From an uncultured candidatus Brocadiaceae bacterium (GTDB lineage Bacteria > Planctomycetota > Brocadiia > SM23-32): a stretch of 64,000 nucleotides of DNA. The notes under the pieces were generated by a model. The model saw nothing but the letters and a program-made list of their open reading frames with translations, was not told the DNA's origin and did not search any database. Below, piece after piece: positions 1 to 64,000 of this stretch. The position numbers and the translations under genes were made by a program. Location of the stretch: the NCBI GenBank assembly GCA_964521715.1, contig CAZFSS010000001.1, forward strand, positions 26,802 to 90,801. The letters are read 5' to 3'. Each line of letters begins with the position of its first letter. Positions within the stretch are counted from its first letter, which is position 1.

Positions 1-777
1 ATGCCGCAAGGCGAGCTGTCCGCGTTTGGCGATTACCTGAGCAAGGACTACGTGCTGGTGCTCGTCTGGATAGGTTCGCGCGAGGAGGTCATGAAGAAGT
101 TCCCGGGCTACGGGACGGCCTGGGACATGGCGCGGTGGCCGTGCGTGCACGTCCGGTTCCCAACGGAGCGCCCGTTCTACCCGCTTCGGCCGACGTCGTC
201 TTACGGAAGTGCCGAGATGAGGATACGCCTGTTCCTGATCGGCTACTTCGATGTCGCGAACAAAGAGTCATTAGGTCACGAAGCGGGTGTCCGCTACTAC
301 CGGCACGGGAGTCGCCTCGAAGGCGCGCCCAAGGGCTTCCCGCAAGGGACATCGGGCGGTCACATGCCATACACGCGCGTCTGGTTCCAGACGGCGGCGA
401 GGAATCTCACCGAGGACCTCTGGTTCTTGCCGGTCAAGGTGCCGAGCATGGCCTACGGCGCAGCCATCGACTCCATCCTCTCGCGCGAGTACGCCCCGTG
501 GTCCTGGCTCTACCCCTGGGCGCTCTGCCTGGCCGGGCTGTCCTATGTCTCGGCCGGGCTTGCGTCCCTGGTCGTCTACCGGTCGTGGAGGCGCAAGGCC
601 CTGATGGGCCTTTGGAACATGCTGACCCTCGTGGGCCTGGCCATCGCCGTGTTCACCCGGCCTGCCGCCGACAACCGGGAGCGCAACCTTCGGGCCCTGT
701 TCTTCCTCGCCTTCGGCTGCGCCTTCCTGCTTCTGAGCTGCTTGTTCGAGCAGGTGCTCCTCCGGCCGCTGGGCTGA
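1..777 (+). CDS. hypothetical membrane protein (5' partial, runs off window edge)
   Basis: Long protein-like ORF from position 1; C-terminal hydrophobic segments (LYPWALCLAGLSYVSAGLASLVV, MLTLVGLAIAVF, LFFLAFGCAFLLLSCLF); no family recognised. Confidence 0.5.
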   Translation: MPQGELSAFGDYLSKDYVLVLVWIGSREEVMKKFPGYGTAWDMARWPCVHVRFPTERPFYPLRPTSSYGSAEMRIRLFLIGYFDVANKESLGHEAGVRYYRHGSRLEGAPKGFPQGTSGGHMPYTRVWFQTAARNLTEDLWFLPVKVPSMAYGAAIDSILSREYAPWSWLYPWALCLAGLSYVSAGLASLVVYRSWRRKALMGLWNMLTLVGLAIAVFTRPAADNRERNLRALFFLAFGCAFLLLSCLFEQVLLRPLG

Positions 778-826
778 GCGTTCGACCCGGGAGGCAAGGG
801 AGCCGGTTTAGTCGAAAGGACACGCC

Positions 827-1327
827 ATGGAGTTCTTCGAAGTGATTGAGCGGAGGGCCAGCGTGCGGGCCTTCAAGAAGTGCGAGGTGCCGGAAGAGGA
901 CCTGATGCGGATCCTGGACGCCGGGCGACGCGCGCCGTCGGGCTACAACCGGCAGCCCTGGGAGTTCATCCTTGTGCGCCACGAGGAGACGCTCGGGGCG
1001 CTCGGGACGATACAGGGCTGCATCGGGCAGGCGTCCGTCGCCATCGCAGTGGTGATGGACGAGGAGGCCAGCCAGTATTGGAAAGAGGATGCGGCGGCCG
1101 CCATCGAGAACATGCTCCTAGCCGCCGTGGCGCTTGGCTACGCGTCCCTCTGGGTCGAGGGCTACGTGCTGCGGCACGAGGCCTACGGCAAGGAGGTGCT
1201 CGGCGTGCCGGACGACAGGCGCCTGCTGGCCATATTGCCCATAGGCGAAGCGGCGGTGGAGCCCTCCCAGGCAGGCAAGAAGCCTCTTGCCGAGATCTTG
1301 TACCGGGACCGTTACGGCCAGCGGTGA
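827..1327 (+). CDS. nitroreductase family protein
   Basis: ATG start; motifs RASVRAF..., SGYNRQPWEFILV, AIENMLLAAVALGY typical of the NADH oxidase/nitroreductase fold. Confidence 0.85.
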   Translation: MEFFEVIERRASVRAFKKCEVPEEDLMRILDAGRRAPSGYNRQPWEFILVRHEETLGALGTIQGCIGQASVAIAVVMDEEASQYWKEDAAAAIENMLLAAVALGYASLWVEGYVLRHEAYGKEVLGVPDDRRLLAILPIGEAAVEPSQAGKKPLAEILYRDRYGQR

Positions 1328-1479
1328 GCGGCGGGCGCTCGGGTCGCCGCACCGGCATGAGCTTTGCGACGCTGCCACGCACGTGGCCGTGTCCAGGTTT
1401 GACTTCGTCATGCCGTGCGGCGTAGCATGGCGGGCCGCTGCGGCGGCGCGTGCCGATCGCTTCTCTGGAGGAGCGGCAG

Positions 1480-1785
1480 ATGGAGCTCACGCGGGAAGAG
1501 CGCGAGTTGCTGGAGTCCTATCTCAAGATGAACGCGGATTACAGGGGCTGGATCGTCGGCGCGGTCGTGGGCGCGGCGATCTGCGCCGGGGCTCTGGTGG
1601 CGGCGTTCCTCAGGCTCCTGAACGTCCAGCCGGTCTACCTGCTGCTGGCCCTTATAGTCGGCATGGTTGTGGTCGAGCTCGCCCTGACTCGCCGCGACAA
1701 CACGTGCCTCGCGGGGATCCTCCAGAAGTACGACACGGAGGTCCGCCGGTTGAAGTATCCCGAGGAGGACGAGGAAACCGTCTGA
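1480..1785 (+). CDS. small membrane protein (hypothetical)
   Basis: ATG preceded by ggaggagcggcag (GGAGGAG Shine-Dalgarno, 6-nt spacing); two predicted TM helices; the track ORF begins at an upstream GTG (1450). Confidence 0.5.
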   Translation: MELTREERELLESYLKMNADYRGWIVGAVVGAAICAGALVAAFLRLLNVQPVYLLLALIVGMVVVELALTRRDNTCLAGILQKYDTEVRRLKYPEEDEETV

Positions 1786-1793
1786 GCCCGCCG

Positions 1794-4226
1794 TCAGAGC
1801 AGCCCCATCCTCTTGCGCAGCGCCCATTCCGCCGCCAGCGCCGCCACGAGCAGCGCCAGCAGGTAAGGCGTGTCCCACAGCGGCTTGAGCGGGCCGGGCT
1901 CGACGACCGTGCGGCTCCGGTCCGGGATGCTGCGGATGAACCGGGCGAACTCCGACGGCCTCACGTAGCGCCCGCCCGTCATGTGCGCCAGCCTCTGCAT
2001 GACGTCGCGCGCCGTGCGCGGATCATCGAACTCGACGTTCGGCCGCTTCACTTCGAAAGATTGCGTGATGCGCAAGCCGTCCGGCGCCGAGTAGGCCAGC
2101 TCGAACCGGCCGAACTGCTGCGGGTAGAGGACGCCGCCGTAGCCGCCCGGCGTCGCCTGGATCGGCTGCAGGCGGACCGGCTCTTCGTCCTCGCCATCGC
2201 GGCGGACGCTCAGCTCGACCGTGCCGGCCTGCACCGGCCTGAACTCGGCGTCCAGCAGACGGGCGCGGATTCGGACGGCCTGGCCGAGCTCGTAGGCCGA
2301 GCTGTCGAGCTCGATGCGCGCGCGCTTCTCCAGCCCGGTCGGCCGGCCGGACGCGCAGTAGCGCAGGGCCTGCAGCCAGAACCGGTCGTAATGGCCGATG
2401 CCGCGCCGGCGCCAACGCCACGTCTCCGGGCTGCCGCAGTAGAAGACGCGCCCGAGGCCGTAGCTGTGAACCGCCGCCAGGGGAATGCCCTGTGCCGCCG
2501 CCATGCCGGCGCGCCGGTCCGCGCAGCGCAGCAGCACGGTGGCGCCCGACTTCGCAGTGCGGGCCGGCAGGACCCAATACAGCCCCGGCATGGACTGCCA
2601 GAACGCGACGGCGTCGACGCCGCCCGCCGGACCGGTGATCGGATGGCCTGCGGCCTCCTCGTCCAGCGCCACGGCTCGGCTTTCCGTAGCGTAACCCGCT
2701 CCGCCGATCAGGGCCTGGTTCGCGGCGGCGTCCACGACGACCGGCAGCAAGTCCCGCAGGCGCCCGAGGGCAGGATCGGCCAGCAACTCTGGAGCATGCA
2801 TCGGTCCGGCCGAGAAGGCGAGGCCGAGCCCCTGGCTGTCCACGGCTTCCGCCAGCATGCCGATCCAGTCCGCCGCGAAATCGTCGGGCGCGGGGTCGCA
2901 GGCAAGAACGACGTCGTAGGCGAGCAGCTCCTCCCGCTGACGGGGGAGGGCGACTCCGCCTTCGGGCCCCGTCGCCCCGTACAGGCGCACCGTCGCCTCG
3001 AAGGCCGGATCGCGCTCGATCAGGGCCCTGAGGAACCGGTACTCGTGGGAGGGCTCGCCGGCCACGAGGAGCACGCGGATCTTCTCGTCCGCCACGGTGA
3101 CCTCCGTGGACGCGCTGTTGTCGTCGGTTCGCGCTTCGCCTTCGAGCGGCTCGGCTCGGGCCGTGTACGTGAACCTGCCCGCGGCCTCGGGCACGTGACT
3201 CAGGTCCACCTCCTGGCGGGCGCCTCCTGCCGCCAGCTCGACGGACCGTTCCAGGGCCTGCTGCTCCTCCTTGGTCTCGCCGTCCGTCGCCGTCAGCGTG
3301 ACGCGGACGGTCTGTCCTTCGTACCCCTGTGACCTGACGAAGGCCCGCATCTCGAGCGGCAGCCCCTTCAGGGCTCTGGCAGCGGCGGCAAGCTCGACGA
3401 CGGCGACGTTCCGCGGCATCTCGGGGCTGCCCAGGCCCACGAAATGCACCGGCACGCCGAGCTCTGCGGCGTCGACGGCCAGCGAGGCCAGATCGCCTCC
3501 CTCCGTGTCACGCCCGTCCGTCAGGACGACGATCCCGGCCGTCCGGTCCGGGTCGGGCTGCCTGAGCGCCCAGGTCAGGGCGCCGACCAGGTCGGTGCGA
3601 AGGCCCGTGGGGGCCCACTCGGGCGGCATGGCTCCTTCCGCGGCCGGACCGCCCGCTGCGGTTGCCTTCGCGGGCGCCGGGGGGAGTCCCAGCACCGACT
3701 GCACGTTCTCTGCGAACGTGGCCAGCTCCACCTGGTTCCTGCGGTCGCGGTCCTCTAGGATGCCCGAGGCCTGCAGGAGGCCGCGCAGGACTTCGTGCCT
3801 GGTGAGGTCCGCCAGCCGCTCCGGCCCTCCGAGGCCGAGCGCTGCCGCCCAGTCGGCCTTCAGTTCGCCCGGAAGCTGCGGATCGCGGATAGACATGCTG
3901 GCAGAGCGATCGGCCAGGATAAGCAGTCGCCCGGCCAGAAGGCGCTCGGCGTCGTGCGCAAGGGAGGGCTCCAGGAGGATGATGGCCGCCGCGGCCAGGC
4001 ACAGCAGGCGCAGGCCGCAGCATGCCCAGCGAAAGCGGGCGTCATGCGCCGGTCGTTCCCGGCGGTACAGGATCGCGACGAAGGCGACAATGCCGGCGGC
4101 GATGGCGAGTGCCACCAATGCCGCCGTCCCAGCGGGCATGCCCAGCCACTCGACGCGGGTGCGCAGGTGCTCGGCGGCGGCCGGGGGCCCCGCGGCTGCG
4201 AGCAGTAGGGACGGCGCCCAGTTCAT
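1794..4226 (-). CDS. BatA-like (aerotolerance-regulator N-terminal) / VWA-domain membrane protein
   Basis: ATG at 4224-4226 (MNWAPSLLLAAAG...); N-terminal TM region, VWA-like segment (ILADRSASMS ... VVLTDGRDTEG ... VHFVGLG), C-terminal TM helix; start overlaps the upstream gene stop (ATGA). Confidence 0.75.
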   Translation of the reverse strand: MNWAPSLLLAAAGPPAAAEHLRTRVEWLGMPAGTAALVALAIAAGIVAFVAILYRRERPAHDARFRWACCGLRLLCLAAAAIILLEPSLAHDAERLLAGRLLILADRSASMSIRDPQLPGELKADWAAALGLGGPERLADLTRHEVLRGLLQASGILEDRDRRNQVELATFAENVQSVLGLPPAPAKATAAGGPAAEGAMPPEWAPTGLRTDLVGALTWALRQPDPDRTAGIVVLTDGRDTEGGDLASLAVDAAELGVPVHFVGLGSPEMPRNVAVVELAAAARALKGLPLEMRAFVRSQGYEGQTVRVTLTATDGETKEEQQALERSVELAAGGARQEVDLSHVPEAAGRFTYTARAEPLEGEARTDDNSASTEVTVADEKIRVLLVAGEPSHEYRFLRALIERDPAFEATVRLYGATGPEGGVALPRQREELLAYDVVLACDPAPDDFAADWIGMLAEAVDSQGLGLAFSAGPMHAPELLADPALGRLRDLLPVVVDAAANQALIGGAGYATESRAVALDEEAAGHPITGPAGGVDAVAFWQSMPGLYWVLPARTAKSGATVLLRCADRRAGMAAAQGIPLAAVHSYGLGRVFYCGSPETWRWRRRGIGHYDRFWLQALRYCASGRPTGLEKRARIELDSSAYELGQAVRIRARLLDAEFRPVQAGTVELSVRRDGEDEEPVRLQPIQATPGGYGGVLYPQQFGRFELAYSAPDGLRITQSFEVKRPNVEFDDPRTARDVMQRLAHMTGGRYVRPSEFARFIRSIPDRSRTVVEPGPLKPLWDTPYLLALLVAALAAEWALRKRMGLL

Positions 4227-6454
4227 GGCTCCCTCCCCGTGCGTCGCGCTCCGGCGTCGAGCGGCCTGCCCGGGCGCCCGAAGGTCCAGGCGAGCAGGCT
4301 GTCCAGCAGGAGGACGACGATCGCCGCGGCGGCAAGAGCCGGCCAGTACCGGCGGCCGCCGATCGCGCCCCCGAACGCCGACTCCAGCAGATCGTCGCTG
4401 AACTGGAGGACCGTCAGCATCCCGCCGGCCGCGGCAGCCCGCACGACGGCCGGGTCGGTCCTGGCGAGCAGGCGCTCCCGGTCGGGGACGTTGACGGCGA
4501 AGAGGGCTTCCTGGCGTGCGCCGTCCTCGCCCGTCAGCTCGAGCTGCCATATGCCCGCCCGCGTCAGGGGCTCGCTGACGAACCAGAGCCCCTCCCTGTG
4601 CTCGATCGAGCCCGCGCGAAGCGTGGCTCCCCCGGCGGTGACCGGACCGCCGGCTCCCTCCGCATGGCGCAGCATGGCCTCCGGGCGGAAGCGCGAGGGG
4701 TCCAGCGGGTACTCGATGCGGGAACCCCCGGCCAGGTTGACCTCGGGCCTGCCGGCGGCCGCTGCGCTCTCGACCAGCCGATGCATCAGGGCAACGTACG
4801 TCACGCGCCCGGCCTCGGAGCGCGGCCAGTCCGTCCAGGCATCATCGGCGCTGCTGGCGAACAGCACCACCGATCCCCGTCCGGCCCGTCCAGCCAGGAT
4901 TGCGGGCGAGGACCGAGCATCGCCCAAACGCGCGAGCACCTTCGTGTCGCCGAGCGGCTGGACGGAGAAGAAGCGGGTGACGCGCACCAGGCCGAAGAGC
5001 GTCTGCCAGTCCGCGAACGGCGCGAGCAGCGGATCGGAGACGTCCAGTTCGGCCAGGTGCGCGGCCTCGGCCGGCTCCAGGTCGAATCGAGTTTCGATGC
5101 GGCATGGCAGCAGCCCGTCCTGCGCCCTGAAGAGCGTGGCGTTCCATGCCTCGGCGTCCACTTGATCGCCGAGAAAGACGACGAGGCGACCGCCGGATTC
5201 GACGTAGCGGGCAAGCGGTTCCTGCCAGGCGGCAGGCGAACGGACGTTGCACAGGAAGACGGCGGCGTATCGCCGCAGGTCGTCCGGCCGCGTCAAGCCG
5301 GCGGGGCTGAGTTCCGGCCTGATTCCCACGGGCGCCGCGTGCTCCGGCCGGAGCGCGCGCCTGAGGTAGTAGGCCGCCCCGTCCGGCCTGTCCGGTCGCG
5401 CGTCGCCCGCGGCGATGAGCACGGGCACCTCCCGGACCGCGTCGAGGGCGACGAACCGCCGGTCGTCGGGAGGAAAAGAGTCCGCATCGGACAGCGCCAC
5501 CTCGAGCGCGTGGGGGCCGGGCGACTCCAGGTAGACTTCCAGCGGCACCTCGCGTCGCTCCCCGGCCGGCACCGCTGGAGTCGCGACCGGCGGAAGCGCC
5601 TCTCCGTCCAGCCGGACGTCCATCCGTGATGCCGGCAGCCCGTCCGCGCCGTCGTTCTGAATGACGCCTTGCAGGACCGACGCGCTCTGCGCGTACGCCA
5701 ACTGGTCGGCGCCGGCCACGTCCGTGACCCCCGCGTTGTTGGTCCCCGGGGTACCGAAGTCGATGATGACGACGGAGCCGCGCTCTTGGAGCGCCTCGAG
5801 GCCCCGCCGGGCGTCGGGTCGCAGTTGGTGCTCTCCCCAGTCTGCCGCGCGCAGGTCGGTCAGCACGAGGAACGCCGTCTTGCCGGCGCCGGCTGCGGCC
5901 GCTGCGGCCAGCGTGGCAAGGGCGTCGCCGGGCTCGAAGACGAGGGCGCCCGGCCGCAGTCCGTCTAGCTCGTTTGCCACCCGGTCGAGGTCCCCCGCGA
6001 GCAAACGAGACGCCGCGAAGAAGGGCTCGCCCTCGCTCGCCACGTACCCGGCGAACGCGACGTCGCGACCCGCGACCTGACGGGCCGCCGCGAGCGTGAA
6101 ATCCTTTGCCCTATCGAAGGCGCTGATGCCGGCCTCTTGCTGCGCCATGCTTGCGGAGTCATCCAGCAGCACGACCACGCGGGACCCCGATTCCATCAAC
6201 GCGGACAGGGGCCGGGCCGAGCGCGGGCGGGCGAACACGAGAACGAGCAGGATAACGGCGCTCACCCGCAGCAGCAGCACCAGCAGATTCTGCCACTGGA
6301 TGCGCCGGCGGCTCTGCCTTTCGGCGCGGACCAGGTGTTCCATCGCCGCCCACGGGACGCGGCGATAGCGCCGCCTGTTGAGGATGTGGATCAGGACGGG
6401 GACGGCGGCGGCCGGCAGGGCCCAGAGGAACTCCGGGCGGGCGAAGTCAACCAT
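4223..6454 (-). CDS. BatA N-terminal domain + von Willebrand factor A domain protein
   Basis: N-terminus MVDFARPEFLWALPAAAVPVLIHILNRRRYRR matches the BatA N-terminal motif; VWA motifs VVVLLDDSASM and TAFLVLTDLRAADW; C-terminal TM helix. Confidence 0.8.
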   Translation of the reverse strand: MVDFARPEFLWALPAAAVPVLIHILNRRRYRRVPWAAMEHLVRAERQSRRRIQWQNLLVLLLRVSAVILLVLVFARPRSARPLSALMESGSRVVVLLDDSASMAQQEAGISAFDRAKDFTLAAARQVAGRDVAFAGYVASEGEPFFAASRLLAGDLDRVANELDGLRPGALVFEPGDALATLAAAAAAGAGKTAFLVLTDLRAADWGEHQLRPDARRGLEALQERGSVVIIDFGTPGTNNAGVTDVAGADQLAYAQSASVLQGVIQNDGADGLPASRMDVRLDGEALPPVATPAVPAGERREVPLEVYLESPGPHALEVALSDADSFPPDDRRFVALDAVREVPVLIAAGDARPDRPDGAAYYLRRALRPEHAAPVGIRPELSPAGLTRPDDLRRYAAVFLCNVRSPAAWQEPLARYVESGGRLVVFLGDQVDAEAWNATLFRAQDGLLPCRIETRFDLEPAEAAHLAELDVSDPLLAPFADWQTLFGLVRVTRFFSVQPLGDTKVLARLGDARSSPAILAGRAGRGSVVLFASSADDAWTDWPRSEAGRVTYVALMHRLVESAAAAGRPEVNLAGGSRIEYPLDPSRFRPEAMLRHAEGAGGPVTAGGATLRAGSIEHREGLWFVSEPLTRAGIWQLELTGEDGARQEALFAVNVPDRERLLARTDPAVVRAAAAGGMLTVLQFSDDLLESAFGGAIGGRRYWPALAAAAIVVLLLDSLLAWTFGRPGRPLDAGARRTGREP

Positions 6455-7559
6455 GGGGGCCGCCTCCGCACGCGCGTTCCACGGCGGCGTCGAGCAGGGG
6501 GGCGACGCGGTCCCACCCGAACCGGCGCATCTCGGCGCTCAGGTCCACGGATCTCGCCTCGCCCGGACGCTCGATCCAGCGGACGAGCCGGGCCTTCAAG
6601 CCGTCCCTGTCCCCGTAGAGGCACGCATCGTGCCGGCCAGCCGGCAGCAGCTCCGGATAGCTCAGATCGTCCGGCAGAAGAGGCGCGCAGCCCGCATAGA
6701 CGGCTTCCACCACCGAGATGCCGAAGAACTCCTGCACGGCGGTCGACACGACGACGTCGCTTTCCAGCAGGAGCCGGCAGTACTCGGCGCGGGACTGCAC
6801 GTAGCCGAAACTCCTGATGCGGGGCGCAAGGCGCCGACGGGCCTCCTCGAAGATCGCCGGCGCCGTGCGGAACGTCTGGCCCGTGACGACGAGCCGGAAC
6901 TCGCGGCCCTCGTCCTGGAGTTCCATCATCAGGTCGAAGAACGTCTCGGCCCCCTTGTCGTACTCCCACCGGTGGTTCCACAGGATGCAGAGCGGGCCGT
7001 CCGGCGCTTTGGCCGAGCCGCGCTGGGCGTCGATGGACGCGAGGTCCACGCCCACGGGCACGACTTCCGAACGCTGCCTGATCCGCTCCGCCGCCCAGTC
7101 CGGCGCGTAATCCGGCATGCGTGCCAGCAGATGCCCCGCCGCCGCGAGGAAGCTCTCCATGTGGTAGCGCGAGTTGAAGAGCACGCGGTCGGCGGCCAGG
7201 CACGTCGTGATGTTCGTGAAGCCGAACTGATAGTCTCGCTCGTCCTCGCTCGGCAGGGGATAGGTGAGCTGGTTCTCGTGGAAGTAGGCCACACAGGGCA
7301 CGCCGCCCAGCAGTTCCGCCCGCGTGCCGAGGAGGGCGGCCAGGTCAAGGTAGTCGCTGACCAGCAGCGCGTCGAACGTGCCGCGCCGTTCGCTCAGGAG
7401 CTCCCCCATGGCCAGCGCCGCGCCCCGCATCCGCCACTTCCATTTGCGCGCCGGCATCGTGAGCAGATCGAGCCTGTGGCGGCTGTGCCCGCGATAGCCG
7501 TCCAGGAATGCCTGATGCGAGCCGCCGTAGTAGGGCTCCAGGGCGAGGACGCGCAGCAT
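6447..7559 (-). CDS. DUF3524-type glycosyltransferase (GT4-like)
   Basis: N-terminus MLRVLALEPYYGGSHQAFLDG is characteristic of DUF3524/GT1 proteins; C-terminal GT-B motifs (EFFGISVVEAVYAGCAPLLP); 8-bp overlap with the downstream BatA gene. Confidence 0.75.
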   Translation of the reverse strand: MLRVLALEPYYGGSHQAFLDGYRGHSRHRLDLLTMPARKWKWRMRGAALAMGELLSERRGTFDALLVSDYLDLAALLGTRAELLGGVPCVAYFHENQLTYPLPSEDERDYQFGFTNITTCLAADRVLFNSRYHMESFLAAAGHLLARMPDYAPDWAAERIRQRSEVVPVGVDLASIDAQRGSAKAPDGPLCILWNHRWEYDKGAETFFDLMMELQDEGREFRLVVTGQTFRTAPAIFEEARRRLAPRIRSFGYVQSRAEYCRLLLESDVVVSTAVQEFFGISVVEAVYAGCAPLLPDDLSYPELLPAGRHDACLYGDRDGLKARLVRWIERPGEARSVDLSAEMRRFGWDRVAPLLDAAVERACGGGPHG

Positions 7560-8060
7560 GGGGGCCCTTCGCTTCCATGAGGGAGTAGGCCAGTGGCAAG
7601 CCGCCTGAGCGCATTCTAAGCATCGCCGTCCGCCTGCGCAAGGCAGCGGGGGATGGGCCCGATCTGCTCCGTGAGCGAGTGCTGCTCGACCTCGCCCACG
7701 CCTGTCCTTCGGAGCTTGAGCGGAGTGGGATCGCCGCGGGCGCTCTTCGGCCCCTGGAGCGGAAAGGGGTTCGGCGGTTGGACCCCGGCGGTCCGGGAGC
7801 GCGAGCAGCAGATCCTGGCCGAGGCCCTCGGCCTCGAGCGCGGGGCTATGGCCGAGATCGAGGCGGCGCTGGAGGCCTCAGGCGCGGAGATACCTTAACC
7901 GCCGGCTCGAAGCGCCTGAGGCGTGGCTGCCGGGCGGTTGAACAGGCCTTGACAATAGGCCGTCTTAAGTATAGACTCCCGCGCGGTTGACACCGCAGAG
8001 CCTCACAGGTTGTTCCCGTGGGCCAGCGACGGGCTGACCCTTGACCGGCGAAAGGAGGGG

Positions 8061-9251
8061 ATGGAGATGTCCAGGTGCGGATGGAGGGTGTTGGTTGGCG
8101 TAGCGGTGGCCGCACTCGCAGGGACGGCTGTGCCCGCCAGGGCTAGCGTCGTGCTGCTGGACGAGTACTGGTCGCCCGAGATCATGGTGAACGACGTGAA
8201 GATGACGGAGGTCGACACCGAGGCGACCGGCGACCCCACACAGGCCGTGGCTGGCTACTTCAGCGCGAAGCTGGAGAACACGACCGGCGCACCTAACGTG
8301 CGTTTCCGCAACGCGGCCACCGTGCGGCCAGCCGACCTGCCGCCGGATGACACGGAGGCCAGGCTCTGGTACCGAACCGACAAGTGGAACGGCAAGATGG
8401 CGCTGGAGGTCTGGCTCTACGTTCCGTCGGCCGGCCGGCCCGTGCAGATGCTGACGGCCGAGCTTGACGGAGGCGGCGAGGCCGGCCGGCTGATCGCCGA
8501 CGACCGCTGGCACCTCGCGAAGGGGCTCCTCAAGAAGGGCACGGAGTATGACGTGGCCGCTGCAGAGACAGTGCCGACTGCCGCCTTCATCTGGCTGCGC
8601 CCGAGGGAGGGCTGGGACATCGCCCACACGACCTACGTCGACCGCATCGAGGCCGTCGTCGTCAGTGGGCCGGTGAAGGACAAGCCCATGCCGGCGCCCG
8701 CCCGCCGCGTCAGGCCCCTGCCGGGCGCCCAGATCAACGCGCCCGGGCTGGTCCTGATCGAGGGCGAGAACATTGCCAAGGACCCGTTCCCTCCCGGCAG
8801 CGCCTACCTGCCGGACTACGCCGACGAGCAGAGGCTGCTGAGCAACGGCGCGTGGCTTCAGTCAGCGGAGGTGCCCGGCGCGGTGGCCGCATGGCAGTTC
8901 AGCGTCGCCGACGCCGGCCGCTACGCGCTGTGGGCGCGCGGGTTCTGGTTCCGCGGCGGGTTCCGCTGGCGCGTGGACGGGGGCGAGTGGCAGACGTCCG
9001 GCCCGGACCGGAAGATCGTGAACGCGGTCCATTACCGGGACATCGATGCCGAGGCCTGGGGCCTGCCGGCGATCACCGTCGGCTGGACGCCGCTCGGGCA
9101 GGTCACGCTGCCTGAGGGCGAACACACGCTGGAAATCGAATGCACGGAGGACGCGCTCGGCTTCGCCTTCGACTGCTGGGTGCTGGCGCGGGACGCGTTC
9201 GCCGCGCCTGGTCCGGCAGCCGCGCCGTCGGGCGAAGCACAAGCGCCGTGA
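8061..9251 (+). CDS. secreted protein with C-terminal carbohydrate-binding-like beta-sandwich domain
   Basis: ATG after aaaggagggg RBS; signal peptide MEMSRCGWRVLVGVAVAALAGTAVPARA; Trp/Gly-rich C-terminal region (AWQFSVADAGRYALWARGFWFRGGFRWRVDGGEWQ) resembling CBM-type domains. Confidence 0.6.
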   Translation: MEMSRCGWRVLVGVAVAALAGTAVPARASVVLLDEYWSPEIMVNDVKMTEVDTEATGDPTQAVAGYFSAKLENTTGAPNVRFRNAATVRPADLPPDDTEARLWYRTDKWNGKMALEVWLYVPSAGRPVQMLTAELDGGGEAGRLIADDRWHLAKGLLKKGTEYDVAAAETVPTAAFIWLRPREGWDIAHTTYVDRIEAVVVSGPVKDKPMPAPARRVRPLPGAQINAPGLVLIEGENIAKDPFPPGSAYLPDYADEQRLLSNGAWLQSAEVPGAVAAWQFSVADAGRYALWARGFWFRGGFRWRVDGGEWQTSGPDRKIVNAVHYRDIDAEAWGLPAITVGWTPLGQVTLPEGEHTLEIECTEDALGFAFDCWVLARDAFAAPGPAAAPSGEAQAP

Positions 9252-9459
9252 CGCGCAGGCAGCAGCGGCCCGGTCGTGACCAAGGACGCGGGAGGCCAGG
9301 TGACGTGGAGTTCCGCAGGCGGGTCGCAGTAGGTGCCGCAGGTCCCGATCTCGCCGCAGCGTTTTGCGCGCCGTTGACGCTTCCGCCGCCCGGCGGTAAT
9401 CTCGGAGCCTCTCTGTGGACCGGGCTCATTCCCCTTCCGTGCGAGCAGGCGAGGGCCAC

Positions 9460-10656
9460 ATGGCAGCGATCCAAGTCAGCCCGAACGGGCGTTACTTCGT
9501 GGACGATCAGGGGGAGCCTTTCTTCTGGCTGGGCGATACCCAGTGGGAGTTGTTCCGTGCCTTCACGCCCGAAGACGCCAGGACCGTGCTGGAACGCAGG
9601 AGGCAGCAGGGGTTCACGGCCATACAGATCATGATCACCGGCGTAGGCGAGGGGAAGCTGCCGAACGTGGCAGGCGAGCGGCCGTGGCTCGGGGACGATC
9701 CGTCCTCCCCCAACGAGGCCTATTTCCGCAACGTCGACCGCGTGGTCGAAGCGGCATGTGAGCTGGGCCTGATCCTGGTCCCGGGCGTGTTCCACCAGTT
9801 GCAGCGTGCCTCGATAACCACAGCCAACGCCAGGCGGTACGCCGGATGGGTGGCAGAGCGCTACGCTGAAGTGCCCAACATCGTGTGGACGATGTACCCT
9901 GCGGCCCAGGACGAGTTCATCCCCGTCCTTCGCGAGCTGGCGGCGGGCCTGCAGGAAGGGGATGGCGGCACTCATCCCATCACCGTGCATCCCGATCCCT
10001 CGCCTGCGTCCTCGAGCTTCATCCACGATGAGGAGTGGCTGGACTTCAACATGATCCAGCCGTGGCAGCGGCCCGACCTGGTCTACAGCATGGTGAGGGC
10101 GGACTACGCGCGCACGCCGGTCAAGCCCGTCGTCATGGCGGAAGCATCTTACGAAGGCGTCCGCCACGGAAGGGTTAACACCCCTCTGCTGATCCGCCAG
10201 CAGGCGTATTGGTCCTATCTGGCGGGGGGCCACCACACCTACGGCAACGGGGGCAACTGCGACTCGCCCGGCACCTGGCGGTCCTGGATCGACTCCCCGG
10301 GAGCGCGCCACGTCGGCGTTTGCCGGCAGGTGCTGATGGGATTGAGCGAGTGGTGGGGCCTCATCCCGGATCAGTCGGTCTTCGCCGCCGGAGAAGGCAG
10401 CGGGGCGACGGTCAACATGGCGGCGCGTTCTCCGACAGGCGAGTGGGCGCTCGTCTACCTGAGCAGCAGCACGACGGTGTCGGTCCGGCTGGAGCGGGTC
10501 GCTGCCGGAGCCCCGATCGCCGCGTCGTGGATCGACCCCACGACCGGCGCAAGGACGGGAATCGGCGGCGTCCCGAGCACGGGGGTCGCGCCCTTCTCGA
10601 CTCCGAGCGGATGGGAGGACGCCCTGCTGTTATTTGAGCGACTGCCTGGCGGTTGA
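9460..10656 (+). CDS. DUF4038 domain protein (GH140-like glycoside hydrolase family)
   Basis: Motif GEPFFWLGDTQWELF near the N-terminus is the DUF4038 hallmark; TIM-barrel-like hydrolase; ATG at 9460 with gagggccac upstream (the track ORF starts at 9415). Confidence 0.8.
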   Translation: MAAIQVSPNGRYFVDDQGEPFFWLGDTQWELFRAFTPEDARTVLERRRQQGFTAIQIMITGVGEGKLPNVAGERPWLGDDPSSPNEAYFRNVDRVVEAACELGLILVPGVFHQLQRASITTANARRYAGWVAERYAEVPNIVWTMYPAAQDEFIPVLRELAAGLQEGDGGTHPITVHPDPSPASSSFIHDEEWLDFNMIQPWQRPDLVYSMVRADYARTPVKPVVMAEASYEGVRHGRVNTPLLIRQQAYWSYLAGGHHTYGNGGNCDSPGTWRSWIDSPGARHVGVCRQVLMGLSEWWGLIPDQSVFAAGEGSGATVNMAARSPTGEWALVYLSSSTTVSVRLERVAAGAPIAASWIDPTTGARTGIGGVPSTGVAPFSTPSGWEDALLLFERLPGG

Positions 10657-12054
10657 GCCGGAGACGGTCGGCAGCCTCTTCGCCGCGTCGTCGAGGACCA
10701 GCACCCAGTCGTCCTGCTCGCCGCAGGAAGGCGGGGTGAACTCCTGCACGCCCGTGTTCGCGTACTCGCCGATGCGGTCCCAGCCGCCCGTGCGCGGATC
10801 GTACCAGTGAGCGACGACCCGGCCGCCGGAGATCCTGTCCAGGCGGGCGCTGAACGGGTTCCCGAACGGAGAGTACGCAAGGGCGAAGCTGCCATCCTCG
10901 GCACGGGCGGACTGGACGTGATCCTCCAGGGGCCCCTGGATTGACGCGACGATGCCCTGATCCGGAACCATGCGGTGCCAGGGCCGCAACTCCAGGAGCC
11001 TGCGCATGTAGCCGATGCCGAAGGCGCCCGCGCAGTCCATGGCCTCGCGCCAGTTCATGCTGGGCGACAGATCCCCCTGGAGGTACGAGTAGTCAACGGA
11101 TGAGAGCCGGGGATTATCGGCCTCGTAGAATTGCCACATCTCCCACGCGCCGTACCCGTTGCCGGCGGCGCCGGCCAGCATGTTCCAGTAGGCCGCTTCC
11201 CGGACCTGGTGTGCGTCTATGCGCTTCTTGCCCGCCGTCCAGGAGAAGATGGGCGGATGGTTCTCATAGCGGGTCTCCATGTCCAGCGTGGGCTTGGCGG
11301 GCGTGAGGTTGTAGTCGTGCGTGATGAACTCGTAGTTGAGGGTGCCCCACGCGTGGCTGGACTGGATCGCGTTGAAGTCGAGCCAGTCGGCCTCGTGGAA
11401 CCAGAACGAAGAGGAATACCCGACCACGCCCGGCGCGGGGCCGGGCCCGTGGTAGGAGACAAGGTGGGCGCCCGCGCTTCCCTCCTTGAGGCCCCCGGCA
11501 ATGGCGGCCCACACCGCCTCGTATCCGGCGGGCGACCGGTCGCCGCCAAGGAACCAGACGACGGCGTTCTGCCTGTAGCGACTGCCCAGGAACCTGCCGA
11601 AGGCGGATGCGTTGGACTCGGTCAGGACCTGCTCGTCGAGGCCGCCCTTGCGCACATGCTCGCCGGAGTTGGTCACGATGCCCATCACCAGGCCGAGCTC
11701 GTTCGCGCGGCTGACGATGTAGTCCACGTTCTCGAAGAACGCCTCGTTCGGCCGGGCGGGGTCGCCGTCCACGAGCGTAAGGTCGCCGTAAAGGTTCGGC
11801 GCCTTCAGGCCGCGCAGCATGTAGGCCTGGATGACCGTAAAGCCCTTGGCCGCGCGGTTCGTCAGGTACGCGTCCACTTCCTCATGGTTCAGGCGCTTGA
11901 ACAACTGCCAGCCGGTATCGGCGAGATAGAGGAACGGCCTGCCACTGTCGGTGACGAAGTGCCGGCCGTTGGAGCTGACTCTCAGCCGCATGCCTTTGAC
12001 CGAACCGGACGCCGGGAAGAGGGGACTCCCAGGCTTCTCCAAGGGCGTTGACAT
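10630..12054 (-). CDS. DUF4038 domain protein (GH140-like), paralog of 9460..10656
   Basis: Motif GRPFLYLADTGWQLF; strong RBS (caggaggaaccgtcATG); 3' end overlaps the convergent paralog by 27 bp. Confidence 0.8.
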   Translation of the reverse strand: MSTPLEKPGSPLFPASGSVKGMRLRVSSNGRHFVTDSGRPFLYLADTGWQLFKRLNHEEVDAYLTNRAAKGFTVIQAYMLRGLKAPNLYGDLTLVDGDPARPNEAFFENVDYIVSRANELGLVMGIVTNSGEHVRKGGLDEQVLTESNASAFGRFLGSRYRQNAVVWFLGGDRSPAGYEAVWAAIAGGLKEGSAGAHLVSYHGPGPAPGVVGYSSSFWFHEADWLDFNAIQSSHAWGTLNYEFITHDYNLTPAKPTLDMETRYENHPPIFSWTAGKKRIDAHQVREAAYWNMLAGAAGNGYGAWEMWQFYEADNPRLSSVDYSYLQGDLSPSMNWREAMDCAGAFGIGYMRRLLELRPWHRMVPDQGIVASIQGPLEDHVQSARAEDGSFALAYSPFGNPFSARLDRISGGRVVAHWYDPRTGGWDRIGEYANTGVQEFTPPSCGEQDDWVLVLDDAAKRLPTVSGSTARQSLK

Positions 12055-12099
12055 GACGGTTCCTCCTGATGTGATCTGCGCTCTCCAGAGCAGGCGGGC

Positions 12100-13050
12100 T
12101 CAAACGGCCCACTTCGGATCAGGCCGAAGGCGGGCCAGCTCGCCGGCCAGACCCTCGCAGGCCCGCACGTAGTGCGCGTCGCCAAAGACCCGCACGTGCA
12201 GCAGCATCGTATTGAGCCAGTAGACGCGGCAGCGCACGTCGAACCCGTCGCGAAGGGCGTGGCAGCGGGCGTACTCGCGGAAGAAGGGCGCCCCCGCCGT
12301 GTTGAACACCAGCAGGTAGGCCAGCTCGTACTCGACGTCGCAGCAGTCGGCGCCGCCGTCCACGAAGCCGCTGATCCGCGCCCCGCCCGGGCCCGCCGGC
12401 TCGACGATGATGTTCGTTGCCCAGAGGTCGCCGTGGACGAGCGTCGGCTCGCCGGACTCGGGCAGCCATTGGTCCAGGTGCTCCAGCACGTCCGTTATGG
12501 CGGTCCGGGCTTGGGCGGTGAGGCGCCCCGCCACCGAGTCGAACTCCCTGCGGATCCGCGGGCCGAAACGGTCGAGCCATCGCGGTGTGCCCCGGTCCTC
12601 CGGCTCCAGGGCGCTGCCGTAGGTGGCGCGGCGGTGCTCGTGCAAGTCCGCCAGTATGCCGGCCATCTCGCGCTCGACCGCCGCCCGCTCGCCGGCCGCG
12701 AGCCGGGCGTGCCCCAGGTTGGTGCCGGGCAGGCGCTCCATCAGCAGGCAACTGCCGCGAAAGATACGCCCGGACGTGTCAGCGCCGTACGGCTCAGGCA
12801 CAGGGAAGCCGGTGTTGGCCCGATACCACCGCAGCACGCGGCATTCCCACTCGAAGCCGGCGTGTCCCGGCTCGGAAGAGAGCTTCGCGACGATCTTGCG
12901 CGGCTCTCCGTCGGTGGTCAGCTCCAGCACGCTGTTGACCATCCCGCCGTGGAGCCGGTCTATGGCCGTCACGGTGAGGGGGCGGCCGACGAGGGCGCGG
13001 ACAAGCTCCGTGGCGGACTCCCGGGATATCGTGGTGGTGTCGAAGACCAT
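12100..13050 (-). CDS. fructosamine/ketosamine-3-kinase family protein (aminoglycoside phosphotransferase fold)
   Basis: Motifs LHGGMVNSV, PTLVHGDLWATNIIV and FVDGGADCCD typical of the fructosamine kinase / APH family. Confidence 0.8.
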   Translation of the reverse strand: MVFDTTTISRESATELVRALVGRPLTVTAIDRLHGGMVNSVLELTTDGEPRKIVAKLSSEPGHAGFEWECRVLRWYRANTGFPVPEPYGADTSGRIFRGSCLLMERLPGTNLGHARLAAGERAAVEREMAGILADLHEHRRATYGSALEPEDRGTPRWLDRFGPRIRREFDSVAGRLTAQARTAITDVLEHLDQWLPESGEPTLVHGDLWATNIIVEPAGPGGARISGFVDGGADCCDVEYELAYLLVFNTAGAPFFREYARCHALRDGFDVRCRVYWLNTMLLHVRVFGDAHYVRACEGLAGELARLRPDPKWAV

Positions 13051-13193
13051 GCTGCCGTTCCGGTCGGCGCTGTCAGAGCCAGTGGCGGGCCGGAGTCTAC
13101 ACGGCCTGGGGCGCAGTGCGCAAGTCGAGGCCCCGGAAGAGCGTCCACGTGGTGCACAATGTTTCCCATAAAGCCCGCATGTCGGCCCCGAAT

Positions 13194-13222
13194 TTGACTG
13201 CTGCTTACCTTTTCCATATAAT
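13194..13222 (+). promoter_or_regulatory. sigma-70 type promoter (TTGACT-17-TATAAT)
   Basis: Consensus -35 TTGACT and perfect -10 TATAAT with 17-nt spacer, about 70 nt upstream of the 13293 start; coordinates read from the sequence, +/-2. Confidence 0.55.
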
Positions 13223-13292
13223 GCGTAGCTCGCGTGGGTAAGCTCTTTGAGTTCCCAATCGCAATCTGGAGGCGCGGCGAGGGTAACGGGAG

Positions 13293-13823
13293 ATGGCGGC
13301 GCGGAACAGGGGCTCGCGTAAGGCAGACGCCGGCGCGGGGTCCCGCCCCCAGGGGGACGGCGGCACCGAAGTGCGGGACATCGGGTGGGGTCTGACGGCT
13401 GAGGAAGAGGAGGACTTCTTCCTGCGTAGGGTTCTCTTCTCTGTTCTCGTCGTCGTGGTGGTGTGTATAGGCTTCTGGTTCCTGGTGACCACCGTGCGGA
13501 GCGCTCCCGGGCAGACGCCGGCGCTTATCGCGCCGGCCGCCTATCTGCCGGAGCAGGGGCGCTACACGATCAGGCTGCTGACCTTCCCGGCCGCCAGGGA
13601 GGACGAGGCCAGGCGCCTGGCGGAGGCGCAGGCCGTCAGGGAGCTGGCGGGGCAGGAGGAGTTCCGTTGTCTGCCACTCGGCGACGGGCAGATGGCCCTC
13701 TGCGTCGGGAGTTTTGAGAGCGAGAGCTCGCCCGAGATGGACGAGCTGTTGCGCAGGTTCCGGAGTTTCACTGCGCAGGATAGGAAGCTGTTTGGAGACG
13801 CCGCGGTCCACCGCGTGCCGTAG
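13293..13823 (+). CDS. membrane-anchored protein with SPOR-like C-terminal domain (hypothetical)
   Basis: Charged N-terminus, one TM helix (VLFSVLVVVVVCIGFWFLV), C-terminal segment YTIRLLTFPAAREDEARRLAEAQAV...GQMALCVGSFES resembling a SPOR peptidoglycan-binding repeat. Confidence 0.5.
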   Translation: MAARNRGSRKADAGAGSRPQGDGGTEVRDIGWGLTAEEEEDFFLRRVLFSVLVVVVVCIGFWFLVTTVRSAPGQTPALIAPAAYLPEQGRYTIRLLTFPAAREDEARRLAEAQAVRELAGQEEFRCLPLGDGQMALCVGSFESESSPEMDELLRRFRSFTAQDRKLFGDAAVHRVP

Positions 13824-13874
13824 CCGTCCTCCTGGCTTTGCATCAGATCACCGCACATACAGGGAAGAAACACC

Positions 13875-14129
13875 ATGTCAATGCACAAGAGCTTGAAACG
13901 GAAGGACCACCTGACCAGGCGGCGCAACGTCCTGACCCGAGCCGAGCGCATCGAGCGGCTCAAGAAGGACGAGAAGTGGAACCCGGAGCAGGACTCCGTG
14001 TTCGGCCTGCCGAAGATCCTGCCGGAGGTGGTCGAGGCCCCCAGTGCGCGACGGCCTGCCGAGGAGAAAGCGGAAGGCGCCGCGGGAGCCAAGAGCGCCG
14101 CGCCCGAAGGCGAGCAAGCCGAGGAGTAG
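13875..14129 (+). CDS. small basic protein (PVC-superphylum type)
   Basis: 84-aa Lys/Arg-rich protein MSMHKSLKRKDHLTRRRNVLTRAERIERLKKDEKW; ATG preceded by agggaagaaacacc; resembles the conserved small basic protein of Planctomycetes/Verrucomicrobia (from memory, not verified). Confidence 0.55.
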   Translation: MSMHKSLKRKDHLTRRRNVLTRAERIERLKKDEKWNPEQDSVFGLPKILPEVVEAPSARRPAEEKAEGAAGAKSAAPEGEQAEE

Positions 14130-14175
14130 TCCGTCCCCCGACCGCCGATCCCGACCTGCTGCCAGGAGAGACCCC

Positions 14176-15282
14176 GTGGACGCTTCCGCACTTATCGCAG
14201 CGCGGATGGGCCGGATAGACTCGTCGGGCATCCGCAAGGTCTTCGATCTGGCCAAGACGCTCAAGAATCCCATCAACCTGAGCATCGGCCAGCCCGACTT
14301 CGACGTGCCCGCGCCGGTCAAGGCCAGCGCCATCCGTGCCATTGAGTCGGGCCAGAACAAGTACACCGTTACTCAGGGCATACAGGAACTGCGGGACGCG
14401 GTCCTTGAGTTCGAGCGGCGCGCGACGGGCATCCGGCATGACAGCGTCCTGATAACCAGCGGCGTCAGCGGGGCGATGCTGCTGGCGTTCATGGCGTTGA
14501 TCGACCCCGGCGACAGGGTCGCCATCCCCGATCCCTACTTCGTGATGTACAAGCACCTGTGCCGGCTGCTGGGCGGCGTGCCGCTCTACGTGGACACCTA
14601 TCCCGACTTCGGGCTTACGGCCGAGCGGCTCGACGCGGCCGGGGCCGCCGAGGCCAAGCTCCTGATGGTCAACAGCCCGTGCAACCCGACGGGCCGCGTG
14701 CTGTCCGAGGGCGAGCTGCGCGGCGTGGCGGACTGGGCGCGGCGCAACGAGGTCTTCGTCGTCAGCGATGAGATCTACCGGGCCTTCTGCTACGACGGGG
14801 AATGCCCGAGCATCGCCGGCATGACGGACGACGTGCTGCTTATGAACGGGTTCAGCAAGACGGCGGCCATGACGGGCTGGCGCCTCGGGTACGCGGTCGG
14901 GCCCGGCCCCATCATCGAGGAGATGGTGAAGCTGCAGCAGTTCAGCTTCGTGTGCGCTCCCTCGATTGCGCAGCATGCCGGCGTCGTCGCGCTGGGGCTC
15001 TCGACGGAGGACTACGTGCGCGCGTACAGGGCCAAGCGCGATCTGGTCTACCAGGGGCTGCAGGGGAAGTTCGACCTTCAGGAGCCTCAGGGGGCCTTCT
15101 ACGCCTTCGTAAGGGCGCCGGGGGGCGACGGCGACGGATTCTGCCAGAGGGCCATCGGGCGCAGCGTGCTCGTCATCCCGGGCAGCGTGTTCAGCGAGAG
15201 GGCGACGCACTTCCGGCTCTCGTTCGCCGCAGAGGACGCGGTGATCCAGGAGGGGGTCCGGGCGCTCTGCTCGCTCGTCTGA
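14176..15282 (+). CDS. pyridoxal-phosphate-dependent aminotransferase (class I/II, aspartate aminotransferase-like)
   Basis: Motifs NLSIGQPDF, NSPCNPTG, LMNGFSKTAAMTGWRLGY (Lys in SKT is the PLP lysine); GTG start at 14176 after ggagag RBS (ATG alternative at 14206). Confidence 0.85.
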   Translation: MDASALIAARMGRIDSSGIRKVFDLAKTLKNPINLSIGQPDFDVPAPVKASAIRAIESGQNKYTVTQGIQELRDAVLEFERRATGIRHDSVLITSGVSGAMLLAFMALIDPGDRVAIPDPYFVMYKHLCRLLGGVPLYVDTYPDFGLTAERLDAAGAAEAKLLMVNSPCNPTGRVLSEGELRGVADWARRNEVFVVSDEIYRAFCYDGECPSIAGMTDDVLLMNGFSKTAAMTGWRLGYAVGPGPIIEEMVKLQQFSFVCAPSIAQHAGVVALGLSTEDYVRAYRAKRDLVYQGLQGKFDLQEPQGAFYAFVRAPGGDGDGFCQRAIGRSVLVIPGSVFSERATHFRLSFAAEDAVIQEGVRALCSLV

Positions 15283-15297
15283 GGGGGCGCTGAAGGC

Positions 15298-16728
15298 CTA
15301 CCTGACGCCGTACTTATCCAGCTTGCGGTACAGCGTGGCGCGGCTGACGCCGAGCTTGCGGGCGGCCTTGCTGATATCCCCGTCGCACTTCTTGACGGCC
15401 GCCAGGATGGCGCGCTTCTCCAATTCGGCGATGGGGACCACTTCGTCGGTTTCCTCCGGTTCGGCGGGGGGGGCTTGCAGCGCCTGTTTGATGCACGCCA
15501 GGGCCTCTTCGACCGCCAGGGGGGGCGTCTTGCGCTTGGCGGCTTCCTCCCGGATGCGCTCGGGAAACAGGTCGGCGGTCACCCTGTCGCTGGTGGCCAG
15601 AAGCACGATCCGTTCGATCGTGTTGGCCAGCTCGCGCACGTTGCCCGGCCAGGGATGGCAGAGCAGCACGCGCACGGCTTCCGGTGAGAAGTCCCAGAAG
15701 TACTTGTTGTACTTCTCGCGCATCAGGATCAGGAAGTGCTGGGCCAGCACGGGGATGTCCTCGGGCCTCTCCCGGAGGGGCGGGATGAAGATGGGCACGA
15801 TGTTGAGGCGGTAGTAAAGGTCGTCGCGCAGCCGGCCCTTCTCGACCTCTGCCAGCGGGTCCTTGTTCGTGGCGGCTATGACGCGCGCGTTCACTTCGAT
15901 GTCCTCGGTGCCGCCGACGCGCGTGAAGATCTGGTTCTGCAGGAAGCGGAGCAGCTTCGACTGCAACCCCAGGTCCATCTCGCAGATCTCGTCCAGGAAC
16001 AACGTGCCCCGGTGCGCCCGCTCGCAGCAGCCGATGTGCTGGCGGTCGGCGCTGGTGAAGGCGCCCTTCTCGTGCCCGAACAGCTCGCTTTCCAGCAAGT
16101 CCTTGGGGATGGCGGCGCAGTTGACGGTCACGAACGCGCCGTCCACCCGGCTGCTCAGTTGATGGATGGCGCGGGCGACCAGTTCCTTGCCCGTGCCGCT
16201 TTCGCCCCAGACCAGGACCGTGGCGTCCGTGTTGGAGATGCTCTTGATCCGTGCGTAAATCTCGTGCATTGAGGGGCTTACGCCCACCAGGTCGCCGAGC
16301 GCGCCGCGTTCGTACACCGCAGTCAGCCGCTTGACCTGGACGACGAGGCGGTGCTTCTGCGCCGCATCGAGCAGAGCCCGGGCCAACTGGTTGTCCCCAT
16401 CGCCGACGTCCACGAAGTCCTCCGCCCCTTTCTTCATGCACTCGACGATGGTCCGCGCAGCCGGCTCTTTCCCCACGACGATCATGGGCAGGTCGGGGTA
16501 CTCCTCGCGGAAGCGTTCCAGGCAGCCGTCCTTGCCGGTGGAGCACTTCGCGTCGACCACCACGACGTCGGGCACTTCCTTGGTCATCTGGCGCAGGAGG
16601 GCCTCGCAGTCCTTGCACGATACGTTCTGGACGGAGGAGCCGTCTATCTCCGGCGGAACGAGCTTGGCCACGGCGCTGTTTCCGACCGTGTAGACGCGAA
16701 GCCCGGGCTGGATTTCCTGTTCGGCCAT
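15298..16728 (-). CDS. sigma-54-dependent transcriptional activator (NtrC/Fis family) with atypical N-terminal receiver-like domain
   Basis: AAA+ sigma-54 interaction motifs VLVWGESGTGKELVARAIH, GAFTSA, ESELFGHEKGAF, and C-terminal Fis-type HTH (ISKAARKLGVSRATLYRKL); N-terminal ~130 aa lacks the canonical receiver acidic pocket. Confidence 0.9.
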   Translation of the reverse strand: MAEQEIQPGLRVYTVGNSAVAKLVPPEIDGSSVQNVSCKDCEALLRQMTKEVPDVVVVDAKCSTGKDGCLERFREEYPDLPMIVVGKEPAARTIVECMKKGAEDFVDVGDGDNQLARALLDAAQKHRLVVQVKRLTAVYERGALGDLVGVSPSMHEIYARIKSISNTDATVLVWGESGTGKELVARAIHQLSSRVDGAFVTVNCAAIPKDLLESELFGHEKGAFTSADRQHIGCCERAHRGTLFLDEICEMDLGLQSKLLRFLQNQIFTRVGGTEDIEVNARVIAATNKDPLAEVEKGRLRDDLYYRLNIVPIFIPPLRERPEDIPVLAQHFLILMREKYNKYFWDFSPEAVRVLLCHPWPGNVRELANTIERIVLLATSDRVTADLFPERIREEAAKRKTPPLAVEEALACIKQALQAPPAEPEETDEVVPIAELEKRAILAAVKKCDGDISKAARKLGVSRATLYRKLDKYGVR

Positions 16729-16729
16729 T

Positions 16730-17110
16730 TCAGTCTGCCCCTTGCAGCGCGGCCTGAACGCGCTCCAGGGCTCGGCTGGGGCTGAAGGGCTTGGTCATGT
16801 ACTCGTCCGCGCCTGCGGCCAGGCCTTGCTCGCGATCGGCCTGCTGGCCCTTGGCGGTGAGTATGATCACGTACGTGCGGGCCAGGTCATCCCTCGACTT
16901 GATCCTGCGGCACACGTCGTAACCGTCCAGTTCGGGCATCATGATGTCCAGGAAGACGAGGTCCGGACGTTCCTGCTGGATCACGTCAAGCGCTTCGACT
17001 CCGCTGCGCGCCTCCAGGACGCCGTAGCCGGCCTTCTTCAGGACAAACCCGAGGGAACGGAGAATGTGCGGTTCGTCGTCGACGATGAGGACCTTCTTTG
17101 CGTCCGGCAT
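16730..17110 (-). CDS. response regulator receiver protein (single-domain, CheY-like)
   Basis: KKVLIVDDEPHILRSL...DLVFLDIMMPELDGYDV...ILTAKG...EYMTKPF: complete receiver signature (DD, D, T, K). Confidence 0.9.
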   Translation of the reverse strand: MPDAKKVLIVDDEPHILRSLGFVLKKAGYGVLEARSGVEALDVIQQERPDLVFLDIMMPELDGYDVCRRIKSRDDLARTYVIILTAKGQQADREQGLAAGADEYMTKPFSPSRALERVQAALQGAD

Positions 17111-17157
17111 GCCGCCCGTCCCGACCGGCCATAGAGGAGTGGCGACCCTCTGGCGCG

Positions 17158-17595
17158 TCAGCCGCCCTCTCGCTCCTTTATGGACTGGATAGCTTGTTCT
17201 TCGGTTTCGTTTACGTCGAAGACGCGAGTCAACCGGGTCAGCTCGAAGATGGAGCGACAGAAGGCGGGCACTTCGGCCAGGCGCAGTTCGCCGCCCTCTG
17301 CCGCCGCCCTCCGAAGGCAGCTCACGAGCGCTCCCAGGCCCGCGCTGTCGATGAAGTCCATCTTCTCCAGGTTCAGTATCAGGTTCTTTGCGCCGCCCTC
17401 GATCAGGCCGTGCAGTTCGGACTTGATCTCAGACGCCGACAGGGCGTCGAAACGCCCCTCAATGTCAACCACCGTGATGCCGTCATGCTGGCGGGTATCG
17501 CTGATCACTGGTGCAGATCCTCCGACTCGCCTGGTAAGGGAAGCGCAACCCGCTGCACCGTAATGATAAGGGCCGCCGCGCTGGTTGTCAATCAC
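17158..17595 (-). CDS. STAS-domain anti-sigma-factor antagonist (SpoIIAA-like)
   Basis: ITVVDIEGRFDALSASEIKSELHGLI...MDFIDSAGLGALVS matches the STAS/SpoIIAA fold; an internal GTG at 17506-17508 would give a more typical 116-aa product. Confidence 0.75.
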   Translation of the reverse strand: MIDNQRGGPYHYGAAGCASLTRRVGGSAPVISDTRQHDGITVVDIEGRFDALSASEIKSELHGLIEGGAKNLILNLEKMDFIDSAGLGALVSCLRRAAAEGGELRLAEVPAFCRSIFELTRLTRVFDVNETEEQAIQSIKEREGG

Positions 17596-18140
17596 CGTGC
17601 GGTTGGGGCGTGTCCTGCCGGTCGCACCGGCGCGCGTTCAGCAGGTCCAGATAGGCGCCCTCTACCAGGTCGTCCTTCCCGATCCCCATCGCCTGCATGA
17701 GCTTGCGCGCAACGGCGGCCCCCTCCTCCGGAGACTGGTCCTCGCGCACGACGACTTCGATCTCCACGAAGCAGCCCAGTCCCTCGACCTCGTCCAGGTG
17801 CACGCGCGTCTGGCCGACCATGTGGAGCGTCCTTTGCTTGCGGACCGCCCCGATGACGCCCAGGGCGCGGCGCAGCACTTCTTTGAGCGCTTCTGGAGCC
17901 TCCGTCCCGGCCAGCCAGTACGTGGACTGCCTGGGGCCCGGGGAGTCCGGTCGTTCGTAGAAGATGAGCTGCCCGCGGCCCTCGTCCTCCAGGCGCAGCT
18001 TCAGCCTGCCCGTCGGCACGCGGAAGAAGATGTCTTCGTGCTTCAGCAGGATGCCCGGCCCGCCGCTCAACTGCTCGGCCCGCTCGCGGACGGCCTCCAG
18101 GTCGCGGACGGACGCCTTCACCTCGACGTTTCGCGGCATG
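17588..18140 (-). CDS. CYTH-domain protein (class IV adenylate cyclase / CyaB-like)
   Basis: ATG at 18138-18140; MPRNVEVKASV...HEDIFFRVPTGRLKLRLEDEGRGQLIFYER...CFVEIEVV matches the CYTH (CyaB/thiamine triphosphatase) triphosphate tunnel fold; overlaps the STAS gene start. Confidence 0.75.
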
Positions 18141-18289
18141 CCGACGGCCTCCCTTGGTTGCTGTGCTTTATTCTTCGGCTGCGCCGTGGTAATGTCAACG
18201 GCCCGGCCGGTTGCCGACAATGGAGTAGGGGCGCTTCGCGAAGCGCTCCTGCGCCGCTCCTGGCCTGCAAGCATGGAGGCGCAGTGGAG

Positions 18290-19180
18290 ATGAGCGAGAC
18301 GGTGCCGTTGCTTCTGGACACGGACATCGGTTCGGACATTGACGACGCCATATGTTTGACCTACCTGCTGGCCGAGCCGCGGTGCGAGCTGCTGGGGGTG
18401 ACGACCGTGACGGGACAGCCGCGCGAGCGCGCCATGCTGGCGGACGCCGTCTGCCGGGCCGCCGGCCGCCGCGACGTGCCCATCATGAGTGGCTGCGACC
18501 GGCCGATCCTCTACCAGCAGAAGCAGCCGAAGGCGCCCCAGGCCGAAGTGCTGCCGGACTGGGACCACCGCGAGGACTTCGAGCAGTACGAGGCGGTGGA
18601 TTTCCTCCGGCGGACCATCCGTGCGCGGCCCGGCGAGGTGACGCTGCTGACCATCGGCCCGCTCACCAACGCCGGCCTGCTCTTCGCCGTGGACCCCGAG
18701 GCGGCCGGAATGCTGAAGCGACTGGTGATGATGGGCGGCTACTACTTCGAGCCGGGCGCGAACGAGTGGAATACCTCGGGCGATCCGATCGCCAGCGCCC
18801 TGGTCTTTGACGCGGACGTGCCGGAGCTCGTGGCCTTCGGGCTCGACGTGACGCTGAGGTGCAAGCTCTCCGCCGACGAGTGCCGCCGGCGTTTCCGGGG
18901 CGGGCCGTTCGACGTGGTACACCAGATGGCCGAAGTGTGGTACCGCCGCGCGGAGCACATTACGTTTCACGATCCGCTGGCCGCCGCCTGCGTCTTCGAG
19001 CCCGATCTCTGCACGTACCGGACCGGCCGCGTCACCATGGACCTCACGAAGGGGGCCACGTACGGGGTCACGCTGTTCGAGGAGGAGCCCGACGGGCCGC
19101 ACCGCGTGGCCAGGGACGTCGACGCCGCGCGGTTCTTCGATCATTACTTCAGCGTGACGGCCGTGTTCAGAGACGCGTAG
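18290..19180 (+). CDS. nucleoside hydrolase (inosine/uridine-preferring, IU-NH family)
   Basis: N-terminal fingerprint LLLDTDIGSDIDDAICLTYLL (DxDxxxDD) of IU nucleoside hydrolases; ATG at 18290 after ggag; only this 3' part of the 531-aa track ORF is coding. Confidence 0.9.
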   Translation: MSETVPLLLDTDIGSDIDDAICLTYLLAEPRCELLGVTTVTGQPRERAMLADAVCRAAGRRDVPIMSGCDRPILYQQKQPKAPQAEVLPDWDHREDFEQYEAVDFLRRTIRARPGEVTLLTIGPLTNAGLLFAVDPEAAGMLKRLVMMGGYYFEPGANEWNTSGDPIASALVFDADVPELVAFGLDVTLRCKLSADECRRRFRGGPFDVVHQMAEVWYRRAEHITFHDPLAAACVFEPDLCTYRTGRVTMDLTKGATYGVTLFEEEPDGPHRVARDVDAARFFDHYFSVTAVFRDA

Positions 19181-19314
19181 GCGCGTCCCGCCATGCTGGC
19201 AAGTGCGATCCGCTTTCGTAGGGGCACGGCGCGCCGTGCCCCTACCTCACGGAGCCAAAGGCGGCCTGCCCGGAAGCTCGGTGTTGAAGTTCCAGCGGGA
19301 ACCTGGCATTGCGT

Positions 19315-20424
19315 TCAGGTGCGCCTGCCGACGGCCCCGAGGACGGCGGCAGTGAAGGCCGTCGAGCCCTCGGTCATGTCCATTTCCGTCTGGAGCGCGT
19401 AGGCCGGGCACGCCGCAGGGAAGCCATCCCGCGCCGCCAGGGCTTCCACCTTGACGGCGTCCTTCTCGGTGGTCACGATGCGGTCGCAGCCATGCGCGTG
19501 CGCCTGCCGCAGCAGCCTCTCGATCTGCCGCGCGCTGTAACGTTCGTGGTCCGAGAACACGCGGAAGAGGGCCGGATTGCAGCCCGCCCGCCGGAGCGTC
19601 AGGCGGAATCCCTCGGGGTTGCCGATCCCGCAGAAAGCGCCCCACCGGCCCTCCGCGAGGGCATCCGGGGGCAGCGCCCTGTCGGGCGCGCGCCCCAGCG
19701 GCCGGAGCCCCTCGACCATCGTCTTGCAGAGCGCGACCGGCACGCCCGGGGCGGCTTGATTCAGCCTCCTCTTGACCTCCTGGACGTGCTCGGGGGCGAC
19801 GAGCTCCGTCCGCGTCATGACGAGGAAGTCGGCCCGCTTCAGCCCCCCCAGCGGCTCCCGCAGCAGGCCCCGCGGCAGCAGACGGCCCGCCCCGAACGGC
19901 CAGACGGCGTCAATGAGGACGACGTCCAGGTCCCGGGCGAGGCGCCGGTGCTGGAAGCCGTCATCCAGTATCAGCACGTCGGCGCCGTGCTCGCGGACGG
20001 CCGTCTCGGCGCCCTTCAGCCTGTCGGGGTTCACGACCACGGGCACGCCGTCCGCCAGCCGGGACAGCATGGCGTTCTCGTCGTCGAGCCCGAGCCCCTC
20101 GTGCCGTCCGTAGCCCCGGGACAGGATGGCCGGCCGCAGCCTGTGGATGACCATCAGCCGGGCCAGCCACGCGGCGAAGGGCGTCTTGCCCGTGCCGCCG
20201 GCCGTTATGTTGCCCACGCTCACGACGGGCGCGGCGGCCCGATGCGTCTTGAGCCAGCCGGCGCGGTAGAGGCCGTTCCTCGCCCTTACGCCGAGCCCGT
20301 AAGCGCAGGCCGCTATGCCCAGGGACACGCGGGCGGCGGCAAGCAGCGGACCCCGCCGGCGGGGGGAGATCACTGCTCTGTGGAACCGGAAAAGGCCTGC
20401 GCCCATCCTGTGCGCCCCCTCCAT
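19315..20424 (-). CDS. lpxK: tetraacyldisaccharide 4'-kinase
   Basis: P-loop VGNITAGGTGKTP and overall LpxK architecture; ATG at 20422-20424. Confidence 0.85.
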   Translation of the reverse strand: MEGAHRMGAGLFRFHRAVISPRRRGPLLAAARVSLGIAACAYGLGVRARNGLYRAGWLKTHRAAAPVVSVGNITAGGTGKTPFAAWLARLMVIHRLRPAILSRGYGRHEGLGLDDENAMLSRLADGVPVVVNPDRLKGAETAVREHGADVLILDDGFQHRRLARDLDVVLIDAVWPFGAGRLLPRGLLREPLGGLKRADFLVMTRTELVAPEHVQEVKRRLNQAAPGVPVALCKTMVEGLRPLGRAPDRALPPDALAEGRWGAFCGIGNPEGFRLTLRRAGCNPALFRVFSDHERYSARQIERLLRQAHAHGCDRIVTTEKDAVKVEALAARDGFPAACPAYALQTEMDMTEGSTAFTAAVLGAVGRRT

Positions 20425-20476
20425 GACCAGCCCGCCGCGTGACCGGGCCGAACGCCGGGCGTCCCGGCGGCGTCTC

Positions 20477-20504
20477 TTGCATGACTGCACTGTTTGCATA
20501 CAAT
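20477..20504 (+). promoter_or_regulatory. sigma-70 type promoter (TTGCAT-16-TACAAT)
   Basis: ttgcat gactgcactgtttgca tacaat, about 60 nt upstream of the 20567 start; coordinates +/-2. Confidence 0.45.
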
Positions 20505-20566
20505 ACAGCAGGCGTGCTCCTGCGGCAAGACCAGGGGCAGCCGAACCTCTGGCGGAGGACACGACG

Positions 20567-21583
20567 ATGATCAGGGTCGGAATCATAGGGCTGGGGGGCA
20601 TGGGCAACATGCATCTGGGCTGCTACGCCGCGGTCCAGGGCGCCGAGGTCGTGGCCGTGGCGGACATACGGGAGGAGAGGCTCCACGCCGGCCAGACCTC
20701 CCAGCAGATCAACATCGGCGCGGGCGGCGGCAGGCTCGATCCCGAGAAGCAGAAGCTCACCACGAACGCCGACGAGCTCATTGACGATCCGGACATCGAC
20801 ATGCTGGACATCTGCCTGCCGACGTTCCTGCACGCCGAGCACTGCAAGAAAGGGCTGCAAGCCGGCAAGCACGTCCTATGCGAGAAGCCGATGGCGCTCA
20901 CGCACCGCGAGTGCGAAGACGTGCTGAAGGTGGTCCAGGACGCCCCCGGCAAGCTGATGATCGCCCATTGCGTGCGGTTCTTCCCGGCCTACGAGTACCT
21001 GAACGAGGCGATCGAGTCCGGTCGGTTCGGCCGGCTGCTTGAGCTGTCCATGTGGCGGGGGGGCTCGCCGCCGCGCTGGTCGTGGGAGAACTGGCTCCTG
21101 AACCACGTGCGCAGCGGCGGCGGCATGCTGGACCTGCACGTGCACGACGCGGACTTCGTCCACCACGTGCTGGGCAGGCCGCGCGCCGTCTGCTCCACGG
21201 GAGCCGTGGGACCCAGCGGGGGCTACGACGCAGTGGACACCCAGTACGTCTACGAGGACAAGATGGCCGTGCGCGCCGGGGCCAACCTGGCGCTGCCGAC
21301 CGGCTTCGGCTTCGAGGCACACTTCCTGGCGGCCTTTGAGAAGGGGTGCCTGCGGTTCAGCACCGCCGAGCACGACGGGCTGATGGAGATCACCGACGAG
21401 GGCACCAGTCATCCCGGCCTGCCCGAGAAGAACGGCTACCAGGAGGAGATCGCCTACTTCGTGAGATGCATCCAGAACGACGAGGTCCCGGCCGTCGTTA
21501 CGCCCGAGTCAAGCGCCTTCTCCGTCAGGCTGATCGAGGCGGAGAGGGAATCCATCGAGACGGGCCGCTCCGTGGCGCTCTGA
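20567..21583 (+). CDS. Gfo/Idh/MocA family oxidoreductase
   Basis: Rossmann N-terminus MIRVGIIGLGGMGNMH, motif EKPMAL; GGAGG RBS 8 nt upstream. Confidence 0.9.
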   Translation: MIRVGIIGLGGMGNMHLGCYAAVQGAEVVAVADIREERLHAGQTSQQINIGAGGGRLDPEKQKLTTNADELIDDPDIDMLDICLPTFLHAEHCKKGLQAGKHVLCEKPMALTHRECEDVLKVVQDAPGKLMIAHCVRFFPAYEYLNEAIESGRFGRLLELSMWRGGSPPRWSWENWLLNHVRSGGGMLDLHVHDADFVHHVLGRPRAVCSTGAVGPSGGYDAVDTQYVYEDKMAVRAGANLALPTGFGFEAHFLAAFEKGCLRFSTAEHDGLMEITDEGTSHPGLPEKNGYQEEIAYFVRCIQNDEVPAVVTPESSAFSVRLIEAERESIETGRSVAL

Positions 21584-21601
21584 CGCGGCCCCCGTCCCCG
21601 C

Positions 21602-21835
21602 CACGGCCATCCACCACGGAGACACTGAGAACACGGAGAACGGCAACACCAGGATAAACCACTACGACACGACGAGCACAACGCAGTAATACAGGCTGTA
21701 ACGCCGTGCTCGTTGTGCCGTTGTGGTTGGCTCTCTCTGGTGCGCCGTGTTTCTGCTGTTTGTCGTTCGCCGAGGTCCCTGCCGTCTCTGCCGTTCTCGG
21801 TGCTCTCCGTGTCTCCGTGGTGAGATGTTGTCAGG
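21602..21835. repeat. copy 1 of a ~230-bp imperfect direct repeat flanking the R-M islet
   Basis: Aligns with 24373..24657 (shared cacggcca...cactgaga(c)acggag..aacggcaac..aaccactacgacacgacga.cacaacg.agtaat.caggctgtaacgccgtgctcgttgtgccgttgtggtt...ccgtctctgccgttctc.gtg.tctccgtggtg.gatgttgt); contains internal inverted repeats; coordinates approximate. Confidence 0.7.
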
Positions 21836-22151
21836 CTTCGGCCGCGCGCGCCAGGTTGAGCTCCAGCAGCTTCTCCAGTATCTCCTCGTCCGTGGTGTCG
21901 GGCTTCCAGGCCGGGTCGCCCGTCGTCGCCGCGTAGGCCGCGCAGACGGCCCCGTCCAGCTTCGCGTGTGCGTTGCGCAGCCAGGTGGGCGTCTCGTTGT
22001 AGAGGTTGGTGAGGGTCCGCTTCTTGAGGGCCTTCGCGAACGGCGGGTCCGGGACGGTGCGGGGATAGCGGACCGTGCCGATGCCGTTCTGGTCCGCGTC
22101 ATAGACGTACCGGGCCCAGGGGCCGTCTACGGAGCCGGGGAATTGGAGCAC
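21831..22151 (-). pseudogene. C-terminal remnant of a Type IIL/IIG (MmeI-like) or BREX PglX-like DNA methyltransferase
   Basis: 106-aa ORF with the characteristic C-terminal motif of these large methyltransferases: NLYNETPTWLRNAHAKLDGAVCAAYA...TDEEILEKLLELNLARA; far too short to be complete. Confidence 0.6.
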
Positions 22152-22223
22152 TTCCGCGACGGTCCACTCGGGCGGGTTGAGCCAGCGCTCGCGCAGCTCG
22201 TTCAGTTCCCGTGCGGCGAGTGT

Positions 22224-22857
22224 CTACGGCCCAATGCCGATGATGACGAGTGGGACGGGAGGGTTGTTGCGCCCGTGGCGCATTATGTTGTAGACCTCCC
22301 CCTCGAAGTACGCGATGCCGGTGGACATCAGGCGGCCGCCCTCGGGATCGCTCATCATCGCTTTCACCGGGAGAATCTCTATGCCGACGTCGATGATGCC
22401 GCCGGCGTAGAATAGCAGATGCTTGACGAACAGGTCGTAGGCGACAAACGCGTACTTGCCGAACTGTACCTCGATGGCGATTTGGTCCTTGACGAAGTCG
22501 GTCTGTTTATACGACAGGATCGGCTTCGTTACGCCGTGCTCCTCAAGGAACCTCTTCTGGTCGTCAAGGGACAGGTTCACAACTTGCTCTAACAGCTTGC
22601 GGTCAGTCGTCACGTAGTACTCGTACCGGACGCCCTGCCAGCCAGCGGCCTCGGGCCCGACTTGCGAAGCCGGCGTTCAACATGTGCGGGCTGTACAGCC
22701 TCTTCCCCTTCATCGTTTTCTCTTCGCTTACCTTCGTGCGGCACTGGTCGGCGTGTACCTGCGCGATCACGCAGTTGATTTCCCCGTAGAGACTCCGATG
22801 GTGTACGAGAAGGAACTCCTCGCCGTTCAGGTGCGAGTATACTTCGACTATCCTCAC
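22224..22857 (-). pseudogene. BglII/BstYI-family type II restriction endonuclease, split by a frameshift
   Basis: The 84-aa ORF (22603..22857, MRIVEVYSHLNGEEF...) and 129-aa ORF (22224..22613) are in different frames. The C-terminal part (KPILSYKQTDFVKDQIAIEVQFGKYAFVAYDLFVKHL...IDVGIEIL) aligns with the BglII catalytic core (DFLGTDIDFGKRDTLVEVQFSNYPFLL). Combined length of about 213 aa matches BglII (223 aa). Confidence 0.65.
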
Positions 22858-22899
22858 TGTTGGGGTCCCTCCCCGGCGGCCTGGCTTCGTCTATGATGT

Positions 22900-23793
22900 T
22901 TATGTGTCGAACAGAGAAGACGTCCGCGTGTTGCTGGCGGGCTCTTTCGGCTTGTATATGGGCTTATTCATCGGCCGAACGCGAAGTCTGCCCGCAGCCG
23001 CGGCCCTTATGCGTTCCTCCGCGATGTCGATGTACTCCTTCACTATCTCCGCACCGTGGCCGCTGCGCGCATGGCGCACAGCCGCAACGATCGTCGTCCC
23101 GACCCCAGCAAACGGATCGAAGACGGCATCCCCCGGACGAGTCATGGACAGCACGAGCCGCTCTACGAGGCCCACGGGGAACTGGCACGGATGCGCAGTC
23201 TTCTCCACATGGTTGCTCTTGACGTTCGGAATGTCCCACACGTCGCCGGGGTTCTTCCCCCGCGGGTCGCAGGAGTACTCGCCTGCCTTCGAGCCCTTGA
23301 AGTACTTCTTGCCAGGGTACTTCTGCGGGACGCGCACGGGGTCGAGATCGAAGAAGTAATCGTCGGTCTTCGTGTACCACACGATGGTCTCGTACCGGCC
23401 GGAGAAGCGGTTCTTGCAGTGCAGTCCGTGACCGAAGCGCCACACAATGCGGTTGCGCATCTTCAGACCTAAGTCCGCGAAGACCGGGTACAGCAGGGAG
23501 TCCACCGGGACGATCGCGCCGTTCTTCACATAGTTGCCGACCTGCCAGCACAGGCTGCCGTTCGGGCGCAGCACGCGCACGCACTCCGAGATGACCTGGC
23601 GCTGCTGGTCGGCGTAGCTGTCGGGGTCGATCCTGCTCTCGTACTCTTTGCCGATGTTGTACGGGGGCGAAGTAACCACAAGCTGGATGCACTCCGTCGG
23701 CATGGTGGAGAGCATCTCCAGGCAGTCCCCGTGGTACAGAGTGACAACGTTGTCGACGTGGAACGACTGAGCTATCTCGACTTGCCTGAGCAT
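22900..23793 (-). CDS. beta-class DNA methyltransferase (N4-cytosine/N6-adenine, M.BglII-like)
   Basis: Motif IV TSPPY N-terminal to motif I DPFAGVGTT (beta-class order); LYHGDCLEML N-terminus; ATG at 23791-23793 with GGAGG RBS 7 nt upstream; appears full length. Confidence 0.85.
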   Translation of the reverse strand: MLRQVEIAQSFHVDNVVTLYHGDCLEMLSTMPTECIQLVVTSPPYNIGKEYESRIDPDSYADQQRQVISECVRVLRPNGSLCWQVGNYVKNGAIVPVDSLLYPVFADLGLKMRNRIVWRFGHGLHCKNRFSGRYETIVWYTKTDDYFFDLDPVRVPQKYPGKKYFKGSKAGEYSCDPRGKNPGDVWDIPNVKSNHVEKTAHPCQFPVGLVERLVLSMTRPGDAVFDPFAGVGTTIVAAVRHARSGHGAEIVKEYIDIAEERIRAAAAGRLRVRPMNKPIYKPKEPASNTRTSSLFDT

Positions 23794-24371
23794 TCCGGCA
23801 CCTCCGAGCGCTCGGCGTTCTGCAAACGGATCGGCGTCCATTCTACCGTTCCCGTCGGCGAAAGCAACCTGCCCAACGCCGGCGCAGGCCAGGATGCTGA
23901 GCGCGGATCGGGCAGCTTGGAGAGGCGTATCTCGTGGACCTCGACGGGCGTGGCGGTGAAGTTCGTGCGGACGATGATGCGGTCCATGTCGGACACGACG
24001 AGGAGGGGCGGGTTCTCGAGGTCCTCGCGGTACTGGAGGAGCTGATCGTAGGCGGCGTCGAGGTCCTTGTGCTTGCCCTTGTGTTCCCAGGCGAAGAAGC
24101 CCTTCTTCCATACGTCGGCCCAGTCGTCGCCGCCGCCGTGCTTGGCGGCCCCCTTCTCGAAGGTGAACTACTCGCCGGTCGGGTCGGCCTCGGCGGGCTT
24201 GGGGTGGTCGACGAGCTCGCAGAGGTCGAGGAAGTGCTGCTGGGAGGCGGAGCGCTCCGAGAGATCGGCGGTGCCCCACTTCTGGATGAACCGGACGGCG
24301 TCCATGCGGATTGTGCCCTCCTCACTCCGGGCAACCCCGTGAAAGGTAACAGAACCGGCGGCCGGGGTCAA
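23772..24371 (-). pseudogene. N-terminal remnant of the same Type IIL / PglX-like DNA methyltransferase, with in-frame TAG
   Basis: Conserved N-terminal signature of MmeI/PglX-like enzymes: FIQKWGTADLSERSASQQHFLDLCELVDHPKPAEADPTGE*FTFEKGAAKHGGGDDWADVWKKGFFAWEHKGKHKDLDAAYDQLLQYREDLENPPLLVVSDMDRIIVRTNFT. The TAG at 24168-24170 replaces the Trp codon found in intact homologs; the reading frame ends at 23772. Confidence 0.6.
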
Positions 24372-24372
24372 T

Positions 24373-24657
24373 CACGGCCAGGACGGCACACCACTGAGAC
24401 ACGGAGGACACGGAGAACGGCAACGATGGGGTTAACCACTACGACACGACGAACACAACGAAGTAATGCAGGCTGTAACGCCGTGCTCGTTGTGCCGTTG
24501 TGGTTAGCTCATTCTGGTGGGCCGTCTCTCTGTTGTTCGTCGTTGCCCCAGGTATCTTCCGTCTCTGCCGTTCTCCGTGTGCTCCGTCCGGCCTTCGTAG
24601 CCGAAGCCACTTCGGCGGAGTAGGCTGTCTCCGTGGTGGGATGTTGTTGGGGGGGAC
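24373..24657. repeat. copy 2 of the ~230-bp direct repeat (carries an extra ~40-bp hairpin-containing insertion)
   Basis: Aligns with 21602..21835; extra segment ccggccttcgtagccgaagccacttcggcggagtaggctg containing the hairpin gccgaag-ccac-cttcggc; the repeat abuts the mutS stop codon (24657-24659); coordinates approximate. Confidence 0.7.
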
Positions 24658-27308
24658 TAACGGCTTTCGCGGTTCTGCTTGAGCCGCTCGATGATGTCGT
24701 TGAGCTTGTTGAGCGCTTCCAGCGGCGTCATGCCGCTCGTGTCGAGCGCGAGGAGCTCGTCCCTGACCTCCGCGTCGAGCGGCTTGAACAGCGGCATCTG
24801 GAGGTGGCGGGGCTCGGGGCCGCCAGCCCTCCTGTCGGCGGTCGACGGCTGCCTGGGGGCGAAGCGCGGCTCGTCGTTGGGCCCGACGGCGTTCTCCTCC
24901 AGGTGCTGAAGGATGTCCCGCGAGCGCTCGAGCACTTCGGCCGGCACTCCCGCCAGCCTGGCCACGTGGATGCCGTAGCTGCGGTCCGTTGCGCCAGGGA
25001 CGACGCGGTGCAGGAAGACGACCTCGTTCTGCCACTCGCGCACGGCCACGTTCAGGTTGCGCACGCCCTCGCAGACCTGTGCGAGTTGGGCCAGCTCGTG
25101 GTAGTGGGTGGCGAAGAGCGTTCTGGCGCCGATGCGATCGTGGACGTATTCGCCGGTGGCCCAGGCGATGCTGACGCCGTCGAAGGTGCTCGTGCCGCGG
25201 CCGACCTCGTCGAGGATGATGAGGCTGCGGTCGGTGGCGCTGTTGAGGATGTTGGCGACCTCGATCATCTCGACCATGAAGGTGCTCTGGCCCCGGCGCT
25301 GCTCGTCGCTGGCGCCGACGCGGGTGAAGATGCGGTCGACCAGGCCGACGGTCGCCTCGGCCGCCGGCACGAAGGAGCCAATCTGGGCCATCAGGACGAT
25401 GAGGGCCGTCTGCCGGATGTAGACGCTCTTGCCGGACATGTTCGGGCCGGTGATGACGAGAAGGCGCACCTGCTCGCCGTCCATCTCGATGTCGTTGGGC
25501 ACGAACTGCTCGTCCAGGATCCGCTCCAGCACGGGATGGCGCCCGTCCCTGATGCGCAGCGTGCGGTCCGCGGTCAGCGTGGGACGGACGTAGCCGTTCT
25601 CGTCCGCAACCGTCGCCAGCGAGACGAGCACGTCCAGGGCGGCCAGGGCTTCCGCCGTCCTCTGGAGCCTTTCGGTGTGCGAGCTGACTTGCTGGCGGAC
25701 CTGCTGGAACAGCTCGTATTCCAGCTCCTTGGCCCGCTCGCCCGCGCCCAGCACGGCGGACTCGCGATCCTTCAGCTCGGGCGTGATGTAGCGCTCGGCG
25801 TTCTTCAGCGTCTGCTTGCGGATGTAGTGCGCGGGCACCTTGTCCCGGTGGGTGTTGGTCACCTCGATGTAGTAGCCGAACACCTTGTTGAAGCCGACCT
25901 TGAGCGAGGGGATGCCGGTCCGTTCGGCCTCCTTTGCCTGGAGGTCGGCGATCCAGGTGCGGCCCTGGCGCCCGGTGCCGCGGAGCTCGTCGAGCTCCGG
26001 GTTGAATCCGTCCCGGATGATGCCGCCTTCCGTGATGACGGCGGGCGGGTCCGCCTTGATGGCGGAGGCGATCAGCCCTTCGACTTCGGGGATGGGGTCA
26101 ATGGCGGCGACCAGGTCCGCCAGCATCTGCGAGCCGACGCCGGCCGACTGCTCCTTCAGCTTGGGCAGGCGCGACAGGGATCGCCCCAGGGCGACCAGGT
26201 CCCGGGCGCCGGCGCGGGCGCAGTAGATCTTCGTCGTCAGCCGCTCGATGTCGTAAATGCTTTTGAGCTCGTTGCTTAGCGCATGGCGGCGAGGGCGGTT
26301 GCCGTGCAGTTCGGCCACGGCGTCCAGGCGCCGCTCGATCTCGTCGGCCTGGCGCAGGGGCGTAAGGAGCCAGCGCCTCAGGAGCCGCGCGCCCATCGGC
26401 GTGGACGTCCTGTCCAGCATTTGCAGGAGGCTGCCCTCCTGGCCGGCGCCGCGTATGGTATGGATGAGCTCCAGGCTGCGTTGCGTCGTGCTGTCGAGGA
26501 TCAGGTAACGCTCGCTGGCGAAGGGCTCTATCTTGCGGATGTGCCCGAGCGTGGTCTTCTGGGTCTCCTGCAGGTAGCAGAGCAGGGCGCCCGCGGCCCC
26601 GAGCGCCGGGCCCATGCCTTCGCATCCGAAGCCGTCCAGGCTGCGCGTGCCGAAGTGCCCGTTCAGCCGCCGCCGCCCGTCTTCCTGGTTGAACTCCCAC
26701 GGCGGGCGGCGCGTGATGAGGCAGCCCTCCGGCAGGCGCGCCCGGGGGGAGAGGCCGTCGCCCTCGTCCTCGCGCTCGACGCGGGGCAGGAGGCACTCAG
26801 CGGGCGAGACGCGCTGCAGGCTGTCGCCGACCGCCTCGGGGGGCACTTCTTCAACCTCGAACTTGCCGGTCGAAAGGTCGACCCAGGCCAGTCCGGCCCT
26901 GGCGTCGCCGAGCGCGACGGCCGCCAGGAAGTTATTCGAGCGGCTGTCCAGCAGGTGATCTTCGGTCAGCGTGCCGGCGGTGATAACGCGCGTGACGTCC
27001 CGCTCCACGAGCCCGGTGGCCTCCGCCGGATCCTGCACCTGCTCGCAGATGGCGACGCGGTGTCCGGCCCGGATCAGGCGCTTGATGTAGTTCTCGGCTG
27101 CGTGGTGAGGGAAGCCGGCCATGGGCACGGCGTTCTCGCCTTTCTCGCGGCTGGTCAGGGCCAGGCCGAGGTCGCGCGCGCAGACCTGCGCGTCGTCGAA
27201 GAACACCTCGTAGAAATCCCCCATGCGGAAGAGCAGGATGGCGTCCTGGTGCCTTTTCTTGAAGGCCAGGTACTGCTTCATCACGGGTGTATGGGCCGGT
27301 TTCGCCAT
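24657..27308 (-). CDS. mutS: DNA mismatch repair protein MutS
   Basis: N-terminal TPVMKQYLAFKKRH...LLFRMGDFYE, Walker A GPNMSGKS, ST..DE; full-length (~884 aa) MutS1; ATG at 27306-27308 preferred over the upstream TTG track start. Confidence 0.95.
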   Translation of the reverse strand: MAKPAHTPVMKQYLAFKKRHQDAILLFRMGDFYEVFFDDAQVCARDLGLALTSREKGENAVPMAGFPHHAAENYIKRLIRAGHRVAICEQVQDPAEATGLVERDVTRVITAGTLTEDHLLDSRSNNFLAAVALGDARAGLAWVDLSTGKFEVEEVPPEAVGDSLQRVSPAECLLPRVEREDEGDGLSPRARLPEGCLITRRPPWEFNQEDGRRRLNGHFGTRSLDGFGCEGMGPALGAAGALLCYLQETQKTTLGHIRKIEPFASERYLILDSTTQRSLELIHTIRGAGQEGSLLQMLDRTSTPMGARLLRRWLLTPLRQADEIERRLDAVAELHGNRPRRHALSNELKSIYDIERLTTKIYCARAGARDLVALGRSLSRLPKLKEQSAGVGSQMLADLVAAIDPIPEVEGLIASAIKADPPAVITEGGIIRDGFNPELDELRGTGRQGRTWIADLQAKEAERTGIPSLKVGFNKVFGYYIEVTNTHRDKVPAHYIRKQTLKNAERYITPELKDRESAVLGAGERAKELEYELFQQVRQQVSSHTERLQRTAEALAALDVLVSLATVADENGYVRPTLTADRTLRIRDGRHPVLERILDEQFVPNDIEMDGEQVRLLVITGPNMSGKSVYIRQTALIVLMAQIGSFVPAAEATVGLVDRIFTRVGASDEQRRGQSTFMVEMIEVANILNSATDRSLIILDEVGRGTSTFDGVSIAWATGEYVHDRIGARTLFATHYHELAQLAQVCEGVRNLNVAVREWQNEVVFLHRVVPGATDRSYGIHVARLAGVPAEVLERSRDILQHLEENAVGPNDEPRFAPRQPSTADRRAGGPEPRHLQMPLFKPLDAEVRDELLALDTSGMTPLEALNKLNDIIERLKQNRESR

Positions 27309-27514
27309 GTAAGGAGGGCCCGCCGAGGTGAATTCCGGGGACGCCGGCTGCAAAGATATAGGGAGCTTCTCACCTTGTCAATCGGCCCGCTCGCGAGCTG
27401 TCCCCGACCGGCGGGGGACGGGGCCCGGCAGGACGGTTGGAAAGCCGCCTGTGGCCGTGTTAGCATGCGGTCCGGACGCGGGACAGGTGAGACAGGCGGC
27501 CGGAGGCGGCTGGA

Positions 27515-27991
27515 TTGAGTCCGAGACGATGCCCGCAATGCGGCGCCGAGTGCGAGGGCAGGGCGCGCTTCTGCACGGCCTGCGGCGCCAGGCTTGCCGC
27601 AGGGCTTGCGGAACGGCTGAGGGTCGAGTACGAGGAGCAGGAGGAGCCCAGCGGCCCTGTGCTGCTGCTCTACTGGTTCCTGGACCTCTTTCCGGGCCTA
27701 ATGAGGCCCAAGGTGCTCATCCTCTCGATACTGGCGGTGCCCGTGGCGGCGGCGGTCGGTGTGCTGGGCCTGTTCATCACCGGCCTTGGGGCGGTGATCG
27801 CGGGCATGCTCATCGCCGGTTTCGCCCTGGTGATCTACTCCACGGCGGTGGCCTGGATGATCTACGGCGACCTGGCGGCGCCGTCCGAGGCGCTGGCCGA
27901 TTTCGACGGCAAGAGGTGGGTCGCCTTCCTGCTGCTGGCATTGGCGCCCATAGCGATCGGCCTGGCCCTGATTGGGGGCGGGGGGCCGTAG
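27515..27991 (+). CDS. zinc-ribbon membrane protein (hypothetical)
   Basis: N-terminal CPQCGAECEGRARFCTACG zinc ribbon followed by three TM helices; TTG start 8 nt downstream of a GGAGG; no in-frame ATG nearby. Confidence 0.5.
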   Translation: MSPRRCPQCGAECEGRARFCTACGARLAAGLAERLRVEYEEQEEPSGPVLLLYWFLDLFPGLMRPKVLILSILAVPVAAAVGVLGLFITGLGAVIAGMLIAGFALVIYSTAVAWMIYGDLAAPSEALADFDGKRWVAFLLLALAPIAIGLALIGGGGP

Positions 27992-28020
27992 GGCGCCGAA
28001 TGCTGACTCGCCGAATGTCG

Positions 28021-28049
28021 TTGACATGCGGGCGCCCGTGGCTTATACT
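28021..28049 (+). promoter_or_regulatory. sigma-70 type promoter of rplM-rpsI (TTGACA-17-TATACT)
   Basis: ttgaca tgcgggcgcccgtggct tatact about 60 nt upstream of rplM; coordinates +/-2. Confidence 0.5.
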
Positions 28050-28109
28050 TGGCCTTTTGCCTGCTACGGGGGCGCGGGTCTGGTTGTTGTTCCCTGCGGG
28101 TCATGTGCG

Positions 28110-28544
28110 ATGAAGACGCCATCTGCCAGAAAAGAAGACTTCGAGAACAACCGTCGCTGGTACCATGTCGATGCGAGCGGCAAGGTGCTGGGCCGCCTGG
28201 CCACGCGCGTGGCGACGGTCCTGATGGGCAAGGACAGGCCCGACTTCACCCGGCACGTGGACACCGGCGCATTCGTCGTGGTCACCAACGCGGAGAAGGT
28301 GGCGCTGACGGGCTCAAAGCGGTCCCAGAAGGTCTACAGGCACTACTCGGGCTATCCGGGCGGTCTGAAGGAGAGGTCCGTCGGCGAGCTGCTGGAGAGG
28401 CGGCCCGACTTCGTCGTGCGCGAGTCCGTCAGACGGATGCTGCCGAAGAGCAAGCTCGGCGCGAAGATGCTCAAGAAGCTCAAGGTCTACGCCGGACCGG
28501 CGCATCCGCATACGTACCACAAGCCGGAGGAGCTGGAGGTCTGA
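28110..28544 (+). CDS. rplM: 50S ribosomal protein L13
   Basis: WYHVDASGKVLGRLATRVA...KVYAG closely matches L13 family sequences. Confidence 0.95.
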   Translation: MKTPSARKEDFENNRRWYHVDASGKVLGRLATRVATVLMGKDRPDFTRHVDTGAFVVVTNAEKVALTGSKRSQKVYRHYSGYPGGLKERSVGELLERRPDFVVRESVRRMLPKSKLGAKMLKKLKVYAGPAHPHTYHKPEELEV

Positions 28545-28607
28545 GGCCCGGAGTGCCGCTTTGTCGTTCCGGGCAGCCTGCCGTCGAAGCCGAGAAAGAC
28601 AAGGGCT

Positions 28608-29000
28608 ATGCCGGGCATTTATGACTGGGGAACGGGACGCAGGAAGAGCGCCGTGGCCGCCGTGCGGATCAAGCCGGGCACGGGCGTCATCAAAGTCAAC
28701 GGCAAGGACATGGAGGGGTACTTCACGCGCGAGGACCATCAGCACACCATCCGCGAGCCCCTGCGCGTGACGCACAACCAGGGACGTTACGACATCTTCG
28801 TGCGCGTCCGGGGCGGCGGGATCACCGGCCAGGCCGGCGCCGTCCGCCTCGGCGTGGCGCGCGCCCTCCTTAAGAGCGATTCGTCCCTGCACGGCTCGCT
28901 GAGGGAGGAGGGGCTGCTGACGCGCGACAGCCGACGCGTCGAACGCAAGAAGTACGGCTTGCGCGGCGCGCGCCGTGCCCCGCAGTACAGCAAGCGCTGA
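28608..29000 (+). CDS. rpsI: 30S ribosomal protein S9
   Basis: GTGRRKSAVAAVRIKPGTG...RVERKKYGLRGARRAPQYSKR is the S9 signature C-terminus. Confidence 0.95.
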   Translation: MPGIYDWGTGRRKSAVAAVRIKPGTGVIKVNGKDMEGYFTREDHQHTIREPLRVTHNQGRYDIFVRVRGGGITGQAGAVRLGVARALLKSDSSLHGSLREEGLLTRDSRRVERKKYGLRGARRAPQYSKR

Positions 29001-29093
29001 ACGCCGCGAGGGTCCCGACTGCCGAATGAAACGGGCGCCCGGCGAGATGTCTCCCGCCGGACGCCCATGGCTTTGTACGGCTCGGCCTGCGGC

Positions 29094-29846
29094 CTATTCG
29101 GCCTCCAGTTCCGCGACGAGTTCGGGGGGCAGGCTGAAGTTCGAGTGGACGTTCGTCACGTCCTCGTTGTCTTCCAGTTCCTCCATCAGCTTGAGGGCTT
29201 TGAGGCCGTCATCGCGCGAGAGGTCGACGTAGGACTTCGGCACCATCGTCACCTGGGCCGATTCCCACTTCACGTTTGCGGCGCTCAGGGCGACCTTGAC
29301 GCGCTGGAGCTGCCTGACGTCGCAGCTCAGTTCATAGAGGTCCCCCTCCCTCTGGAAGTCATCGGCCCCCGCCTCGATTGCGATGTCGAACAGCTCGTCC
29401 TCGCTCCTGTCGTTGAGAGGCAGGAGGACCAGACCCTTCGTCTCGAAGCTCCAGGCGACGCAGCCGCTGGCGCCGAGCTCGCCGCCGTGGCTGCTGAGTA
29501 TCTTGCGCACTTCGGAGGTGGTGCGGTTGCGATTGTCGGTCAGCACGTCCACCATGACGGCCGCTCCGCCCGCGCCGTAGCCTTCGTAGCGCACGCCCTC
29601 CAGCTTGGTTCCTTCCAGCTCGCCAACCCCCTTCAGGATCGCCCGTTCGACCGTGTCCTTGGGCATGTTGGCGGCCCTGGCCTCCTCGATGGCGTACTTG
29701 AGCTCCAGGTTGAGGTCCGGGTCCTTGCCTGCCCTTCTGGCGGCGCTCATGATCTGTTTGGCGACCCGGCTGAAGACCTTGCCGCGCCTCTTGTCTTCCT
29801 TGGCCTTCTTGTGCTTTATGGTAGCCCAGTGTGAATGCCCCGACAT
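29094..29846 (-). CDS. YebC/PmpR family DNA-binding transcriptional regulator
   Basis: MSGHSHWATIKHKKAKEDKRRGKVFSRVAKQI is the canonical YebC N-terminus. Confidence 0.95.
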   Translation of the reverse strand: MSGHSHWATIKHKKAKEDKRRGKVFSRVAKQIMSAARRAGKDPDLNLELKYAIEEARAANMPKDTVERAILKGVGELEGTKLEGVRYEGYGAGGAAVMVDVLTDNRNRTTSEVRKILSSHGGELGASGCVAWSFETKGLVLLPLNDRSEDELFDIAIEAGADDFQREGDLYELSCDVRQLQRVKVALSAANVKWESAQVTMVPKSYVDLSRDDGLKALKLMEELEDNEDVTNVHSNFSLPPELVAELEAE

Positions 29847-30260
29847 GTTCCGCCCTTTCTATTGGCGAGTCGCTGCGACGGGTTGGGACGGACGGATGGG
29901 GGTCGAGCGGCTATGGGCCGTACGGTGGGGGCTTCTTCTTGCGCAGCACGGGCGGGAGCATAATCCCTGGACCCGTGACGGGCCGGTCCGTGACGTTCAC
30001 CGGTGGGCTTCCTTCCGATACGGTATTGCCAGCAGCATTATACAGCACGGATTGCCCGGCGCAAAGTGCGCGGCGGACGCCGGCGCCGCCCGCCCTGCCC
30101 GGGCGGCTTGTTCGCCCCTGCGGCCGGGGCGTATAATCCGCCCGTGGCCGCCCCACCCGAGCCCAGCCATGCCGCTTGAGGAATGCCAGAGGAAGCTGGC
30201 GAGGCGTGAACGCCCGCCGGATGCGGGCGCCGAGACGAAGCCGATAACGAGGGGTCCGAG

Positions 30261-30635
30261 ATGAGAGCCTTGCGGGCCGTGGTCGCACGCACCGGCCGGG
30301 CGCTCCTGGAGCGCGTAGAGGTCGCCGAAGTCGGCTGGCAGCGCGTCAGGGGGCTGATGCTCCGCAAGGAGCTTGCTGCGGGCGAGGGGCTCCTGATCCC
30401 GGGCTGCGGCAGCGTCCACATGTTCTTCATGCGGTTCCCGATCGACCTCGTCTACCTGGACCGTGAGGATCGGGTGGTGAAGATCGTGGACGGCATCAAG
30501 CCGTGGCGGCTTTCGGCGTGTCTGGGTGCGCGCTCGGTCCTGGAGATCGCGGCCGGCCGTGCCCGTGAGGTGGGGCTGCAGGTGGGGGACAGCCTGCGCT
30601 TCGAACGCCGCGCGGCTTCGTCCGACCGAGGTTGA
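30261..30635 (+). CDS. DUF192 domain protein
   Basis: GLMLRKELAAGEGLLIPGCGSVHMFFMRFPIDLVYLD matches the DUF192 (ACR, COG1430) pattern. Confidence 0.7.
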   Translation: MRALRAVVARTGRALLERVEVAEVGWQRVRGLMLRKELAAGEGLLIPGCGSVHMFFMRFPIDLVYLDREDRVVKIVDGIKPWRLSACLGARSVLEIAAGRAREVGLQVGDSLRFERRAASSDRG

Positions 30636-30680
30636 AGCCAGCAGGGAACGCGCCCGCCGGACTCCCGTGCCTCCCGGACT

Positions 30681-31745
30681 TCAGCCCTGGCCCTTTGACC
30701 AGTTCTCGGGCCTGAGGCCGCGGACTGCGGCGCCCGCCTGCCACATTTCGGAGTTTTTCATTTGGTCCAGTTCGGCCCGCAGCTTCTCGGCGTAGTCCGG
30801 AGCGCTATTGGCGTCGAGGACGATCTGGGTCTCGGTGCCGTCCTGGACTCTCTTGTAGAGCTCGTTGAAGACCGGCTCGACGGCCTTGCGGAACTTGTGC
30901 CGCCAGTCGAGGGCCCCGCGCTGCGCCGTCGTGCTGCAGTTGGCGTACATCCAGTCCATGCCGTTCTGCGCGATGAGGGGGATCAAGCTCTGCGTGGCCT
31001 CTTCGACCGTCTCGTTGAACGCCTCGCTGGGCGTGTGGCCGCGCTTGCGCAGCAGGTTGTACTGGGCCTCCATGATGCCGGCCAGGGCGCCCATCAGCAC
31101 GCCTCGCTCTCCCGTCAGGTCGCTCCAGACTTCCTTCTCGAACGTGGTGCGGAACAGGTAGCCGGACCCGACGGCGATGCCGATGGCCAGGCAGCGCTCT
31201 TGGGCGCGCCCCGTGGCGTCCTGGAAGACGGCGTAGCTGGAGTTGATGCCGCTGCCTTTGAGGAAGTTCTGTCGCACCGACCGGCCCGCGCCCTTCGGGG
31301 CGACCAGGATGACGTCCACGTCCTCGGGCGGCTCCACCCCGGTACGGTCCCGGTAGACGATGGAGAAGCCGTGGGAGAAGTAGAGGGCGTCGCCGGCCTT
31401 CAGGCACGGCTTCACCCTCGGCCAGCAGATCATCTGCGCCGCGTCGCTGACGAGGTACTGGACGATCGTTCCCTTCTCGGCAGCCTCCTCGATGGGGAAG
31501 AGCGTCTCGTCCGGCTCCCAGCCGTCGGCCAGGGCGCGGTCCCAGTCCCTCTTGAACTCGGGCGCCTGGCCGATGATGACGCTGAAGCCGTTGTCGCGCA
31601 TGTTCAGCGATTGCGCCGGGCCCTGGACGCCGTAGCCGATGACGCAGATGACCTCATCGTCGAGGACCTCGTGGGCCCTCTCCATCGTGAACTCCTCGCG
31701 TGTCACGACATCTTCGACGACGCCTCCGAAGTCGATCTTGGCCAT
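30681..31745 (-). CDS. ilvC: ketol-acid reductoisomerase
   Basis: ICVIGYGVQGPAQSLNMRDNG Rossmann motif and the C-terminal knotted domain typical of class I KARI. Confidence 0.95.
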   Translation of the reverse strand: MAKIDFGGVVEDVVTREEFTMERAHEVLDDEVICVIGYGVQGPAQSLNMRDNGFSVIIGQAPEFKRDWDRALADGWEPDETLFPIEEAAEKGTIVQYLVSDAAQMICWPRVKPCLKAGDALYFSHGFSIVYRDRTGVEPPEDVDVILVAPKGAGRSVRQNFLKGSGINSSYAVFQDATGRAQERCLAIGIAVGSGYLFRTTFEKEVWSDLTGERGVLMGALAGIMEAQYNLLRKRGHTPSEAFNETVEEATQSLIPLIAQNGMDWMYANCSTTAQRGALDWRHKFRKAVEPVFNELYKRVQDGTETQIVLDANSAPDYAEKLRAELDQMKNSEMWQAGAAVRGLRPENWSKGQG

Positions 31746-31982
31746 TGTCTCGCTCCCTCGGCAAGAGGCACGGGTTTGGGCGGAAGTCCTGGTCAGGCCA
31801 CACCCCCGCTGCGGCCGCCCGACGCGGTTTAGGCCGCGCGACGCGGTTTCGGCCGCGCAGCGCCGCTGCGGCCGCGGAAGGCCATTCTGTCCCGCCGGCG
31901 CCGGTTTTTCAAGGGCATCCCTTCGTTGCGGCTCCCGCGCGGATGTGCTCTAATCGGGGGACCACTCTCTGGAGGGGCCCGC

Positions 31983-33197
31983 ATGCCGAAGCGTAGGCGC
32001 AGCCCGGCAGCTGCACACACGATAGGCTACTTCGACTGCTTCAGTGGCATCAGCGGCGACATGTGCCTGGGGGCAATCGTCGACGCCGGCGTGCCGCTCC
32101 AGACGATACGGGACGCGCTGGCGGGCCTGCCGGTCTCTGGCTACTCGCTGGAGGCCGAGCCCGTCGTCCGGGGCGGCATCGCCGCCACGCAGGTGCAGGT
32201 GAAGCTGGACGATCACGAGCATCATCCCCATCGCGGCCTGGCCGACGTGCTGGACATCGTCCAAGGCGGCGCCCTGCCGGACGACGTGGCCGAGCGGAGC
32301 GCGGCCGTTTTCCGCAACCTGGCTGAAGCCGAAGCGAAGGTCCACGGCACGGACGTCGACAGCGTTCATTTCCACGAGGTCGGGGCCGTCGACGCCATCT
32401 GCGACGTCGTGGGCACGGTCGTCGGCCTGCGGGAGCTCGGGGTGGGGGCGCTGAAGTTCTCCACCGTCATGTTGGGCGGCGGCACGGCGCGGTCAGCCCA
32501 CGGCTTCCTGCCCGTGCCGGCCCCAGCCACGGCGGAGCTGCTCAAAGGGCTGCCCTCGGCGGGAGGCCCGGTCGACTTCGAGCTCACTACGCCGACCGGC
32601 GCGGCCATACTGAAGGCCCTGGGCGAGCCGTCGCCTCGATGGCCCCGGATGACGATCGACGCCGTGGGATACGGCGCGGGAAGCCGCGAGATCGGGGCGC
32701 TGCCCAACGTGCTGCGGCTGGCGCTCGGCACTGCCGAGCCGGCGGAGGGGACGGAAGCCGACTGCATCTGGGTGCTCGACACAAACCTGGATGACATGAC
32801 GGGCGAGGAGATCGGCTATTGCACCGAGAAGCTGATGGCCGCCGGCGCGCTGGACGTCTTCACGGCGCCGGTGCAGATGAAGAAGAACCGCCCGGGCGTG
32901 CTGCTCACCGTCCTTTGCGCGCCCGAGGCGCTGGCGGCCATGGAGGGCCTCCTGTGGAGGCACACTTCGACGCTCGGCGTGCGCCGTTGCCTGTGGCAGC
33001 GCTCCAAGCTGCGCCGGGAGACCGTGACAGTGCAGACGGCCTGGGGAGACGTGAGGGTCAAGGTCGCCTACCTGGGGGACGAGGCCGTCCGCCGTGAGCC
33101 GGAGTACGAGGATTGCCGGGCCCTGGCCGATGCCCACGGCGTCCCGCTGCGGGAGGTGAGCCGGGCGGCGGTCGCGGCGGCCGATGGCGGGACCTGA
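31983..33197 (+). CDS. larC: nickel-pincer cofactor biosynthesis protein LarC (DUF111)
   Basis: N-terminal GYFDCFSGISGDMCLGA, FHEVGAVDAICDVVG; typical ~400-aa LarC. Confidence 0.85.
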   Translation: MPKRRRSPAAAHTIGYFDCFSGISGDMCLGAIVDAGVPLQTIRDALAGLPVSGYSLEAEPVVRGGIAATQVQVKLDDHEHHPHRGLADVLDIVQGGALPDDVAERSAAVFRNLAEAEAKVHGTDVDSVHFHEVGAVDAICDVVGTVVGLRELGVGALKFSTVMLGGGTARSAHGFLPVPAPATAELLKGLPSAGGPVDFELTTPTGAAILKALGEPSPRWPRMTIDAVGYGAGSREIGALPNVLRLALGTAEPAEGTEADCIWVLDTNLDDMTGEEIGYCTEKLMAAGALDVFTAPVQMKKNRPGVLLTVLCAPEALAAMEGLLWRHTSTLGVRRCLWQRSKLRRETVTVQTAWGDVRVKVAYLGDEAVRREPEYEDCRALADAHGVPLREVSRAAVAAADGGT

Positions 33198-33299
33198 TCC
33201 CGGCCGCGCGGCGAGGCCTATGGCGACGCGCCCGGTGCCTTCCCGCCGTTCAATGCTGGGCTCCTGGCCGTTGCGGGCAAGGGCGAGCAGCCGGCGGAG

Positions 33300-34352
33300 C
33301 TACTGCCGCGCGCGCCGGCCGTAGAGCGCGGTCAGCACTCCCAGACAGAGGCCGCCCAGCCCCAGCCCGTAGACGTAGAGCAGGCCCCGGCTGATCAGGG
33401 CTACTGCGGCCGCTGCGTGCGCTTCCAGGCCGAAGGCCGCGCACAGGCCGATCATGGTCGTCTCCGCGAATCCCATCCCTCCCGGCACGAACGAGATGTC
33501 CGCCACGAAATCGGAGATCGTCACTATGACCAGCACCTTCAGGAAGCTCACGTTGACGCCGAGGGCGGCGAACAACACGAAATGCGCCATGTAGAAGAGC
33601 AGCCACGAAGCGCCCGAGATGAGGATGATCTTGGCGAGGGCCTTCGGGCTGCCGGCCGCGCGGGCCATCGGCGTGAGCACGTTGTCGAGCTTGCGGATGA
33701 CGTAGATCTCGAAGTGCTCGTAGTGGGGAAACAACCGGCGCAGGGACGTCAGCGTAGTGCTGTTGTACAGGGCCGGCAAGGCGCGGGCCAGCAGCCGCGA
33801 CTTGAGCCGGGCCTTCTTCTGGACGATCAGGCCGCCGGTCACGGCCCCGACGGCCAGCAAGAGGATTCCGCCGAGCGCTGCCTTGATGCCTATCGCCAGG
33901 GGGACTGAGAACAGGATGAAGACCAGTGACCCCAGAAGGAACACCATGAAGACGGCGCTGTTGCCGAGCTTGTCCACCAGCACCGTGCCCAGGTGTACGG
34001 TCTTCTCTCCTCCAAAGGCCCTGCTCATGTAGAAGGCCCGGATGGGTTCGCCGCCGACGCGGGCGCCGGGGGTAACCACGTTGCCGAAGACGCCGGCCAT
34101 GTAGATCGGCCAGAGCGCGACGATGCTCTTGCGGTCTTCCGGCTTCATCAACTGCTGCCACCGGAACGTCCAGAGCACGAAGACAGTCAGATGCAGTGAG
34201 GCCGCCGCCAGGATCGCCCGCGGGCTGACGCGCCGCATGGCCTCGATGATCCTGCCGAACCCGATGTGGGTGAGGACGACCCAGAGGAGGCCCACCACCG
34301 CGAGCACGGCCAACGCGTTTATGCCCGTCCAGAGGAAGGTGCGTCTGCCCAT
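33300..34352 (-). CDS. flippase-like domain / lysylphosphatidylglycerol synthase TM-region family membrane protein
   Basis: About 8 TM helices with the UPF0104-family arrangement; ATG at 34350-34352 (AGGA 9 nt upstream) or 34359-34361; the long GC-rich upstream part of the 558-aa track ORF is not coding. Confidence 0.7.
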   Translation of the reverse strand: MGRRTFLWTGINALAVLAVVGLLWVVLTHIGFGRIIEAMRRVSPRAILAAASLHLTVFVLWTFRWQQLMKPEDRKSIVALWPIYMAGVFGNVVTPGARVGGEPIRAFYMSRAFGGEKTVHLGTVLVDKLGNSAVFMVFLLGSLVFILFSVPLAIGIKAALGGILLLAVGAVTGGLIVQKKARLKSRLLARALPALYNSTTLTSLRRLFPHYEHFEIYVIRKLDNVLTPMARAAGSPKALAKIILISGASWLLFYMAHFVLFAALGVNVSFLKVLVIVTISDFVADISFVPGGMGFAETTMIGLCAAFGLEAHAAAAVALISRGLLYVYGLGLGGLCLGVLTALYGRRARQ

Positions 34353-34363
34353 GCTGTGCATTC

Positions 34364-35074
34364 CTAGCGCTGGAGTCTGGCCAGGGCGGCGGCGTGGTAG
34401 ACGGCCGCCCATGTGAGCTGCAGATTGTCCCTCGGCCTGATGCTGCTTTGGGCGCCCTCGTAGGTGTAGGGGACGGTGACCTCGGCGATCCGGAAGTCGC
34501 GCCCTCGCTCCGCGGCCAGCCTCCCGAACAGGAGCATGGACGTGTGCTCGAGCGTGTAGCGCCCGCGGGTCGCCAGGTGCCGGGCCAGGTATCCGGCGAC
34601 CTCCCGCGTGTAGACGCGGTAGCCGCTCTGCACGTCGTGGATCCGGACGGCCACGAGCTGGTAGGGCGCGTTGGCGAGGGCGTTGGCCAGGCGCCTGATG
34701 GCCGGCATGTCGCCGCGCCACCGGTGTCCGATCGCCAGGTCGTAGTCGCCGACGAGGCAGCACATGGCGGGCAGGTGAGCGGGATCGTCCTGCATGTCGG
34801 CGTCGAGCACGGCGATCTTCTCGGCGTCGGCGTGGCGAAGGATTGCCTCCAGCCCGTGCTTGACCGCCGCCTGCTTGCCCTGGTTGACGGCGTGGTGGAC
34901 GGCTTCGGCGGCCCCGTCGGCCGCCAGGGCGTCCAGGATCTCTCCCGTGGCGTCCCTGGAGCAGTCGTTCACGCACACAACGCGACCGACGCCGACCGAA
35001 AGCGCGGCCCGGACGGCCTCCGCCACGTTGCGTTCCTCGTTGTAGGCGGGGAAGACGACGCCCACGCGCCGCAT
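34364..35074 (-). CDS. family 2 glycosyltransferase (polyprenol-phosphate sugar synthase-like)
   Basis: VGVVFPAYNEERNV...VVCVNDCSRD...AVLDADMQDDP (DxD) GT-A motifs; start at 35072-35074 with GAGG RBS; stop adjacent to the downstream flippase-like gene. Confidence 0.8.
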   Translation of the reverse strand: MRRVGVVFPAYNEERNVAEAVRAALSVGVGRVVCVNDCSRDATGEILDALAADGAAEAVHHAVNQGKQAAVKHGLEAILRHADAEKIAVLDADMQDDPAHLPAMCCLVGDYDLAIGHRWRGDMPAIRRLANALANAPYQLVAVRIHDVQSGYRVYTREVAGYLARHLATRGRYTLEHTSMLLFGRLAAERGRDFRIAEVTVPYTYEGAQSSIRPRDNLQLTWAAVYHAAALARLQR

Positions 35075-35143
35075 GTTATCCTCATGCCCTTGCTGCCTGA
35101 CACGCTCTACGATTATGCGCATGCCGCCTCCGTGCCGTTCGGG

Positions 35144-36310
35144 TCAGGAGCAGTCCAGCACGGCCCGGGCCGCCTGGACCGCGCCCGTTCGCACTTTCGC
35201 TCCCTCGGCCTTCAGTATCTCCTCCAGCGCGCCGAGCAGGAGAAACACGTTCTCTTCGGTGCTGGAGTGGCCCATCAGGCCGATGCGCCAGACGCGCCCG
35301 GCCAGGGGGCCGAGCCCGCCGCCGATCTCAATCTTGTGTCCCTCGAGCAGGGCGCGTCGCACGGCCTTGTCCTCAGCGCCCTCGGGGATGAACACGGCGT
35401 TGAGCATCGTCAGCCGGTAGGGCTCGGCGACGAGCATCTCGAGCCCCATGGCCTCCAGCCCGGCGACGAGCGCCTCATGGTTGCGGCGGTGGCGCCGGAA
35501 GCGGGCGTCCAGGCCTTCCTCCAGCACCACTTTGAGGGCCTGGTTCAGGGCATAGATCATCGAGATCGGCGCCGTGTGATGGTACGTCCGCTCGGAGCCC
35601 CAGTACTTCTTGACCATGCTCATGTCGAGATACCAGCTCGGGACTTTCTCCTTCCGGGCGTCGAGGACCTCCAGCGCGCGCTGGCTAAACGAAACCGGCG
35701 CCAGGCCGGGCGGGCAGCTCAGGCATTTCTGCGTGCCGCTGTAGATGGCCTCGATCCCCCACCCGTCGGTGTCCACGTCGCATCCTCCCAGGGAGGTGAC
35801 CGCGTCGACGAGCAGGAGGCCCCCGGCGTCATGGACGATGCGGCTCACGTCTTGCAGCGGCTGAAGCACCCCGGTCGAGGTCTCGGCGTGCACGATGGCG
35901 ACCACCTTCGGGTCGCAGCGGCGGACCGCGTCCTCGATTGCGGCCGGATCGAGCGGTTCGCCCCATTCCGCTTCCACCGTATGCAGCTCGCCGTGCAGCC
36001 GCTCCACGATGTCGGCCATGCGGGTGCCGAAGACGCCGTTGACGCAGACCAGGACGCGGTCACCGGGCTCGATGAGGTTGCACAGGCACGCTTCCATGCC
36101 GGCGCTGCCGGTGCCGGAGACCGGCAGCGTCAGGCGGTTGCTCGTCTTCATGACGCGGCGCAGGAGGTCCTGCGTTTCGTCCATGATGGCCAGGAAGTCC
36201 GGATCCAGGTGGCCGAGAAGCGGCCGGGACATCGCTTCCAGCACGCTCGGGTGGCAGTTGCTCGGCCCGGGGCCCATCAGTACTCTGCGCAGCCGATTCG
36301 GGCTGGTCAT
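35144..36310 (-). CDS. class V aminotransferase (alanine--glyoxylate / serine--pyruvate aminotransferase family)
   Basis: LMGPGPSN N-terminus, SGTQKCLSCPPGLA PLP-lysine motif; ATG at 36308-36310. Confidence 0.85.
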   Translation of the reverse strand: MTSPNRLRRVLMGPGPSNCHPSVLEAMSRPLLGHLDPDFLAIMDETQDLLRRVMKTSNRLTLPVSGTGSAGMEACLCNLIEPGDRVLVCVNGVFGTRMADIVERLHGELHTVEAEWGEPLDPAAIEDAVRRCDPKVVAIVHAETSTGVLQPLQDVSRIVHDAGGLLLVDAVTSLGGCDVDTDGWGIEAIYSGTQKCLSCPPGLAPVSFSQRALEVLDARKEKVPSWYLDMSMVKKYWGSERTYHHTAPISMIYALNQALKVVLEEGLDARFRRHRRNHEALVAGLEAMGLEMLVAEPYRLTMLNAVFIPEGAEDKAVRRALLEGHKIEIGGGLGPLAGRVWRIGLMGHSSTEENVFLLLGALEEILKAEGAKVRTGAVQAARAVLDCS

Positions 36311-36344
36311 TGCACGGCCTCTCGGATGGAAGAGATGCGCCGGC

Positions 36345-37235
36345 TCACGGAGCGGGCTGATCCCGCTCGGCGTCCTGGGCATCGTAGACCTTGTTCGTGC
36401 CGCGGGGCAGGTCGGCCACGTCGAAGGGCGGCTCGAACTCGTCGACGAGCCGCACGTTCCGTTCGACTTCCTCCGGCCATCGCATTCCGACGTTCGCCAC
36501 GTGCACGCGCGAATCCGCCAGCACGTACTTCAGGCATGCCTCGTAGAGATCGCAGCCGGACTCGAGCTCGGGCAGCAGTCTGCGCGCCAGGTGTTGGAGG
36601 ATGCCGGAAGTGAGCGGCCGCATCAACGTCACGCCCAGGTCCATCTCCCGGGCCTTGTCGAGCGCGTGATGGGCGGCCGACTGGTAGATCAAGTTGTAGC
36701 GCAACTGCACGACGTCCAGCAGGCCCGTGTCCATCAGCGCGAGCAGGCTGAACGGCTCCTCCGTGGTGGCGCCGATGAAGCGGACCTTCCCCTGCTTGCG
36801 CAGCTCCATGAGGGCATCCATCGGGCCGTCCTCGAGGACCCGGCGCGTGACCTCGTCTGTGTAGACGCCGCCGTGAAACTGGATCAGGTCGAGTCGCTCG
36901 CACCCGAGGCGGCGCAGCGAGTCGTGGACGCTCTTGACCGTGCCCTCCCGGTCCAGGCCCAGGACGACCTTCGTGGCGATGAACAGTTCATCGCGCTGTC
37001 CGGTGACGGCCTCCCCGATGATGCTCTCGCTGTGCCCGTCGCCGTAGGCGGCCGCCGTGTCGATGTAGTTGATACCCAGCTCGACGGCGCGCCTGACCGT
37101 GCGCCGGGCCGCGGCGCGTCCTTCGTCGGTGTAGGGATCCCATCCCCTCGCCAGGTTCCTGGCGCAGATCGGGTAGCCGCCGAACCCTATCCGCGATACC
37201 TTTGCGCCCGTTCTGCCGAGCGTGACGTATTTCAT
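36345..37235 (-). CDS. aldo/keto reductase
   Basis: GRTGAKVSRIGFGG, INYIDTAAAYG, LDLIQFH motifs of the AKR superfamily. Confidence 0.85.
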   Translation of the reverse strand: MKYVTLGRTGAKVSRIGFGGYPICARNLARGWDPYTDEGRAAARRTVRRAVELGINYIDTAAAYGDGHSESIIGEAVTGQRDELFIATKVVLGLDREGTVKSVHDSLRRLGCERLDLIQFHGGVYTDEVTRRVLEDGPMDALMELRKQGKVRFIGATTEEPFSLLALMDTGLLDVVQLRYNLIYQSAAHHALDKAREMDLGVTLMRPLTSGILQHLARRLLPELESGCDLYEACLKYVLADSRVHVANVGMRWPEEVERNVRLVDEFEPPFDVADLPRGTNKVYDAQDAERDQPAP

Positions 37236-37299
37236 GGCCCATTCTCCCGCAGCAGGATTCTAGCAGCCGGAGCCCCCGCTGCAAAACGCACGGGCGGCG

Positions 37300-37329
37300 T
37301 TGCCCGGCGGGAGGGCGTGTTCCTATAAT
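37300..37329 (+). promoter_or_regulatory. sigma-70 type promoter of rtcA (TTGCCC-18-TATAAT)
   Basis: ttgccc ggcgggagggcgtgttcc tataat, about 30 nt upstream of the 37358 ATG; coordinates +/-2. Confidence 0.45.
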
Positions 37330-37357
37330 GCGTCCGCTCTCAGTGGGAGGGGATCGC

Positions 37358-38404
37358 ATGGGGCCGGTCGAGATCGACGGCAGCTACCTGGAAGGGGGAG
37401 GGCAGATCCTGCGCACGGCCATCGGCCTGGCCGCCGCCACGGCCACTCCCTGCCGCGTGTTCAACATCCGCAAGGGCAGGCGCGAACTGGGCCTGGCCGC
37501 GCAGCATCTGAGCGGGGTCGGCGGCGTGGCGCAGCTCTGCGCGGCCCGGGTGGAGGGCGCACGGATCGGCTCCCAGGAACTGGAGTTCGTCCCCGGCCCG
37601 CTCGATCCGCCCGAGACCATCTCGGTGAACGTGGGCACGGCGGGCTCCGTCGCCCTTGTCCTCCAGGGGATGATGATCCCGCTCGCCGTCGCCGGACGCC
37701 GCGTTGAGGTGGTCGTGAGCGGCGGCACGCACGTCAAATGGTCGCCCACCGTCGACTACTTCCAGCGCGTGTTCTGCTACTGGCTGGGCCGAATGGGCGT
37801 CCGGATCGAGGTGCTGGCGGCCGAGCCCGGCTTCTACCCCAAGGGCGCGGGCCGCGTGCGCGTCCGGACCAACCCGGGGACGCTCACGCCGCTCGTGCTG
37901 ACGGAGCGCGGCGAGCTGCAGCGCGTCCACGCGCGCAGCATCGCCGCCAGAGAGCTGGCCGGGGCGCGAGTCGCCGAGAGGCAACTGGAGGGGGCGGCCG
38001 AACTCGTCCCGGTGGACGCCCCCGACTTCGACTACGTGCAGTCAGCCTCCATCGGCAGCGCCATCCAACTGACGGCGGAGTACGCGGGCTGCCGCCTGGG
38101 GGCGTCGTCGCTGGGCGAGCGAGGCAAGCGCGCCGAAAAGGTGGGCCGGGAGGCGGCGCAGCTCCTGGAACGCGCTATGGACGGCGGCGCCTGCCTGGAC
38201 GAGCACATGGCCGACCAGGTCCTGCCCTACCTGGCGCTGGCCGGGGGAGCGTCCTGCGTGAGCACGGCCGGCGTTACGGACCACTGCCGCACGAACGTGT
38301 GGGTGATCGAGCAGTTCCTGCCCGTCCGATTCGACGTGGACGAGGGGGGCGGCCGCATCTCGTGCGCGGCCGCATCTCGTGCGCCCCTTGAGCCCGGGGA
38401 CTGA
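37358..38404 (+). CDS. rtcA: RNA 3'-terminal phosphate cyclase
   Basis: IDGSYLEGGGQILRTAIGLAA... typical RtcA N-terminus; ATG after gggaggggatcgc RBS. Confidence 0.85.
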   Translation: MGPVEIDGSYLEGGGQILRTAIGLAAATATPCRVFNIRKGRRELGLAAQHLSGVGGVAQLCAARVEGARIGSQELEFVPGPLDPPETISVNVGTAGSVALVLQGMMIPLAVAGRRVEVVVSGGTHVKWSPTVDYFQRVFCYWLGRMGVRIEVLAAEPGFYPKGAGRVRVRTNPGTLTPLVLTERGELQRVHARSIAARELAGARVAERQLEGAAELVPVDAPDFDYVQSASIGSAIQLTAEYAGCRLGASSLGERGKRAEKVGREAAQLLERAMDGGACLDEHMADQVLPYLALAGGASCVSTAGVTDHCRTNVWVIEQFLPVRFDVDEGGGRISCAAASRAPLEPGD

Positions 38405-38405
38405 C

Positions 38406-39191
38406 TCAGAGCCTGTCGGCGATCAGCTTCCAGTTCTCCTGCTGCCACCGGTAGAAGTCCGCCCGCTTGAGCTTCGCGGCGGCCGCCTCGTCCACGATGG
38501 CCACGGTGTCCGGATGCAACTGGAGGGCCGAGGCGGTGATGGCGCTCGTGAGCGGGCCCTCGATGGCGGCCCTGACGGCGTCCGCCTTGTTGGCCCCGCT
38601 GGCGAGCAGAAGGCACTTGCGTGCCTCCAGGATGCTGCCAATTCCCATGGTCACGGCGAAGCGGGGCACCTCGTCCGGGCTGTCGAAGAAGCGCGAGTTG
38701 TCCTCGATGGTCTCTCGGGTCAGCGCGGTCACGTGAGTGCGGGAGCCCAGCGAGGTGCCTGGCTCGTTGAAGGCGACGTGGCCGTCGCGTCCTACGCCCA
38801 GCACCTGGAGGTCGATGCCGCCGGCCTCGTCTATCATGTTCTCGTACTCGGCGCAGCAGCGGCGCAGGCTCTCGGCCATGCCGTCGGGCACGTGCGTGTT
38901 CTCGGGTCTGATGTTGATGTGGTTGAACAGCTTCTCGTTCATGAAGTAGCGGTAGCTCTGGGGGTGATCCGGCCCCAGGCCGACGTACTCGTCCAGGTTG
39001 AACGAGACGACGGGCGAGAAGTCGACGCCGTTTCTTCTGTGCGCCTTGATCAGGCTCCGGTAGAGGCCCTCGGGCGTGCTGCCCGTGGCCAGGCCGAGCA
39101 CCAGGTCCGGCTTCTCCCTCATGGCGCGGACGATGATGTCGGCGGCGCGCTCACTCATTTCCTCGTAGTCCTTGACGATGATGACGTCCAT
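38406..39191 (-). CDS. nagB: glucosamine-6-phosphate deaminase
   Basis: VLGLATGSTP...FNLDEYVGL...GVGRDGHVAFNEPG...FAVTMGIG are NagB signature motifs. Confidence 0.9.
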   Translation of the reverse strand: MDVIIVKDYEEMSERAADIIVRAMREKPDLVLGLATGSTPEGLYRSLIKAHRRNGVDFSPVVSFNLDEYVGLGPDHPQSYRYFMNEKLFNHINIRPENTHVPDGMAESLRRCCAEYENMIDEAGGIDLQVLGVGRDGHVAFNEPGTSLGSRTHVTALTRETIEDNSRFFDSPDEVPRFAVTMGIGSILEARKCLLLASGANKADAVRAAIEGPLTSAITASALQLHPDTVAIVDEAAAAKLKRADFYRWQQENWKLIADRL

Positions 39192-39293
39192 TTGCTCTCC
39201 CTGGCTGCGGTGAAATGGCGGCGCGTCCGGGGCGAGGAGCTCGAAGCAGCACGCGGGCGGCAGGCGTTGACGCGCCGTCGGCCCGTGCGGGTG

Positions 39294-39548
39294 TTACTCG
39301 CCTTGCTCCTCGACGACGCGCGCGATGAAGTCGACGGCCGTCCCCACGGTCTGGACCTGCAGGGCGGCCTCCTCGTCCATCTCGATTTCGAACTCCTCCT
39401 CGAAGGCGGCGACGAGTTCGACGCTCTGGATGGACTCAGCTCCCAGATCCTGAACGAACCGCGAGTCGGGCGTAATGTCCTCGACGTTCACGCCCAGCAC
39501 TTCGCTGACTACCTCGCGGACCCTCTCCAGTATCTCCTCTTTTTCCAT
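39294..39548 (-). CDS. acyl carrier protein
   Basis: 84 aa, acidic, DLGAESIQSVELVAAFEEEF with the phosphopantetheine-attachment Ser (DLGAES). Confidence 0.85.
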   Translation of the reverse strand: MEKEEILERVREVVSEVLGVNVEDITPDSRFVQDLGAESIQSVELVAAFEEEFEIEMDEEAALQVQTVGTAVDFIARVVEEQGE

Positions 39549-39572
39549 GCTGGACCTCTTGCAGAGGATGCG

Positions 39573-40850
39573 TCAGCGGAACGCCTTCCGTCTTTCCCTC
39601 TTGACGATCTCCATCTTCTGGGGGCGGGTGAGCTCCTCGGTGTACTCGATCAGCTTGACCGCCGCGTCAGTCAGCTCGACGCCGCGCCGGTCCATTGCCG
39701 CCCGGGCCGTGTCCAGGCTCGCCGTCAGCCCAATTCCCTTGCCGATCCTGCCTTCCAGGAACCAGCAGAAGGAGGGGACGTACTTCGGCAGGATCCTGGA
39801 GCCGCCGACAAGATTGCACATTATGCCCACGACCGATCCCGTGTTCAAGAGCGTGCCGATGCTGGTTTTGGTGTGATCCCCGATGAAGGAGCCCACCTTC
39901 ATCGAGCCCGTGTCGGTCGGCTGCCCGTTCAGGTAGACGGTCACGTTGCCGTAGTCGTTTTTCAGGTCGCTGTTGGTCGTCAACGCGCCGAGGTTGACCC
40001 ATTCGCCCACGTAGCTGTGCCCCAGAAAGCCCGTGTGGTACTTGTTCGCATAGCCGTGGATGATGCTCTCCTCCACCTCCCCGCCGACGCGGCACACAGG
40101 CCCCAGAGAGGTGCCCTCGCGAATGAGCGCCTCGAACAGATGCGTCCGCGCCCCAATGAAGGCGGGGCCGTGTATGCTCGAATGGGCGTGCACGACGGCG
40201 CCCTCGTCGATGACGACCGGACCCTTGCGGCAGTCGATGAAGGCACAGGGCTCGACTTCGGCTCCCCTGCCCACGTGGAGGTCGGACGTGGCGCCCCAGA
40301 CGCCGGCGCCCTCGTCGACGTGGCCCTCGGTGGCGGCGCCGTAGGCGGCCGCGAAGTCCGCCTCGATCTCGTCGGCGTTCCGCCCGACGAGGTCCCAGGG
40401 GTACCCTATGAGGACGTCGTCGCAGGTCTCCGTGCCCAGTTCGTTCGCGGCCAGGGCGGCCAACTCGCGCGCGGAGCGGGCGGACAGCCTGGCCACAACG
40501 TCCCTGTCCAGGTAGGCCCAGACGACCGCGCCCTCCGCCGTGCCCGCCACCCTGCGCTCGGCCGCGTAGGAGTCCGCCGGCCCCTTCAGGATCGCACCCG
40601 CGTTGACCAGCAGGACGTCATCGTCGGCGGCCAGGCGCTCCTCGGCATTGACGGCGTCAGCGCCGCAGGTCTCCCTGGCGACGGCATCCAGGACGTCCCG
40701 CGTCTCCAGGTGGAGCTTGCATCCCGGGAACTTCATCTGCACCTTCTCGCGAAGGCTGAATGCCCCGCAACGCAGCTCGAAGACCGGCCGCAAGTAGGTG
40801 AGGGGATAGAGGCGGTCGAAGCCTTCGTCTTCGAAAAGGATGATCTTCAT
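39573..40850 (-). CDS. nucleotidyltransferase-like N-terminal domain + left-handed beta-helix (hexapeptide) protein, GlmU-like
   Basis: N-terminal MKIILFEDEGFDRLYPLTYLRPVFEL and C-terminal hexapeptide repeats (IGDHTKTSIGTLLNTGSVVGIMCNLVGG); 4-bp overlap with ackA stop. Confidence 0.65.
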   Translation of the reverse strand: MKIILFEDEGFDRLYPLTYLRPVFELRCGAFSLREKVQMKFPGCKLHLETRDVLDAVARETCGADAVNAEERLAADDDVLLVNAGAILKGPADSYAAERRVAGTAEGAVVWAYLDRDVVARLSARSARELAALAANELGTETCDDVLIGYPWDLVGRNADEIEADFAAAYGAATEGHVDEGAGVWGATSDLHVGRGAEVEPCAFIDCRKGPVVIDEGAVVHAHSSIHGPAFIGARTHLFEALIREGTSLGPVCRVGGEVEESIIHGYANKYHTGFLGHSYVGEWVNLGALTTNSDLKNDYGNVTVYLNGQPTDTGSMKVGSFIGDHTKTSIGTLLNTGSVVGIMCNLVGGSRILPKYVPSFCWFLEGRIGKGIGLTASLDTARAAMDRRGVELTDAAVKLIEYTEELTRPQKMEIVKRERRKAFR

Positions 40851-42052
40851 TGCGGGTCTTGCCTCGCGGCGATCTCGTAGGTCTCGATGGCTATCTGGAG
40901 CTCTTCGTTCGTCGGGACGACCAGGACGGCGGTCCGCGAGCCTTCGGCGCTGATCACGGCCTCGCGCCCGACTGCCTCGGCGTTCCTGCTCTTATCCAAT
41001 ACGACGCCCAGGTCCTGAAGGCCGATGCAGATGCGGCGACGCAGTTCGGCGCAGTTCTCGCCGATGCCGGCCGTGAAGACCACGCCGTCCACGCGGCCCA
41101 GCACGGCGAAGTAGGCGCCTATGTACTTGCGCGCCCGGTAGGCAAAGACGTCCAGGGCGATGTCCGCCTGCGCGTTGCCCGCGGAGGCCGCCTCGAGTAT
41201 CTCGCGCACATCGTTGCTCACGCCGCTGAGGCCGAGCAAGCCGCTCCGCCGGTTGAGCAAGTCGTAGACCTCGGTCGGACTCAAGCTCAGCCACTGCGCC
41301 AGGAAGTAGAAGAGCCCGGGGTCCACGTCCCCGCTGCGGGTCCCCATCACCAGGCCCTGAAGCGGCGTCATGCCCATGCTGGTGTCCACGGAGCGGCCGT
41401 TCCTCACGGCTGTGGCCGAGCAGCCGTTGCCCAGGTGGAGGGTCACGGCGTTTATCCTGCCGGGCGGTATGCCCAGGATGTCGGCGGCGCGCGAGGTCAC
41501 GTAACGGTGCGACGTGCCGTGGAATCCGTAGACCCTCACGTGGCGCTCCCTGTAGAGGGAGTAGGGGAGGGCGTAGAGGTAGGCCTCGGGGGCCATGGAC
41601 GTGTGGAAGGCCGTGTCGAAGACGGCCACCTGCGGCCTGTCCGGCAGCATGCGGAGGGCGGCCTCTATGCCCGCCAAGTTCGGAGGATTGTGCAAGGGGG
41701 CGAGAACTGCGTTGTCGCGGATCAGCCGGAGCGTCTCCTCGTCCACCAGCGCACTGTCCGACATCTCCCCGCCGTGCACGACCCGATGCCCGACGGCGCC
41801 GATCTCGTCCGCGCCGCTCAGAATCCGCAGCCTCGCGTCCAGGAAGCGATCCATCAGTATCCGCAGGGCTTCGCCGTGCTCGTCCGCGTGGCAGGCCTCC
41901 TCAACGTCCGTCCGGCCGGCGGAGAAGGACATGACGGCGTCCCCCTCGCCGATCTTCTCGACCAGGCCGTTCGCCAGGGCGCGCCTCTGCGGCATCTCGA
42001 ACAGGGTGCACTTCAGCGAAGAGCTGCCCGCGTTGATGACCAGTACCTTCAT
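40847..42052 (-). CDS. ackA: acetate kinase
   Basis: MKVLVINAGSSSLKCTLFEM..., HLGNGCS, VFTAGIGEN are acetate kinase signatures. Confidence 0.95.
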   Translation of the reverse strand: MKVLVINAGSSSLKCTLFEMPQRRALANGLVEKIGEGDAVMSFSAGRTDVEEACHADEHGEALRILMDRFLDARLRILSGADEIGAVGHRVVHGGEMSDSALVDEETLRLIRDNAVLAPLHNPPNLAGIEAALRMLPDRPQVAVFDTAFHTSMAPEAYLYALPYSLYRERHVRVYGFHGTSHRYVTSRAADILGIPPGRINAVTLHLGNGCSATAVRNGRSVDTSMGMTPLQGLVMGTRSGDVDPGLFYFLAQWLSLSPTEVYDLLNRRSGLLGLSGVSNDVREILEAASAGNAQADIALDVFAYRARKYIGAYFAVLGRVDGVVFTAGIGENCAELRRRICIGLQDLGVVLDKSRNAEAVGREAVISAEGSRTAVLVVPTNEELQIAIETYEIAARQDPQ

Positions 42053-42055
42053 GGC

Positions 42056-43027
42056 TCAGACCTGCAGCGCCGTCACGGCGGTCAGGGCTACTACGTCCTC
42101 CACGCTGGCGCCGCGGGACAGGTCGTTGACCGGCTTGGCGAAGCCCTGAAGGATCGGTCCTATGGCGTGCGCGCCGCCTGTGTACTGGACGGCTTTGTAG
42201 GCGATGTTGCCCGAGTTCAGGTCGGGGAAGATCAGGACGTTGGCCTGGCCCGCCACTTCGCTTTTGCCCTTCAGCTTGAGGCGAGCCACTTCCGGCACGA
42301 GGGCCGCGTCGAACTGCATGTCTCCCTCCACGAAGCCTTCTTTCAGCCTGGCGCGGGCCAGCTCGACGGCACGGCGGACCAGGTCGACCTTGGGATGGCT
42401 CACGCCTCCCCCGGTGGAGAAGGAGAGCATAGCGATGCGGGGAACCTGGCGCAAGAAGACGCGGGCCGTCTCAGCGCTGGCCAGCGCGGTGTCCGCCAGG
42501 TCCTCGGCATCGGGCTCGACGTTGACCGCGCAGTCGGCGAACACGAGTGGCACGTCCCGCCGGTCGCCCAGGCGGGGCAGCACCATGATGAAGGAACTGG
42601 ATGGCCTGCGGATCCCCTCTCGGAGGCCGACGACCAGTTGCGCCGCCTGGATGACGCTGCCGGTCAGGTGAGCGATGCCCGCTACCATGCCGTCGGCGCA
42701 ACCCAGGGCCACCATCATCGCGCCGTGGATCAGCGGCCTGCGGACCATCCGTGCCGCAAGCTTCTCGCTCACGTGACGCCGGCCTGCGTAGTGCAGCGCG
42801 AAGCGCTCGAGCCGCTCGGGGTCCTCGATCGGCAGGGCCCTGACGCCCGGACTCAGGCGCTCCGGCAGGTCAGCCGAAGGTCCGATGAGCAAGGGGTCCG
42901 CGATGCCTTCTTCGGCCACGTGCTCGGCGGCCTGGCGGATGCGGGGATCGGCGGGCTCGGGATAGACAATCGTGCGACGCACCTTCGTCGCTCTGGACTT
43001 GAGTTCTTCCACGAACTGCGAACTCAT
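42056..43027 (-). CDS. pta: phosphate acetyltransferase
   Basis: TIVYPEPADPRIRQAA...IFPDLNSGNIAYK...SRGASVEDVVALTAV matches the Pta catalytic domain; ATG at 43025-43027. Confidence 0.9.
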   Translation of the reverse strand: MSSQFVEELKSRATKVRRTIVYPEPADPRIRQAAEHVAEEGIADPLLIGPSADLPERLSPGVRALPIEDPERLERFALHYAGRRHVSEKLAARMVRRPLIHGAMMVALGCADGMVAGIAHLTGSVIQAAQLVVGLREGIRRPSSSFIMVLPRLGDRRDVPLVFADCAVNVEPDAEDLADTALASAETARVFLRQVPRIAMLSFSTGGGVSHPKVDLVRRAVELARARLKEGFVEGDMQFDAALVPEVARLKLKGKSEVAGQANVLIFPDLNSGNIAYKAVQYTGGAHAIGPILQGFAKPVNDLSRGASVEDVVALTAVTALQV

Positions 43028-43358
43028 GGGCTTCCCTCGAGACATGGCGCGCCTGGGACCGTCCAACGGGGGTCAGGTGCGCCGAGGACCGAAAGGGCCT
43101 GGAAAAAGAGACGTCCTGAAGCCGGGCGCGAGCCGCCCCGCTCCGAGGAGTCCCCCCCCGGGGGATGGGCTGCCGACTGAAAGCCGATGGCTCCGCTCGC
43201 TATGGGCCCGCAGAGCCTAAAGCCGACAGATACGCCTCAGGGACTGAGGGCAGAGGAAGGAAACAAAGCCGTGCAGGCCGCGACTGCCGCCAGAGCCAGA
43301 CACAAGCATACCGCCCTGGGTGACGGAGCATGAGACGGCATATAGGCAGGGCGAGCCC

Positions 43359-43595
43359 TCAGTGGGCAAGCCGCCCGGACCGGTACGGCGTCACGCTTTC
43401 CTCGTAGATCATGCTGGGTTCGTCCAGGCCGAGCGCCCAGTCCATGTCGTCCACGATGCCGTCCAGGTCTCTGTTCACAACGTAGTCGCGTTGACGGGTG
43501 CGCTCCGCCGAGAACGCGTTGGAACAACCGGTCGACAACGCCATGCCTGCGATGACCAACACGCCCACGAACCAGCCAAGCAAACGGTTCCTCAT
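43359..43595 (-). CDS. small lipoprotein (hypothetical)
   Basis: 78 aa; signal peptide with lipobox MRNRLLGWFVGVLVIAGMALSTGC; GGGAG RBS 9 nt upstream. Confidence 0.55.
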   Translation of the reverse strand: MRNRLLGWFVGVLVIAGMALSTGCSNAFSAERTRQRDYVVNRDLDGIVDDMDWALGLDEPSMIYEESVTPYRSGRLAH

Positions 43596-43862
43596 CAGCG
43601 TCTTCTCCCTTCCGATCGCGCCGCACCTGGCGCGGCGACGCCCGCCGCATGCGGCCAGCCGGAGCAAGGGTGCGTGCCAGAGAACGCTCCCCTCGCAGGC
43701 ACAAGCCGCTCCTCGGGCCGCGGACGCGTACCAGGGACACACCAGCGCGGCCCTCATCCGCACCCAACCGCCCGCCACAGCGACAGGCGGACAGCACGTG
43801 GGAAGAGTACTCTCACGCACGTGCCAGCCCCGTCCGGCACGCAACTTCGCAGCACGGCCCTG

Positions 43863-44144
43863 CTACTTGCCGCCGGTGGCTGCTTCTTGAGCTTTGCGGG
43901 CTTCCTCAATGGCCTTCTGCCGCTCAGCTGCCGCTTGCGTCTGCGCTGTCTGCTGCTCCTGGCGCGCCGTTTCCGGCACAGCGGCCTGCTGTTGCTGCTG
44001 CTGCGGGGCCTTGGCTGCCGCTGCGCCCGCCGCACCGGTGGCCGGCACAACGGGTGCAGGCGCCGGCTTCTTGCCGCCCGAAAACAGGATGATCACCACT
44101 ACGATCACTACGACCACTATTACGGCTATCAGCCCCTTCTTCAT
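43863..44144 (-). CDS. membrane-anchored low-complexity (Ala/Gln-rich) protein (hypothetical)
   Basis: N-terminal TM helix (LIAVIVVVVIVVVIILF) then PAPAPVVPATGAAGAAAAKAPQQQQQQ... ; GGAGGGAG RBS. Confidence 0.45.
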   Translation of the reverse strand: MKKGLIAVIVVVVIVVVIILFSGGKKPAPAPVVPATGAAGAAAAKAPQQQQQQAAVPETARQEQQTAQTQAAAERQKAIEEARKAQEAATGGK

Positions 44145-44446
44145 CTACTCCCTCCGGACAAGAACGTGCCTTGCGTCGAGAAACAACCTCAAGCCTCAGT
44201 GACTCGCCGCACCGCGGGACGCGGCAGCGGTACAGAACCCATAAGCGCTAAGTGCCTCGCCTCCCTTCGCCGGTAATCCCATGCCGGGCCCAGGCCCTGA
44301 AGCCACAATGGAATCTGATCCCAACGTGGGCCGCATTATAACCGCAGGAAATCTCGCCTTCAAGTCCTAACGGCCCCCTCTGCAAAGCCCGTCGGGAGCC
44401 CCACGCCCGGCGGCGAGCGCTCCCAGGATGGGGGGCAGCCGGGGCT

Positions 44447-44474
44447 TGACTGCGACCGAAGAAGGATTACAATG
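44447..44474 (+). promoter_or_regulatory. sigma-70 type promoter of mtnP (TTGACT-16-TACAAT)
   Basis: cttgact gcgaccgaagaaggat tacaat, about 85 nt upstream of the 44558 ATG; coordinates +/-2. Confidence 0.5.
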
Positions 44475-44557
44475 CGCCTGCGACGCCTTCCGAGCCTCCA
44501 CCGCGTGCGGCTTCTCCCGCGATTCGTTGGTGCGTCCCGCATTTGAGGGCAGCGCAG

Positions 44558-45418
44558 ATGGACACTCCGCTGGGCATCGTCGGGGGCAGTGGCCTCTACC
44601 GAATGGAGGGGCTCGAGGTCGAGCAGGAGGCGGAGGTCCGGACGCCCTTCGGCGAACCGTCGGACCGTTACGTGCTGGGCCGGCTGGACGGGCGGCCCGT
44701 CGCGTTCCTGGCCAGGCACGGGCGCGGGCATACCCTCATGCCCGGCGAGGTGAATTACCGGGCCAACGTCTACGGCTTCAAGAAGCTGGGAGTCCAGCGC
44801 CTGGTGGCCGTCTCTGCCGTCGGCAGCATGAGGGAGGAAATCCATCCGCTGCACATCGTGTTGCCCGATCAGTTCATTGATCGGACGCGCGGGCGGGCGG
44901 ACACATTCTTCGGCCGCGGCGTCGTGGCCCACGTTTCCTTCGCGCAGCCGGTCTGCCCCGAGCTGCATGGCGCGCTCCTGCGGGCGGCGGAATCCTCCGG
45001 CGCCACCGTCTGGCCGGGGGGGACGTACGTCTGCATCGAGGGGCCGGCCTTCTCCACGCGGGCCGAATCCCGACTCTACCGTTCCTGGGAAGTCAGCGTG
45101 ATCGGCATGACGAACCTGCCCGAGGCAAAGCTTGCCCGCGAGGCGGAGATGTGTTACGCTACGCTCGCCCTCGTGACAGACTTCGATTGCTGGCACGAAG
45201 CCGAGGAGGAGGTCTCCGTGGAGATGCTGCTGGATAACCTGCAGAGCAACGCCGGCACGGCCCGGCAGATCCTGAGGGCGCTCGTGCAGACGGTTCCTCC
45301 CGAACGCGCCTGCCCCTGTCGGGACGCCCTCCGAGACGCCATCGTTACCTCGCGCGAACACATCCCGGCGGAGACCAGAAGTAGACTGGACATCATCATT
45401 GGAAGATACGTAAAATAG
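44558..45418 (+). CDS. mtnP: S-methyl-5'-thioadenosine phosphorylase
   Basis: LGIVGGSGLY, MTNLPEAKLAREAEMCYATLALVTDFDCW typical of MTAP/PNP family II. Confidence 0.9.
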   Translation: MDTPLGIVGGSGLYRMEGLEVEQEAEVRTPFGEPSDRYVLGRLDGRPVAFLARHGRGHTLMPGEVNYRANVYGFKKLGVQRLVAVSAVGSMREEIHPLHIVLPDQFIDRTRGRADTFFGRGVVAHVSFAQPVCPELHGALLRAAESSGATVWPGGTYVCIEGPAFSTRAESRLYRSWEVSVIGMTNLPEAKLAREAEMCYATLALVTDFDCWHEAEEEVSVEMLLDNLQSNAGTARQILRALVQTVPPERACPCRDALRDAIVTSREHIPAETRSRLDIIIGRYVK

Positions 45419-45461
45419 CGCACGGATAGACTCCGACCGGTTCTGTGGGAGACTCGGGGAC

Positions 45462-46004
45462 ATGGCAGAGGAAATCGTCATAAAGTGCCAGAAGTGCGGA
45501 CAGAAGCTGAAGCTGACCGACAGCCGTTATATCGGGCGCAAGGGGCGGTGCCCGAAATGCGGGTCCGTGATCCGGTTCCAGAAGAGCGGCGAGGGCAAAG
45601 CGGACGGCAGCGAGCAGCAGGTCGTGGAGGTGGACGAAGTCGCCACCCGCAAGGACGCCCTGCTGAGGATACAGAAGCAGAATCAGGTGGCTGTCGTCAG
45701 CTTCTCGACCTCCCGGATACTGGATCAGACGAACGTCCAGCAGCTCGGCGAGGAGCTCGACGCCCTCGTGGACGAGCACAAGCTCGACAAGATCGTGCTG
45801 AACTTCGCCGGCGTCACCTACATGAGCAGCGCCGTCATGGGCAAGCTGGTCAGCCTCCTGAAGAAGGTCAAGACCGCCGGCGGCCGGTTGAAGCTCTGCA
45901 GTATCGAAGACAGCATCTATGAGATCTTCGAGATCATGCGGTTCGACAAGATGTTCGACATCGCGCAGAATGAAGACGACGCGGTGATCGACCTGATGGA
46001 CTGA
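45462..46004 (+). CDS. zinc-ribbon + STAS domain protein (anti-sigma-factor antagonist-like)
   Basis: N-terminal CQKCGQKLKL...CPKCGSVIRF zinc ribbon; C-terminal STAS-like fold (VAVVSFSTSRILDQTNVQQLGEELDALV...KIVLNFAGVTYMSSAVMGKLVSL). Confidence 0.75.
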   Translation: MAEEIVIKCQKCGQKLKLTDSRYIGRKGRCPKCGSVIRFQKSGEGKADGSEQQVVEVDEVATRKDALLRIQKQNQVAVVSFSTSRILDQTNVQQLGEELDALVDEHKLDKIVLNFAGVTYMSSAVMGKLVSLLKKVKTAGGRLKLCSIEDSIYEIFEIMRFDKMFDIAQNEDDAVIDLMD

Positions 46005-46009
46005 GTCGC

Positions 46010-46939
46010 ATGGTTCCCGATCGGGTCCCGCCCGGCAGCGACGGGTATAAGACATTCGGGTGGCAAGGCATCAACCTGACGGTCCCCCCGGCGTGGGAGC
46101 TTGTCTTCACTCAGGGCGGGCACCAGAGCGGCTACTTCAGACTCGCCGACGAGGACAGGACGCGTCTGGAGGTGCGCTGGGACGCCTCGCGAGAGGCCCT
46201 GCCGCCTGCCGACACGGTGAGCGCCTACCTGGACAAGCTCGCGAAGAAAGCCCGCAAGCGGGGAGATGAGTTCTCCTGCCAGCGCAGCCTGAAGCTGGCC
46301 TCGCCGCCTCAGAAGGAGGTCGAGTGCTATCGCTGGGCGGCCGACGGGCAGGGCATCGGGATGATGAGCCGATGCGCCGCCTGCGGCCGGGCCGTGCATC
46401 TGCAACTGCTGGGCGTGGCGGACGAATCGCTCAGAGGCCTGGCCCGGACCGTGTTCGGGTCTCTGAAGGACCACCCGGACGGGGACTGGCACCTGTGGCG
46501 CTTCTTCGACGTGGAATTCAGGAGCCCCGTGGGTCTCCGCTTGTTGAGGCCCAACCTGCAAGCGGGCTGCATTCGCATGCTGTTCGGGCAGGGGCGGACG
46601 AGGCTCGAGTTCATCCGGGTCAGCCTGGCCCAGGTCGTGTTGGGGGGCGAGGGCCTGGCGGAGTGGTTCCCCCGCTTCTACGCCAAGGCTTTGAAGCGCC
46701 GTTCCTACTCGATTCGCGGCACCGACGTGAAAGGGCACCCGGGCATCATCGTGGAGGGGCGCCCGTGGCTGCTGGTCAACCCGCTGCGGCTTGTCGGGCG
46801 TGGCCGGGCCGTCCGTGTCGCCGTCTGGCACTGCCAGGACTCGAACAGGCTCCTCGCCTGCTGCTTCGACGGGCCCGAGGCGGACGCCGGCGTCCTGTCG
46901 GATGCCGTGGACGGCTTTCGGTGCTGCGAAGGCGCCTGA
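46010..46939 (+). CDS. hypothetical protein (no family recognised; Cys-containing)
   Basis: 309-aa ORF starting 6 nt after the STAS gene stop, protein-like composition, internal CAACGR and CC motifs; function unknown. Confidence 0.55.
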   Translation: MVPDRVPPGSDGYKTFGWQGINLTVPPAWELVFTQGGHQSGYFRLADEDRTRLEVRWDASREALPPADTVSAYLDKLAKKARKRGDEFSCQRSLKLASPPQKEVECYRWAADGQGIGMMSRCAACGRAVHLQLLGVADESLRGLARTVFGSLKDHPDGDWHLWRFFDVEFRSPVGLRLLRPNLQAGCIRMLFGQGRTRLEFIRVSLAQVVLGGEGLAEWFPRFYAKALKRRSYSIRGTDVKGHPGIIVEGRPWLLVNPLRLVGRGRAVRVAVWHCQDSNRLLACCFDGPEADAGVLSDAVDGFRCCEGA

Positions 46940-46958
46940 GGAGTGCGATCGCCACGCA

Positions 46959-47360
46959 ATGAGACTGTTCGGCGGCAAAAGGCAGAAGGGCCCCGAACTG
47001 GACCGGGACCAGTCCCTCTCGGCGAAGCCCTTCCTGAACCGGCGGGTCAAGGTGGAGAGGACCGATGACGGGACCGTCATCCTCCAGGTCCCTCGCCGCA
47101 ATACGGCGATGATGAGGACCGTCTCGCGGTTCTTCCGGATCCCTCCTTACAGGCAGGTGGCACTTGACGAGCTCGGCACCTTCGTAATAGAACTTTGCGA
47201 TGGAACGCATGCCGTGCGGGATATAGTTGATAAGTTCGCGGAAAGGTTTAGACTGAACCGCCGAGAGGCGGAGGTTTCGACAAGTGCTTTCCTGCGGACC
47301 CTCGCCGGGCGTTCGATAGTCGGCCTGCTCATCGAGGAGACCGACCGGTCCGGGCGTTAG
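46959..47360 (+). CDS. PqqD-family protein (RiPP-recognition-element-like)
   Basis: LQVPRRNTAMMRTVSRFFRIPPYRQVALDELGTFVIELCDGTHAVRDIVDKFAERFRLNRREAEVSTSAFLRTLAGRSIV matches the PqqD pattern (LxxxGxxIWxLxDGxxTxxEIxxxL...DVxxFLxxL). Confidence 0.7.
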   Translation: MRLFGGKRQKGPELDRDQSLSAKPFLNRRVKVERTDDGTVILQVPRRNTAMMRTVSRFFRIPPYRQVALDELGTFVIELCDGTHAVRDIVDKFAERFRLNRREAEVSTSAFLRTLAGRSIVGLLIEETDRSGR

Positions 47361-47388
47361 CCTGTCCGGGGCGGCAGTGGGCTTCTGA

Positions 47389-48813
47389 TTGCGGAGGATG
47401 TCCGTGGCAGACAAGCATGGCGTGGCGCCACGTGGACGGCACGGGATCGGAAGACAGATCGTGCTGCCTCTGAGCAAGGCCTTCGAGATCGCCTGGAAGG
47501 GCATAAGGATCCGCATCTGGCGTTCGCTCATCACGATGAGCGGCATCATCCTGGCCATCGCCTTCCTGATGTCGGTCTGGACCACAAGCGTGTTCACGCG
47601 GGCGCTGCGCAGCGTTAAGCCGACCGACCCGATGTACGCGCTGGTGCAGGACTCTCTGGAGGCGGAAGCCATCGCCAGCGGCGGAGTCAGCATACGCTGC
47701 GCCGTGGTGGAGAGGGAGAACGAGGCGGTCACGGTTGAACGCGTTACTCCGGCGGCGAGCATCCGCGGTTTCCTGGATGCTGTGGAGGCGTTCCGCGCCG
47801 TATCCGTCCCGTTGGACGCCCAAGCGATCGGGGAATTGCTCGCCGGAGACGAAGCGCCCGGCGCGGTGATCCTTGCGGGGCTGCCGGACGCGGCCTCCGC
47901 CCTCGCCGTGAAGAACGCCCTCGGGAGCTACGTCGAGCAAGGCGGCTTCCTCCTGGTCTACGGCACCGAAGGGCTTCAGGCGCCGCCGTCGGCCGGGGAG
48001 AACGCCCTGGCCGAGCTGCTGCCGGGCGTGCCTGCGGGCGGGACCTTCTCGACGGAGGGAGCCCAGATCCGGCCCGGCGAACTCCTGGCGCAGGTGCTGT
48101 GGCAGAACCATCCCCGGGCTACCTTTGTGCAGACCTCCGGCAAGCCGGGCGCGGAGGCCCTCGCGACGGCGGACGGACGGGCCCTGGGCTGGCGGCAAGA
48201 CGTGGGTAAGGGCTCCGTGGCGTGGTACGCCGTGGCCGATGTTTCCGCTGCTGACCCGGACGTCGTGTCCTGGTTCCTGCGGGGTCAGATGGCGGAGGCC
48301 ACGGCAGAACCGGGCGGCAGGAGCGGTCCGCTGGTGCGGCTGCTGGCAAGAGGCGCCGGAAAGGCCGGTGAGCAGCGAGACATGCGAGGCGTCTGGCTGG
48401 TCACTCTGAGCCTCATGGTCTGCGTCGTCGGCATCACCAACGCCATGCTGATGAGCGTGACCGAGCGCTTCCGGGAGATCGGGACGATGAAGTGCCTGGG
48501 CGCGCTCGATAGGTTCGTCGTCAAGCTGTTCCTGATAGAGTCGTCGCTGCAGGGCGTGGCCGGCTCGTTGCTCGGAGCCGTGATCGGGTTCATGCTGTCC
48601 TTCGGCCGCGCGCTGTTCACCTTCCACGTCAAGGACGTGCAGACGGGGGAGGGCTACTGGCTCGCCCTGCGGTACTTCCCCGGCCTCGGCCTGCTGGGCT
48701 GGGGGGCGGTGGCCATGGGCACGGGGATCGTGCTGAGCGTGGTCGCCGCCATTTACCCCGCCATACGGGCTGCCCGGATGGAGCCCGTGCAGGCCATGCG
48801 CGCTGAGGCGTAG
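47389..48813 (+). CDS. ABC transporter permease (FtsX/MacB-type, large periplasmic domain)
   Basis: N-terminal TM helix, ~250-aa extracytoplasmic domain, C-terminal FtsX-type 3-TM bundle (GITNAMLMSVTERFREIGTMKCLGA); TTG track start, ATG alternative at 47398. Confidence 0.85.
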   Translation: MRRMSVADKHGVAPRGRHGIGRQIVLPLSKAFEIAWKGIRIRIWRSLITMSGIILAIAFLMSVWTTSVFTRALRSVKPTDPMYALVQDSLEAEAIASGGVSIRCAVVERENEAVTVERVTPAASIRGFLDAVEAFRAVSVPLDAQAIGELLAGDEAPGAVILAGLPDAASALAVKNALGSYVEQGGFLLVYGTEGLQAPPSAGENALAELLPGVPAGGTFSTEGAQIRPGELLAQVLWQNHPRATFVQTSGKPGAEALATADGRALGWRQDVGKGSVAWYAVADVSAADPDVVSWFLRGQMAEATAEPGGRSGPLVRLLARGAGKAGEQRDMRGVWLVTLSLMVCVVGITNAMLMSVTERFREIGTMKCLGALDRFVVKLFLIESSLQGVAGSLLGAVIGFMLSFGRALFTFHVKDVQTGEGYWLALRYFPGLGLLGWGAVAMGTGIVLSVVAAIYPAIRAARMEPVQAMRAEA

Positions 48814-48867
48814 GTGCTGCCGGAGCGGGACGCCGGCCGTGTCGGGAAATGAGAGGAGGGGTAAACC

Positions 48868-49677
48868 TTGGCGGAAGCAACGGCTGTGGAAACCGGCGTG
48901 GGCCAGCAGATCGTGGTCCGCACCAAGGACGTCAAGAAGGTCTACAAGATGGGCAAAGTCGAGGTCCACGCCCTCAAAGGCGTAACGCTGGAGGTCTCGA
49001 TCGGCGAATACATCAGCATCATGGGCCCGAGCGGGAGCGGCAAGACGACCCTGTTCAACATGATCGGCGCCCTTGACAAGCCGAGCAGCGGCCAGGTCTA
49101 CATCGACGAGGTGGACGTGGCCCAGCTGGACGCCTATGAACTGGCCTGGCTGCGCTGCCGCAAGATCGGCTACATCTTCCAGACCTTCAACCTCATCCCC
49201 GTCATGTCCGCCCTGGAGAACGTGACGCTGCCCATGACGTTCGCCGGACTGACCACCGACGAGGCGCGCGACAAGGGCATGGACCTCCTGGACCAGGTGG
49301 GGCTGGCCGAGCGCTACGACCACAAGCCGTTCGAGCTTTCCGGCGGCCAGCAGCAGCGCGTCGCCATCGCCCGCGCAATGGCCAACTCCCCCAGCATCAT
49401 CCTGGCCGACGAGCCGACCGGCAACCTCGACCTGGCCACCGGCAAGGAGATCATCCAGCTGCTGGGCGAGATGAACAAGAAGCAGCACGTGACCATCATC
49501 ACCGCCACGCACGACATCAAGATGCTCAGCGCCTCCGACCGCATCATCTGGGTGCGGGACGGCACACTCGCGAAGATCGAACGCCGCGAGGACCTGGACA
49601 TCCAGGTGGGCTCCATCGGAGGCGACGCCGAAGGCGGCGTAGAGGCCAGCCTCCGCGGCGCGCTGGAGGAGGATTGA
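48868..49677 (+). CDS. ABC transporter ATP-binding protein (MacB/LolD type)
   Basis: Walker [10 protein letters not shown], signature [14 protein letters not shown], Walker [13 protein letters not shown]-loop. Confidence 0.95.
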
Positions 49678-49744
49678 GCCGGGCGCAGCCGCCCCTTTGA
49701 GCGTGAGCCACGCGTCCTGCGGCCCGCCCGGAGCCGGACGGGCT

Positions 49745-50932
49745 TCAGTAGATCCTGCTCAGCTCCGCCCCCGGATAGTAGTACCGCAGGATCTCCCACC
49801 AATCCCTGCCGGCCGCCGCCAGCCCGCGTGCGCCCCACTGGCACAGGCCGACGCCGTGACCGTGACCGTGTCCCTTGAAGAGGAACCGGCCGTCGCCTGC
49901 CTCCACGGTGAAGCGGGCGCTCTTGAGCAGGTTCGAGCCCACGCTGGACCGGAAGGCGTTCGCGCTGACCCGCAACGTGCCGTTGACCTCAACGTAGCGC
50001 GCGTACCCGTCCCCTTCGACGCCCACGGGCGATATCGTGCGCACGGGCTCTGCGTCGTCGCGACCGAGCGCCTGGGAGATCCGGTAGCCCGGGATTTCCG
50101 CGCGCCATTCGTAGGTGGGGCTCTGCCGGCACCACTCGCACGGTACCCCCTGCAAAGGAGGAATGGGGTCCATGGCGAACGCCTTGTCGACTGCGGCCGT
50201 GTGCCCTCCGCACGTGCTGTGGAAGTAGGCAGGCAGTGCCTTCGACCCGTAGGTGAGCACCACTCCGGCCGTCAGCCCCACGGCCAGGTCGGCGGAGGCG
50301 TTCTCCTCGGCGCTGCCGCCGTAGGCCATGTCGTACGGGCTCAGATAGCCCTTGTCCTGCAGGGCGTAGAGCATGAAGGTCCTGGCCGCCACGGCCTGGG
50401 CCATGAGGGCGTCGAGCGGCCAGGTTCGGTACACCTCGGTGCCGACGACGCTGCGCAGGTAGTCGTCCGGCCTGACGAGGTCCACCGCGACGATGCGGCC
50501 GTCAGAGCCGGCTTCGACGGCGAGCACGCCCCTGTACTTGCGCCCGCCGAGCCTGAACGGGCCGGAGGAAGGCTGCAGTTCCAGCTTGGCCCAGGGCTGC
50601 TGCTCGTCGTCCAGCACCAGATGCCCCTCCGCAACGGCCAACCGCCACGGCCCGATGCCGCCGGTCAGGGCCTCCCGCGTCCCGTCGGCCACGCCGTACC
50701 AGGTGCCGCCCTCGGCGCACCCCGCGAGCAGCTCCCCGTCCGATCTGGCCAGTTGGGCTCGCATGAGGGGCGGCTCGGCCACGGCCGGCGGAGCCGGCGG
50801 GTATGCGAGCGGCCACTGCGGCCTGGCCGGCCGGCAGGAGAGAAGCAACAGCGCCGGGCCCGCCACCATCAGGACAAGGAGCAGTGCCCCGCCCACACCG
50901 CATGCGGCCTTTAGATGGGTCCGCTTCCTCAC
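49745..50932 (-). CDS. SpoIID/LytB domain protein
   Basis: Signal/TM N-terminus; SpoIID-type motifs ([42 protein letters not shown]). Confidence 0.85.
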
Positions 50933-50975
50933 GGCCTCCTCGCTCGGGTTGCGCTGGCGCTCATGCCTCGCCGGG

Positions 50976-51557
50976 TCAGCCTTTCTCCATCGGGCCAGGG
51001 CCCTGGTAGACGTGGCGCGTCGTGTCCCTGAATCTCTCCCACTCGCTGAAGACGCAGCCGCAGTAGCTCTGCAGGTAGAGCCTCATCTCCCCGGCCCGGC
51101 GGTGGCTCTCCTCGGCCAGCGGCCGCCAGTCGAGGTACAGGAACGGGACCCCCGCCAGGTCGGCGCATTGCTCGCCAATGCTCCGGGCCAGGTCATGGTA
51201 CTGGTGATGGCTGGCCAGCAGCGTTGTGGTAAACGCGCTGAACCCGCGCCGGGCCGCCTCCTGCGCCGTGCGCTTCAGGCGGAAGCGGTAGCAGTCCGCG
51301 CAGCGTTCCCGGCGTTCAACGCCGGACCAGCGCACGGACCTCAGGTACTCTTCCAGCCCGTAGTCCTCCTCGCAGAGGACACCGATCGGCAGGCGCTCCT
51401 GCAGCACCTTCAGGGCCTTCTTGCGCCGGCGGAACTCGATCAACGGGTGGATGTTGGGGTTGTAGAAATGCCCGGTCACGTCGTGCCCCAGGTCCACCAG
51501 ATTCTCATACGGGCCGATGGCGCAGGGAGCGCAGCAGATGTGCAGGAGGATTCGCAT
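50976..51557 (-). CDS. queH: epoxyqueuosine reductase QueH (DUF208)
   Basis: MRILLHICCAPCAIGP N-terminus with conserved Cys cluster, plus CADCYRFRL and CGCVFS. Confidence 0.9.
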   Translation of the reverse strand: MRILLHICCAPCAIGPYENLVDLGHDVTGHFYNPNIHPLIEFRRRKKALKVLQERLPIGVLCEEDYGLEEYLRSVRWSGVERRERCADCYRFRLKRTAQEAARRGFSAFTTTLLASHHQYHDLARSIGEQCADLAGVPFLYLDWRPLAEESHRRAGEMRLYLQSYCGCVFSEWERFRDTTRHVYQGPGPMEKG

Positions 51558-51594
51558 GGCGTGCTGGGGCGCGGACCGGGCGCGCGGAGGAGCT

Positions 51595-52644
51595 TCAGAA
51601 CAGGGCGCCTTGTCCCTCGCCGTCCTGTCCCTCGCCCAGGTGTTCGCGGACCATCTTTGCCCCGTCGGCGGTGAGGACGCGTCCGCGCGCCGTCCGCTCC
51701 ATCAGGCCCTCCCTGATCAGGAAGGGCTCGTAGACGTCCTCAATGGTGTCTTCCTCTTCGCCGACGACGGCGGCTATGGTCTTGAGGCCGACGGCCTGAC
51801 CGGCGTTGCGGGCCAGCACCAGGAGGATCCTGCGGTCCATCTCGGCGAGGCCCATCTGGTCGACTCCCAGTCGGGCGAGTCCCTCCAGGGCCAGTTCGCA
51901 CGTGACCGCGGAGCGGCCCTGTGCCTGGGCCACGTCCCGGATCCGTCGCAGGAGGCGATTGGCGACCCGAGGGGTGCCGCGGGCGCGCCGGGCGATCAGC
52001 GTCGCCGCCTCTTCGTCAATGCCTATGTTGAGGACGCGGGCGCTGTTCTTCAGGATGCAGGTGAGCTCGTCCGGCGTGTAGAAGTCGAGTCTCTCCATTA
52101 TCTGGAACCGGCCCCGCAGAGGCGGGGAGAGCAGGCCTTCCCGCGTCGTCGCGCCGATCAAGGTGAAGGGCTTCAGGTCCATCCTGACCGAGCGGCTGTG
52201 AGGCCCGGAGTCGATCATGATCGAGATGAAGAAGTCCTCCATCGCCGTGTAGAGGAACTCCTCGACGCGCACGTCGAGACGATGTATCTCGTCGATGAAG
52301 AGGATGTCGCCCGCCTGCCGGTTCGTCAGCAGGCCGACCAGGTCGCGCGCCTTGGTGAGCGCGGGCCCGCTGGTCGGCTTGATGTCCACTTGGAGCTCAT
52401 TGGCGATGATGTAGGCCAGGGTCGTCTTGCCCAGGCCGGGCGGCCCGCTGAAGAGGATGTGGTCCAGGGCCTCGCCCCGCATTCTGGCTCCCTGGATCCA
52501 CGTCTTCAGGTTCTCGATGGTCTTGGGCCGGCCCACGAAGTCCCTGAACGAACGAGGCCGCAGCATGCCGTCCAGCGCGCGCTCGTCGTCCTGGGGAAAC
52601 CCCGAGTATACGCTCCGGTCTCTCGTGGCAGCCATTTGCCGCAC
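51595..52644 (-). CDS. ruvB: Holliday junction branch migration DNA helicase RuvB
   Basis: LFSGPPGLGKTTLA Walker A, DEIHRL Walker B, winged-helix C-terminus. Confidence 0.95.
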   Translation of the reverse strand: MRQMAATRDRSVYSGFPQDDERALDGMLRPRSFRDFVGRPKTIENLKTWIQGARMRGEALDHILFSGPPGLGKTTLAYIIANELQVDIKPTSGPALTKARDLVGLLTNRQAGDILFIDEIHRLDVRVEEFLYTAMEDFFISIMIDSGPHSRSVRMDLKPFTLIGATTREGLLSPPLRGRFQIMERLDFYTPDELTCILKNSARVLNIGIDEEAATLIARRARGTPRVANRLLRRIRDVAQAQGRSAVTCELALEGLARLGVDQMGLAEMDRRILLVLARNAGQAVGLKTIAAVVGEEEDTIEDVYEPFLIREGLMERTARGRVLTADGAKMVREHLGEGQDGEGQGALF

Positions 52645-52665
52645 GTCGCTGCGAGATCAATGCTC

Positions 52666-53247
52666 TCAATGGGAGAGCGCTTCTTCAACCAGGCTCTGTC
52701 TGTCCGCATCGGCGCCGAGCTTCTTCACGGCCGCCTTCACGGCCCTCTCGGCCGCCGCCCGCGATTCGCCCAGGGCGATCAGAGCTGCGACGGCGTCGCG
52801 GGCGACCTGGCCGGCCGGCCCCTCCCAGGGCTCGACGGCCAGTCCCTCGACGGGCCCCTGAAGCTCGGCCACCAGCCTCCTGGCCGTCTTGGCTCCGATG
52901 CCCTTCACCATGCTCTTGAGCGCGTCGACGTCCTCGTCCAGGACGTAGCGCTTGAGCTGCCCGGGCGTGCATCCGCTCAGGATCCGCATGGCCACCATCG
53001 GCCCGATCTGGCTGACGCCCAGCAGCATGTGGAAGAGCTGGCGTTCGACCTCGGTGGCGAACCCGTACAGCCGCAGCTCGTCCTCGCGCACGTGCAGGCA
53101 GGTCAGGAGCCGGACCTCTTGGCCGACCTTGGGGAGGGACTCATAGGTGGCCAGAGAAACGTGCAGGCGCAAACCGACCCCGGCCGTCCGAACGATGGCG
53201 ACGCCAGGGCTCTTGGAGGCAAGCTCGCCCTGGAGGAAGTCGATCAT
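52666..53247 (-). CDS. ruvA: Holliday junction DNA helicase RuvA
   Basis: MIDFLQGEL...LYGF N-terminal OB domain, HhH motifs, C-terminal RuvB-interaction domain. Confidence 0.9.
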   Translation of the reverse strand: MIDFLQGELASKSPGVAIVRTAGVGLRLHVSLATYESLPKVGQEVRLLTCLHVREDELRLYGFATEVERQLFHMLLGVSQIGPMVAMRILSGCTPGQLKRYVLDEDVDALKSMVKGIGAKTARRLVAELQGPVEGLAVEPWEGPAGQVARDAVAALIALGESRAAAERAVKAAVKKLGADADRQSLVEEALSH

Positions 53248-53253
53248 CCCGAA

Positions 53254-54507
53254 TCAGTCGCTCTTGAGGGAGAGCCCCAGCGCGCCCAGTTTGGTCTCGA
53301 TCTCCTTCAGGCTGGTCGCGCCGAAGTTAGGGACGCCCAGCAAGTGCTTCCTGGTCAGTTGGATCAACTGGCCGACCGTCGTCACTCCCAACCGTTCCAT
53401 ACACTTGCGGGACCGGGTCGAGAGCTCAAGCTCCTCGACCGACATGTTCAGCCTTTCCTGGACCGGTATGTCCTCGCCGGCCTCGAGCGCGCTGATCGCG
53501 CGGCCCGTCCTGGCGCCTGTGGCCTCGTAGCGGGCCAACAGATCCTGCACTTCGTGCTCGTTGAGCATGTTGTCCCGCACGGCGGGGCCGGGCATCGAGG
53601 CGCCGATCTCTCCCAGGCCTCCCTCGGGCAGGCCGAATATCTCGTCCATCGTCCTCAGGCGCTGCGGCTTGCTCACGTCGACGTACATCGTCAATGACGA
53701 CTCGGCGTCCTTCAGGTACAACTGCGCCTGCTTGTGCGTCGGCTCGATGGCCAGCACACGCTTGTAGCAGTTGATCGCCTCCTCGTATTCTCCGTGGTCT
53801 TCGTAGAGGACGCCCAGGTTGATCAGCGCGCCCACGTACGTGGGCTGGAGCCTGACGCAGCGCTCGTAGAGCCCCCTGGCGCGGTCGTCTTCGCCGTTCA
53901 GGTCGCAGTTCAGCGCCAGGCGGAACAGGCTGCGGGTATGCTTCGGGTCCTTGGTCAGAGCCGCCTCGAAGAACTCGATGGCCTGGCCGTACTCCCCCTC
54001 GGTCTCGGCCACGCGGCCCCTCGCGTAGAGGACGTCGGCCGACGCCCCCCCATCGTCGGGCAGGCCCTTCAGCAGCTTCTCCGCCGGTTCGTAGTCGCGC
54101 AGGTTGCAGTGGGCCTCGATCATCAGGACGTCGGTTTCCCGGTCGTCCTCGCTGAGTCGGCCCTTGTCCAGGTACTCGATGGCTTCCCGTTCCCGGCCCA
54201 TCTTCAGGTATGCGCGACCGAGGAAATGGGAAGCCGTCTTGCGCGTACGGATCTTCTCGAGCTCCCGCGCTGCGGCGCCGTAGTCGCCCCTCGCGAAGTG
54301 CAGTATGCCGACCTTCTCCAGCACGTCGCGCTGCTGGTCCTCGGAAGCTCCTTCGAGCTGCGCTTGCACGTCTCTGATCCGGCTGTCGGTGAAGTCGACG
54401 TTCGAGTAGCTCTCGTAGATGCGCTGAACCAGCTCATCGAAGTTCGTGCGGTCGAGCACTCCGGCCAGCAGCTCGTCCAACTTCTGCTTCGTGGCAGCAG
54501 TCGTCAT
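53254..54507 (-). CDS. TPR-repeat protein with C-terminal RNA polymerase alpha-subunit CTD-like domain
   Basis: Multiple TPR repeats (AIEYLDKG..., YARGRVAETEGEYGQAIEFFEAAL, YVGALINLGVLYEDHGEYEEAINCYKRVLAI); the last ~65 aa (MSVEELELSTRSRKCMERLGVTTVGQLIQLTRKHLLGVPNFGATSLKEIETKL) match the RpoA alpha-CTD helix-hairpin-helix. Confidence 0.75.
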   Translation of the reverse strand: MTTAATKQKLDELLAGVLDRTNFDELVQRIYESYSNVDFTDSRIRDVQAQLEGASEDQQRDVLEKVGILHFARGDYGAAARELEKIRTRKTASHFLGRAYLKMGREREAIEYLDKGRLSEDDRETDVLMIEAHCNLRDYEPAEKLLKGLPDDGGASADVLYARGRVAETEGEYGQAIEFFEAALTKDPKHTRSLFRLALNCDLNGEDDRARGLYERCVRLQPTYVGALINLGVLYEDHGEYEEAINCYKRVLAIEPTHKQAQLYLKDAESSLTMYVDVSKPQRLRTMDEIFGLPEGGLGEIGASMPGPAVRDNMLNEHEVQDLLARYEATGARTGRAISALEAGEDIPVQERLNMSVEELELSTRSRKCMERLGVTTVGQLIQLTRKHLLGVPNFGATSLKEIETKLGALGLSLKSD

Positions 54508-54600
54508 AATGGTCCTTTAGCAAATGACTTAGGGCATGGAAGGAGGGCCATACAAGCGACATGCGACAGCACGCGCTTTTGTCTCAGGGTACCAGAAAGT

Positions 54601-54629
54601 TTGACCAGTGTCAAGCTATCTGGTATGCT
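54601..54629 (+). promoter_or_regulatory. sigma-70 type promoter of kdsA-nadD (TTGACC-17-TATGCT)
   Basis: ttgacc agtgtcaagctatctgg tatgct about 60 nt upstream of the kdsA ATG; coordinates +/-2. Confidence 0.45.
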
Positions 54630-54691
54630 GCTTGCTCTGGGGGCGCGACTGCTGCAAGGACCATGGTGGGCTCGGAAGGAAAGCCCGTCCG

Positions 54692-55516
54692 ATGGGAAGA
54701 GTCAACATAACGGACTCCGTCGCCGTCGGCGATGGCCTGCCCCTGTTCGTGGTGGCCGGGCCCTGCGTCATCGAGAGCAGGCAGTTGTGCATCGACATTG
54801 CGGGCCGCATGAAGGAGGCCTGCGACGAGCTGGAGCTGCCCTACGTCTTCAAGGCGTCCTTCGACAAGGCCAATCGGACCAGCATCGCGTCCTTCCGCGG
54901 CGTGGGGCTCGAGGAGGGGCTGCGCATCCTGGGCCAGGTGAAGGAGCAGGTGCATGTGCCCGTCCTGACGGACATCCACACGCCCGACCAGGCCGCGCCC
55001 GTCGCGCAGGTCGTCGACGTGCTCCAGATCCCCGCCTTCCTGTGCCGGCAGACAGACCTGCTGGTGGCCGCCGCCCGCACGGGCGCCGCGATCAACATCA
55101 AGAAGGGCCAGTTCATGGCTCCGGATGAGATGAAGCGCGCGGCGGAGAAGGTCACCCTGATGGGCAACGACCGCGTGATGCTGTGCGAGCGGGGCACGTG
55201 CTTCGGTTACCACGACTTGGTGGTGGACATGCGTTCCATCGTGCGCATGAAGTCCATCGGGCACCCGGTCCTGTTCGATGCCACGCATTCGACGCAGCGG
55301 CCGGGAGGCCTCGGCTTCCAGAGCGACGGGGAGCGGCAGATGATCCCCGCGTTGGCCCAGGCGGCCGTGGCCGTCGGCGTCGACGGCGTGTTCCTGGAAG
55401 TCCATCCCGACCCAGACACGGCCCTCTCCGACGGCGCCAGCATGCTGCACATCAATGCGGCTCCGGCCTTGCTGGCGCAGTTGAAGGCCATCTCGACTCT
55501 TCCGGGAATAAGGTGA
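54692..55516 (+). CDS. kdsA: 3-deoxy-8-phosphooctulonate synthase
   Basis: FVVAGPCVIES, FKASFDKANRTS, QIPAFLCRQTDLL KDO8P synthase motifs. Confidence 0.95.
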   Translation: MGRVNITDSVAVGDGLPLFVVAGPCVIESRQLCIDIAGRMKEACDELELPYVFKASFDKANRTSIASFRGVGLEEGLRILGQVKEQVHVPVLTDIHTPDQAAPVAQVVDVLQIPAFLCRQTDLLVAAARTGAAINIKKGQFMAPDEMKRAAEKVTLMGNDRVMLCERGTCFGYHDLVVDMRSIVRMKSIGHPVLFDATHSTQRPGGLGFQSDGERQMIPALAQAAVAVGVDGVFLEVHPDPDTALSDGASMLHINAAPALLAQLKAISTLPGIR

Positions 55517-56136
55517 TGGCCGGAACGGGCATCTTCGGGGGTTCGTTCAATCCCGTCCACGTCGGGCACCTGATCCTGGCCGAACGGGCCCGTTCGGAAC
55601 GTTCCCTGGACGAGGTCCTCTTCGTGCCCGCCCCGCGGCCCCCGCACAAGTCGGATCGCCCGCTGATTGCGGCCCGGCATCGCATGCGCATGGTGGAGCT
55701 GGCCATCGAGGGCAACCCGGCCTTCACGGCTCTGCCGCTCGAGATAGAACGCGAGGGGCCGTCCTACACGCTCACTACGGTCAGGCAGCTTCGCCAGGAG
55801 AAGGGCGGGGCGGATCTGTACCTCGTTCTTGGGGGGGACAGCCTGCACGACATCCCGACCTGGTGGCGCGCCGAGGAGCTGGTCCGAGAAGTGGACATCA
55901 TCGCCTTCGACCGGCCCGGCAGCACGGTCGAGGCAGCGCTTTCAAGGCTGACGGGCGTCTTCGGCGAGGCATGGGCGGAGCGGGTCCGCGAACTGAAGGT
56001 CGAGGCTCCCCTGCTGGACATGTCCGCCACGGACGTTCGCTGCCGGGTTGGCGAGGGCAAGTCCGTCCGCTACCTGGTGCCCGACGCGGTGCACCGCTAC
56101 ATCATCGACAACGGCCTCTACCGCAGCGCCCGATGA
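55516..56136 (+). CDS. nadD: nicotinate-nucleotide adenylyltransferase
   Basis: GIFGGSFNPVHVGHL (HxGH) and ISATDVR motifs; ATG overlaps the kdsA stop (TGATG). Confidence 0.9.
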   Translation: MAGTGIFGGSFNPVHVGHLILAERARSERSLDEVLFVPAPRPPHKSDRPLIAARHRMRMVELAIEGNPAFTALPLEIEREGPSYTLTTVRQLRQEKGGADLYLVLGGDSLHDIPTWWRAEELVREVDIIAFDRPGSTVEAALSRLTGVFGEAWAERVRELKVEAPLLDMSATDVRCRVGEGKSVRYLVPDAVHRYIIDNGLYRSAR

Positions 56137-56167
56137 GCCGTTGGGGCCGGTCGGCGCGCGGCGGCAT

Positions 56168-57208
56168 TCACTCGGGCTCGACGTCCTCCGTGTCTTCCAG
56201 GTCGCGGCCGGCTATGCGGCGCAGGTCCTGCCTTCGCTTGCGCCGGCTCGGGCTGCGCCTTGCCTTGGCGATCTGCTGCGTTGGCTCCTCGACGTCGGTC
56301 TCCCGCGGCACCCGCTGCTCCTCGGTTGTCTCGACGATTCTGACGTACCTGCCGTAGTGGGCCGGCGGCAGTTCGCCCGTTTCGACCGCTTCTTTGACGG
56401 CACAACCGGGCTCGTGCATGTGGAGGCAATCGGGCATGCGGCAATCCGCGGACAGCTCCCATATGCGGGGGAAGAACTGCGCCACGTCCCGCTTCTCGAT
56501 CTCCCACAGCGTGAACTCGCGTATGCCGGGCGTGTCCACGACGTAGCCGCCGAAGTCCAGGGCCAGCAGCGAGACGCTGCTGGTCGTGTGCCGCCCCTTC
56601 GCCATGACCGGTCCGGTCTTGAGCCTCAGGCCGGGCTGGATGGCATTGATCAGAGCCGATTTGCCGACGCCGCTGTGGCCGGCCAGAACCGTGCTCTTGT
56701 TGCGGAGGACGTTTATCAGGGCCCCCAGGCCCGTGCGCTTCGTGGCGCTGGTCAGGAGCACCTCGTAGCCCATCTCGCGGTAGAGCTCTGCGGCGTCCAG
56801 GTAATCCGATTCGTCCTTTGCCAGGTCGGTCTTGTTGATGCAGACGACCGGCTCGATGCCGCCGGCCTCGCCGGCGATGACGTAGCGGTCGATGATGCCG
56901 GGAGTCAGCGACGGCCTGCGGACGGAGGCGACGATGAGGATCTGGTCGACGTTGGCCACGATGACGTGTTCGATCCTGGGATCGCGGGGCGATCGGCGGG
57001 AAAGCTTGGTGCGGCGGGGAAGCACCTCCCCGATGATGCCCTCGCCCTCCTCGGTGGGCGCGAAGACAACGCCGTCGCCGACGGCCAGCGGCTTCGATTC
57101 CCCCGTGTCGCTCCCTACCAGACGCCCGCGGACCTTGCACTCGTAGGTCCTGCCGCCCGCGTTCACCTCGCACAGCACCGCTTGTATCTTCGTGACGGTC
57201 CCTTGCAT
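56168..57208 (-). CDS. rsgA: ribosome small-subunit-dependent GTPase A
   Basis: OB fold N-terminus, circularly permuted GTPase motifs (CINKTDL ... LAGHSGVGKSALINA ... DTPG), C-terminal zinc-finger Cys/His (CRMPDCLHMHEPGC). Confidence 0.9.
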   Translation of the reverse strand: MQGTVTKIQAVLCEVNAGGRTYECKVRGRLVGSDTGESKPLAVGDGVVFAPTEEGEGIIGEVLPRRTKLSRRSPRDPRIEHVIVANVDQILIVASVRRPSLTPGIIDRYVIAGEAGGIEPVVCINKTDLAKDESDYLDAAELYREMGYEVLLTSATKRTGLGALINVLRNKSTVLAGHSGVGKSALINAIQPGLRLKTGPVMAKGRHTTSSVSLLALDFGGYVVDTPGIREFTLWEIEKRDVAQFFPRIWELSADCRMPDCLHMHEPGCAVKEAVETGELPPAHYGRYVRIVETTEEQRVPRETDVEEPTQQIAKARRSPSRRKRRQDLRRIAGRDLEDTEDVEPE

Positions 57209-57216
57209 ACGCTCCT

Positions 57217-58260
57217 TCAGTCGGCGCCGGTGCGGCGACTCCCCAGTTCGGTGAACAGATGATCGAGCGCTAGGCGGCGGTTGGCGTTGTTGCCGACTGC
57301 CTCGATGGCGTCGAGCACGAGATCGGCCTGCTCGAGGAAGCCGTCGGGCCCGGCGTCGGCCGCCGCCTTCCGGATTGCGTCCCGCCCGGCCCTGTTGAGG
57401 AGGGGCGGCTCACCTTTGGGGTCAGCCGCCGTCACGGCGAGGTCGCGGTAGTAGAGGAGCGCGCACTCAAGCAGCTCCTGGAGCTCGACGCGGCTTGCAG
57501 CGGCGGAGCCGCCGGCCTGCCTGGCCAGGCCGTCCAGCCAGTCGGAGAGGCGGAAGTTGTCCTCGACGGAGACTGCCCGGAGCTGCTCGATCAACTCCTT
57601 GTTGAACGCGTGCAGCCCCCCCCGGCGGAGCTGCTCGGCCAGGCCGGGGCTGCCCCAGGCGCGGCCGGCCAGCCAATGCGCGTCTTCCGGCGCCGCGCCG
57701 TCCGCCTCGAGGCGGGCGCCCAGGACCTCGGGCCTGAGGTTCCGGAGCCTGACGACGCGGCAGCGGCTGATGACCGTCTCCGGGATCGGGCGGAGGCTCG
57801 ACGCGATGAGCAGGAACACGCAGCCCCCCGGCGGCTCTTCCAGCGTCTTCAGGAAGCAGTTCGCCGCCTCGATGGACAGGCGTTCGGCGTCGCGGATGAC
57901 GAAGACGCGTCGCGAGGCGGTCACCGGCTTCAGGGCGGCCACGCGCTGCATCTCGCGCACCGCGTCGATCGGGATGAGCTGCCTGCTCTCGGGCACGGCC
58001 TCCTCCCGGTAGTCGGGGTGTCCGCCGGCGCCCATAAGCCGGCAGCTCCGGCAGGCCCCGCACGCGGCGTCCGGCTGCGGAGGCTCGTCGCACAGAAGGA
58101 TGCGGGCGAGCTCCCGCGCCATTGCCAAGCGTCCGGTGCCAGCAGAGCCTACGAAGAGAAGGGCGTGCGGCAGCCTGTCGCTCCTGAGCGCCGCACGGAT
58201 CAGGCGCGCCGCGGTCTCCTGTCCCGGGATGTCATCAAGCGACATGGTGCCCTCGGTCAC
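57217..58260 (-). CDS. holB: DNA polymerase III subunit delta'
   Basis: HALLFVGSAGTGRLAMAREL, zinc-module CGACRSC, LIASS(L)RPIPETVISRC. Confidence 0.85.
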   Translation of the reverse strand: MTEGTMSLDDIPGQETAARLIRAALRSDRLPHALLFVGSAGTGRLAMARELARILLCDEPPQPDAACGACRSCRLMGAGGHPDYREEAVPESRQLIPIDAVREMQRVAALKPVTASRRVFVIRDAERLSIEAANCFLKTLEEPPGGCVFLLIASSLRPIPETVISRCRVVRLRNLRPEVLGARLEADGAAPEDAHWLAGRAWGSPGLAEQLRRGGLHAFNKELIEQLRAVSVEDNFRLSDWLDGLARQAGGSAAASRVELQELLECALLYYRDLAVTAADPKGEPPLLNRAGRDAIRKAAADAGPDGFLEQADLVLDAIEAVGNNANRRLALDHLFTELGSRRTGAD

Positions 58261-58496
58261 TCCTCCACGATGGCGAGCACTTCGCTGACTTTGACCTTGT
58301 CCCCTTCCATGGCGAGGATGCTCTTCAGCGTTCCGCTGACCGGGGCGGGCACGGTGAACGCCGCCTTGTCCGTCAGCATCTCCACCATGTCCTGTCCCTG
58401 TTGCAGCGCTTCGCCTTCCTCCACGTACCAGAAGGAGACCTCGGCCTCGTCGGGGGCGTCGTCGCCCAGGGATGGCAGCCTGACCTCGAATGCCAT
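58257..58496 (-). CDS. lipoyl/biotin attachment domain protein (stand-alone)
   Basis: 79 aa; VEMLTDKAAFTVPAPVSG: the lipoyl-lysine hairpin (TDKA) of E2/H-protein-like lipoyl domains. Confidence 0.75.
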   Translation of the reverse strand: MAFEVRLPSLGDDAPDEAEVSFWYVEEGEALQQGQDMVEMLTDKAAFTVPAPVSGTLKSILAMEGDKVKVSEVLAIVEE

Positions 58497-58497
58497 G

Positions 58498-59400
58498 TCA
58501 TCCTCCGGTTGCGTTTCCTGATCCCGCGCCGGCCCGGCCCAGCAGGGCGGCGGCCACGGCCTCGGCGTGGTAGCTGCTTCGCACGAAGGGGCCGCTGGCG
58601 ACCGCTGCGAACCCCATCTCCAGCGCCCGGGCCTTCAGCCCATCGAAGCGCTCGGGCGGCACGAACTCCACGACGGGATGGTGCGCCTGAGAGGGCGCCA
58701 GATACTGCCCCAGCGTCAGGACGCGGCAGCCTGCCTCCAGCAGGTCGGCCAACGCAGCGGCCAGCTCGTCCTCCGTCTCGCCGAGGCCGAGCATCAGTCC
58801 GCTCTTGACGACGGGGGGCGGGCAGGATTGCGCCGCCTGGGCAAGGACGGCCAGCGACCGGCCGTAGTCCGCCTGCGGCCTGACCTCCGGATACAGCCTG
58901 GGGACAGTCTCCACGTTGTGGTTGAAGACCTCCGGCCCGGCCTTCAGGACGCGCTCCACGTCATTGGGATTGCCCCTGAAGTCGGGCACCAGGACCTCCA
59001 CGGCCGCCGTCGCGGCCTCGTGAACGGCCCGGACCGTCCGCGCGAACTGCTCGCTTCCGCCATCCGGCAGGTCGTCGCGGGTCACGCTCGTGATAACGAC
59101 GTGCCGCAATGCCATGCGGCGCACCGCCTCGGCGATGCGGGCCGGTTCATCGGCGTCGGGGGGCCGGGGGATGCCGCTCGAAACGGCGCAGAACGTGCAG
59201 CCCCTCGTGCACACCGAGCCCAGTATCATGAATGTGGCGGTCCCTCGGGCGAAGCATTCCCCGATGTTCGGGCAGTGCGCCTCCTGGCAGATTGTGTGCA
59301 GGTCGAGCTCCTTCAGCAATGCCAGGACCGGTTCGGTGCTGCCGCGGGGGGGCAGGCGCCTCTTCAGCCAGGGGGCCAGTCTCTTGCCGGTTGCCTTCAT
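58498..59400 (-). CDS. lipA: lipoyl synthase
   Basis: CPNIGECF auxiliary cluster and CTRGCTFC radical-SAM CxxxCxxC motif; ATG at 59398-59400. Confidence 0.95.
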   Translation of the reverse strand: MKATGKRLAPWLKRRLPPRGSTEPVLALLKELDLHTICQEAHCPNIGECFARGTATFMILGSVCTRGCTFCAVSSGIPRPPDADEPARIAEAVRRMALRHVVITSVTRDDLPDGGSEQFARTVRAVHEAATAAVEVLVPDFRGNPNDVERVLKAGPEVFNHNVETVPRLYPEVRPQADYGRSLAVLAQAAQSCPPPVVKSGLMLGLGETEDELAAALADLLEAGCRVLTLGQYLAPSQAHHPVVEFVPPERFDGLKARALEMGFAAVASGPFVRSSYHAEAVAAALLGRAGAGSGNATGG

Positions 59401-60089
59401 GCCGTCGCCACCGTCTGCGCAGCCGCCTTCGCAAGGGACATCTCGAAGTGCTCGGCGAAGTATCGCGCCGCCCGCTCGGCCACGTCTTCCAGGGCAGGTG
59501 CTGATCCCAGCTCGCGCTCCAGGGACGTGATCTCGGCCCGGCGCAGCCCGCACGGGACGATCAGGTCGAACCTGGACAGGTCGGTCGAGACGTTCAGGGC
59601 CACGCCGTGGTAGCTGACCCAGCGACGCACCGCGATGCCGATCGACGCGATCTTCCTGTTTTCCACCCAGACGCCCGTATGCGGGGAGTCGGCGTGAGCG
59701 GGCACGCCGTAGCTGCGGCAGAGCCTGACCAGCCAGCCCTCCAGGTCGCGCAGGTAGCGATGCAGGTCGCAGCCGCGCGGCTTCAGGTGGACGATGGGAT
59801 AGACCACCAACTGGCCGGGGCCGTGGAAGGTGACCTCCCCGCCGCGGTTCGTCTCGGCCACCGAGACGCCGAGCTCCGCCAGCCGCGACTCGCCCGCCAG
59901 CACGTCGGAACGCCGGCCTCGGCGGCCGAGCGTGATCGTCGCAGGGTGTTCGATGCAGAGCAGGTAGTTGGCTGCGCCCTCGGAGGCGATGCAGGCGTCC
60001 CGCAGTCGCTCCTGAAGCTGTACCGCTTCCTGGTAGCCCAAATGGAGCAGGTCAGTGCGGAACAGCCTCGGTCGTTCGGCGGCTGCCAT
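59397..60089 (-). CDS. lipB: octanoyltransferase
   Basis: ITLGRRG, RGGEVTFHGPGQLVVYPI, catalytic Cys/Lys region (KIASIGIAV) typical of LipB. Confidence 0.9.
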   Translation of the reverse strand: MAAAERPRLFRTDLLHLGYQEAVQLQERLRDACIASEGAANYLLCIEHPATITLGRRGRRSDVLAGESRLAELGVSVAETNRGGEVTFHGPGQLVVYPIVHLKPRGCDLHRYLRDLEGWLVRLCRSYGVPAHADSPHTGVWVENRKIASIGIAVRRWVSYHGVALNVSTDLSRFDLIVPCGLRRAEITSLERELGSAPALEDVAERAARYFAEHFEMSLAKAAAQTVATA

Positions 60090-60094
60090 CGCGG

Positions 60095-61493
60095 TCAACC
60101 CCTCCAGTTGACGGGCAGGCCGATGAGCCCTTCGGCGGCCTCCCGAAGCGCCTCGGGCAGCGTCGGATGGGCGTGAATCGTGTCGGCCAGCTCCTCGGCG
60201 GTGCACTCCAACTGCATGGCCAGGGCTGCCTCTCCGATCAAGGAGCTCGCCTCGGGCCCGCAGATGTGCACGCCCAGCAGCTCTCCGGTCCTCGCGTCGG
60301 CCAGCATCTTGACGAAGCCGTCCGTCTCGCCCAGGATGTGGGCCCTGCCCAGGGCGCGCAGGGGGAACCTCTTCACGCTCACCTCCGTGACGGCGCGCCG
60401 CGCTTCGTCCTCGGTCAGGCCCACCGTCGCGACCTCCGGCAACGTGAAGACGCAGGCCGGCACGACGCGGCGGTCCATCGCCGCCGTGAGCGAGCCGGTG
60501 GCGTGCGTGGCCGCTACGATGCCTTCCCGGCTGCCCACATGGGCCAGCATGAGGTGGCCGACCACGTCGCCCGCGGCGTAGATGTGGGGCTGCGCGGTCT
60601 GCATGTGTTCGTTGACGACCAACTGGCCCTCTCCGGCCGGCTCGAGGCCCGCCCGCTCGACCTCCAGCCCGGTGCAGTCTGCCCGGCGGCCGACGCAGAC
60701 GAGCATGCGCCGCGCCGCCACCTCATCTCCACCGGTCAGCTTCGCTCGCACGCCCCCTTTGTCCTTGTTGACGCTCTCCAGCCGGACGCCCGTGAGCATG
60801 GAGACGCCGAGCTTCTTCAGGCTCTTCGCTACCTCACGGCCGCAGTCCTCGTCCATCCCGGGCAGGATGCGGTCCATGGCTTCGATGACCACCACCTCGA
60901 CGCCGAAGGCGGCGAAGATCCCGGCGAATTCGATCCCGATGTAGCCGCCGCCGACGATGACGACGGACTCGGGAAGCTCGTTCGAGAGGACGGCGTCCGC
61001 GCTGTCCATCACGATCTCGTGGTCGAACGGGACTTCCGGAAGCTCGACAGGCCTGGAGCCCGTGGCGATGATGACGTTGCGGGCGGTTACGTCGCGCTCG
61101 CCTTCCTGGCCCTCCACGTGGAGCGTATGGGGGTCCTTGAATCGGGCGACGGCCTGGATCAGCTCCACGCCATTGCCGCCCAGCAGGGCCCTGACGCCGC
61201 CGCGCAGCCTCGCCACGATGGCGTCGCGCCGCGCTGCCACGGCGGCGTAGTTCAGCTCGCATCCCCCGACGTTGAGGCCGTACTCGGCGGCACGCTCGAG
61301 CTGTCGCAGCATGTGGGCCGAGTGCGACAACGCCTTGGTGGGGATGCAGCCTACGTTCGTGCAGACGCCGCCGAGTTCGGACTTCTCGACGATGCATGTT
61401 CGCGCCCCGAGCTGGGCCGCGCGTATCGCGGCCACGTACCCGGCCGGCCCGGCGCCGATGACGGCCATGTCGAAGTCGTAACTGTCGCTCATC
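60095..61493 (-). CDS. lpdA: dihydrolipoyl dehydrogenase
   Basis: FAD motif VIGAGPAGY, redox-active disulfide GGVCTNVGCIPTK, C-terminal HAHPTLPE. Confidence 0.95.
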
Positions 61494-61708
61494 ATTTCCC
61501 TGTTGACTGCGGGCGGGTCCTGAGAGGTCCACGAGGGATGCAGCAGGGACTCCCGCCAGGGCTCCATTGTAATGCGTGGGGACGGCCAGTCAAAGGCGTC
61601 GCGCCACCCGGGCGACCATGACGGCTAGGGTGGCAGGGCTCGGCCGTGCCGCTGGTTCTGCCCTCGTTCCGCACCGGCGGACGTGAACGCGCCCTGGCGC
61701 AGGGACCC

Positions 61709-63172
61709 TCAGGAGCAACGGCCGGGGAGAAGGCCGCCGTTGAGCTTTTCGAGCGTCTCGGCGTGCTGCCCGCGTTCCGTCTCGCGCAGGCGCCGGGCGT
61801 AGGTCTCCAGCCTGCCGCGGGTGTGGAACGGGCCGCCTTCGTCCATGACGGTCCAGAGCGGGTCGATCCGGCTCGTTGACGTTGCCATCATGTCCGCGTG
61901 CCACTTTTCCAGGAGCGCCAGGCCCCTGTCCGCGATGTCCTGGCGCTCCTTGGCCAGGTTATGGGTCTCGTGGGGATCCTCCTCCAGGTTGAAGGCCATG
62001 ACCTGGGGGAAGTCCTTCATGCCGGTGTGGTAGGTCCGGATGACGATCCACGGGCCGAACCGGACGCTGCGCTGGCAGCTCCAGGCGCACTGGCTGACGA
62101 CCAGGCACTCGCGGCCGCGATCCCGCCCGTCCAGGGCGGCGGCGAAGCTCCGGCCGTCCCATCGCGCCGGACACTGCCCGCCCAGCAGCTCCATCATGGT
62201 GGGCGGCAGGTCCAGATTGTAATGCAGCCCGTCGTCGGCGCGTCTGCCTTCCTTGCCCGGCCAGCGGATGATGAGGGGTACGCGGCTGGTGATGTGGTCG
62301 GCCGTGTGGTGGTCCCCGTAGATGTTCAGCTCTCCCTGGTTCTCCCCGTGGTCGGAGCTGATGATGACGGCGGTGTCGTCCAGAACGCCCTTGCGCTCGA
62401 GGGCCTCCAGTATCCGGCCGAAGTGGTCGTCCGCGTAGCGGACGCCGACGTCGTAGCCGTCGATCCAGCGCCGGAAGTCCTGAAGGTTGCGGATCTGGGC
62501 CGGCTGGCGCGGCAGGTCGCGGTCGGACCCGAAGCCCCACGGTTCGTGGGCGCTGTGGGGGCCGAAACCGTTGTAATGCCGTTCGATCAGTTCATCGCTG
62601 ATCCAGCCGGGGATTGGCTCTCCTTCGAACGGATTGCCGTACTCCTCCGGCGTGCGGTAGGGCGTGTGGGGGTCCCAGACGTTCACGTGCAGGAACCAGT
62701 TGTCCTCCCCGCCGTGCCGCTCTATCCAGTCCAGTGCGATGGGGACGACCTCGTCGGCACGCTCCATGCCGCCTTTGCCCGGGTTGTGCATCTCGCGCCA
62801 GCCGTGGTAGAACCACCACGCCGAGTGCCGCTCGGCAAAGGGGCTGACGCTGACGGGGTAGAGGCCACAGTGCCGCATCGCCATCGGCCATGAGTGCCAC
62901 TCCTGCGGGAGCCTGAACCCGCGCTCGTGCCCGACGATGTAGGGGTCAGCCGCGCTGCCGCCGTGGCCCACCACGCCCGTGTGGATGCCGAACCGGCCCA
63001 GGAACAACGCCGCGCGCGAGGGCAGGCACGGCGCGTCCGTCGCGTAGCAGTTCGTGAAGACGGTCCCTTGGCGCGCGACGCGGTCGATGTTCGGCGACGT
63101 GTTGCGCTCATACCCATAGCAGCCGAGGTGATCCGGCCTGAGCGTGTCGATGTCGTAGTACAGGACGCGCAT
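61709..63172 (-). CDS. sulfatase (formylglycine-dependent arylsulfatase family)
   Basis: Sulfatase signature CLPSRAALFLGR (C-x-P-S-R), metal-binding DxD and HH motifs. Confidence 0.9.
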   Translation of the reverse strand: MRVLYYDIDTLRPDHLGCYGYERNTSPNIDRVARQGTVFTNCYATDAPCLPSRAALFLGRFGIHTGVVGHGGSAADPYIVGHERGFRLPQEWHSWPMAMRHCGLYPVSVSPFAERHSAWWFYHGWREMHNPGKGGMERADEVVPIALDWIERHGGEDNWFLHVNVWDPHTPYRTPEEYGNPFEGEPIPGWISDELIERHYNGFGPHSAHEPWGFGSDRDLPRQPAQIRNLQDFRRWIDGYDVGVRYADDHFGRILEALERKGVLDDTAVIISSDHGENQGELNIYGDHHTADHITSRVPLIIRWPGKEGRRADDGLHYNLDLPPTMMELLGGQCPARWDGRSFAAALDGRDRGRECLVVSQCAWSCQRSVRFGPWIVIRTYHTGMKDFPQVMAFNLEEDPHETHNLAKERQDIADRGLALLEKWHADMMATSTSRIDPLWTVMDEGGPFHTRGRLETYARRLRETERGQHAETLEKLNGGLLPGRCS

Positions 63173-63351
63173 TCGGGCCTCCGATGCGTTTGGCGGAACG
63201 GCGCGCTGCGTTAGCGCGGCCGCCCGACACGGCGGAGGTCCGGATTGTAAGCGTGCGTCCCCGGAGTGTCAATCGGCCGGCGATTGCGTCGGCCGCCGCC
63301 CGCCCGTAACATCAGCTTCTTCCCACGCCGCGCATGGAGGGAGGGACGCCC

Positions 63352-63765
63352 ATGAAGGCGCACACGGAGTACTTCACGTTCAATACCCGGCGGCATCGGG
63401 AGTACATCAACGTCACCGACCGCGTCGCGGACGTCGTCGCGGCCAGCGGAGTTCAGGACGGGATGGCGCTGGTCTCGGCGATGCACATCACGGCCGGCGT
63501 CTACGTCAACGACGCGGAGTCCGGACTTATCCAGGACATTGACGATTGGCTCCAGAAACTCGCGCCTGAGGGTCCGGACTACCGCCACCACCGGACGGGC
63601 GAGGTCAACGGCGACGCCCACCTGAAGAACCTGCTCATCGGGCACGAGGTGATCGTGCCGGTCACGGGCGGGAAGATGGACCTGGGGCCGTGGCAGCAGA
63701 TCTACTACGCCGAGTTCGACGGCCAGCGCCCCAAGCGCCTCATTGTGAAGGTGATGGGGGAGTAG
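63352..63765 (+). CDS. secondary thiamine-phosphate synthase enzyme YjbQ (UPF0047)
   Basis: [19 protein letters not shown]..., [26 protein letters not shown] match the YjbQ family; ATG after ggagggagggacgccc RBS. Confidence 0.85.
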
Positions 63766-64000
63766 GGGCCGCCTCGCCCTCCCCGGCGGGCTTCTCCTTC
63801 AGCGTGGCAAGGTGCTCGGCCACCGAGACGACCTTGTCCGGTAGGTTCGGCACGCGCGCCACGATCCGCAGCGCGGCGTCTGACACCTGTTCTATCGCCA
63901 CTTCCTTCAGTGACGCCGAATCGCCGGCCGCGTCGGCGAACTGCTGGAGCTTCTGCCGCAGCTCCCCGGCCGACTCGGCGTCGGCGCACGCCACGAAGAG
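63740..64000 (-). CDS. hypothetical protein, 5' partial (continues beyond window end)
   Basis: Protein-like C-terminal 84 codons (…[40 protein letters not shown]…); overlaps the yjbQ 3' end by about 26 bp; weak support. Confidence 0.3.

Follow-up and report, generated by a model that had tools for sequence, protein, structure and literature searches.

In the window (the whole 64,000-nt stretch of DNA analyzed here), the center of a large restriction-modification (R-M) gene of the MmeI family has very probably been substituted with an unrelated BglII-type R-M cassette, and the locus has since decayed. Taken as a whole, the locus is explained best, by a modest preference, as an allelic replacement through the conserved ends of the gene followed by decay. 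The ancestor carried a ~3-kb MmeI-family (Type IIL/IIG) gene between mutS and an oxidoreductase gene, bracketed by palindromic elements. After the split from the lineage of a syntenic relative (L180), its central 2142 nt were very probably replaced with a 1683-nt unit consisting of a promoter-like site and methyltransferase (M) and endonuclease (R) genes; later lesions, a likely TGG to TAG change in the N-terminal remnant and a +1 frameshift in the endonuclease gene, spared the methyltransferase. Coordinates are collected in Table 1.

Table 1. Features of the disrupted MmeI-family gene, the nested cassette and the flanking repeats (positions in the window).
Feature	Position	Strand	Basis or remark
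Palindromic intergenic element, long, upstream copy	24372..24647	-	direct repeat D1, inverted repeats I1/I5
5′ leader of the MmeI-like gene	24306..24399	-	conserved with orthologous and related loci
N-terminal remnant of the MmeI-family gene, codons 1–135	23901..24305	-	tblastn, L180 alignment
In-frame TAG, codon 46 of the N-terminal remnant	24168..24170	-	TGG in closest relatives
Lower-GC cassette, apparently foreign, 1683 nt	22218..23900	-	collinear alignment with L180 and L093/L094; GC profile
Promoter-like site, TTGCTT, 16 nt, TAGAAT	23840..23867	-	read from sequence and three-composite alignment
Beta-class DNA methyltransferase, intact, 297 aa	22900..23793	-	PF01555
BglII/BstYI-family restriction endonuclease pseudogene	22224..22857	-	PF09195, both pieces
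C-terminal remnant of the MmeI-family gene, last ~128 codons and stop	21831..22217	-	tblastn, junction alignments
Palindromic intergenic element, downstream copy	21595..21831	-	MmeI-like stop codon on one side, convergent oxidoreductase gene on the other

The gene is chromosomal and sits between mutS and a Gfo/Idh/MocA oxidoreductase gene that is convergent with it (oxidoreductase stop codon at 21581–21583). Its neighbors, rpsI, rplM, a zinc-ribbon gene, mutS, the oxidoreductase gene and lpxK, are shared with L180, an orthologous locus found via a chimeric full-length protein query. L180 is syntenic in the order rpsI-rplM-mutS-(MmeI-like gene)-oxidoreductase-lpxK, its flanking genes are 81–84% identical to those of the window, and the gene center is kept. 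From 29000 to 19327 the window is collinear with L180 at 81–84% identity, and the gene center is the sole difference. By blastn, the L180 gene aligns at 84–86% nucleotide identity to 24399–23901 (L180 7907–8405, 84%) and to 22217–21812, and nothing aligns between the two blocks. Collinear alignments with L180 and with two further relatives (L093/L094) place the breakpoints at 23901/23900 and 22218/22217, equivalent to 8405/8406 and 10547/10548 in L180. The 2142 nt exchanged for the cassette encode the helical spacer, the gamma-class N6-adenine methyltransferase domain and the target recognition domain (TRD). The first-pass annotation had described N- and C-terminal remnants of one large gene, arranged as in an intact gene and sharing a strand, whose gap is filled by an unrelated BglII-like R-M pair, and had proposed the replacement or nesting of one defense module in another; the remnants and the nested pair are borne out, and the 2.1-kb center kept by L180 allows the replacement to be demonstrated.

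Synonymous divergence (dS) between the window and L180 is 0.365 for mutS and 0.364 for the oxidoreductase gene, 0.35 for the N-terminal remnant (omega 0.24) and 0.40 for the C-terminal remnant (omega 0.35). Because the dS of the remnants is close to that of the host genes and omega is only 0.24–0.35, these values indicate that the MmeI-like gene was a resident and stayed intact for most of the time since the split from L180. The MmeI-like gene of L180 is itself frameshifted.

Two palindromic elements of 237 and 276 nt, the only two copies within the 64 kb, flank the whole MmeI-like gene and not the R-M cassette, and L180 has such elements on both sides of the gene too. The upstream copy begins directly after the mutS stop codon (24657–24659) and has an internal insertion of 39 nt that the downstream copy lacks. 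The two are 83% identical in a pairwise alignment, with folding energies of -127 kcal/mol (z -6.2) for the upstream and -129 kcal/mol (z -8.1) for the downstream copy. An Rfam search of the window gave no match. Contigs of the same organism in Logan are broken inside the downstream copy. An exact look-up of the MutS protein of the window found no match either, and a MutS scan of genome contigs, with 80 loci listed, gave none with the remnants, the cassette or the repeat, the best identity being ~55% among the matches listed.

Full-length relatives of 918–1036 aa match the window by tblastn at residues 1–~136 (24305..~23900, E 1e-38 to 1e-46) and at their last ~60–110 residues (22217..~21890, E 1e-9 to 1e-12), and nowhere else in the window. 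The N-terminal module had been placed at 24371..23772 in the first-pass annotation; the module is there, but the reading frame starts with the ATG at 24305, so that 24371–24306 is 5′ leader, and homology ends at 23901. Leader homology extends to 24399 in the L180 block, to 24381 in L094 and to 24426 in L085. Likewise, the C-terminal tail read at 22151..21831 holds, but its homology begins at 22217–22223, right after the endonuclease stop codon, which the C-terminal remnant may abut by reaching 22223.

The N-terminal remnant is 54–59% identical to the N domain of the full-length relatives. It covers most of a PD-(D/E)XK endonuclease domain, with the D...EXK motif preserved (ADVW...WEHK). In the MmeI family (Type IIL/IIG; PMC2731913; structure PMC4833311, PDB 5HR4), the catalytic residues of MmeI are D70, E80 and K82 (PMC4833311); the remnant aligns with this endonuclease domain over residues 12–122 (HMMER against PDB 5hr4, E 0.014), with aDVw...wEhK over vDLf...iEmK of MmeI. 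Members of the family cleave ~20 nt from an asymmetric site and methylate a single strand. Pfam and NCBIfam gave no match to the N-terminal remnant, and at E ≤ 0.01 to 0.1 Pfam MmeI_N fails to detect this subfamily's N domain, both in the window and in the orthologs. The C-terminal remnant probably corresponds to the C-terminal helical bundle; it aligns to MmeI residues 851–881 and matches Pfam MmeI_C at E 2.3e-4 (21.8 bits, below the cut-off of 27); it includes a lineage-specific insertion (FPGSVDGPWARYV...GIGTVRYPR). Since the spacer, the methyltransferase domain and the TRD are wholly gone, the window copy is a remnant of an MmeI-family member and can no longer be active.

At codon 46 of the N-terminal remnant, the in-frame TAG had been read as replacing a conserved Trp. 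Because L180 and L085, the closest relatives, have TGG (Trp) at this position, a TGG to TAG change is likely. This Trp is lineage-specific, however: the position holds T, H or R in plasmid relatives and S in L093 and L094.

The large gene had been called MmeI/PglX-like, and of the two names only the first is retained. By its profiles, the gene family is assigned to the MmeI-like enzymes and not to PglX of BREX. In the orthologs, MmeI_hel (E 3e-15 in L093, 7e-15 in L180), MmeI_Mtase (7e-24 to 7e-27) and MmeI_TRD (5e-7 to 1e-9) of Pfam follow each other in the order of MmeI, with a weak MmeI_C. PADLOC assigns the intact ortholog to Type IIG REase-MTase at E 1e-257, compared with ~1e-4 for PglX over ~70 residues, and NCBIfam BREX methyltransferase models match at 13–22 bits against cut-offs of 400–900. 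An origin of the remnants from a degraded BREX system is thus extremely improbable: PglX has a gamma-class methyltransferase core in common with MmeI-type enzymes, and the weak PglX matches in the intact relatives lie over the methyltransferase motif, but the neighbors are housekeeping genes, and no BREX partner genes were found in the 8 kb flanking the orthologous gene on each side or next to the island.

The cassette extends from ~30 nt upstream of the promoter-like site to the endonuclease stop codon. Its GC content is 54–65%, compared with 68–74% in the flanks. The pattern of the promoter-like site, GTTGCTW...TASAATGRA, is kept in the cassettes of L085 and L184, and this conservation suggests a candidate cassette promoter; a sigma-70 consensus scan of 21400–24800 found no promoter, and the first hexamer of the candidate matches the consensus at only three of six positions. 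The methyltransferase gene starts with the ATG at 23793, preceded by GGAGG, and its product has an SPPY motif and matches PF01555 over the full profile length (E 3e-52) and MTase_II of PADLOC (E 9e-88). Its N-terminus aligns with the M genes of L085, L087 and L090, and the exact protein is present in two Logan assemblies.

The endonuclease gene (GTG start at 22857, TAG stop at 22226–22224) is split into two overlapping reading frames that match PF09195 at E 1e-18 and 8.5e-4. It is frameshifted by a +1 insertion near 22660–22651, as mapped against L085 and L173. All 120 endonuclease relatives among the matches listed are single reading frames of 204–232 aa, nearly all 210, and the window endonuclease is 65–77% identical to ~210-aa single-frame relatives annotated as BglII/BstYI family; the L085 homolog matches REase_II of PADLOC at E 7e-74. 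The nested R-M pair is thus itself decaying, and its methyltransferase gene, which carries no lesion, is the sole intact gene of the cassette; the locus would now act at most as a solitary methyltransferase. Like BglII/BstYI Type IIP systems (PF09195 and PF01555), the cassette combines an endonuclease of this family with an adjacent methyltransferase gene on the same strand. The BglII system has a controller protein, C.BglII. The window cassette differs in that its endonuclease is frameshifted and no controller protein reading frame fits in it.

The cassette appears to be foreign, because its GC content is lower than that of the flanks, because L087, L090 and L181/L182 carry the same M-R pair free-standing among unrelated genes, and because the closest endonuclease relative, P0121 of L173, has no C-terminal remnant within 300 nt downstream. 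No transposase or integrase reading frame and no repeats at the cassette ends were found in the island.

A misassembly that joined an R-M contig to MmeI-like fragments, with the TAG and the frameshift as sequencing errors, would mimic such a structure, and the source appears to be metagenome-derived, with short-read contigs of the same organism breaking near repeats. Such an artifact is highly unlikely: Logan assemblies of two runs (L174, L175) are 100% identical to the window over 24252–22179, covering both junctions, the TAG and the frameshift, and the same architecture is found in the unrelated assemblies L085, L086 and L184.

Indeed, composites with the layout N-terminal remnant, promoter, M, R and C-terminal remnant occur in the same order and orientation at three unrelated loci: the window, L085/L086 and L184. 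The N arms measure 135 codons in the window and ~62 and 54 codons in the other two, so the left junctions differ. The right junctions of all three lie at most ~40 nt from the boundary between the TRD and the C-terminal bundle but are not identical; that of the window maps to this boundary at MmeI 825/826. The endonucleases of the nested cassettes fall into one five-member clade among 121 sequences. Between the window and L085, the cassettes have diverged (dS 1.64 for M, 1.3–2.2 for R) far beyond the arms, and cassette dS is at least four times host dS. The arms of L085 are 92–100% identical to the L180 gene, from the same metagenome, and the arm tree is ((L085, L180), window).

These relationships make it very improbable that a single ancient composite was vertically inherited or duplicated, with the L180 center regained later from an intact donor allele. 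The grouping of the three nested cassettes in the endonuclease tree and the proximity of their right junctions would fit such a history, but L180 is syntenic with host-level divergence across the whole gene, the omega of the remnants is not ~1, the arm tree together with the intact L180 center would need a restoration in mid-tree, and the cassette divergence is too high relative to the host genes.

Entry of the cassette as an allele of the gene would account for the layout in another way. A composite of N arm, cassette and C arm already circulating in related planctomycetes would have donated it through crossovers within the conserved N- and C-terminal coding sequences, as in the exchange of minimal mobile elements in Neisseria. 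We give about even chances to this arm-mediated route, as opposed to a fresh random break. In its favor, the three composites share their order, right junctions within ~40 nt and one endonuclease clade; the cassettes have diverged much more than the arms; and in the junction-proximal part of the C arm the L180 ortholog is no closer to the window than the distant L094, whereas the distal part is clearly nearest to L180. The N-arm identity profile has no clear crossover. Against the route, no donor composite matching the cassette and junctions of the window was found, the junctions differ on both sides, so that a single ancestral composite would need later erosion in each lineage, arms of 75–85% identity are poor substrates for homologous recombination, and the closest endonuclease relative (L173) lacks the C-terminal remnant.

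A possible, though doubtful, alternative is that each composite arose de novo by illegitimate (microhomology or end-joining) recombination of a free BglII-type cassette, with the indel-prone, hypervariable linker between the TRD and the C-terminal bundle as a hotspot of breakage or tolerance. The different left junctions and non-identical right junctions would agree with this, as would the window junctions: neither 23901/23900 nor 22218/22217 shows a duplication or long homology, and GCCGC is the sole sequence common to both ancestral breakpoints. A hypervariable linker (conservation 0.06) lies just ahead of the C block, and more than 20 independent in-frame N+C deletion variants also have their C-side junctions clustered in this zone. 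Furthermore, an IS-like reading frame (L171) abuts this zone, and the gene is interrupted by a two-gene ParA-like cargo (L168) at a more upstream position, around the methyltransferase/TRD region. But without a targeting mechanism it would be unlikely for cassettes of one clade to strike three times independently, each time in this gene, in one orientation and within the same ~40 nt, and a search for a recombinase, for inverted repeats and for a conserved motif at the cassette ends found none. In the ancestral sequence, an AGATCC site is found 8 nt away from the left breakpoint, a point for the de novo origin, but there is no GATC site near the right one; insertion mediated by an endonuclease cut site is a weak lead. 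A junction motif shared by the window and L085 (ACACTC/CAACTC) is compatible with an ordinary MmeI linker and was not counted as evidence.

R-M insertion into Type IIG R-M and M genes, substitution of R-M alleles and substitution of TRDs in Type IIG genes have been described (Furuta, Abe and Kobayashi, 2010, PMC2853133). The window resembles these cases in that one R-M system lies at the conserved chromosomal locus of another, the target is of Type IIG and decays, and no recombinase gene is linked. It differs in that its junctions carry no long target duplication, that the swap lies inside a single gene with both ends left, and that cassettes of one clade are nested in members of one gene family at three or more unrelated loci.

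R-M genes are also cargo of minimal mobile elements (PMC1797815). In Neisseria (Saunders and Snyder, 2002, as cited in PMC1797815), such elements are alternative small cassettes, often R-M, that occupy one site with conserved flanks, lack mobility genes and are believed to be exchanged through homologous recombination within those flanks. Similarly, the window and L180 differ in content between the same conserved flanks, without mobility genes or terminal repeats. The flanks here, however, would be the two ends of one disrupted defense gene and not two housekeeping genes, and the host is planctomycete-like.

Defense-gene turnover is mostly deduced from presence/absence patterns, while L180 and the window form a before/after pair with breakpoints at the base-pair level. 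It also gives relative timing: the overwriting postdates a host divergence of dS ~0.36, and both layers have since decayed, down to a solitary methyltransferase. The nested layout at three unrelated loci, together with the clustering of junctions at one domain boundary across dozens of deletion variants, suggests that widespread, highly conserved MmeI-type genes may serve as exchange sites for defense cassettes. Tentatively, the conserved 5′ and 3′ ends of these genes might act as portable homology arms, a recombinase-free landing platform for defense or addiction cassettes whose cargo would be a BglII-type R-M pair here and ParA-like or toxin-antitoxin-like genes elsewhere. If so, the boundary between the TRD and the C-terminal bundle would be a preferred exchange point, and the many N+C mini-genes in databases would be scars of cassette exchange. 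The idea that full-length relatives are rare was rejected: a 992-aa query retrieved thousands of full-length proteins, and intact MmeI-like genes are present in most of 80 metagenome loci.

The broken gene is MmeI-type and not BREX. Its N remnant aligns to residues 12-122 of MmeI (PDB 5HR4), and ADVW...WEHK in this remnant corresponds to D70...E80-X-K82, which hold the catalytic residues of MmeI, D70, E80 and K82 (PMC4833311). Intact relatives carry MmeI_hel, MmeI_Mtase, MmeI_TRD and a weak MmeI_C match in Pfam. The BREX-PglX-like affiliation proposed in the first-pass annotation is not borne out: in PADLOC, Type IIG REase-MTase models hit intact relatives at E 1e-257, PglX models at no better than about 1e-4, scores for NCBIfam BREX methyltransferase models are far under the cut-offs, and the genes adjoining both the window locus and the intact ortholog on comparison contig L180 are housekeeping genes. 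The same annotation's proposal of two remnants of one gene with a BglII-like R-M pair nested between them stands: three plasmid-borne full-length relatives (918-1036 aa) align to the window by TBLASTN at two blocks only, namely residues 1 to ~135 (E 1e-38 to 1e-46) and the C-terminal 60-110 residues (E 1e-9 to 1e-12), which are the surviving parts. GC content is 54-65% in the cassette against 68-74% in its flanks. The N remnant reads MDAVRFIQKWGTADLSERSASQQHFLDLCEL...DPTGE as far as the in-frame TAG, and FTFEKGAAKHGGGDDWADVWKKGFFAWEHKGKHKDL...TNFTATPVEVHEIRLSKLPDPR past it in the same frame. The tryptophan that this TAG was thought to replace is conserved among the closest relatives, with TGG both in L180 and in another comparison contig, L085, but not family-wide, other relatives having S, T, H or R.

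Features of the interrupted MmeI-like locus in the window, with an N+C fusion locus on comparison contigs
Feature	Position	Strand	Remark
mutS	27308-24657	-	upstream of all island features, which share the minus strand
Palindromic element, 276 nt	24647-24372	-	first after mutS
Conserved leader	between 276-nt element and ATG 24305	-	
N remnant ORF	start ATG 24305	-	MmeI-family N end
In-frame TAG	24170-24168	-	codon 46 of N remnant
Methyltransferase, 297 aa	23793-22900	-	intact; PF01555, E 3e-52
Endonuclease piece 1	22857-22603	-	BglII family; PF09195, E 8.5e-4
Endonuclease piece 2	~22650-22224	-	other frame; PF09195, E 1e-18
C-terminal coding remnant	ends at TGA 21833-21831	-	
Palindromic element, 237 nt	21831-21595	-	second copy
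Gfo/Idh/MocA oxidoreductase gene	3′ end after 237-nt element	convergent	
N+C fusion locus	L185/L186, 5001-5636		

The state before the replacement is found at a syntenic locus. A chimeric full-length query, made of the window N end, the centre from L093 and the window C end, recovered P0256, a homolog that shares 84% identity with the N remnant of the window over its own N-terminal part. The gene order of its contig, L180, is the same as that of the window (rpsI, rplM, a zinc-ribbon gene, mutS, the MmeI-like gene, the Gfo/Idh/MocA gene and lpxK), and window 29000-19327 is collinear with it at 81-84% nucleotide identity, the cassette excepted. Alignment to this orthologous locus, a check proposed in the first-pass annotation, shows that window 23900-22218 (1683 nt) occupies the place of L180 8406-10547 (2142 nt), the gene centre that L180 keeps and the window has exchanged for the cassette; the breakpoints come out identical with two more intact relatives, L093 and L094. 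Between window and L180, dS and omega are 0.35 and 0.24 for the N remnant and 0.40 and 0.35 for the C remnant, compared with 0.365 and 0.185 for mutS, 0.364 and 0.272 for the oxidoreductase gene and 0.476 and 0.278 for rpsI. The remnant values indicate that the MmeI-like gene was resident at this locus and vertically inherited. Judged from these rates, it was under purifying selection during most of the time since the window and L180 split, and the replacement of its centre is later than that split. Neither a target duplication at the cassette junctions nor a recombinase gene at the locus was found, and the sequence common to both ancestral breakpoints is GCCGC only. In L180, a 35-nt tandem duplication (GCTGGAGTTCCCCGGCTCCATCGACGGCCCCTGGG) at ~10606-10641 frameshifts the gene near its 3′ end, so that the MmeI-like gene at the mutS locus has been inactivated independently in both lineages.

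A loop of the C remnant at ~22050-22000 reads 'VPDPPFAKAL' in the window, like L094, P0075 and P0079, and 'VDNGVAPSRL' or a close variant in L180, L085 and L184 (a further comparison contig), with local identity between window and L180 falling to 51-56%. This mosaic patch points to allele recombination in the C region.

The same nesting occurs at other loci; these, like all comparison loci, are on metagenome contigs. The endonuclease homolog P0122 is located on L085 and L086, in the order hairpin, MmeI N remnant, promoter-like site, methyltransferase, intact endonuclease, MmeI C remnant and hairpin. The neighbours there are an AP-endonuclease-family gene and CsgG genes, and the tryptophan is intact in the N remnant of ~62 codons. 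P0157, on L184, lies in an arrangement of N remnant, promoter-like site, methyltransferase, intact endonuclease and C remnant, again with unrelated flanks. Its N remnant (54 codons) is frameshifted, its methyltransferase is 79% identical in amino acids to that of the window, and its C remnant begins 16 nt past the endonuclease stop. The promoter-like site, TTGCTT-N17-TACAAT in L184, is predicted from conservation alone. The N arm of the window composite covers 135 codons and, relative to the window junction, the C arm starts at about -27 nt in L085/L086 and about +10 nt in L184; in each of the three composites, the right junction lies where the target recognition domain meets the C-terminal bundle. 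A neighbour-joining tree built from 121 endonucleases groups the three nested ones in one five-member clade. Stand-alone members of the cassette family are found on L087, L090 and L181/L182, and no C remnant was found downstream of the endonuclease on L173.

Between the window and L085 cassettes, dS is 1.64 for the methyltransferase and 1.3-2.2 for the endonuclease, and the L085 arms match the intact L180 gene, which comes from the same metagenome, at 92-100% identity and dS of 0.14-0.22; these values are only roughly comparable, GC3 being 0.92-0.96 in arms and host genes and 0.68-0.89 in cassettes. A contrast of at least fourfold persists after a composition-aware saturation correction done by hand, and the cassettes are apparently much older than the arms. 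Furthermore, the arm tree is ((L085, L180), window), and because L180 is intact, the window and L085 copies received the cassette in separate events.

Described cases include the insertion of R-M systems into a Type IIG R-M gene or M genes, the substitution of one R-M type for another as alleles, and target recognition domain substitution in Type IIG genes (PMC2853133), and R-M genes are outlined as cargo of recombinase-free minimal mobile elements in Neisseria (PMC1797815). Unlike the R-M insertions and substitutions of the former and these elements as outlined, the substitution in the window lies inside one gene with both ends kept, one cassette clade is found within one gene family at three or more loci, and the junctions are concentrated at one domain boundary.

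Two routes of replacement are compatible with these data, and neither is proven. With about even confidence, we favour composite-allele exchange through the arms: crossovers in conserved N- and C-terminal coding sequence would let a composite allele already circulating in the group replace the middle of the resident gene. It would explain four features at once, i.e., one cassette clade that at unrelated loci has one orientation and right junctions close together, arms resembling the local resident gene, cassettes appearing much older, and a C arm split in affinity. In the C arm, the 220 nt beside the junction show no greater similarity to the ortholog L180 than to the distant L094, and over the distal 160 nt L180 is clearly the closest sequence. 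No donor composite was found, and no clear crossover was seen in the N arm. Independent illegitimate captures at a fragile or tolerant spot seem to us less likely; such a spot is supported by a hypervariable linker (conservation 0.06) immediately ahead of the C block, and by shortened MmeI-like genes with junctions at the same place.

These shortened genes form at least 43 protein clusters in which the MmeI N domain is joined in frame to the C-terminal bundle (listed among P0001-P0120; also on L135 and L138), without spacer, methyltransferase domain and target recognition domain. Their N-side junctions are spread over residues 64-330, and in more than 20 independent fusions the C-side junctions cluster at the boundary between target recognition domain and C-terminal bundle, among matches listed of which none exceeds ~1.7 times its query (at most 458 aa when the query had 264 aa). 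Relatives of full length (~1000 aa) surfaced only with a 992-aa query, so that missing long relatives with short queries is no evidence of rarity. One fusion, P0022 (211 aa), is found by itself in four independent assemblies, with glmS on one side and a PhyH gene on the other. The fusions may be scars or functional mini-proteins. There are also other interruptions: on L171 (1-1270), an IS-like ORF adjoins the same junction zone at 'LDNLRECWLNPPEW'; on L168 (1-2540), a ParA-like ATPase (AAA_31, E 4e-35) and an opposite-strand 170-aa ORF separate the methyltransferase part from the C remnant, with the junction further upstream, around the MTase/TRD region; and on L120 (1-2940), two C remnants enclose DUF433/DUF5615 (toxin-antitoxin-like) and DUF2513 genes.

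Both layers of the window locus have decayed. The 120 endonuclease relatives listed among thousands, found with the window sequence after repair of its frameshift, each consist of a single ORF, 204-232 aa long and in nearly all cases 210 aa, with 62-76% identity to this query. Aligned as DNA with its two closest relatives, the gene shows one surplus base in a cgggccc run at ~22660-22651, and the window endonuclease is by this evidence a pseudogene. L174 and L175, contigs from Logan assemblies of two sequencing runs, are 100% identical to the window over 24252-22179, so that the TAG, the two junctions and the frameshift occur in more than one assembly. Both contigs end at 22179, ~40 nt into the C remnant, a pattern expected at a de Bruijn graph branch, so that these samples may also contain another sequence with the same C arm, for example a second copy or an intact allele. 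The methyltransferase is intact, with all PF01555 positions present, and its SPPY motif presumably favours N4-cytosine specificity. With the N remnant stopped at codon 46 and the endonuclease frameshifted, the locus today would encode at most a solitary beta-class methyltransferase, which is an ordinary outcome of R-M decay. RGATCY accounts for none of 12 GATC sites in the island (21800-24400) against 47 of 330 in the whole window, a statistically weak difference. AGATCC is present in the ancestral sequence (L180 8414), 8 nt right of the left breakpoint, and the right breakpoint has no nearby GATC.

The 237- and 276-nt palindromic elements flank the entire MmeI-like gene, with a mutual identity of 83-85%, fold z-scores of -8 and -6, and no further copies in the 64 kb. 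Diverged elements with the same termini (TCTCACCACGGAGAC ... CTCAGTGGTG) surround the intact ortholog at L180 7650-8000 and 10970-11180, and a related core hairpin flanks the composite at the different locus of L085 (8096-8190 and 10690-10760). Short-read contigs of the window's organism break within the two elements. They may be MITE-like elements, bidirectional terminators, or traces of the MmeI-like gene's own arrival. A second, smaller palindromic intergenic element is common to both genomes (window 19183-19251, L085 1175-1243), with 84.5% identity over 71 nt, and matches in reverse too.

Follow-up and report, generated by a model that had tools for sequence, protein, structure and literature searches.

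Among characterised enzymes BstYI of Geobacillus stearothermophilus Y406, which recognises R^GATCY and is represented in the PDB by the entries 1sdo, 1vrr, and 2p0j, is the closest relative of the endonuclease treated here. BglII shares its Pfam family and its fold class with BstYI. The BglII system contains a controller (C) gene, and its genes are arranged in the order C-R-M. BglII recognises AGATCT, which is one of the sequences covered by RGATCY (PMC2731914). M.BglII methylates cytosine at N4, and N4-methylcytosine (m4C) has also been reported for M.BamHI and possibly for M.BstYI (PMC2890505).

Two views exist on the origin of solitary methyltransferases. Solitary methyltransferases derived from decayed restriction-modification systems, with intermediates which still carry a degraded endonuclease, were described by Seshasayee et al. 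2012 (PMC3424554), whereas Oliveira et al. 2014 (PMC4176335) argued that such decay is not the source of most solitary methyltransferases, and reported total loss of restriction-modification systems as frequent. Furuta et al. 2010 (PMC2853133) described allelic substitution between types of restriction-modification systems, as well as long target duplications and insertion between repeats by chance.

The locus analysed here very probably is a BstYI-type two-gene type IIP operon in which a recent +1 frameshift has killed the endonuclease and in which an uninterrupted methyltransferase likely still methylates its target. A +1 frameshift within codons 65–72 would inactivate the endonuclease, the methyltransferase, which has the SPPY motif, the AdoMet-binding FxGxG, and a good ribosome-binding site, would keep marking its target, and the cell would retain this mark while no longer restricting DNA, so that a solitary methyltransferase would be emerging. 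The locus is an ordinary and often-met stage in the decay of restriction-modification systems, and nothing in it is unexpected to a specialist.

Organisation of the locus

The window, i.e., the whole stretch of 64,000 nucleotides which was analysed, contains the following features around the two genes.

21612 to 21831, no strand: copy A of a palindromic repeat, about 220 nt, imperfect, a direct repeat with internal inverted arms
21831 to 22223, minus strand: C-terminal remnant of an MmeI-like type IIL gene, about 130 codons, weak PF20467 match
22224 to 22857, minus strand: pseudogene of a BstYI-type type IIP restriction endonuclease, GTG start, PD-(D/E)XK, BglII/BstYI family
22642 to 22668, minus strand: interval containing the +1 frameshift, from the F64 codon to that of G72/W73, placed by homology and by enumerating single-base deletions
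22867 to 22874, minus strand: Shine-Dalgarno-like GGGGAGGG, 9 nt before the endonuclease GTG, read from the sequence
22900 to 23793, minus strand: beta-class amino-methyltransferase (N4-C/N6-A type), 297 amino acids, uninterrupted, assigned by PF01555 and motifs
23801 to 23805, minus strand: GGAGG ribosome-binding site, 7 nt 5' of the methyltransferase ATG, read from the sequence
23840 to 23867, minus strand: candidate cassette promoter, TTGCTT-16 nt-TAGAAT, from alignment and BLAST boundaries, below the scan threshold
23904 to 24305, minus strand: N-terminal remnant of the MmeI-like type IIL gene, about 134 codons, relatives mostly PF20464
24389 to 24647, no strand: copy B of the palindromic repeat, a direct repeat with internal inverted arms

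The methyltransferase gene precedes the endonuclease gene on the same (minus) strand, with a spacer of 42 nt between the methyltransferase stop and the endonuclease start, an arrangement which looks operon-like. Related loci show the same order with spacers of 12–100 nt. In contrast to the C-R-M order of the BglII system there is no room for a controller gene, as no ORF fits into the 42-nt gap or into the approximately 110 nt between the MmeI-like remnant and the methyltransferase start. A consensus scan of positions 21500–24700 found no promoter. The TTGCTT/TAGAAT site is tentatively put forward as a possible cassette promoter; at the place aligned to it the related locus L004 has TTGCTA, 16 nt, and TACAAT, and the similarity to the cassette of locus L003 begins at 23868, directly next to it. 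The cassette has a G+C content of 60% as compared to 68% for the window, which suggests a foreign origin.

The endonuclease pseudogene

As initially described, the endonuclease region consists of two minus-strand ORFs which lie in different frames and overlap, one ranging from 22603 to 22857 (84 amino acids) and one from 22224 to 22613 (129 amino acids). The original prediction located the frame switch near 22603–22613 and arrived at a combined length of about 213 amino acids. These 11 nucleotides are, however, only the overlap of the ORFs, where the upstream ORF reaches its out-of-frame stop codon (22603–22605) and the frame of the downstream ORF has a GTG, whereas comparison with homologues places the lesion 30–65 nt upstream, at 22642–22668. 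This placement was made at the codon level with six related loci (L003, L004, L005, L008, L035, and L037). The gene has a length of 634 nt (633 + 1), and removal of one base anywhere in 22642–22668 gives a single ORF of 210 codons and not 213. This is also the most common length in the family, found exactly in 104 of the 120 closest endonuclease relatives.

The repaired protein matches the PF09195 profile with 87.9 bits (cut-off 26) over profile positions 1–162 of 163, and the 129-amino acid fragment by itself is annotated as PF09195 in Logan gene calls; no NCBIfam model matches the endonuclease. As the gene is read in two frames instead of an uninterrupted one, it belongs to the PF09195 family as a pseudogene. 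The matches to relatives go beyond chance, the best E-values against non-identical ones being 1e-103 (endonuclease) and 1e-163 (methyltransferase). The likeness to BstYI (PDB 1sdo) is collinear and extends over the full length, with an E-value of 2e-66 and 56% identity (residues 1–212 versus 1–203). The two proteins have in common the N-terminus MRIVEVYSHLNG, the D...E-x-Q block with the following lysine, and the membership in PF09195. They differ in length (203 amino acids in BstYI, 210 in the repaired window protein, the gene of which is frameshifted), in a 6-residue insertion near residue 170 which is typical of the subfamily of the window protein, and in the replacement of Ser172 of BstYI by Thr179. 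Also the hosts differ, a thermophilic Firmicute for BstYI and a high-G+C environmental bacterium for the window. The repaired endonuclease aligns without gaps to 10 relatives, and only BstYI adds gaps of its own to this alignment, in which the columns of D120, E129, Q131, and K134 are invariant. These residues align with D119, E128, Q130, and K133 of BstYI, the catalytic residues according to the BstYI/BglII literature. BglII has 223 amino acids in comparison to the 210 of the repaired protein, and a direct sequence search of the PDB with the endonuclease did not find BglII at E <= 1. The initial designation as BglII-like holds at the Pfam family level only, and the endonuclease is an orthologue of BstYI. 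For annotation, both endonuclease ORFs belong to one BstYI-type pseudogene and should be joined under that label.

Starting from the GTG, translation would yield 65 native residues and 19 out-of-frame residues followed by the stop, and a putative restart at GTG 22613 would yield residues 82–210 only. Residues 66–81, which include the invariant G72, W73, R77, Y80, and Y81, are thus correctly encoded by neither ORF. Since neither product has these five residues, the cutting activity is presumably lost and the fragments are predicted to be inert. The lesion is recent because all other conserved residues are intact, the repaired endonuclease agreeing with its relatives at 93 of 94 columns conserved to at least 95%. 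Within the interval the GGGCCC run at 22653–22658 would be the simplest site of the frameshift.

A single additional base in such a short G3C3 run is also a plausible error of a consensus caller, and the otherwise complete set of conserved residues is what a working gene would show, so that the frameshift could be an artefact of sequencing or assembly in an organism with a complete and active BstYI-type system. Three-base runs are not error-prone in short-read data. The same frameshift was found without gaps in Logan contigs of four runs (ERR4334733, ERR4334734, ERR4334736, and ERR3804378), which belong to two accession series and were assembled separately. These contigs are 99.9–100% identical to the window; as the window assembly may share runs with them, the independence is one of runs and assemblers and not necessarily one of samples. 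The contig of ERR3804378 carries a SNP at position 22976 together with the same frameshift and represents a slightly different population. In addition, residue 68, which is phenylalanine or leucine in 120 of 120 relatives (phenylalanine in 97%), is restored by no single-base deletion, which argues that a simple miscount is not the whole story. An assembly error is unlikely because the frameshift is identical in four separate run assemblies, one of them with a SNP elsewhere, and a complete active system behind a faulty sequence is considered very improbable. The frameshift noted originally was reproduced in this way.

The 11-nt overlap and the GTG at the beginning of the downstream ORF might also indicate that the gene is functional in its split form, either by low-level ribosomal +1 frameshifting or by assembly of the fragments into an attenuated enzyme, and attenuated restriction could be tolerated by the cell. 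At the true lesion, however, neither a slippery sequence nor a stop-codon context is present, GTG 22613 is not preceded by a Shine-Dalgarno sequence, and the relatives are single ORFs, predominantly of the 210-residue length given above. Frameshifts in other endonucleases of the family sit at different positions, as is expected from random decay and not from a programmed site. Programmed frameshifting and a split enzyme were rejected since residues 66–81 are encoded by neither ORF, and such a functional split ranks as the least probable of the alternatives considered, with hardly any chance of being correct.

The methyltransferase and its target

The methyltransferase ORF extends from the ATG at 23793 to the stop at 22900–22902. 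As claimed before, it belongs to the beta class. Motif IV (SPPY, residues 42–45) precedes motif I (DPFAGVGTT, residues 226–234), the circularly permuted order by which the beta group is defined (PMC2890505), and the protein matches PF01555 with 178.5 bits over profile positions 1–221 of 221. The nearest solved structure is that of M.RsrI (E 1.6e-38), an m6A enzyme, and the nearest NCBIfam models are adenine-specific and lie far under their cut-offs. Relatives of the methyltransferase have 299–315 amino acids and 64–79% identity, and their neighbours are BstYI-type endonucleases in the same order. An identical methyltransferase protein was found in NCBI and Logan records.

The gene had been called intact, a description which is borne out for the ORF, the motifs, and the GGAGG ribosome-binding site, and which for the activity is a prediction from these features. 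The protein agrees with 119 relatives at 119 of 121 columns conserved to at least 95%. The two unusual substitutions at such columns are L97V and P168S, with proline at position 168 in 118 of the 119 relatives, and these could lower the activity.

Most likely the methyltransferase still methylates a target of the BstYI type, either RGATCY or a closely similar sequence, a specificity which is extrapolated from the 56% identity of the endonuclease to BstYI. The modified base is probably N4 of cytosine because SPPY is found together with a BstYI partner. The prediction that RGATCY is marked, probably as m4C, would aid the interpretation of methylome data in this organism. In the window RGATCY occurs 47 times as compared to 62 occurrences expected from a Markov model or 47.5 from a zero-order model. 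Against the Markov expectation this corresponds to an observed/expected ratio of 0.76 with a one-sided Poisson P of about 0.03. The site is at most mildly depleted, and the counts neither support nor exclude long past restriction pressure.

Alternatively, neither gene of the cassette may function any more, with a methyltransferase whose ORF is still open but which is inactive or silent and gives no orphan methylation, the locus being a remnant heading to deletion. The substitutions L97V and P168S and the result of the promoter scan would fit to this, as would the syntenic relative L175, in which both the methyltransferase and the endonuclease genes are gone while the upstream stub is retained, and the frequent total loss reported in the literature (PMC4176335). 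On the other hand catalytic and AdoMet-binding motifs, ribosome-binding site, and full length are all preserved, and an uninterrupted methyltransferase is the rule in related loci with a defective endonuclease (see below). Moreover, the endonuclease must have failed first, and only very recently, because an earlier failure of the methyltransferase would have turned the 47 RGATCY sites of the window into lethal targets. We regard a completely dead cassette as unlikely, while giving it more weight than a sequencing artefact or a functional split, and an inactive endonuclease next to a methyltransferase which probably still works remains the preferred reading.

Decay in related loci

Loss of the endonuclease with retention of the methyltransferase had been named as the classic decay route, and the related loci are in line with this. 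Of 74 loci which could be assessed, the endonuclease is intact in 56 and defective or absent in 18 (24%). In 17 of these 18 the methyltransferase is kept uninterrupted, and four of the 17 have wholly lost the endonuclease. These figures bear on the question whether solitary methyltransferases originate by decay in situ (PMC3424554) or only rarely do so (PMC4176335).

The proposal of an orphan methyltransferase stands in part. There is no functional cognate endonuclease at this locus, as the adjacent gene is frameshifted in four runs, but relatives do not have the methyltransferase as a conserved solitary gene. Because the endonuclease is still intact in L003, L004, and L008, the closest relatives, and L175 has lost both genes, the orphan state would be a very recent one and not that of a long-conserved solitary methyltransferase. 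With the intermediates in PMC3424554 the locus shares a functional-looking methyltransferase beside a degraded endonuclease on horizontally acquired DNA. It differs from the solitary methyltransferases of that study in the very recent decay by one lesion and in the missing conservation as a solitary gene.

The MmeI-like remnants and the palindromic repeats

The BstYI-type pair lies within the remains of a defunct MmeI-like type IIL gene. The N-terminal remnant of this gene contains an in-frame TAG (24168–24170) where relatives have a TGG codon for tryptophan, which is also found in L003 and L004. Direct Pfam and NCBIfam scans of this remnant gave no match, and it is identified as MmeI-like because its relatives are annotated in this way. 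These relatives are 62–83% identical to it; PF20464 (MmeI_N) is found in most of them, and several have 'type IIL restriction-modification enzyme MmeI' as their name. The C-terminal remnant starts right after the stop codon of the endonuclease and matches PF20467 (MmeI_C) with E-values of 1.5e-4 to 2.3e-4, under the gathering score. Its DNA is 83% identical to positions 6639–7018 of L004, where the ORF also weakly matches MmeI_C. Every Logan contig stops at position 22179 of the window, and the sequence to its left may be shared with another MmeI-like copy or a strain variant. Approximately 670 codons from the middle of the gene are absent; in the related gene of L089 about 2.85 kb lie between the N- and C-terminal matches. 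In terms of the type IIL domains (MmeI_N, helicase-like, methyltransferase, TRD, and MmeI_C), only remnants are present here instead of one polypeptide of approximately 900–1000 amino acids. The nesting is a tidy example of successive turnover of restriction-modification systems at one chromosomal site.

The two repeat copies are 83–85% identical and lie in direct orientation, each with internal inverted arms. Copy A is located between the stop of a Gfo/Idh/MocA gene (21583) and the end of the MmeI-like remnant, copy B between the start of the MmeI-like remnant and the stop of MutS (24657). The DNA hairpin of copy A has a calculated energy of -61.7 kcal/mol (z = -6.4), and contigs from four runs end within this copy at 21641–21643. 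With Rfam the palindromic repeats gave chance-level microRNA-hairpin matches only. An exact scan of metagenomes with a 17-mer from the repeat core yielded 120 matches, most of them without similarity past the core. About a dozen loci showed extended repeat similarity, and only L175 among these adjoins an MmeI stub. The repeat family is dispersed: about a dozen metagenome contigs contain it at other places, and it occurs away from MmeI genes as well.

Like the cases in PMC2853133 the window has a cassette in the deleted middle of an MmeI-like gene, with direct repeats of about 220 nt on both sides. It differs from them in that its repeats are members of a palindromic family with dispersed copies, that no target duplication is evident, and that no empty site was recovered. 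For the empty site (Gfo - repeat - MutS), the contigs with the Gfo gene break in repeat A, and the synteny of L175 ends after the stub.

The composite of MmeI stubs around the methyltransferase and endonuclease genes is also present in L003, L004, and L008, there with different neighbour genes and with intact endonucleases. The order repeat-stub-M-R-stub-repeat could represent a recurrent and possibly mobile or recombination-prone module of a group of high-G+C bacteria, in which the cassette displaces the type IIL core, one restriction-modification system replacing another, and the stubs or the repeats act as the arms for movement between genomic sites. The occurrence on four contigs with differing neighbours (the window, L003, L004, and L008) would speak for such a module, as would the repeats which adjoin the composite in the window, L004, and L008 and are also present at L175. 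Against it, the stub of L175 sits at the same chromosomal place beside MutS, which fits vertical inheritance with local rearrangement, and the repeats are found also away from MmeI genes. A mobile module is a doubtful reading, less probable than a dead cassette. The idea that MmeI genes generally serve as landing sites was also considered and found to be unsupported, as the long contigs with the short MmeI_N proteins P0255, P0250, and P0249 had fragmented MmeI-like genes with no cassette. L008 stems from a Pirellulales MAG.

Organisation of the gene pair and identity of the endonuclease

The gene pair is best read as an operon of the BstYI type, with the methyltransferase ahead of the endonuclease. 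Most likely the endonuclease has been abolished by a recent +1 frameshift while the methyltransferase would still mark RGATCY. The original prediction had recognised a restriction-modification pair and its decay, and had misplaced the lesion and the closest relative. The ORF listing comprises the following reading frames.

22900–23793, minus strand: methyltransferase, 297 amino acids, from an ATG at 23793 to a stop at 22900–22902
22603–22857, minus strand: upstream endonuclease ORF, 84 amino acids, GTG start
22224–22613, minus strand: downstream endonuclease ORF, 129 amino acids, in a different frame

Three-frame translation showed that the 84 amino acid ORF starts with MRIVEVYSHLNG and turns to nonsense past MLNAGFAS, and that upstream of the GTG of the 129 amino acid ORF the frame of the latter already encodes PEAAGWQGVRYEYYVTTDRKLLEQ. 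The methyltransferase contains SPPY at residues 42–45 and DPFAGVGTT at residues 226–234 and has GGAGG 7 nt upstream of its ATG; its stop is separated by 42 nt from the GTG of the endonuclease, which has GGGGAGGG 9 nt upstream. ORFs, SPPY, DPFAGVGTT and GGAGG had all been described correctly.

When the two endonuclease frames were joined, the protein matched BstYI (PDB 1sdo) from the first to the last residue with an E value of 2e-66. The search of the PDB yielded no other significant chain, and BglII was absent at E <= 1. With Pfam PF09195 (Endonuc-BglII) the joined protein scored 87.9 bits, so the label BglII-like holds for the Pfam family while the closest characterised relative is BstYI. 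Thousands of relatives were found among 5.8 billion proteins searched; the best 120, which served for comparison, showed 62–77% identity, and 104 of them were exactly 210 amino acids long. The gene in the window has 634 nt, which equals 210 codons, a stop and one extra base, and with one base removed it aligned without gaps with ten relatives and BstYI.

The lesion

Phenylalanine 64 (22666–22668) is the last invariant residue in the original frame and glycine 72 and tryptophan 73 are the first in the new one, which places the lesion within 22642–22668; most simply it would lie in the GGGCCC run at 22653–22658. The frame switch proposed earlier at 22603–22613 is just the place where the two called ORFs overlap. 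The repaired protein agreed with the best 120 relatives at 93 of the 94 columns conserved to at least 95%, and as the rest of the protein is thus undecayed the damage must be recent. The sole mismatch is residue 68, at the lesion, where 116 relatives have phenylalanine and four leucine. Neither can be obtained by any single-base deletion, the outcome being proline, alanine, glycine or arginine depending on the base removed; the lesion thus goes a little beyond a simple one-base slip in a gene of consensus sequence. Aspartate 120, glutamate 129, glutamine 131, and lysine 134 of the repaired protein correspond to aspartate 119, glutamate 128, glutamine 130, and lysine 133 of BstYI, which form its catalytic block. 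Residues 66–81 with five invariant positions are encoded by neither ORF; the endonuclease is therefore considered abolished, and it is very unlikely that the frameshift is programmed or that the split enzyme still works.

Public assemblies were queried with the exact methyltransferase and the exact 129 amino acid fragment. Logan contigs, which are run-level assemblies, were gap-free over the lesion in four sequencing runs, with 100% identity to the window in ERR4334733, ERR4334734, and ERR4334736 and 99.9% in ERR3804378. One base distinguishes the ERR3804378 contig from the window, a substitution at 22976, which is position two of codon 273 in the methyltransferase gene. This contig therefore represents a slightly different population with the same frameshift. 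An assembly artefact is very unlikely, as four separate run-level assemblies concur on a three-base run, an agreement among assemblies of runs from some of which the window itself may derive.

Methyltransferase and its presumed target

The methyltransferase matched the whole PF01555 profile, and its nearest solved structure is M.RsrI. Motif IV precedes motif I, the order that defines the beta class (PMC2890505). Its relatives (64–79% identity, 299–315 amino acids) have a BstYI-type endonuclease next downstream. Out of 121 highly conserved columns it agreed at 119, the misses being L97V, where 115 of 119 relatives have leucine, and P168S, where 118 of 119 have proline. These exchanges may be early signs of relaxed constraint after endonuclease loss, or neutral. 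The earlier description of the methyltransferase as intact stands for the ORF, which is uninterrupted and keeps its motifs; it has to be qualified by the two exchanges, and activity of the enzyme is what we infer. That the methyltransferase is already inactive too, a reading which differs from the main one solely in this activity, is unlikely.

RGATCY is the site cut by BstYI (PMC2731914), and by analogy with this partner enzyme it is the presumed target of the methyltransferase. With 47 RGATCY sites in the window, a cell that lost methylation while it could still cut would have died, which matches the order of events here. In a maximal-order Markov analysis of the same 64 kb certain palindromic hexamers were strongly avoided (ATCGAT O/E 0.10, CAGCTG 0.17, AAGCTT 0.32), a hint that restriction of the ClaI, PvuII, and HindIII types acts or has acted on the genome. 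RGATCY was only mildly depleted (O/E 0.76).

Endonuclease decay across the family

Scanning one genome per GTDB species for the methyltransferase yielded 80 loci from many phyla, which were supplemented by the related loci L003, L004, and L005 found by exact protein look-up. The endonuclease downstream of each methyltransferase was then classified.

State of the endonuclease in the surveyed loci
Intact: 56 loci
Frameshifted: 6 loci (an upper estimate, since some assemblies may contain frameshift errors)
In-frame stops: 3 loci
Partial deletion: 5 loci
Absent within 6 kb: 4 loci
Truncated by contig ends, not assessable: 9 loci

Deletions and absences are unaffected by such errors. The methyltransferase was open in all loci except L076. 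A dead or missing endonuclease was found in 18 of 74 assessable loci (24%), 17 of which kept an open methyltransferase. This supports the classic decay route that had been invoked, a route to solitary methyltransferases proposed previously (PMC3424554), and the 24% figure is relevant to a contrary pan-genome result (PMC4176335).

The MmeI-like surroundings and their repeats

While the decayed pair is of a well-known kind, the nested, repeat-flanked composite in which it lies is the one part that might repay more work. Its further components are as follows.

22223 down to 21831, minus strand: C-terminal stub of an MmeI-like type IIL enzyme, about 130 residues, weak match to Pfam MmeI_C
24305 down to about 23904, minus strand: N-terminal stub of an MmeI-like type IIL enzyme, about 134 residues, recognised from annotated relatives
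21612–21831: copy A of an imperfect palindrome of about 220 nt, direct repeat
24389–24647: copy B of this palindrome

The C-stub begins directly past the endonuclease stop. Among relatives of the N-stub (62–83% identity), most have the MmeI_N domain (PF20464) and several bear the name type IIL enzyme MmeI; an in-frame TAG at 24168–24170 interrupts the stub where L003 and L004 have TGG. A related gene in locus L089 spans about 2.85 kb from N match to C match, so about 670 middle codons are missing here. Their place is occupied by the 1.64-kb cassette, with a G+C content of 60% against 68% for the window. The four Logan contigs bearing the cassette all stop precisely at 22179, after about 45 nt of the C-stub. 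This suggests that the sequence leftward of this point has two different contexts in the samples, the second being a strain variant or a paralogous MmeI-like gene.

The palindrome copies are 83–85% identical, bracket the whole island and have no further copies in the 64-kb window; the sequence folds into a long hairpin (z = -6.4). Copies with extended similarity were found in about a dozen further metagenome contigs, away from any MmeI gene, and contigs of four runs break inside copy A; the palindrome is therefore a dispersed repeat family. A MITE- or REP-like element, a target duplication, and a recombination arm are candidates for its nature. The two flanking copies might stem from a long target duplication, might have received the island between them by chance insertion, or might take part in mobility, categories which have been distinguished before (PMC2853133).

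The composite of N-stub, methyltransferase, endonuclease, and C-stub is also found in L003, L004, and L008, a Pirellulales MAG, with varying neighbouring genes and endonucleases that are all intact (209–213 amino acids). L003 shares with the window the junction at the endonuclease stop; the N-stubs are shorter. The repeat core adjoins the composite on one side in L004 and on both sides in L008, and is also present in the related contig L175. Positions 5205–8633 of L175 are syntenic with 24112–32217 of the window (MutS and genes beyond) at 83% DNA identity, in the order MutS, repeat, N-stub, and stretch upstream of the methyltransferase. This stretch is 91.5% identical to L004 until 23 nt ahead of the methyltransferase ATG; beyond it L175 has neither methyltransferase nor endonuclease and unrelated DNA follows instead, including a 348 amino acid ORF. 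L175 is thus a case of complete cassette loss or replacement. On the simplest reading the composite would have long occupied this site in the chromosome, selection would have kept both genes in several lineages, that of L175 would have lost them wholly, and the lineage of the window would only just have lost its endonuclease. Between L004 and the window the MmeI stubs share 82–83% DNA identity and the intervening genes only 72%, which would be explained by faster evolution of the foreign cassette than of the flanks, or by recombination that exchanged one or the other.

Follow-up and report, generated by a model that had tools for sequence, protein, structure and literature searches.

The genes described here lie in a 64,000-nucleotide stretch of DNA (the window) from an uncultured candidatus Brocadiaceae bacterium. 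At positions 45462–49677, five co-directional ORFs follow one another on the plus strand, each where a preliminary description, made from the sequence alone, had placed it. The first gene of the unit (45462..46004; 180 aa) encodes a zinc ribbon joined to a STAS domain; the second (46010..46939) a 309-aa protein that we call U309; the third (46959..47360; 133 aa counted from its ATG) a PqqD-like protein, an extended form of the PqqD-fold RRE; the fourth (47389..48813; 474 aa counted from a TTG) a permease of the FtsX family, i.e. of the type VII ABC systems; and the fifth (48868..49677; 269 aa) an ABC ATPase of the MacB/LolD/FtsE type. The packing is as tight as had been described, with the correction that the gaps are 5, 19, 28 and 54 nt, each 1 nt smaller than the values first reported (6, 20, 29 and 55 bp). 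Third-position GC content is of the coding type (0.87–0.93) in all four ORFs scored, the PqqD-like ORF being left out of this count. Start codons allow some latitude: a longer PqqD-like ORF with a TTG start at 46791 would overlap U309 and is probably unused, and the permease could begin at ATG 47398 or GTG 47404, the public gene call on identical contigs being 469 aa.

Upstream on the same strand lies a gene of the 5'-methylthioadenosine/purine nucleoside phosphorylase type (MTAP; 44543..45418; PNP_UDP_1, 8e-43). A consensus scan returned a sigma-70-like promoter match just 5' of the STAS gene (45387..45416, plus strand) and a second one 5' of MTAP (44446–44473), each agreeing at 10 of 12 positions; the scan gave five sites against 0.5 expected from shuffled sequence, and these are pattern matches only. 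Downstream of the cluster, a SpoIID gene is convergent with it.

The STAS protein is readily assigned (Pfam, 4.8e-17; NCBIfam TIGR00377, 59.6 bits with the cut-off at 53.45), and its closest solved relatives are the anti-sigma antagonists TM1442 and SpoIIAA. Its N-terminal CxxC...CxxC zinc ribbon falls below the Pfam cut-off; the fusion recognized earlier is borne out all the same, as the ribbon cysteines are conserved in orthologues. Across 23 of these, the CxxC...CPxC ribbon and a 'YMSSAVMGKLV' segment are invariant or nearly so. The serine pair of 'YMSSAVMG' is invariant and matches the DSSG site in a by-eye alignment. The protein carries the anti-sigma-antagonist domain of partner-switching systems, and no anti-sigma kinase or PP2C phosphatase gene lies within the cassette.

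U309 had been described as a cysteine-containing protein of no recognizable family, and a match to a housekeeping family was to count against the proposed module. The description holds, and no such match emerged: searches of Pfam, NCBIfam and PDB sequences returned no relative. None of 61 family members reaches significance against any Pfam model, and U309 itself scores 13.4 bits with the DcrB model, for which the cut-off is 27.2. U309 is the founding member of a large family without a Pfam model, comprising 1,954 clusters at 50% identity. The AlphaFold model (pLDDT 91.6) has a tandem PsbP/Mog1/DcrB-like fold, a structural similarity to that superfamily which does not make U309 a sequence member of the PsbP, DcrB/DUF1795 or Mog1 families. 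A zinc-type Cys4 (+His) site connects the two domains with the C-terminus, and all four cysteines are present in 196 of 231 members. The modeled fold would be that of a non-enzymatic binder. Tandem or dimeric binders built on the PsbP/Mog1/DUF1795 fold include the type VI secretion (T6SS) immunity protein TplEi/Tli5, Tsi3, the Eag chaperones SciW/EagT6, DcrB and LpqN. U309 differs from these in having no sequence similarity to them, in being cytoplasmic by prediction and in the Cys4 (+His) site that links its domains and C-terminus; no T6SS genes lie nearby.

The third protein was correctly recognized as a stand-alone member of the PqqD family (PF05402, 1.7e-9). Its AlphaFold2 model (pLDDT 82.6) retrieves the lasso B1 proteins TbiB1 and 6jx3 (TM-score 0.81–0.85) and PqqD in Foldseek, and the modeled structure is that of a lasso-B1-type RRE bearing further elements. 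In other words, it shares the winged-helix fold and the Pfam family of discrete RREs such as PqqD and the lasso B1 proteins TbiB1/TfuB1, but has about 45 additional residues, which form an N-terminal helix and strand, a helix (residues 50–59) inserted between strands, before beta3, and a C-terminal strand. Conservation across phyla spans the full length, the N-terminal extension included. It also differs from those RREs in its company: it has no precursor, B2 protease, cyclase or radical-SAM partner, its partner being a PsbP-fold protein.

The permease and ATPase are the two components expected of a type VII ABC system, an ABC ATPase with a four-helix FtsX permease. The permease (FtsX, 2e-14, residues 338–466), with transmembrane segments placed by hydropathy, consists of an N-terminal 'GRQIVLP' segment, TM1 (approximately residues 43–71), an extracytoplasmic GATase1-like domain of ∼260 aa and TM2–4 (within 331–459). 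Its closest solved relatives are LolF, YtrF, MacB and LolE, for the transmembrane part only. The outer domain gives weak matches among 14 orthologues, to DUF7408 in eight (best 7.6e-6), DUF4350 in three and GATase1_like in two, and no match to MacB_PCD (Porter/Sabre). Thus, of the earlier assignment to a MacB/FtsX-type permease with its ATPase (ABC_tran, 1.3e-32), the families stand and the MacB-type outer domain does not. Neither a Porter/Sabre nor an FtsX-type outer domain that could engage a periplasmic partner is present, and the cassette contains no gene for such a partner. In other lineages, the orthologous permeases are called at 176–241 aa with only ∼20–30 residues from TM1 to TM2, so that most have almost no periplasmic domain. 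Short and long forms share the 'RQIxLP' and other subfamily motifs, and the permease represents a distinct FtsX subfamily. The ATPase is the most conserved gene of the unit (82–94% identity across the clade).

Could these two genes simply be the lineage's own LolCDE/LolDF or FtsEX housekeeping system, with hitch-hiking neighbors? LolD and lolCE do head the NCBIfam matches, and among solved structures LolF is the nearest to the transmembrane part. Every equivalog cut-off is nevertheless missed by a wide margin: the best ATPase models all score below theirs (LolD, 228.5 against 307.75; DarD, 218.4 against 375; YbbA, 206 against 336; FtsE, 203.3 against 264.85), as do those for the permease (lolCE, 60.9 against 362.45; FtsX_Gneg, 25.6 against 255), and neither the LolD plus LolC/E pair nor the FtsE plus FtsX pair is reached. 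Furthermore, a Lol or FtsEX function needs its extracytoplasmic domain, whereas the one here bears no relation to those of the Porter/Sabre or FtsX kinds and most orthologues lack it. We consider a housekeeping identity quite improbable. Among PADLOC anti-phage defense models, there were only generic ATPase and LolE transmembrane matches, and none for U309 or the RRE protein.

The neighborhood itself is conserved. Within the extent of available DNA, the order MTAP-STAS-U309-PqqD-FtsX-ABC is kept in 15 of 15 related Planctomycetota MAG loci, and the same order is found at 47% identity. The U309-PqqD-FtsX-ABC series recurs at 27–33% identity amid unrelated flanks, and these four families co-occur in uncultured bacteria of at least three phyla, from the clade of the window to genomes labeled Latescibacterota and Gemmatimonadota. 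In metagenome loci chosen solely by the U309 motif, the PqqD-like gene is next after U309 in 27 of 31 independent cases, and FtsX or ABC is nearby in eight of the ten loci that have both flanks. Cassettes of other lineages add a polytopic membrane protein and a giant second FtsX paralogue with M28-peptidase and discoidin domains, and a six-gene set recurs, its order permuted, in L131/L066 and L151. Coupling within the cassettes is tight, with short gaps or overlaps; U309 and PqqD, for example, overlap by 26–28 nt in L026 and L029. Chance adjacency of unrelated genes is refuted by this survey, in which order and adjacency hold at identities between 100% and 27% and in different phyla, and it retains a negligible share of our belief. 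The operon-like unit of five genes is real and conserved, which, together with the absence of U309 from any described family, upholds the earlier proposal of a candidate uncharacterized module. That proposal had linked four families, and the linkage extends across phyla for U309, PqqD, FtsX and ABC but does not for STAS. The STAS gene lies directly 5' of U309 in every clade locus with upstream DNA, and MTAP 5' of STAS wherever enough DNA is available; neither is present in the cassettes of other lineages. STAS and MTAP are members of the unit in this Planctomycetota clade alone, where MTAP is probably a syntenic upstream neighbor and not a functional part.

At the core of the conserved unit are U309 and PqqD, usually accompanied by FtsX and ABC. 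Given that some loci lack nearby FtsX and ABC genes, the pair may act independently, for example as an autonomous cytoplasmic chaperone or regulator whose proximity to the transporter reflects co-regulation or a shared envelope process as opposed to a complex. The pair is the most conserved element; it stands without FtsX/ABC in L025 and L047, despite several kb of sequence on each side, and without a nearby ATPase in several loci of the L026 type. One U309 homologue, lacking PqqD, sits between FtsW/RodA and a TPR gene, and the convergent SpoIID gene in the window would fit the same picture. U309 is found even without PqqD in L074 and L052. Against such autonomy, in most loci where the DNA extends far enough the pair is accompanied, in varied gene orders, by genes of one FtsX subfamily, and in L028 the PqqD stop codon overlaps the FtsX start codon, the two genes sharing 4 nt. 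On balance, we regard an autonomous pair as an unlikely arrangement.

RRE-fold proteins are best known from RiPP pathways, an observation that runs counter to an ABC-machine reading. Apart from the RRE domain itself, however, the components of a RiPP cluster are missing, as first noted. The gaps of 5–54 nt hold no precursor gene, and no precursor-sized ORF is conserved in relatives (a 68-aa ORF in L002 is a low-complexity repeat). Radical-SAM, YcaO, cyclodehydratase and lasso-cyclase genes are absent in and beside the window cluster, and no peptide-modifying enzyme is encoded in it or in the cassettes of L001, L026, L028, L029 and L151; a radical-SAM gene two genes from the L028 cassette lies on the opposite strand and is a single occurrence. 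Because precursor and tailoring genes are absent here and from every relative, and because synteny is class-wide, a RiPP biosynthetic cluster is unlikely.

A looser version, in which the RRE reads the leader of an unlinked peptide or small protein, U309 holds or processes it and FtsX/ABC exports it in RiPP- or bacteriocin-like fashion, draws on the significant PF05402 match and on the superposition of the RRE model on lasso B1 proteins solved with leader peptides bound. FtsX-type ABC systems do export RiPPs and bacteriocins, and the best-scoring ATPase models include DarD (218 bits) and a lactococcin-972-type exporter (196 bits). According to the RRE-Finder authors, moreover, unknown RiPP classes may be marked by discrete RREs for which no partner is known (PMC7470986). 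In addition to the missing precursor and tailoring genes, the apparently non-enzymatic fold of U309 speaks against this version, as do the fixed syntenic place across the clade, unlike that of sporadic biosynthetic clusters, and the absence of the cassette from plasmids. Nor are MacB-type transporters known to carry substrates through the inner membrane. We find leader-guided export of this kind doubtful; the broader suggestion of regulated export or peptide handling is still a reasonable guess.

Instead, we propose that the unit is an undescribed variant of the type VII (MacB/FtsX-like) ABC systems with cytoplasmic accessory subunits, an assignment to which we give an even chance. U309, the RRE protein, STAS and the ATPase are predicted to be cytoplasmic because they have no membrane segments. 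U309 and the RRE protein would be dedicated subunits or adaptors, whose docking site, at a guess, is the ATPase or the permease's conserved N-terminal 'RQIxLP' segment. There they may serve as a gate on ATP hydrolysis or else hand over a ligand, peptide or protein; both folds are of kinds that bind proteins or peptides and are not enzymes. ATP-driven movement of the FtsX helices would then perform work at or beyond the membrane, an output at which we can only guess, transmitted through the GATase1-like outer domain here and through the giant paralogue elsewhere. By analogy, the zinc-ribbon-STAS protein could be a clade-specific regulatory add-on, acting either as MlaB does on MlaF or as a phosphorylatable anti-sigma antagonist. 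MlaB is a STAS subunit with a regulatory role on its ABC ATPase, and the lipid transporter MlaFEDB likewise places a small cytoplasmic STAS protein in an operon with an ABC ATPase; the permease here is of the FtsX type, which MlaE is not, and the STAS protein has an N-terminal zinc ribbon and a sequence closer to SpoIIAA/RsbV-type antagonists.

The likeness to FtsEX-EnvC, LolCDE-LolA, MacAB-TolC and YbbAP-TesA lies in a separate LolD/FtsE-like ATPase with an FtsX-fold permease, and the larger second FtsX paralogue of sister loci suggests a heterodimer similar to LolC/LolE. Described type VII systems (FtsEX, LolCDE, MacAB, YbbAP) all work with periplasmic partners; EnvC, LolA, MacA-TolC and TesA are so located (PMC12646458). 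In contrast, no membrane-fusion, EnvC, LolA or TesA-type partner is encoded here, the outer domain is GATase1-like or, in most orthologues, nearly absent, and two to three dedicated cytoplasmic proteins are encoded alongside, as in no described system. Our literature search found no paper combining PqqD with FtsX.

If the proposed variant is real, a widespread subfamily whose outer domain is minimal and which has two to three dedicated cytoplasmic partners would extend the ways in which type VII mechanotransmitters are loaded or controlled. A Pfam-less family of about 2,000 clusters at 50% identity would gain its first functional context, as would the 'orphan' discrete RREs, which RiPP genome mining has deemed false positives or unknown RiPP classes. 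The cassette has so far been seen only in uncultured members of the Planctomycetota, Gemmatimonadota and Latescibacterota, and may therefore be of relevance to their envelopes, which are poorly understood. More speculatively, and with low confidence, we can imagine an envelope machine of a new class, in which a cytoplasmic peptide-recognition module (the RRE plus a zinc-bearing tandem PsbP-fold clamp) addresses a type VII ABC motor, and the motor in turn picks out specific peptides or proteins that bear leaders, to be exported, inserted into the membrane or extracted. Such a machine would amount to a leader-guided delivery route in bacteria of the PVC and FCB groups, unrelated to RiPP tailoring.

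The five genes at positions 45462-49677 run in tight succession on the forward strand and encode a zinc-ribbon-STAS protein (45462-46004, 180 aa), a 309-aa protein that founds the family we call U309 (46010-46939), a PqqD-like protein with the RiPP recognition element (RRE) fold (46959-47360, 133 aa), an FtsX permease (47389-48813, 474 aa) and an ABC ATPase (48868-49677, 269 aa). The preliminary description had these genes as co-directional and tightly packed, which holds, but its gaps of 6, 20, 29 and 55 nt do not, as the coordinates give 5, 19, 28 and 54 nt. Four of its five domain assignments are confirmed by Pfam and NCBIfam (STAS, PqqD, the FtsX C-terminal domain and ABC_tran), and U309 is indeed without a recognizable family, the sole Pfam or NCBIfam match being DcrB at 13.4 bits, far under the cut-off of that model. 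GC content in the window is high (about 0.64-0.73), and third-position GC is of the coding type in all four of the five ORFs that were scored. A phosphorylase gene of the MTAP type lies on the same strand, 43 nt 5' of the unit, and a SpoIID gene is convergent on its downstream side; promoter-like pattern matches occur 5' of both the MTAP and the STAS genes, and an Rfam search of the whole window returned nothing relevant.

Is this arrangement kept in other genomes? Searching with U309 recovered 66 proteins, every one hypothetical and from metagenome-assembled genomes labelled Planctomycetota or 'Brocadiia'. Scanning relatives at one genome for each GTDB species gave 17 loci, and by tblastn the order MTAP-STAS-U309-PqqD-FtsX-ABC is kept in 15/15 Planctomycetota loci where the contig is long enough; identity to the window across this clade is 82-94% for the ATPase, 49-89% for STAS, 46-87% for the PqqD-like protein, 43-77% for U309 and 42-77% for the permease. 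Among more distant relatives, a low-GC organism whose U309 homologue is 27% identical has U309-PqqD-FtsX without STAS and a permease of just 204 aa, and two distant members (L028 and L029) have U309-PqqD-FtsX-ABC, with permeases of 176-241 aa and unrelated flanks. In L029, a toxin-antitoxin-like DUF4258/DUF2283 pair (9902-10367) sits between the short FtsX and the ABC ATPase genes. Metagenome contigs were also scanned for the motif FGWQGx5PxxW of the U309 N-terminus, written as a degenerate DNA pattern, which gave 120 stretches, 56 with a U309 relative and the remainder chance matches. Among the resulting 53 distinct loci, 31 extend 900 bp or more past U309, and 27/31 of these have a PqqD-like gene downstream of it on that strand; 10 have 3 kb or more on each side, and 8/10 of these contain FtsX or ABC genes. 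STAS and MTAP are confined to the window's own clade. When the PqqD-like and STAS proteins were used as queries in word-indexed searches for homologues, clade orthologues alone came back, and no further contexts. All carriers so far are uncultured bacteria. That the genes are neighbours by chance is a reading we hold to be extremely improbable. The preliminary proposal of an uncharacterized conserved module is supported, with the amendment that its core is U309-RRE(-FtsX-ABC) and that STAS is a clade-specific addition. In the two Latescibacterota loci among the 17, U309-PqqD alone is retained, as might be expected if the pair were autonomous and merely co-located with a transporter; set beside the FtsX or ABC genes of the metagenome loci, we think such autonomy unlikely.

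The AlphaFold2 model of U309 (pLDDT 91.6, pTM 0.86) contains two similar beta-sheet/helix domains in a tandem PsbP/Mog1/DcrB-like fold. Proteins of this fold are binders of proteins, helices or lipids, and they are not known to be enzymes. A housekeeping identity for U309 had been named as a finding that would speak against a module, as had a lack of co-occurrence; none of 61 family members matches Pfam and a PDB sequence search gave no match, so that, with the gene order conserved, neither objection stands. The family is large: when 1.84 billion cluster representatives were searched with its profile, 1,954 clusters scored E <= 1e-3, of which 1,332 reached E <= 1e-10; all are unnamed, and labels, where given, are Planctomycetota and Gemmatimonadota. 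Its hallmark cysteines are C122-x2-C125, C275, which is part of a WHC motif, and the C-terminal C305 (usually CH). Because this quartet is complete in 196/231 members and tends toward joint loss, it fits a putative structural metal site, probably for zinc, that would tie both domains to the tail. Two apparent fusions of 436 and 536 aa (L118/L119) were rejected as upstream over-extensions in high-GC DNA.

The PqqD-like model (pLDDT 82.6) superposes on PqqD and on the RREs of lasso-peptide B1 proteins whose solved structures contain a leader peptide (TM 0.81-0.85 on target). To this fold it adds a helix and a strand at the N-terminus, a helix (residues 50-59) inserted ahead of strand three and a further strand at the C-terminus. 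Different phyla share all these extras, among them an N-terminal 'L(S/T)RE..L...P.RN' segment, for which reason we consider the protein a dedicated RRE subfamily. In papers on RRE mining, a discrete RRE that lacks a partner is either taken for a false positive or assigned to an unknown RiPP class (PMC7470986). We reject a RiPP cluster here, as the spacing of 5-54 nt leaves no room for a precursor, whose absence had been remarked on already, and no relative has a conserved small ORF or a tailoring enzyme. The binder fold of U309, the clade-wide synteny, which is unusual for biosynthetic clusters, and the failure of a plasmid search to find the cassette argue in the same direction. A 68-aa ORF between U309 and PqqD in L002-L004 was dismissed as a precursor, being a low-complexity repeat that recurs in other intergenic DNA. 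In L002, the low-GC relative, intergenic repeats at 581-763 and 2008-2287 read 'WTMDYGL' and 'QTTDDRR' in several frames and give the U309 gene spurious ORFs on either flank. The leader-bound RREs on which the model superposes would also suit leader-guided export of peptides encoded elsewhere; with no tailoring enzyme in any relative, we regard this as doubtful.

The permease has one transmembrane helix (TM), ~260 residues outside the membrane and then three further TMs. Its outer domain gives weak matches to DUF7408, DUF4350 and GATase1_like and nothing else, and orthologues elsewhere replace it with ~20-30 residues. Permeases of both lengths share 'RQIxLP' ahead of the first helix, 'ER..EIGTMKCLGALD' and 'YPA.RAAKM.P..AMR.E', and these strong motifs place them in one subfamily; the N-terminal peptide of the window's permease (residues ~15-45) is GRQIVLPLSKAFEIAW. 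The ATPase is MacB/LolD/FtsE-like and falls below every NCBIfam equivalog cut-off. A housekeeping analogue of Lol or FtsEX would account for this resemblance, but it is rejected by score and by outer-domain architecture, and we give it little credence. PADLOC defence models matched no system. The STAS protein is SpoIIAA/RsbV-like, with a serine pair and a zinc ribbon that are both invariant, the latter scoring sub-threshold in Pfam. Neither a hydrophobic segment nor a signal peptide occurs in any of the unit's soluble proteins.

The reading we prefer, to which we give an even chance, is that the cassette is a variant type VII ABC system whose dedicated subunits are cytoplasmic; the described type VII systems pair with periplasmic partners (PMC12646458). 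In this reading, U309 and the RRE protein would together serve as adaptor or gate, and the RRE groove might, speculatively, bind the invariant 'RQIxLP' stretch at the permease N-terminus as a linear motif. The zinc-ribbon-STAS protein may be a further regulator in this clade, in the manner of MlaB on MlaF or of a phosphorylatable antagonist. The cassette is built in part from U309, a family for which Pfam has no model. Our literature search linking PqqD with FtsX or MacB, or FtsX with STAS, found nothing pertinent.

Sister loci offer a second architecture, a giant FtsX protein of ~1,600 aa with an M28-peptidase-like domain, MacB_PCD and FtsX TMs (and discoidin in L151), a signal-like N-terminus, three TMs ahead of MacB_PCD and a ~170-aa cytoplasmic tail. 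It adjoins a polytopic membrane protein of 680-805 aa (the two span 738-7978 in L026, 1006-8081 in L131 and 5942-12805 in L151) that has no Pfam, NCBIfam or PDB relative, for which reason its identification as an OPT oligopeptide transporter was dropped. The two genes lie 5' of U309-PqqD in L026, L131 and L066 and 3' of U309-PqqD-FtsX-ABC in L151, and this permuted order of the same six genes argues for a functional unit. In L150 (4133-8018), a U309 homologue begins 9 nt past an FtsW/RodA gene and is followed by a TPR protein, without a PqqD-like gene and with MreB close by. The giant M28/discoidin paralogue, the FtsW/RodA neighbour at one locus and the SpoIID gene beside the unit in the window each hint, weakly, at the cell envelope.

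The cluster is set among core chromosomal genes (38379-55516), a region with no signs of mobile elements. Pfam was applied to SpoIID and to QueH (50976-51557, -), and the other neighbours are named from reading their translations: acetate kinase and phosphotransacetylase-like genes (40847-43066, -), RuvB/RuvA-like genes (51595-53247, -) and a KdsA-like gene (54608-55516, +). Within the 1.5-kb gap 5' of MTAP is a 93-aa ORF (43863-44144, -) with an N-terminal hydrophobic anchor, an Ala/Gln/Pro-rich low-complexity tail and no Pfam match. One run of genes, a separate signalling unit (15298-17595, -) ~28 kb away from the five-gene cluster, encodes a second, ordinary STAS protein (17158-17595, -; STAS 1.5e-19), a response regulator of a single domain (16730-17110) and an enhancer-binding protein of the sigma-54 type (15298-16728, -). 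Finally, 53254-54507 (-) encodes an unusual fusion, a 417-aa TPR protein with a C-terminal RNA_pol_A_CTD domain (9.3e-19).
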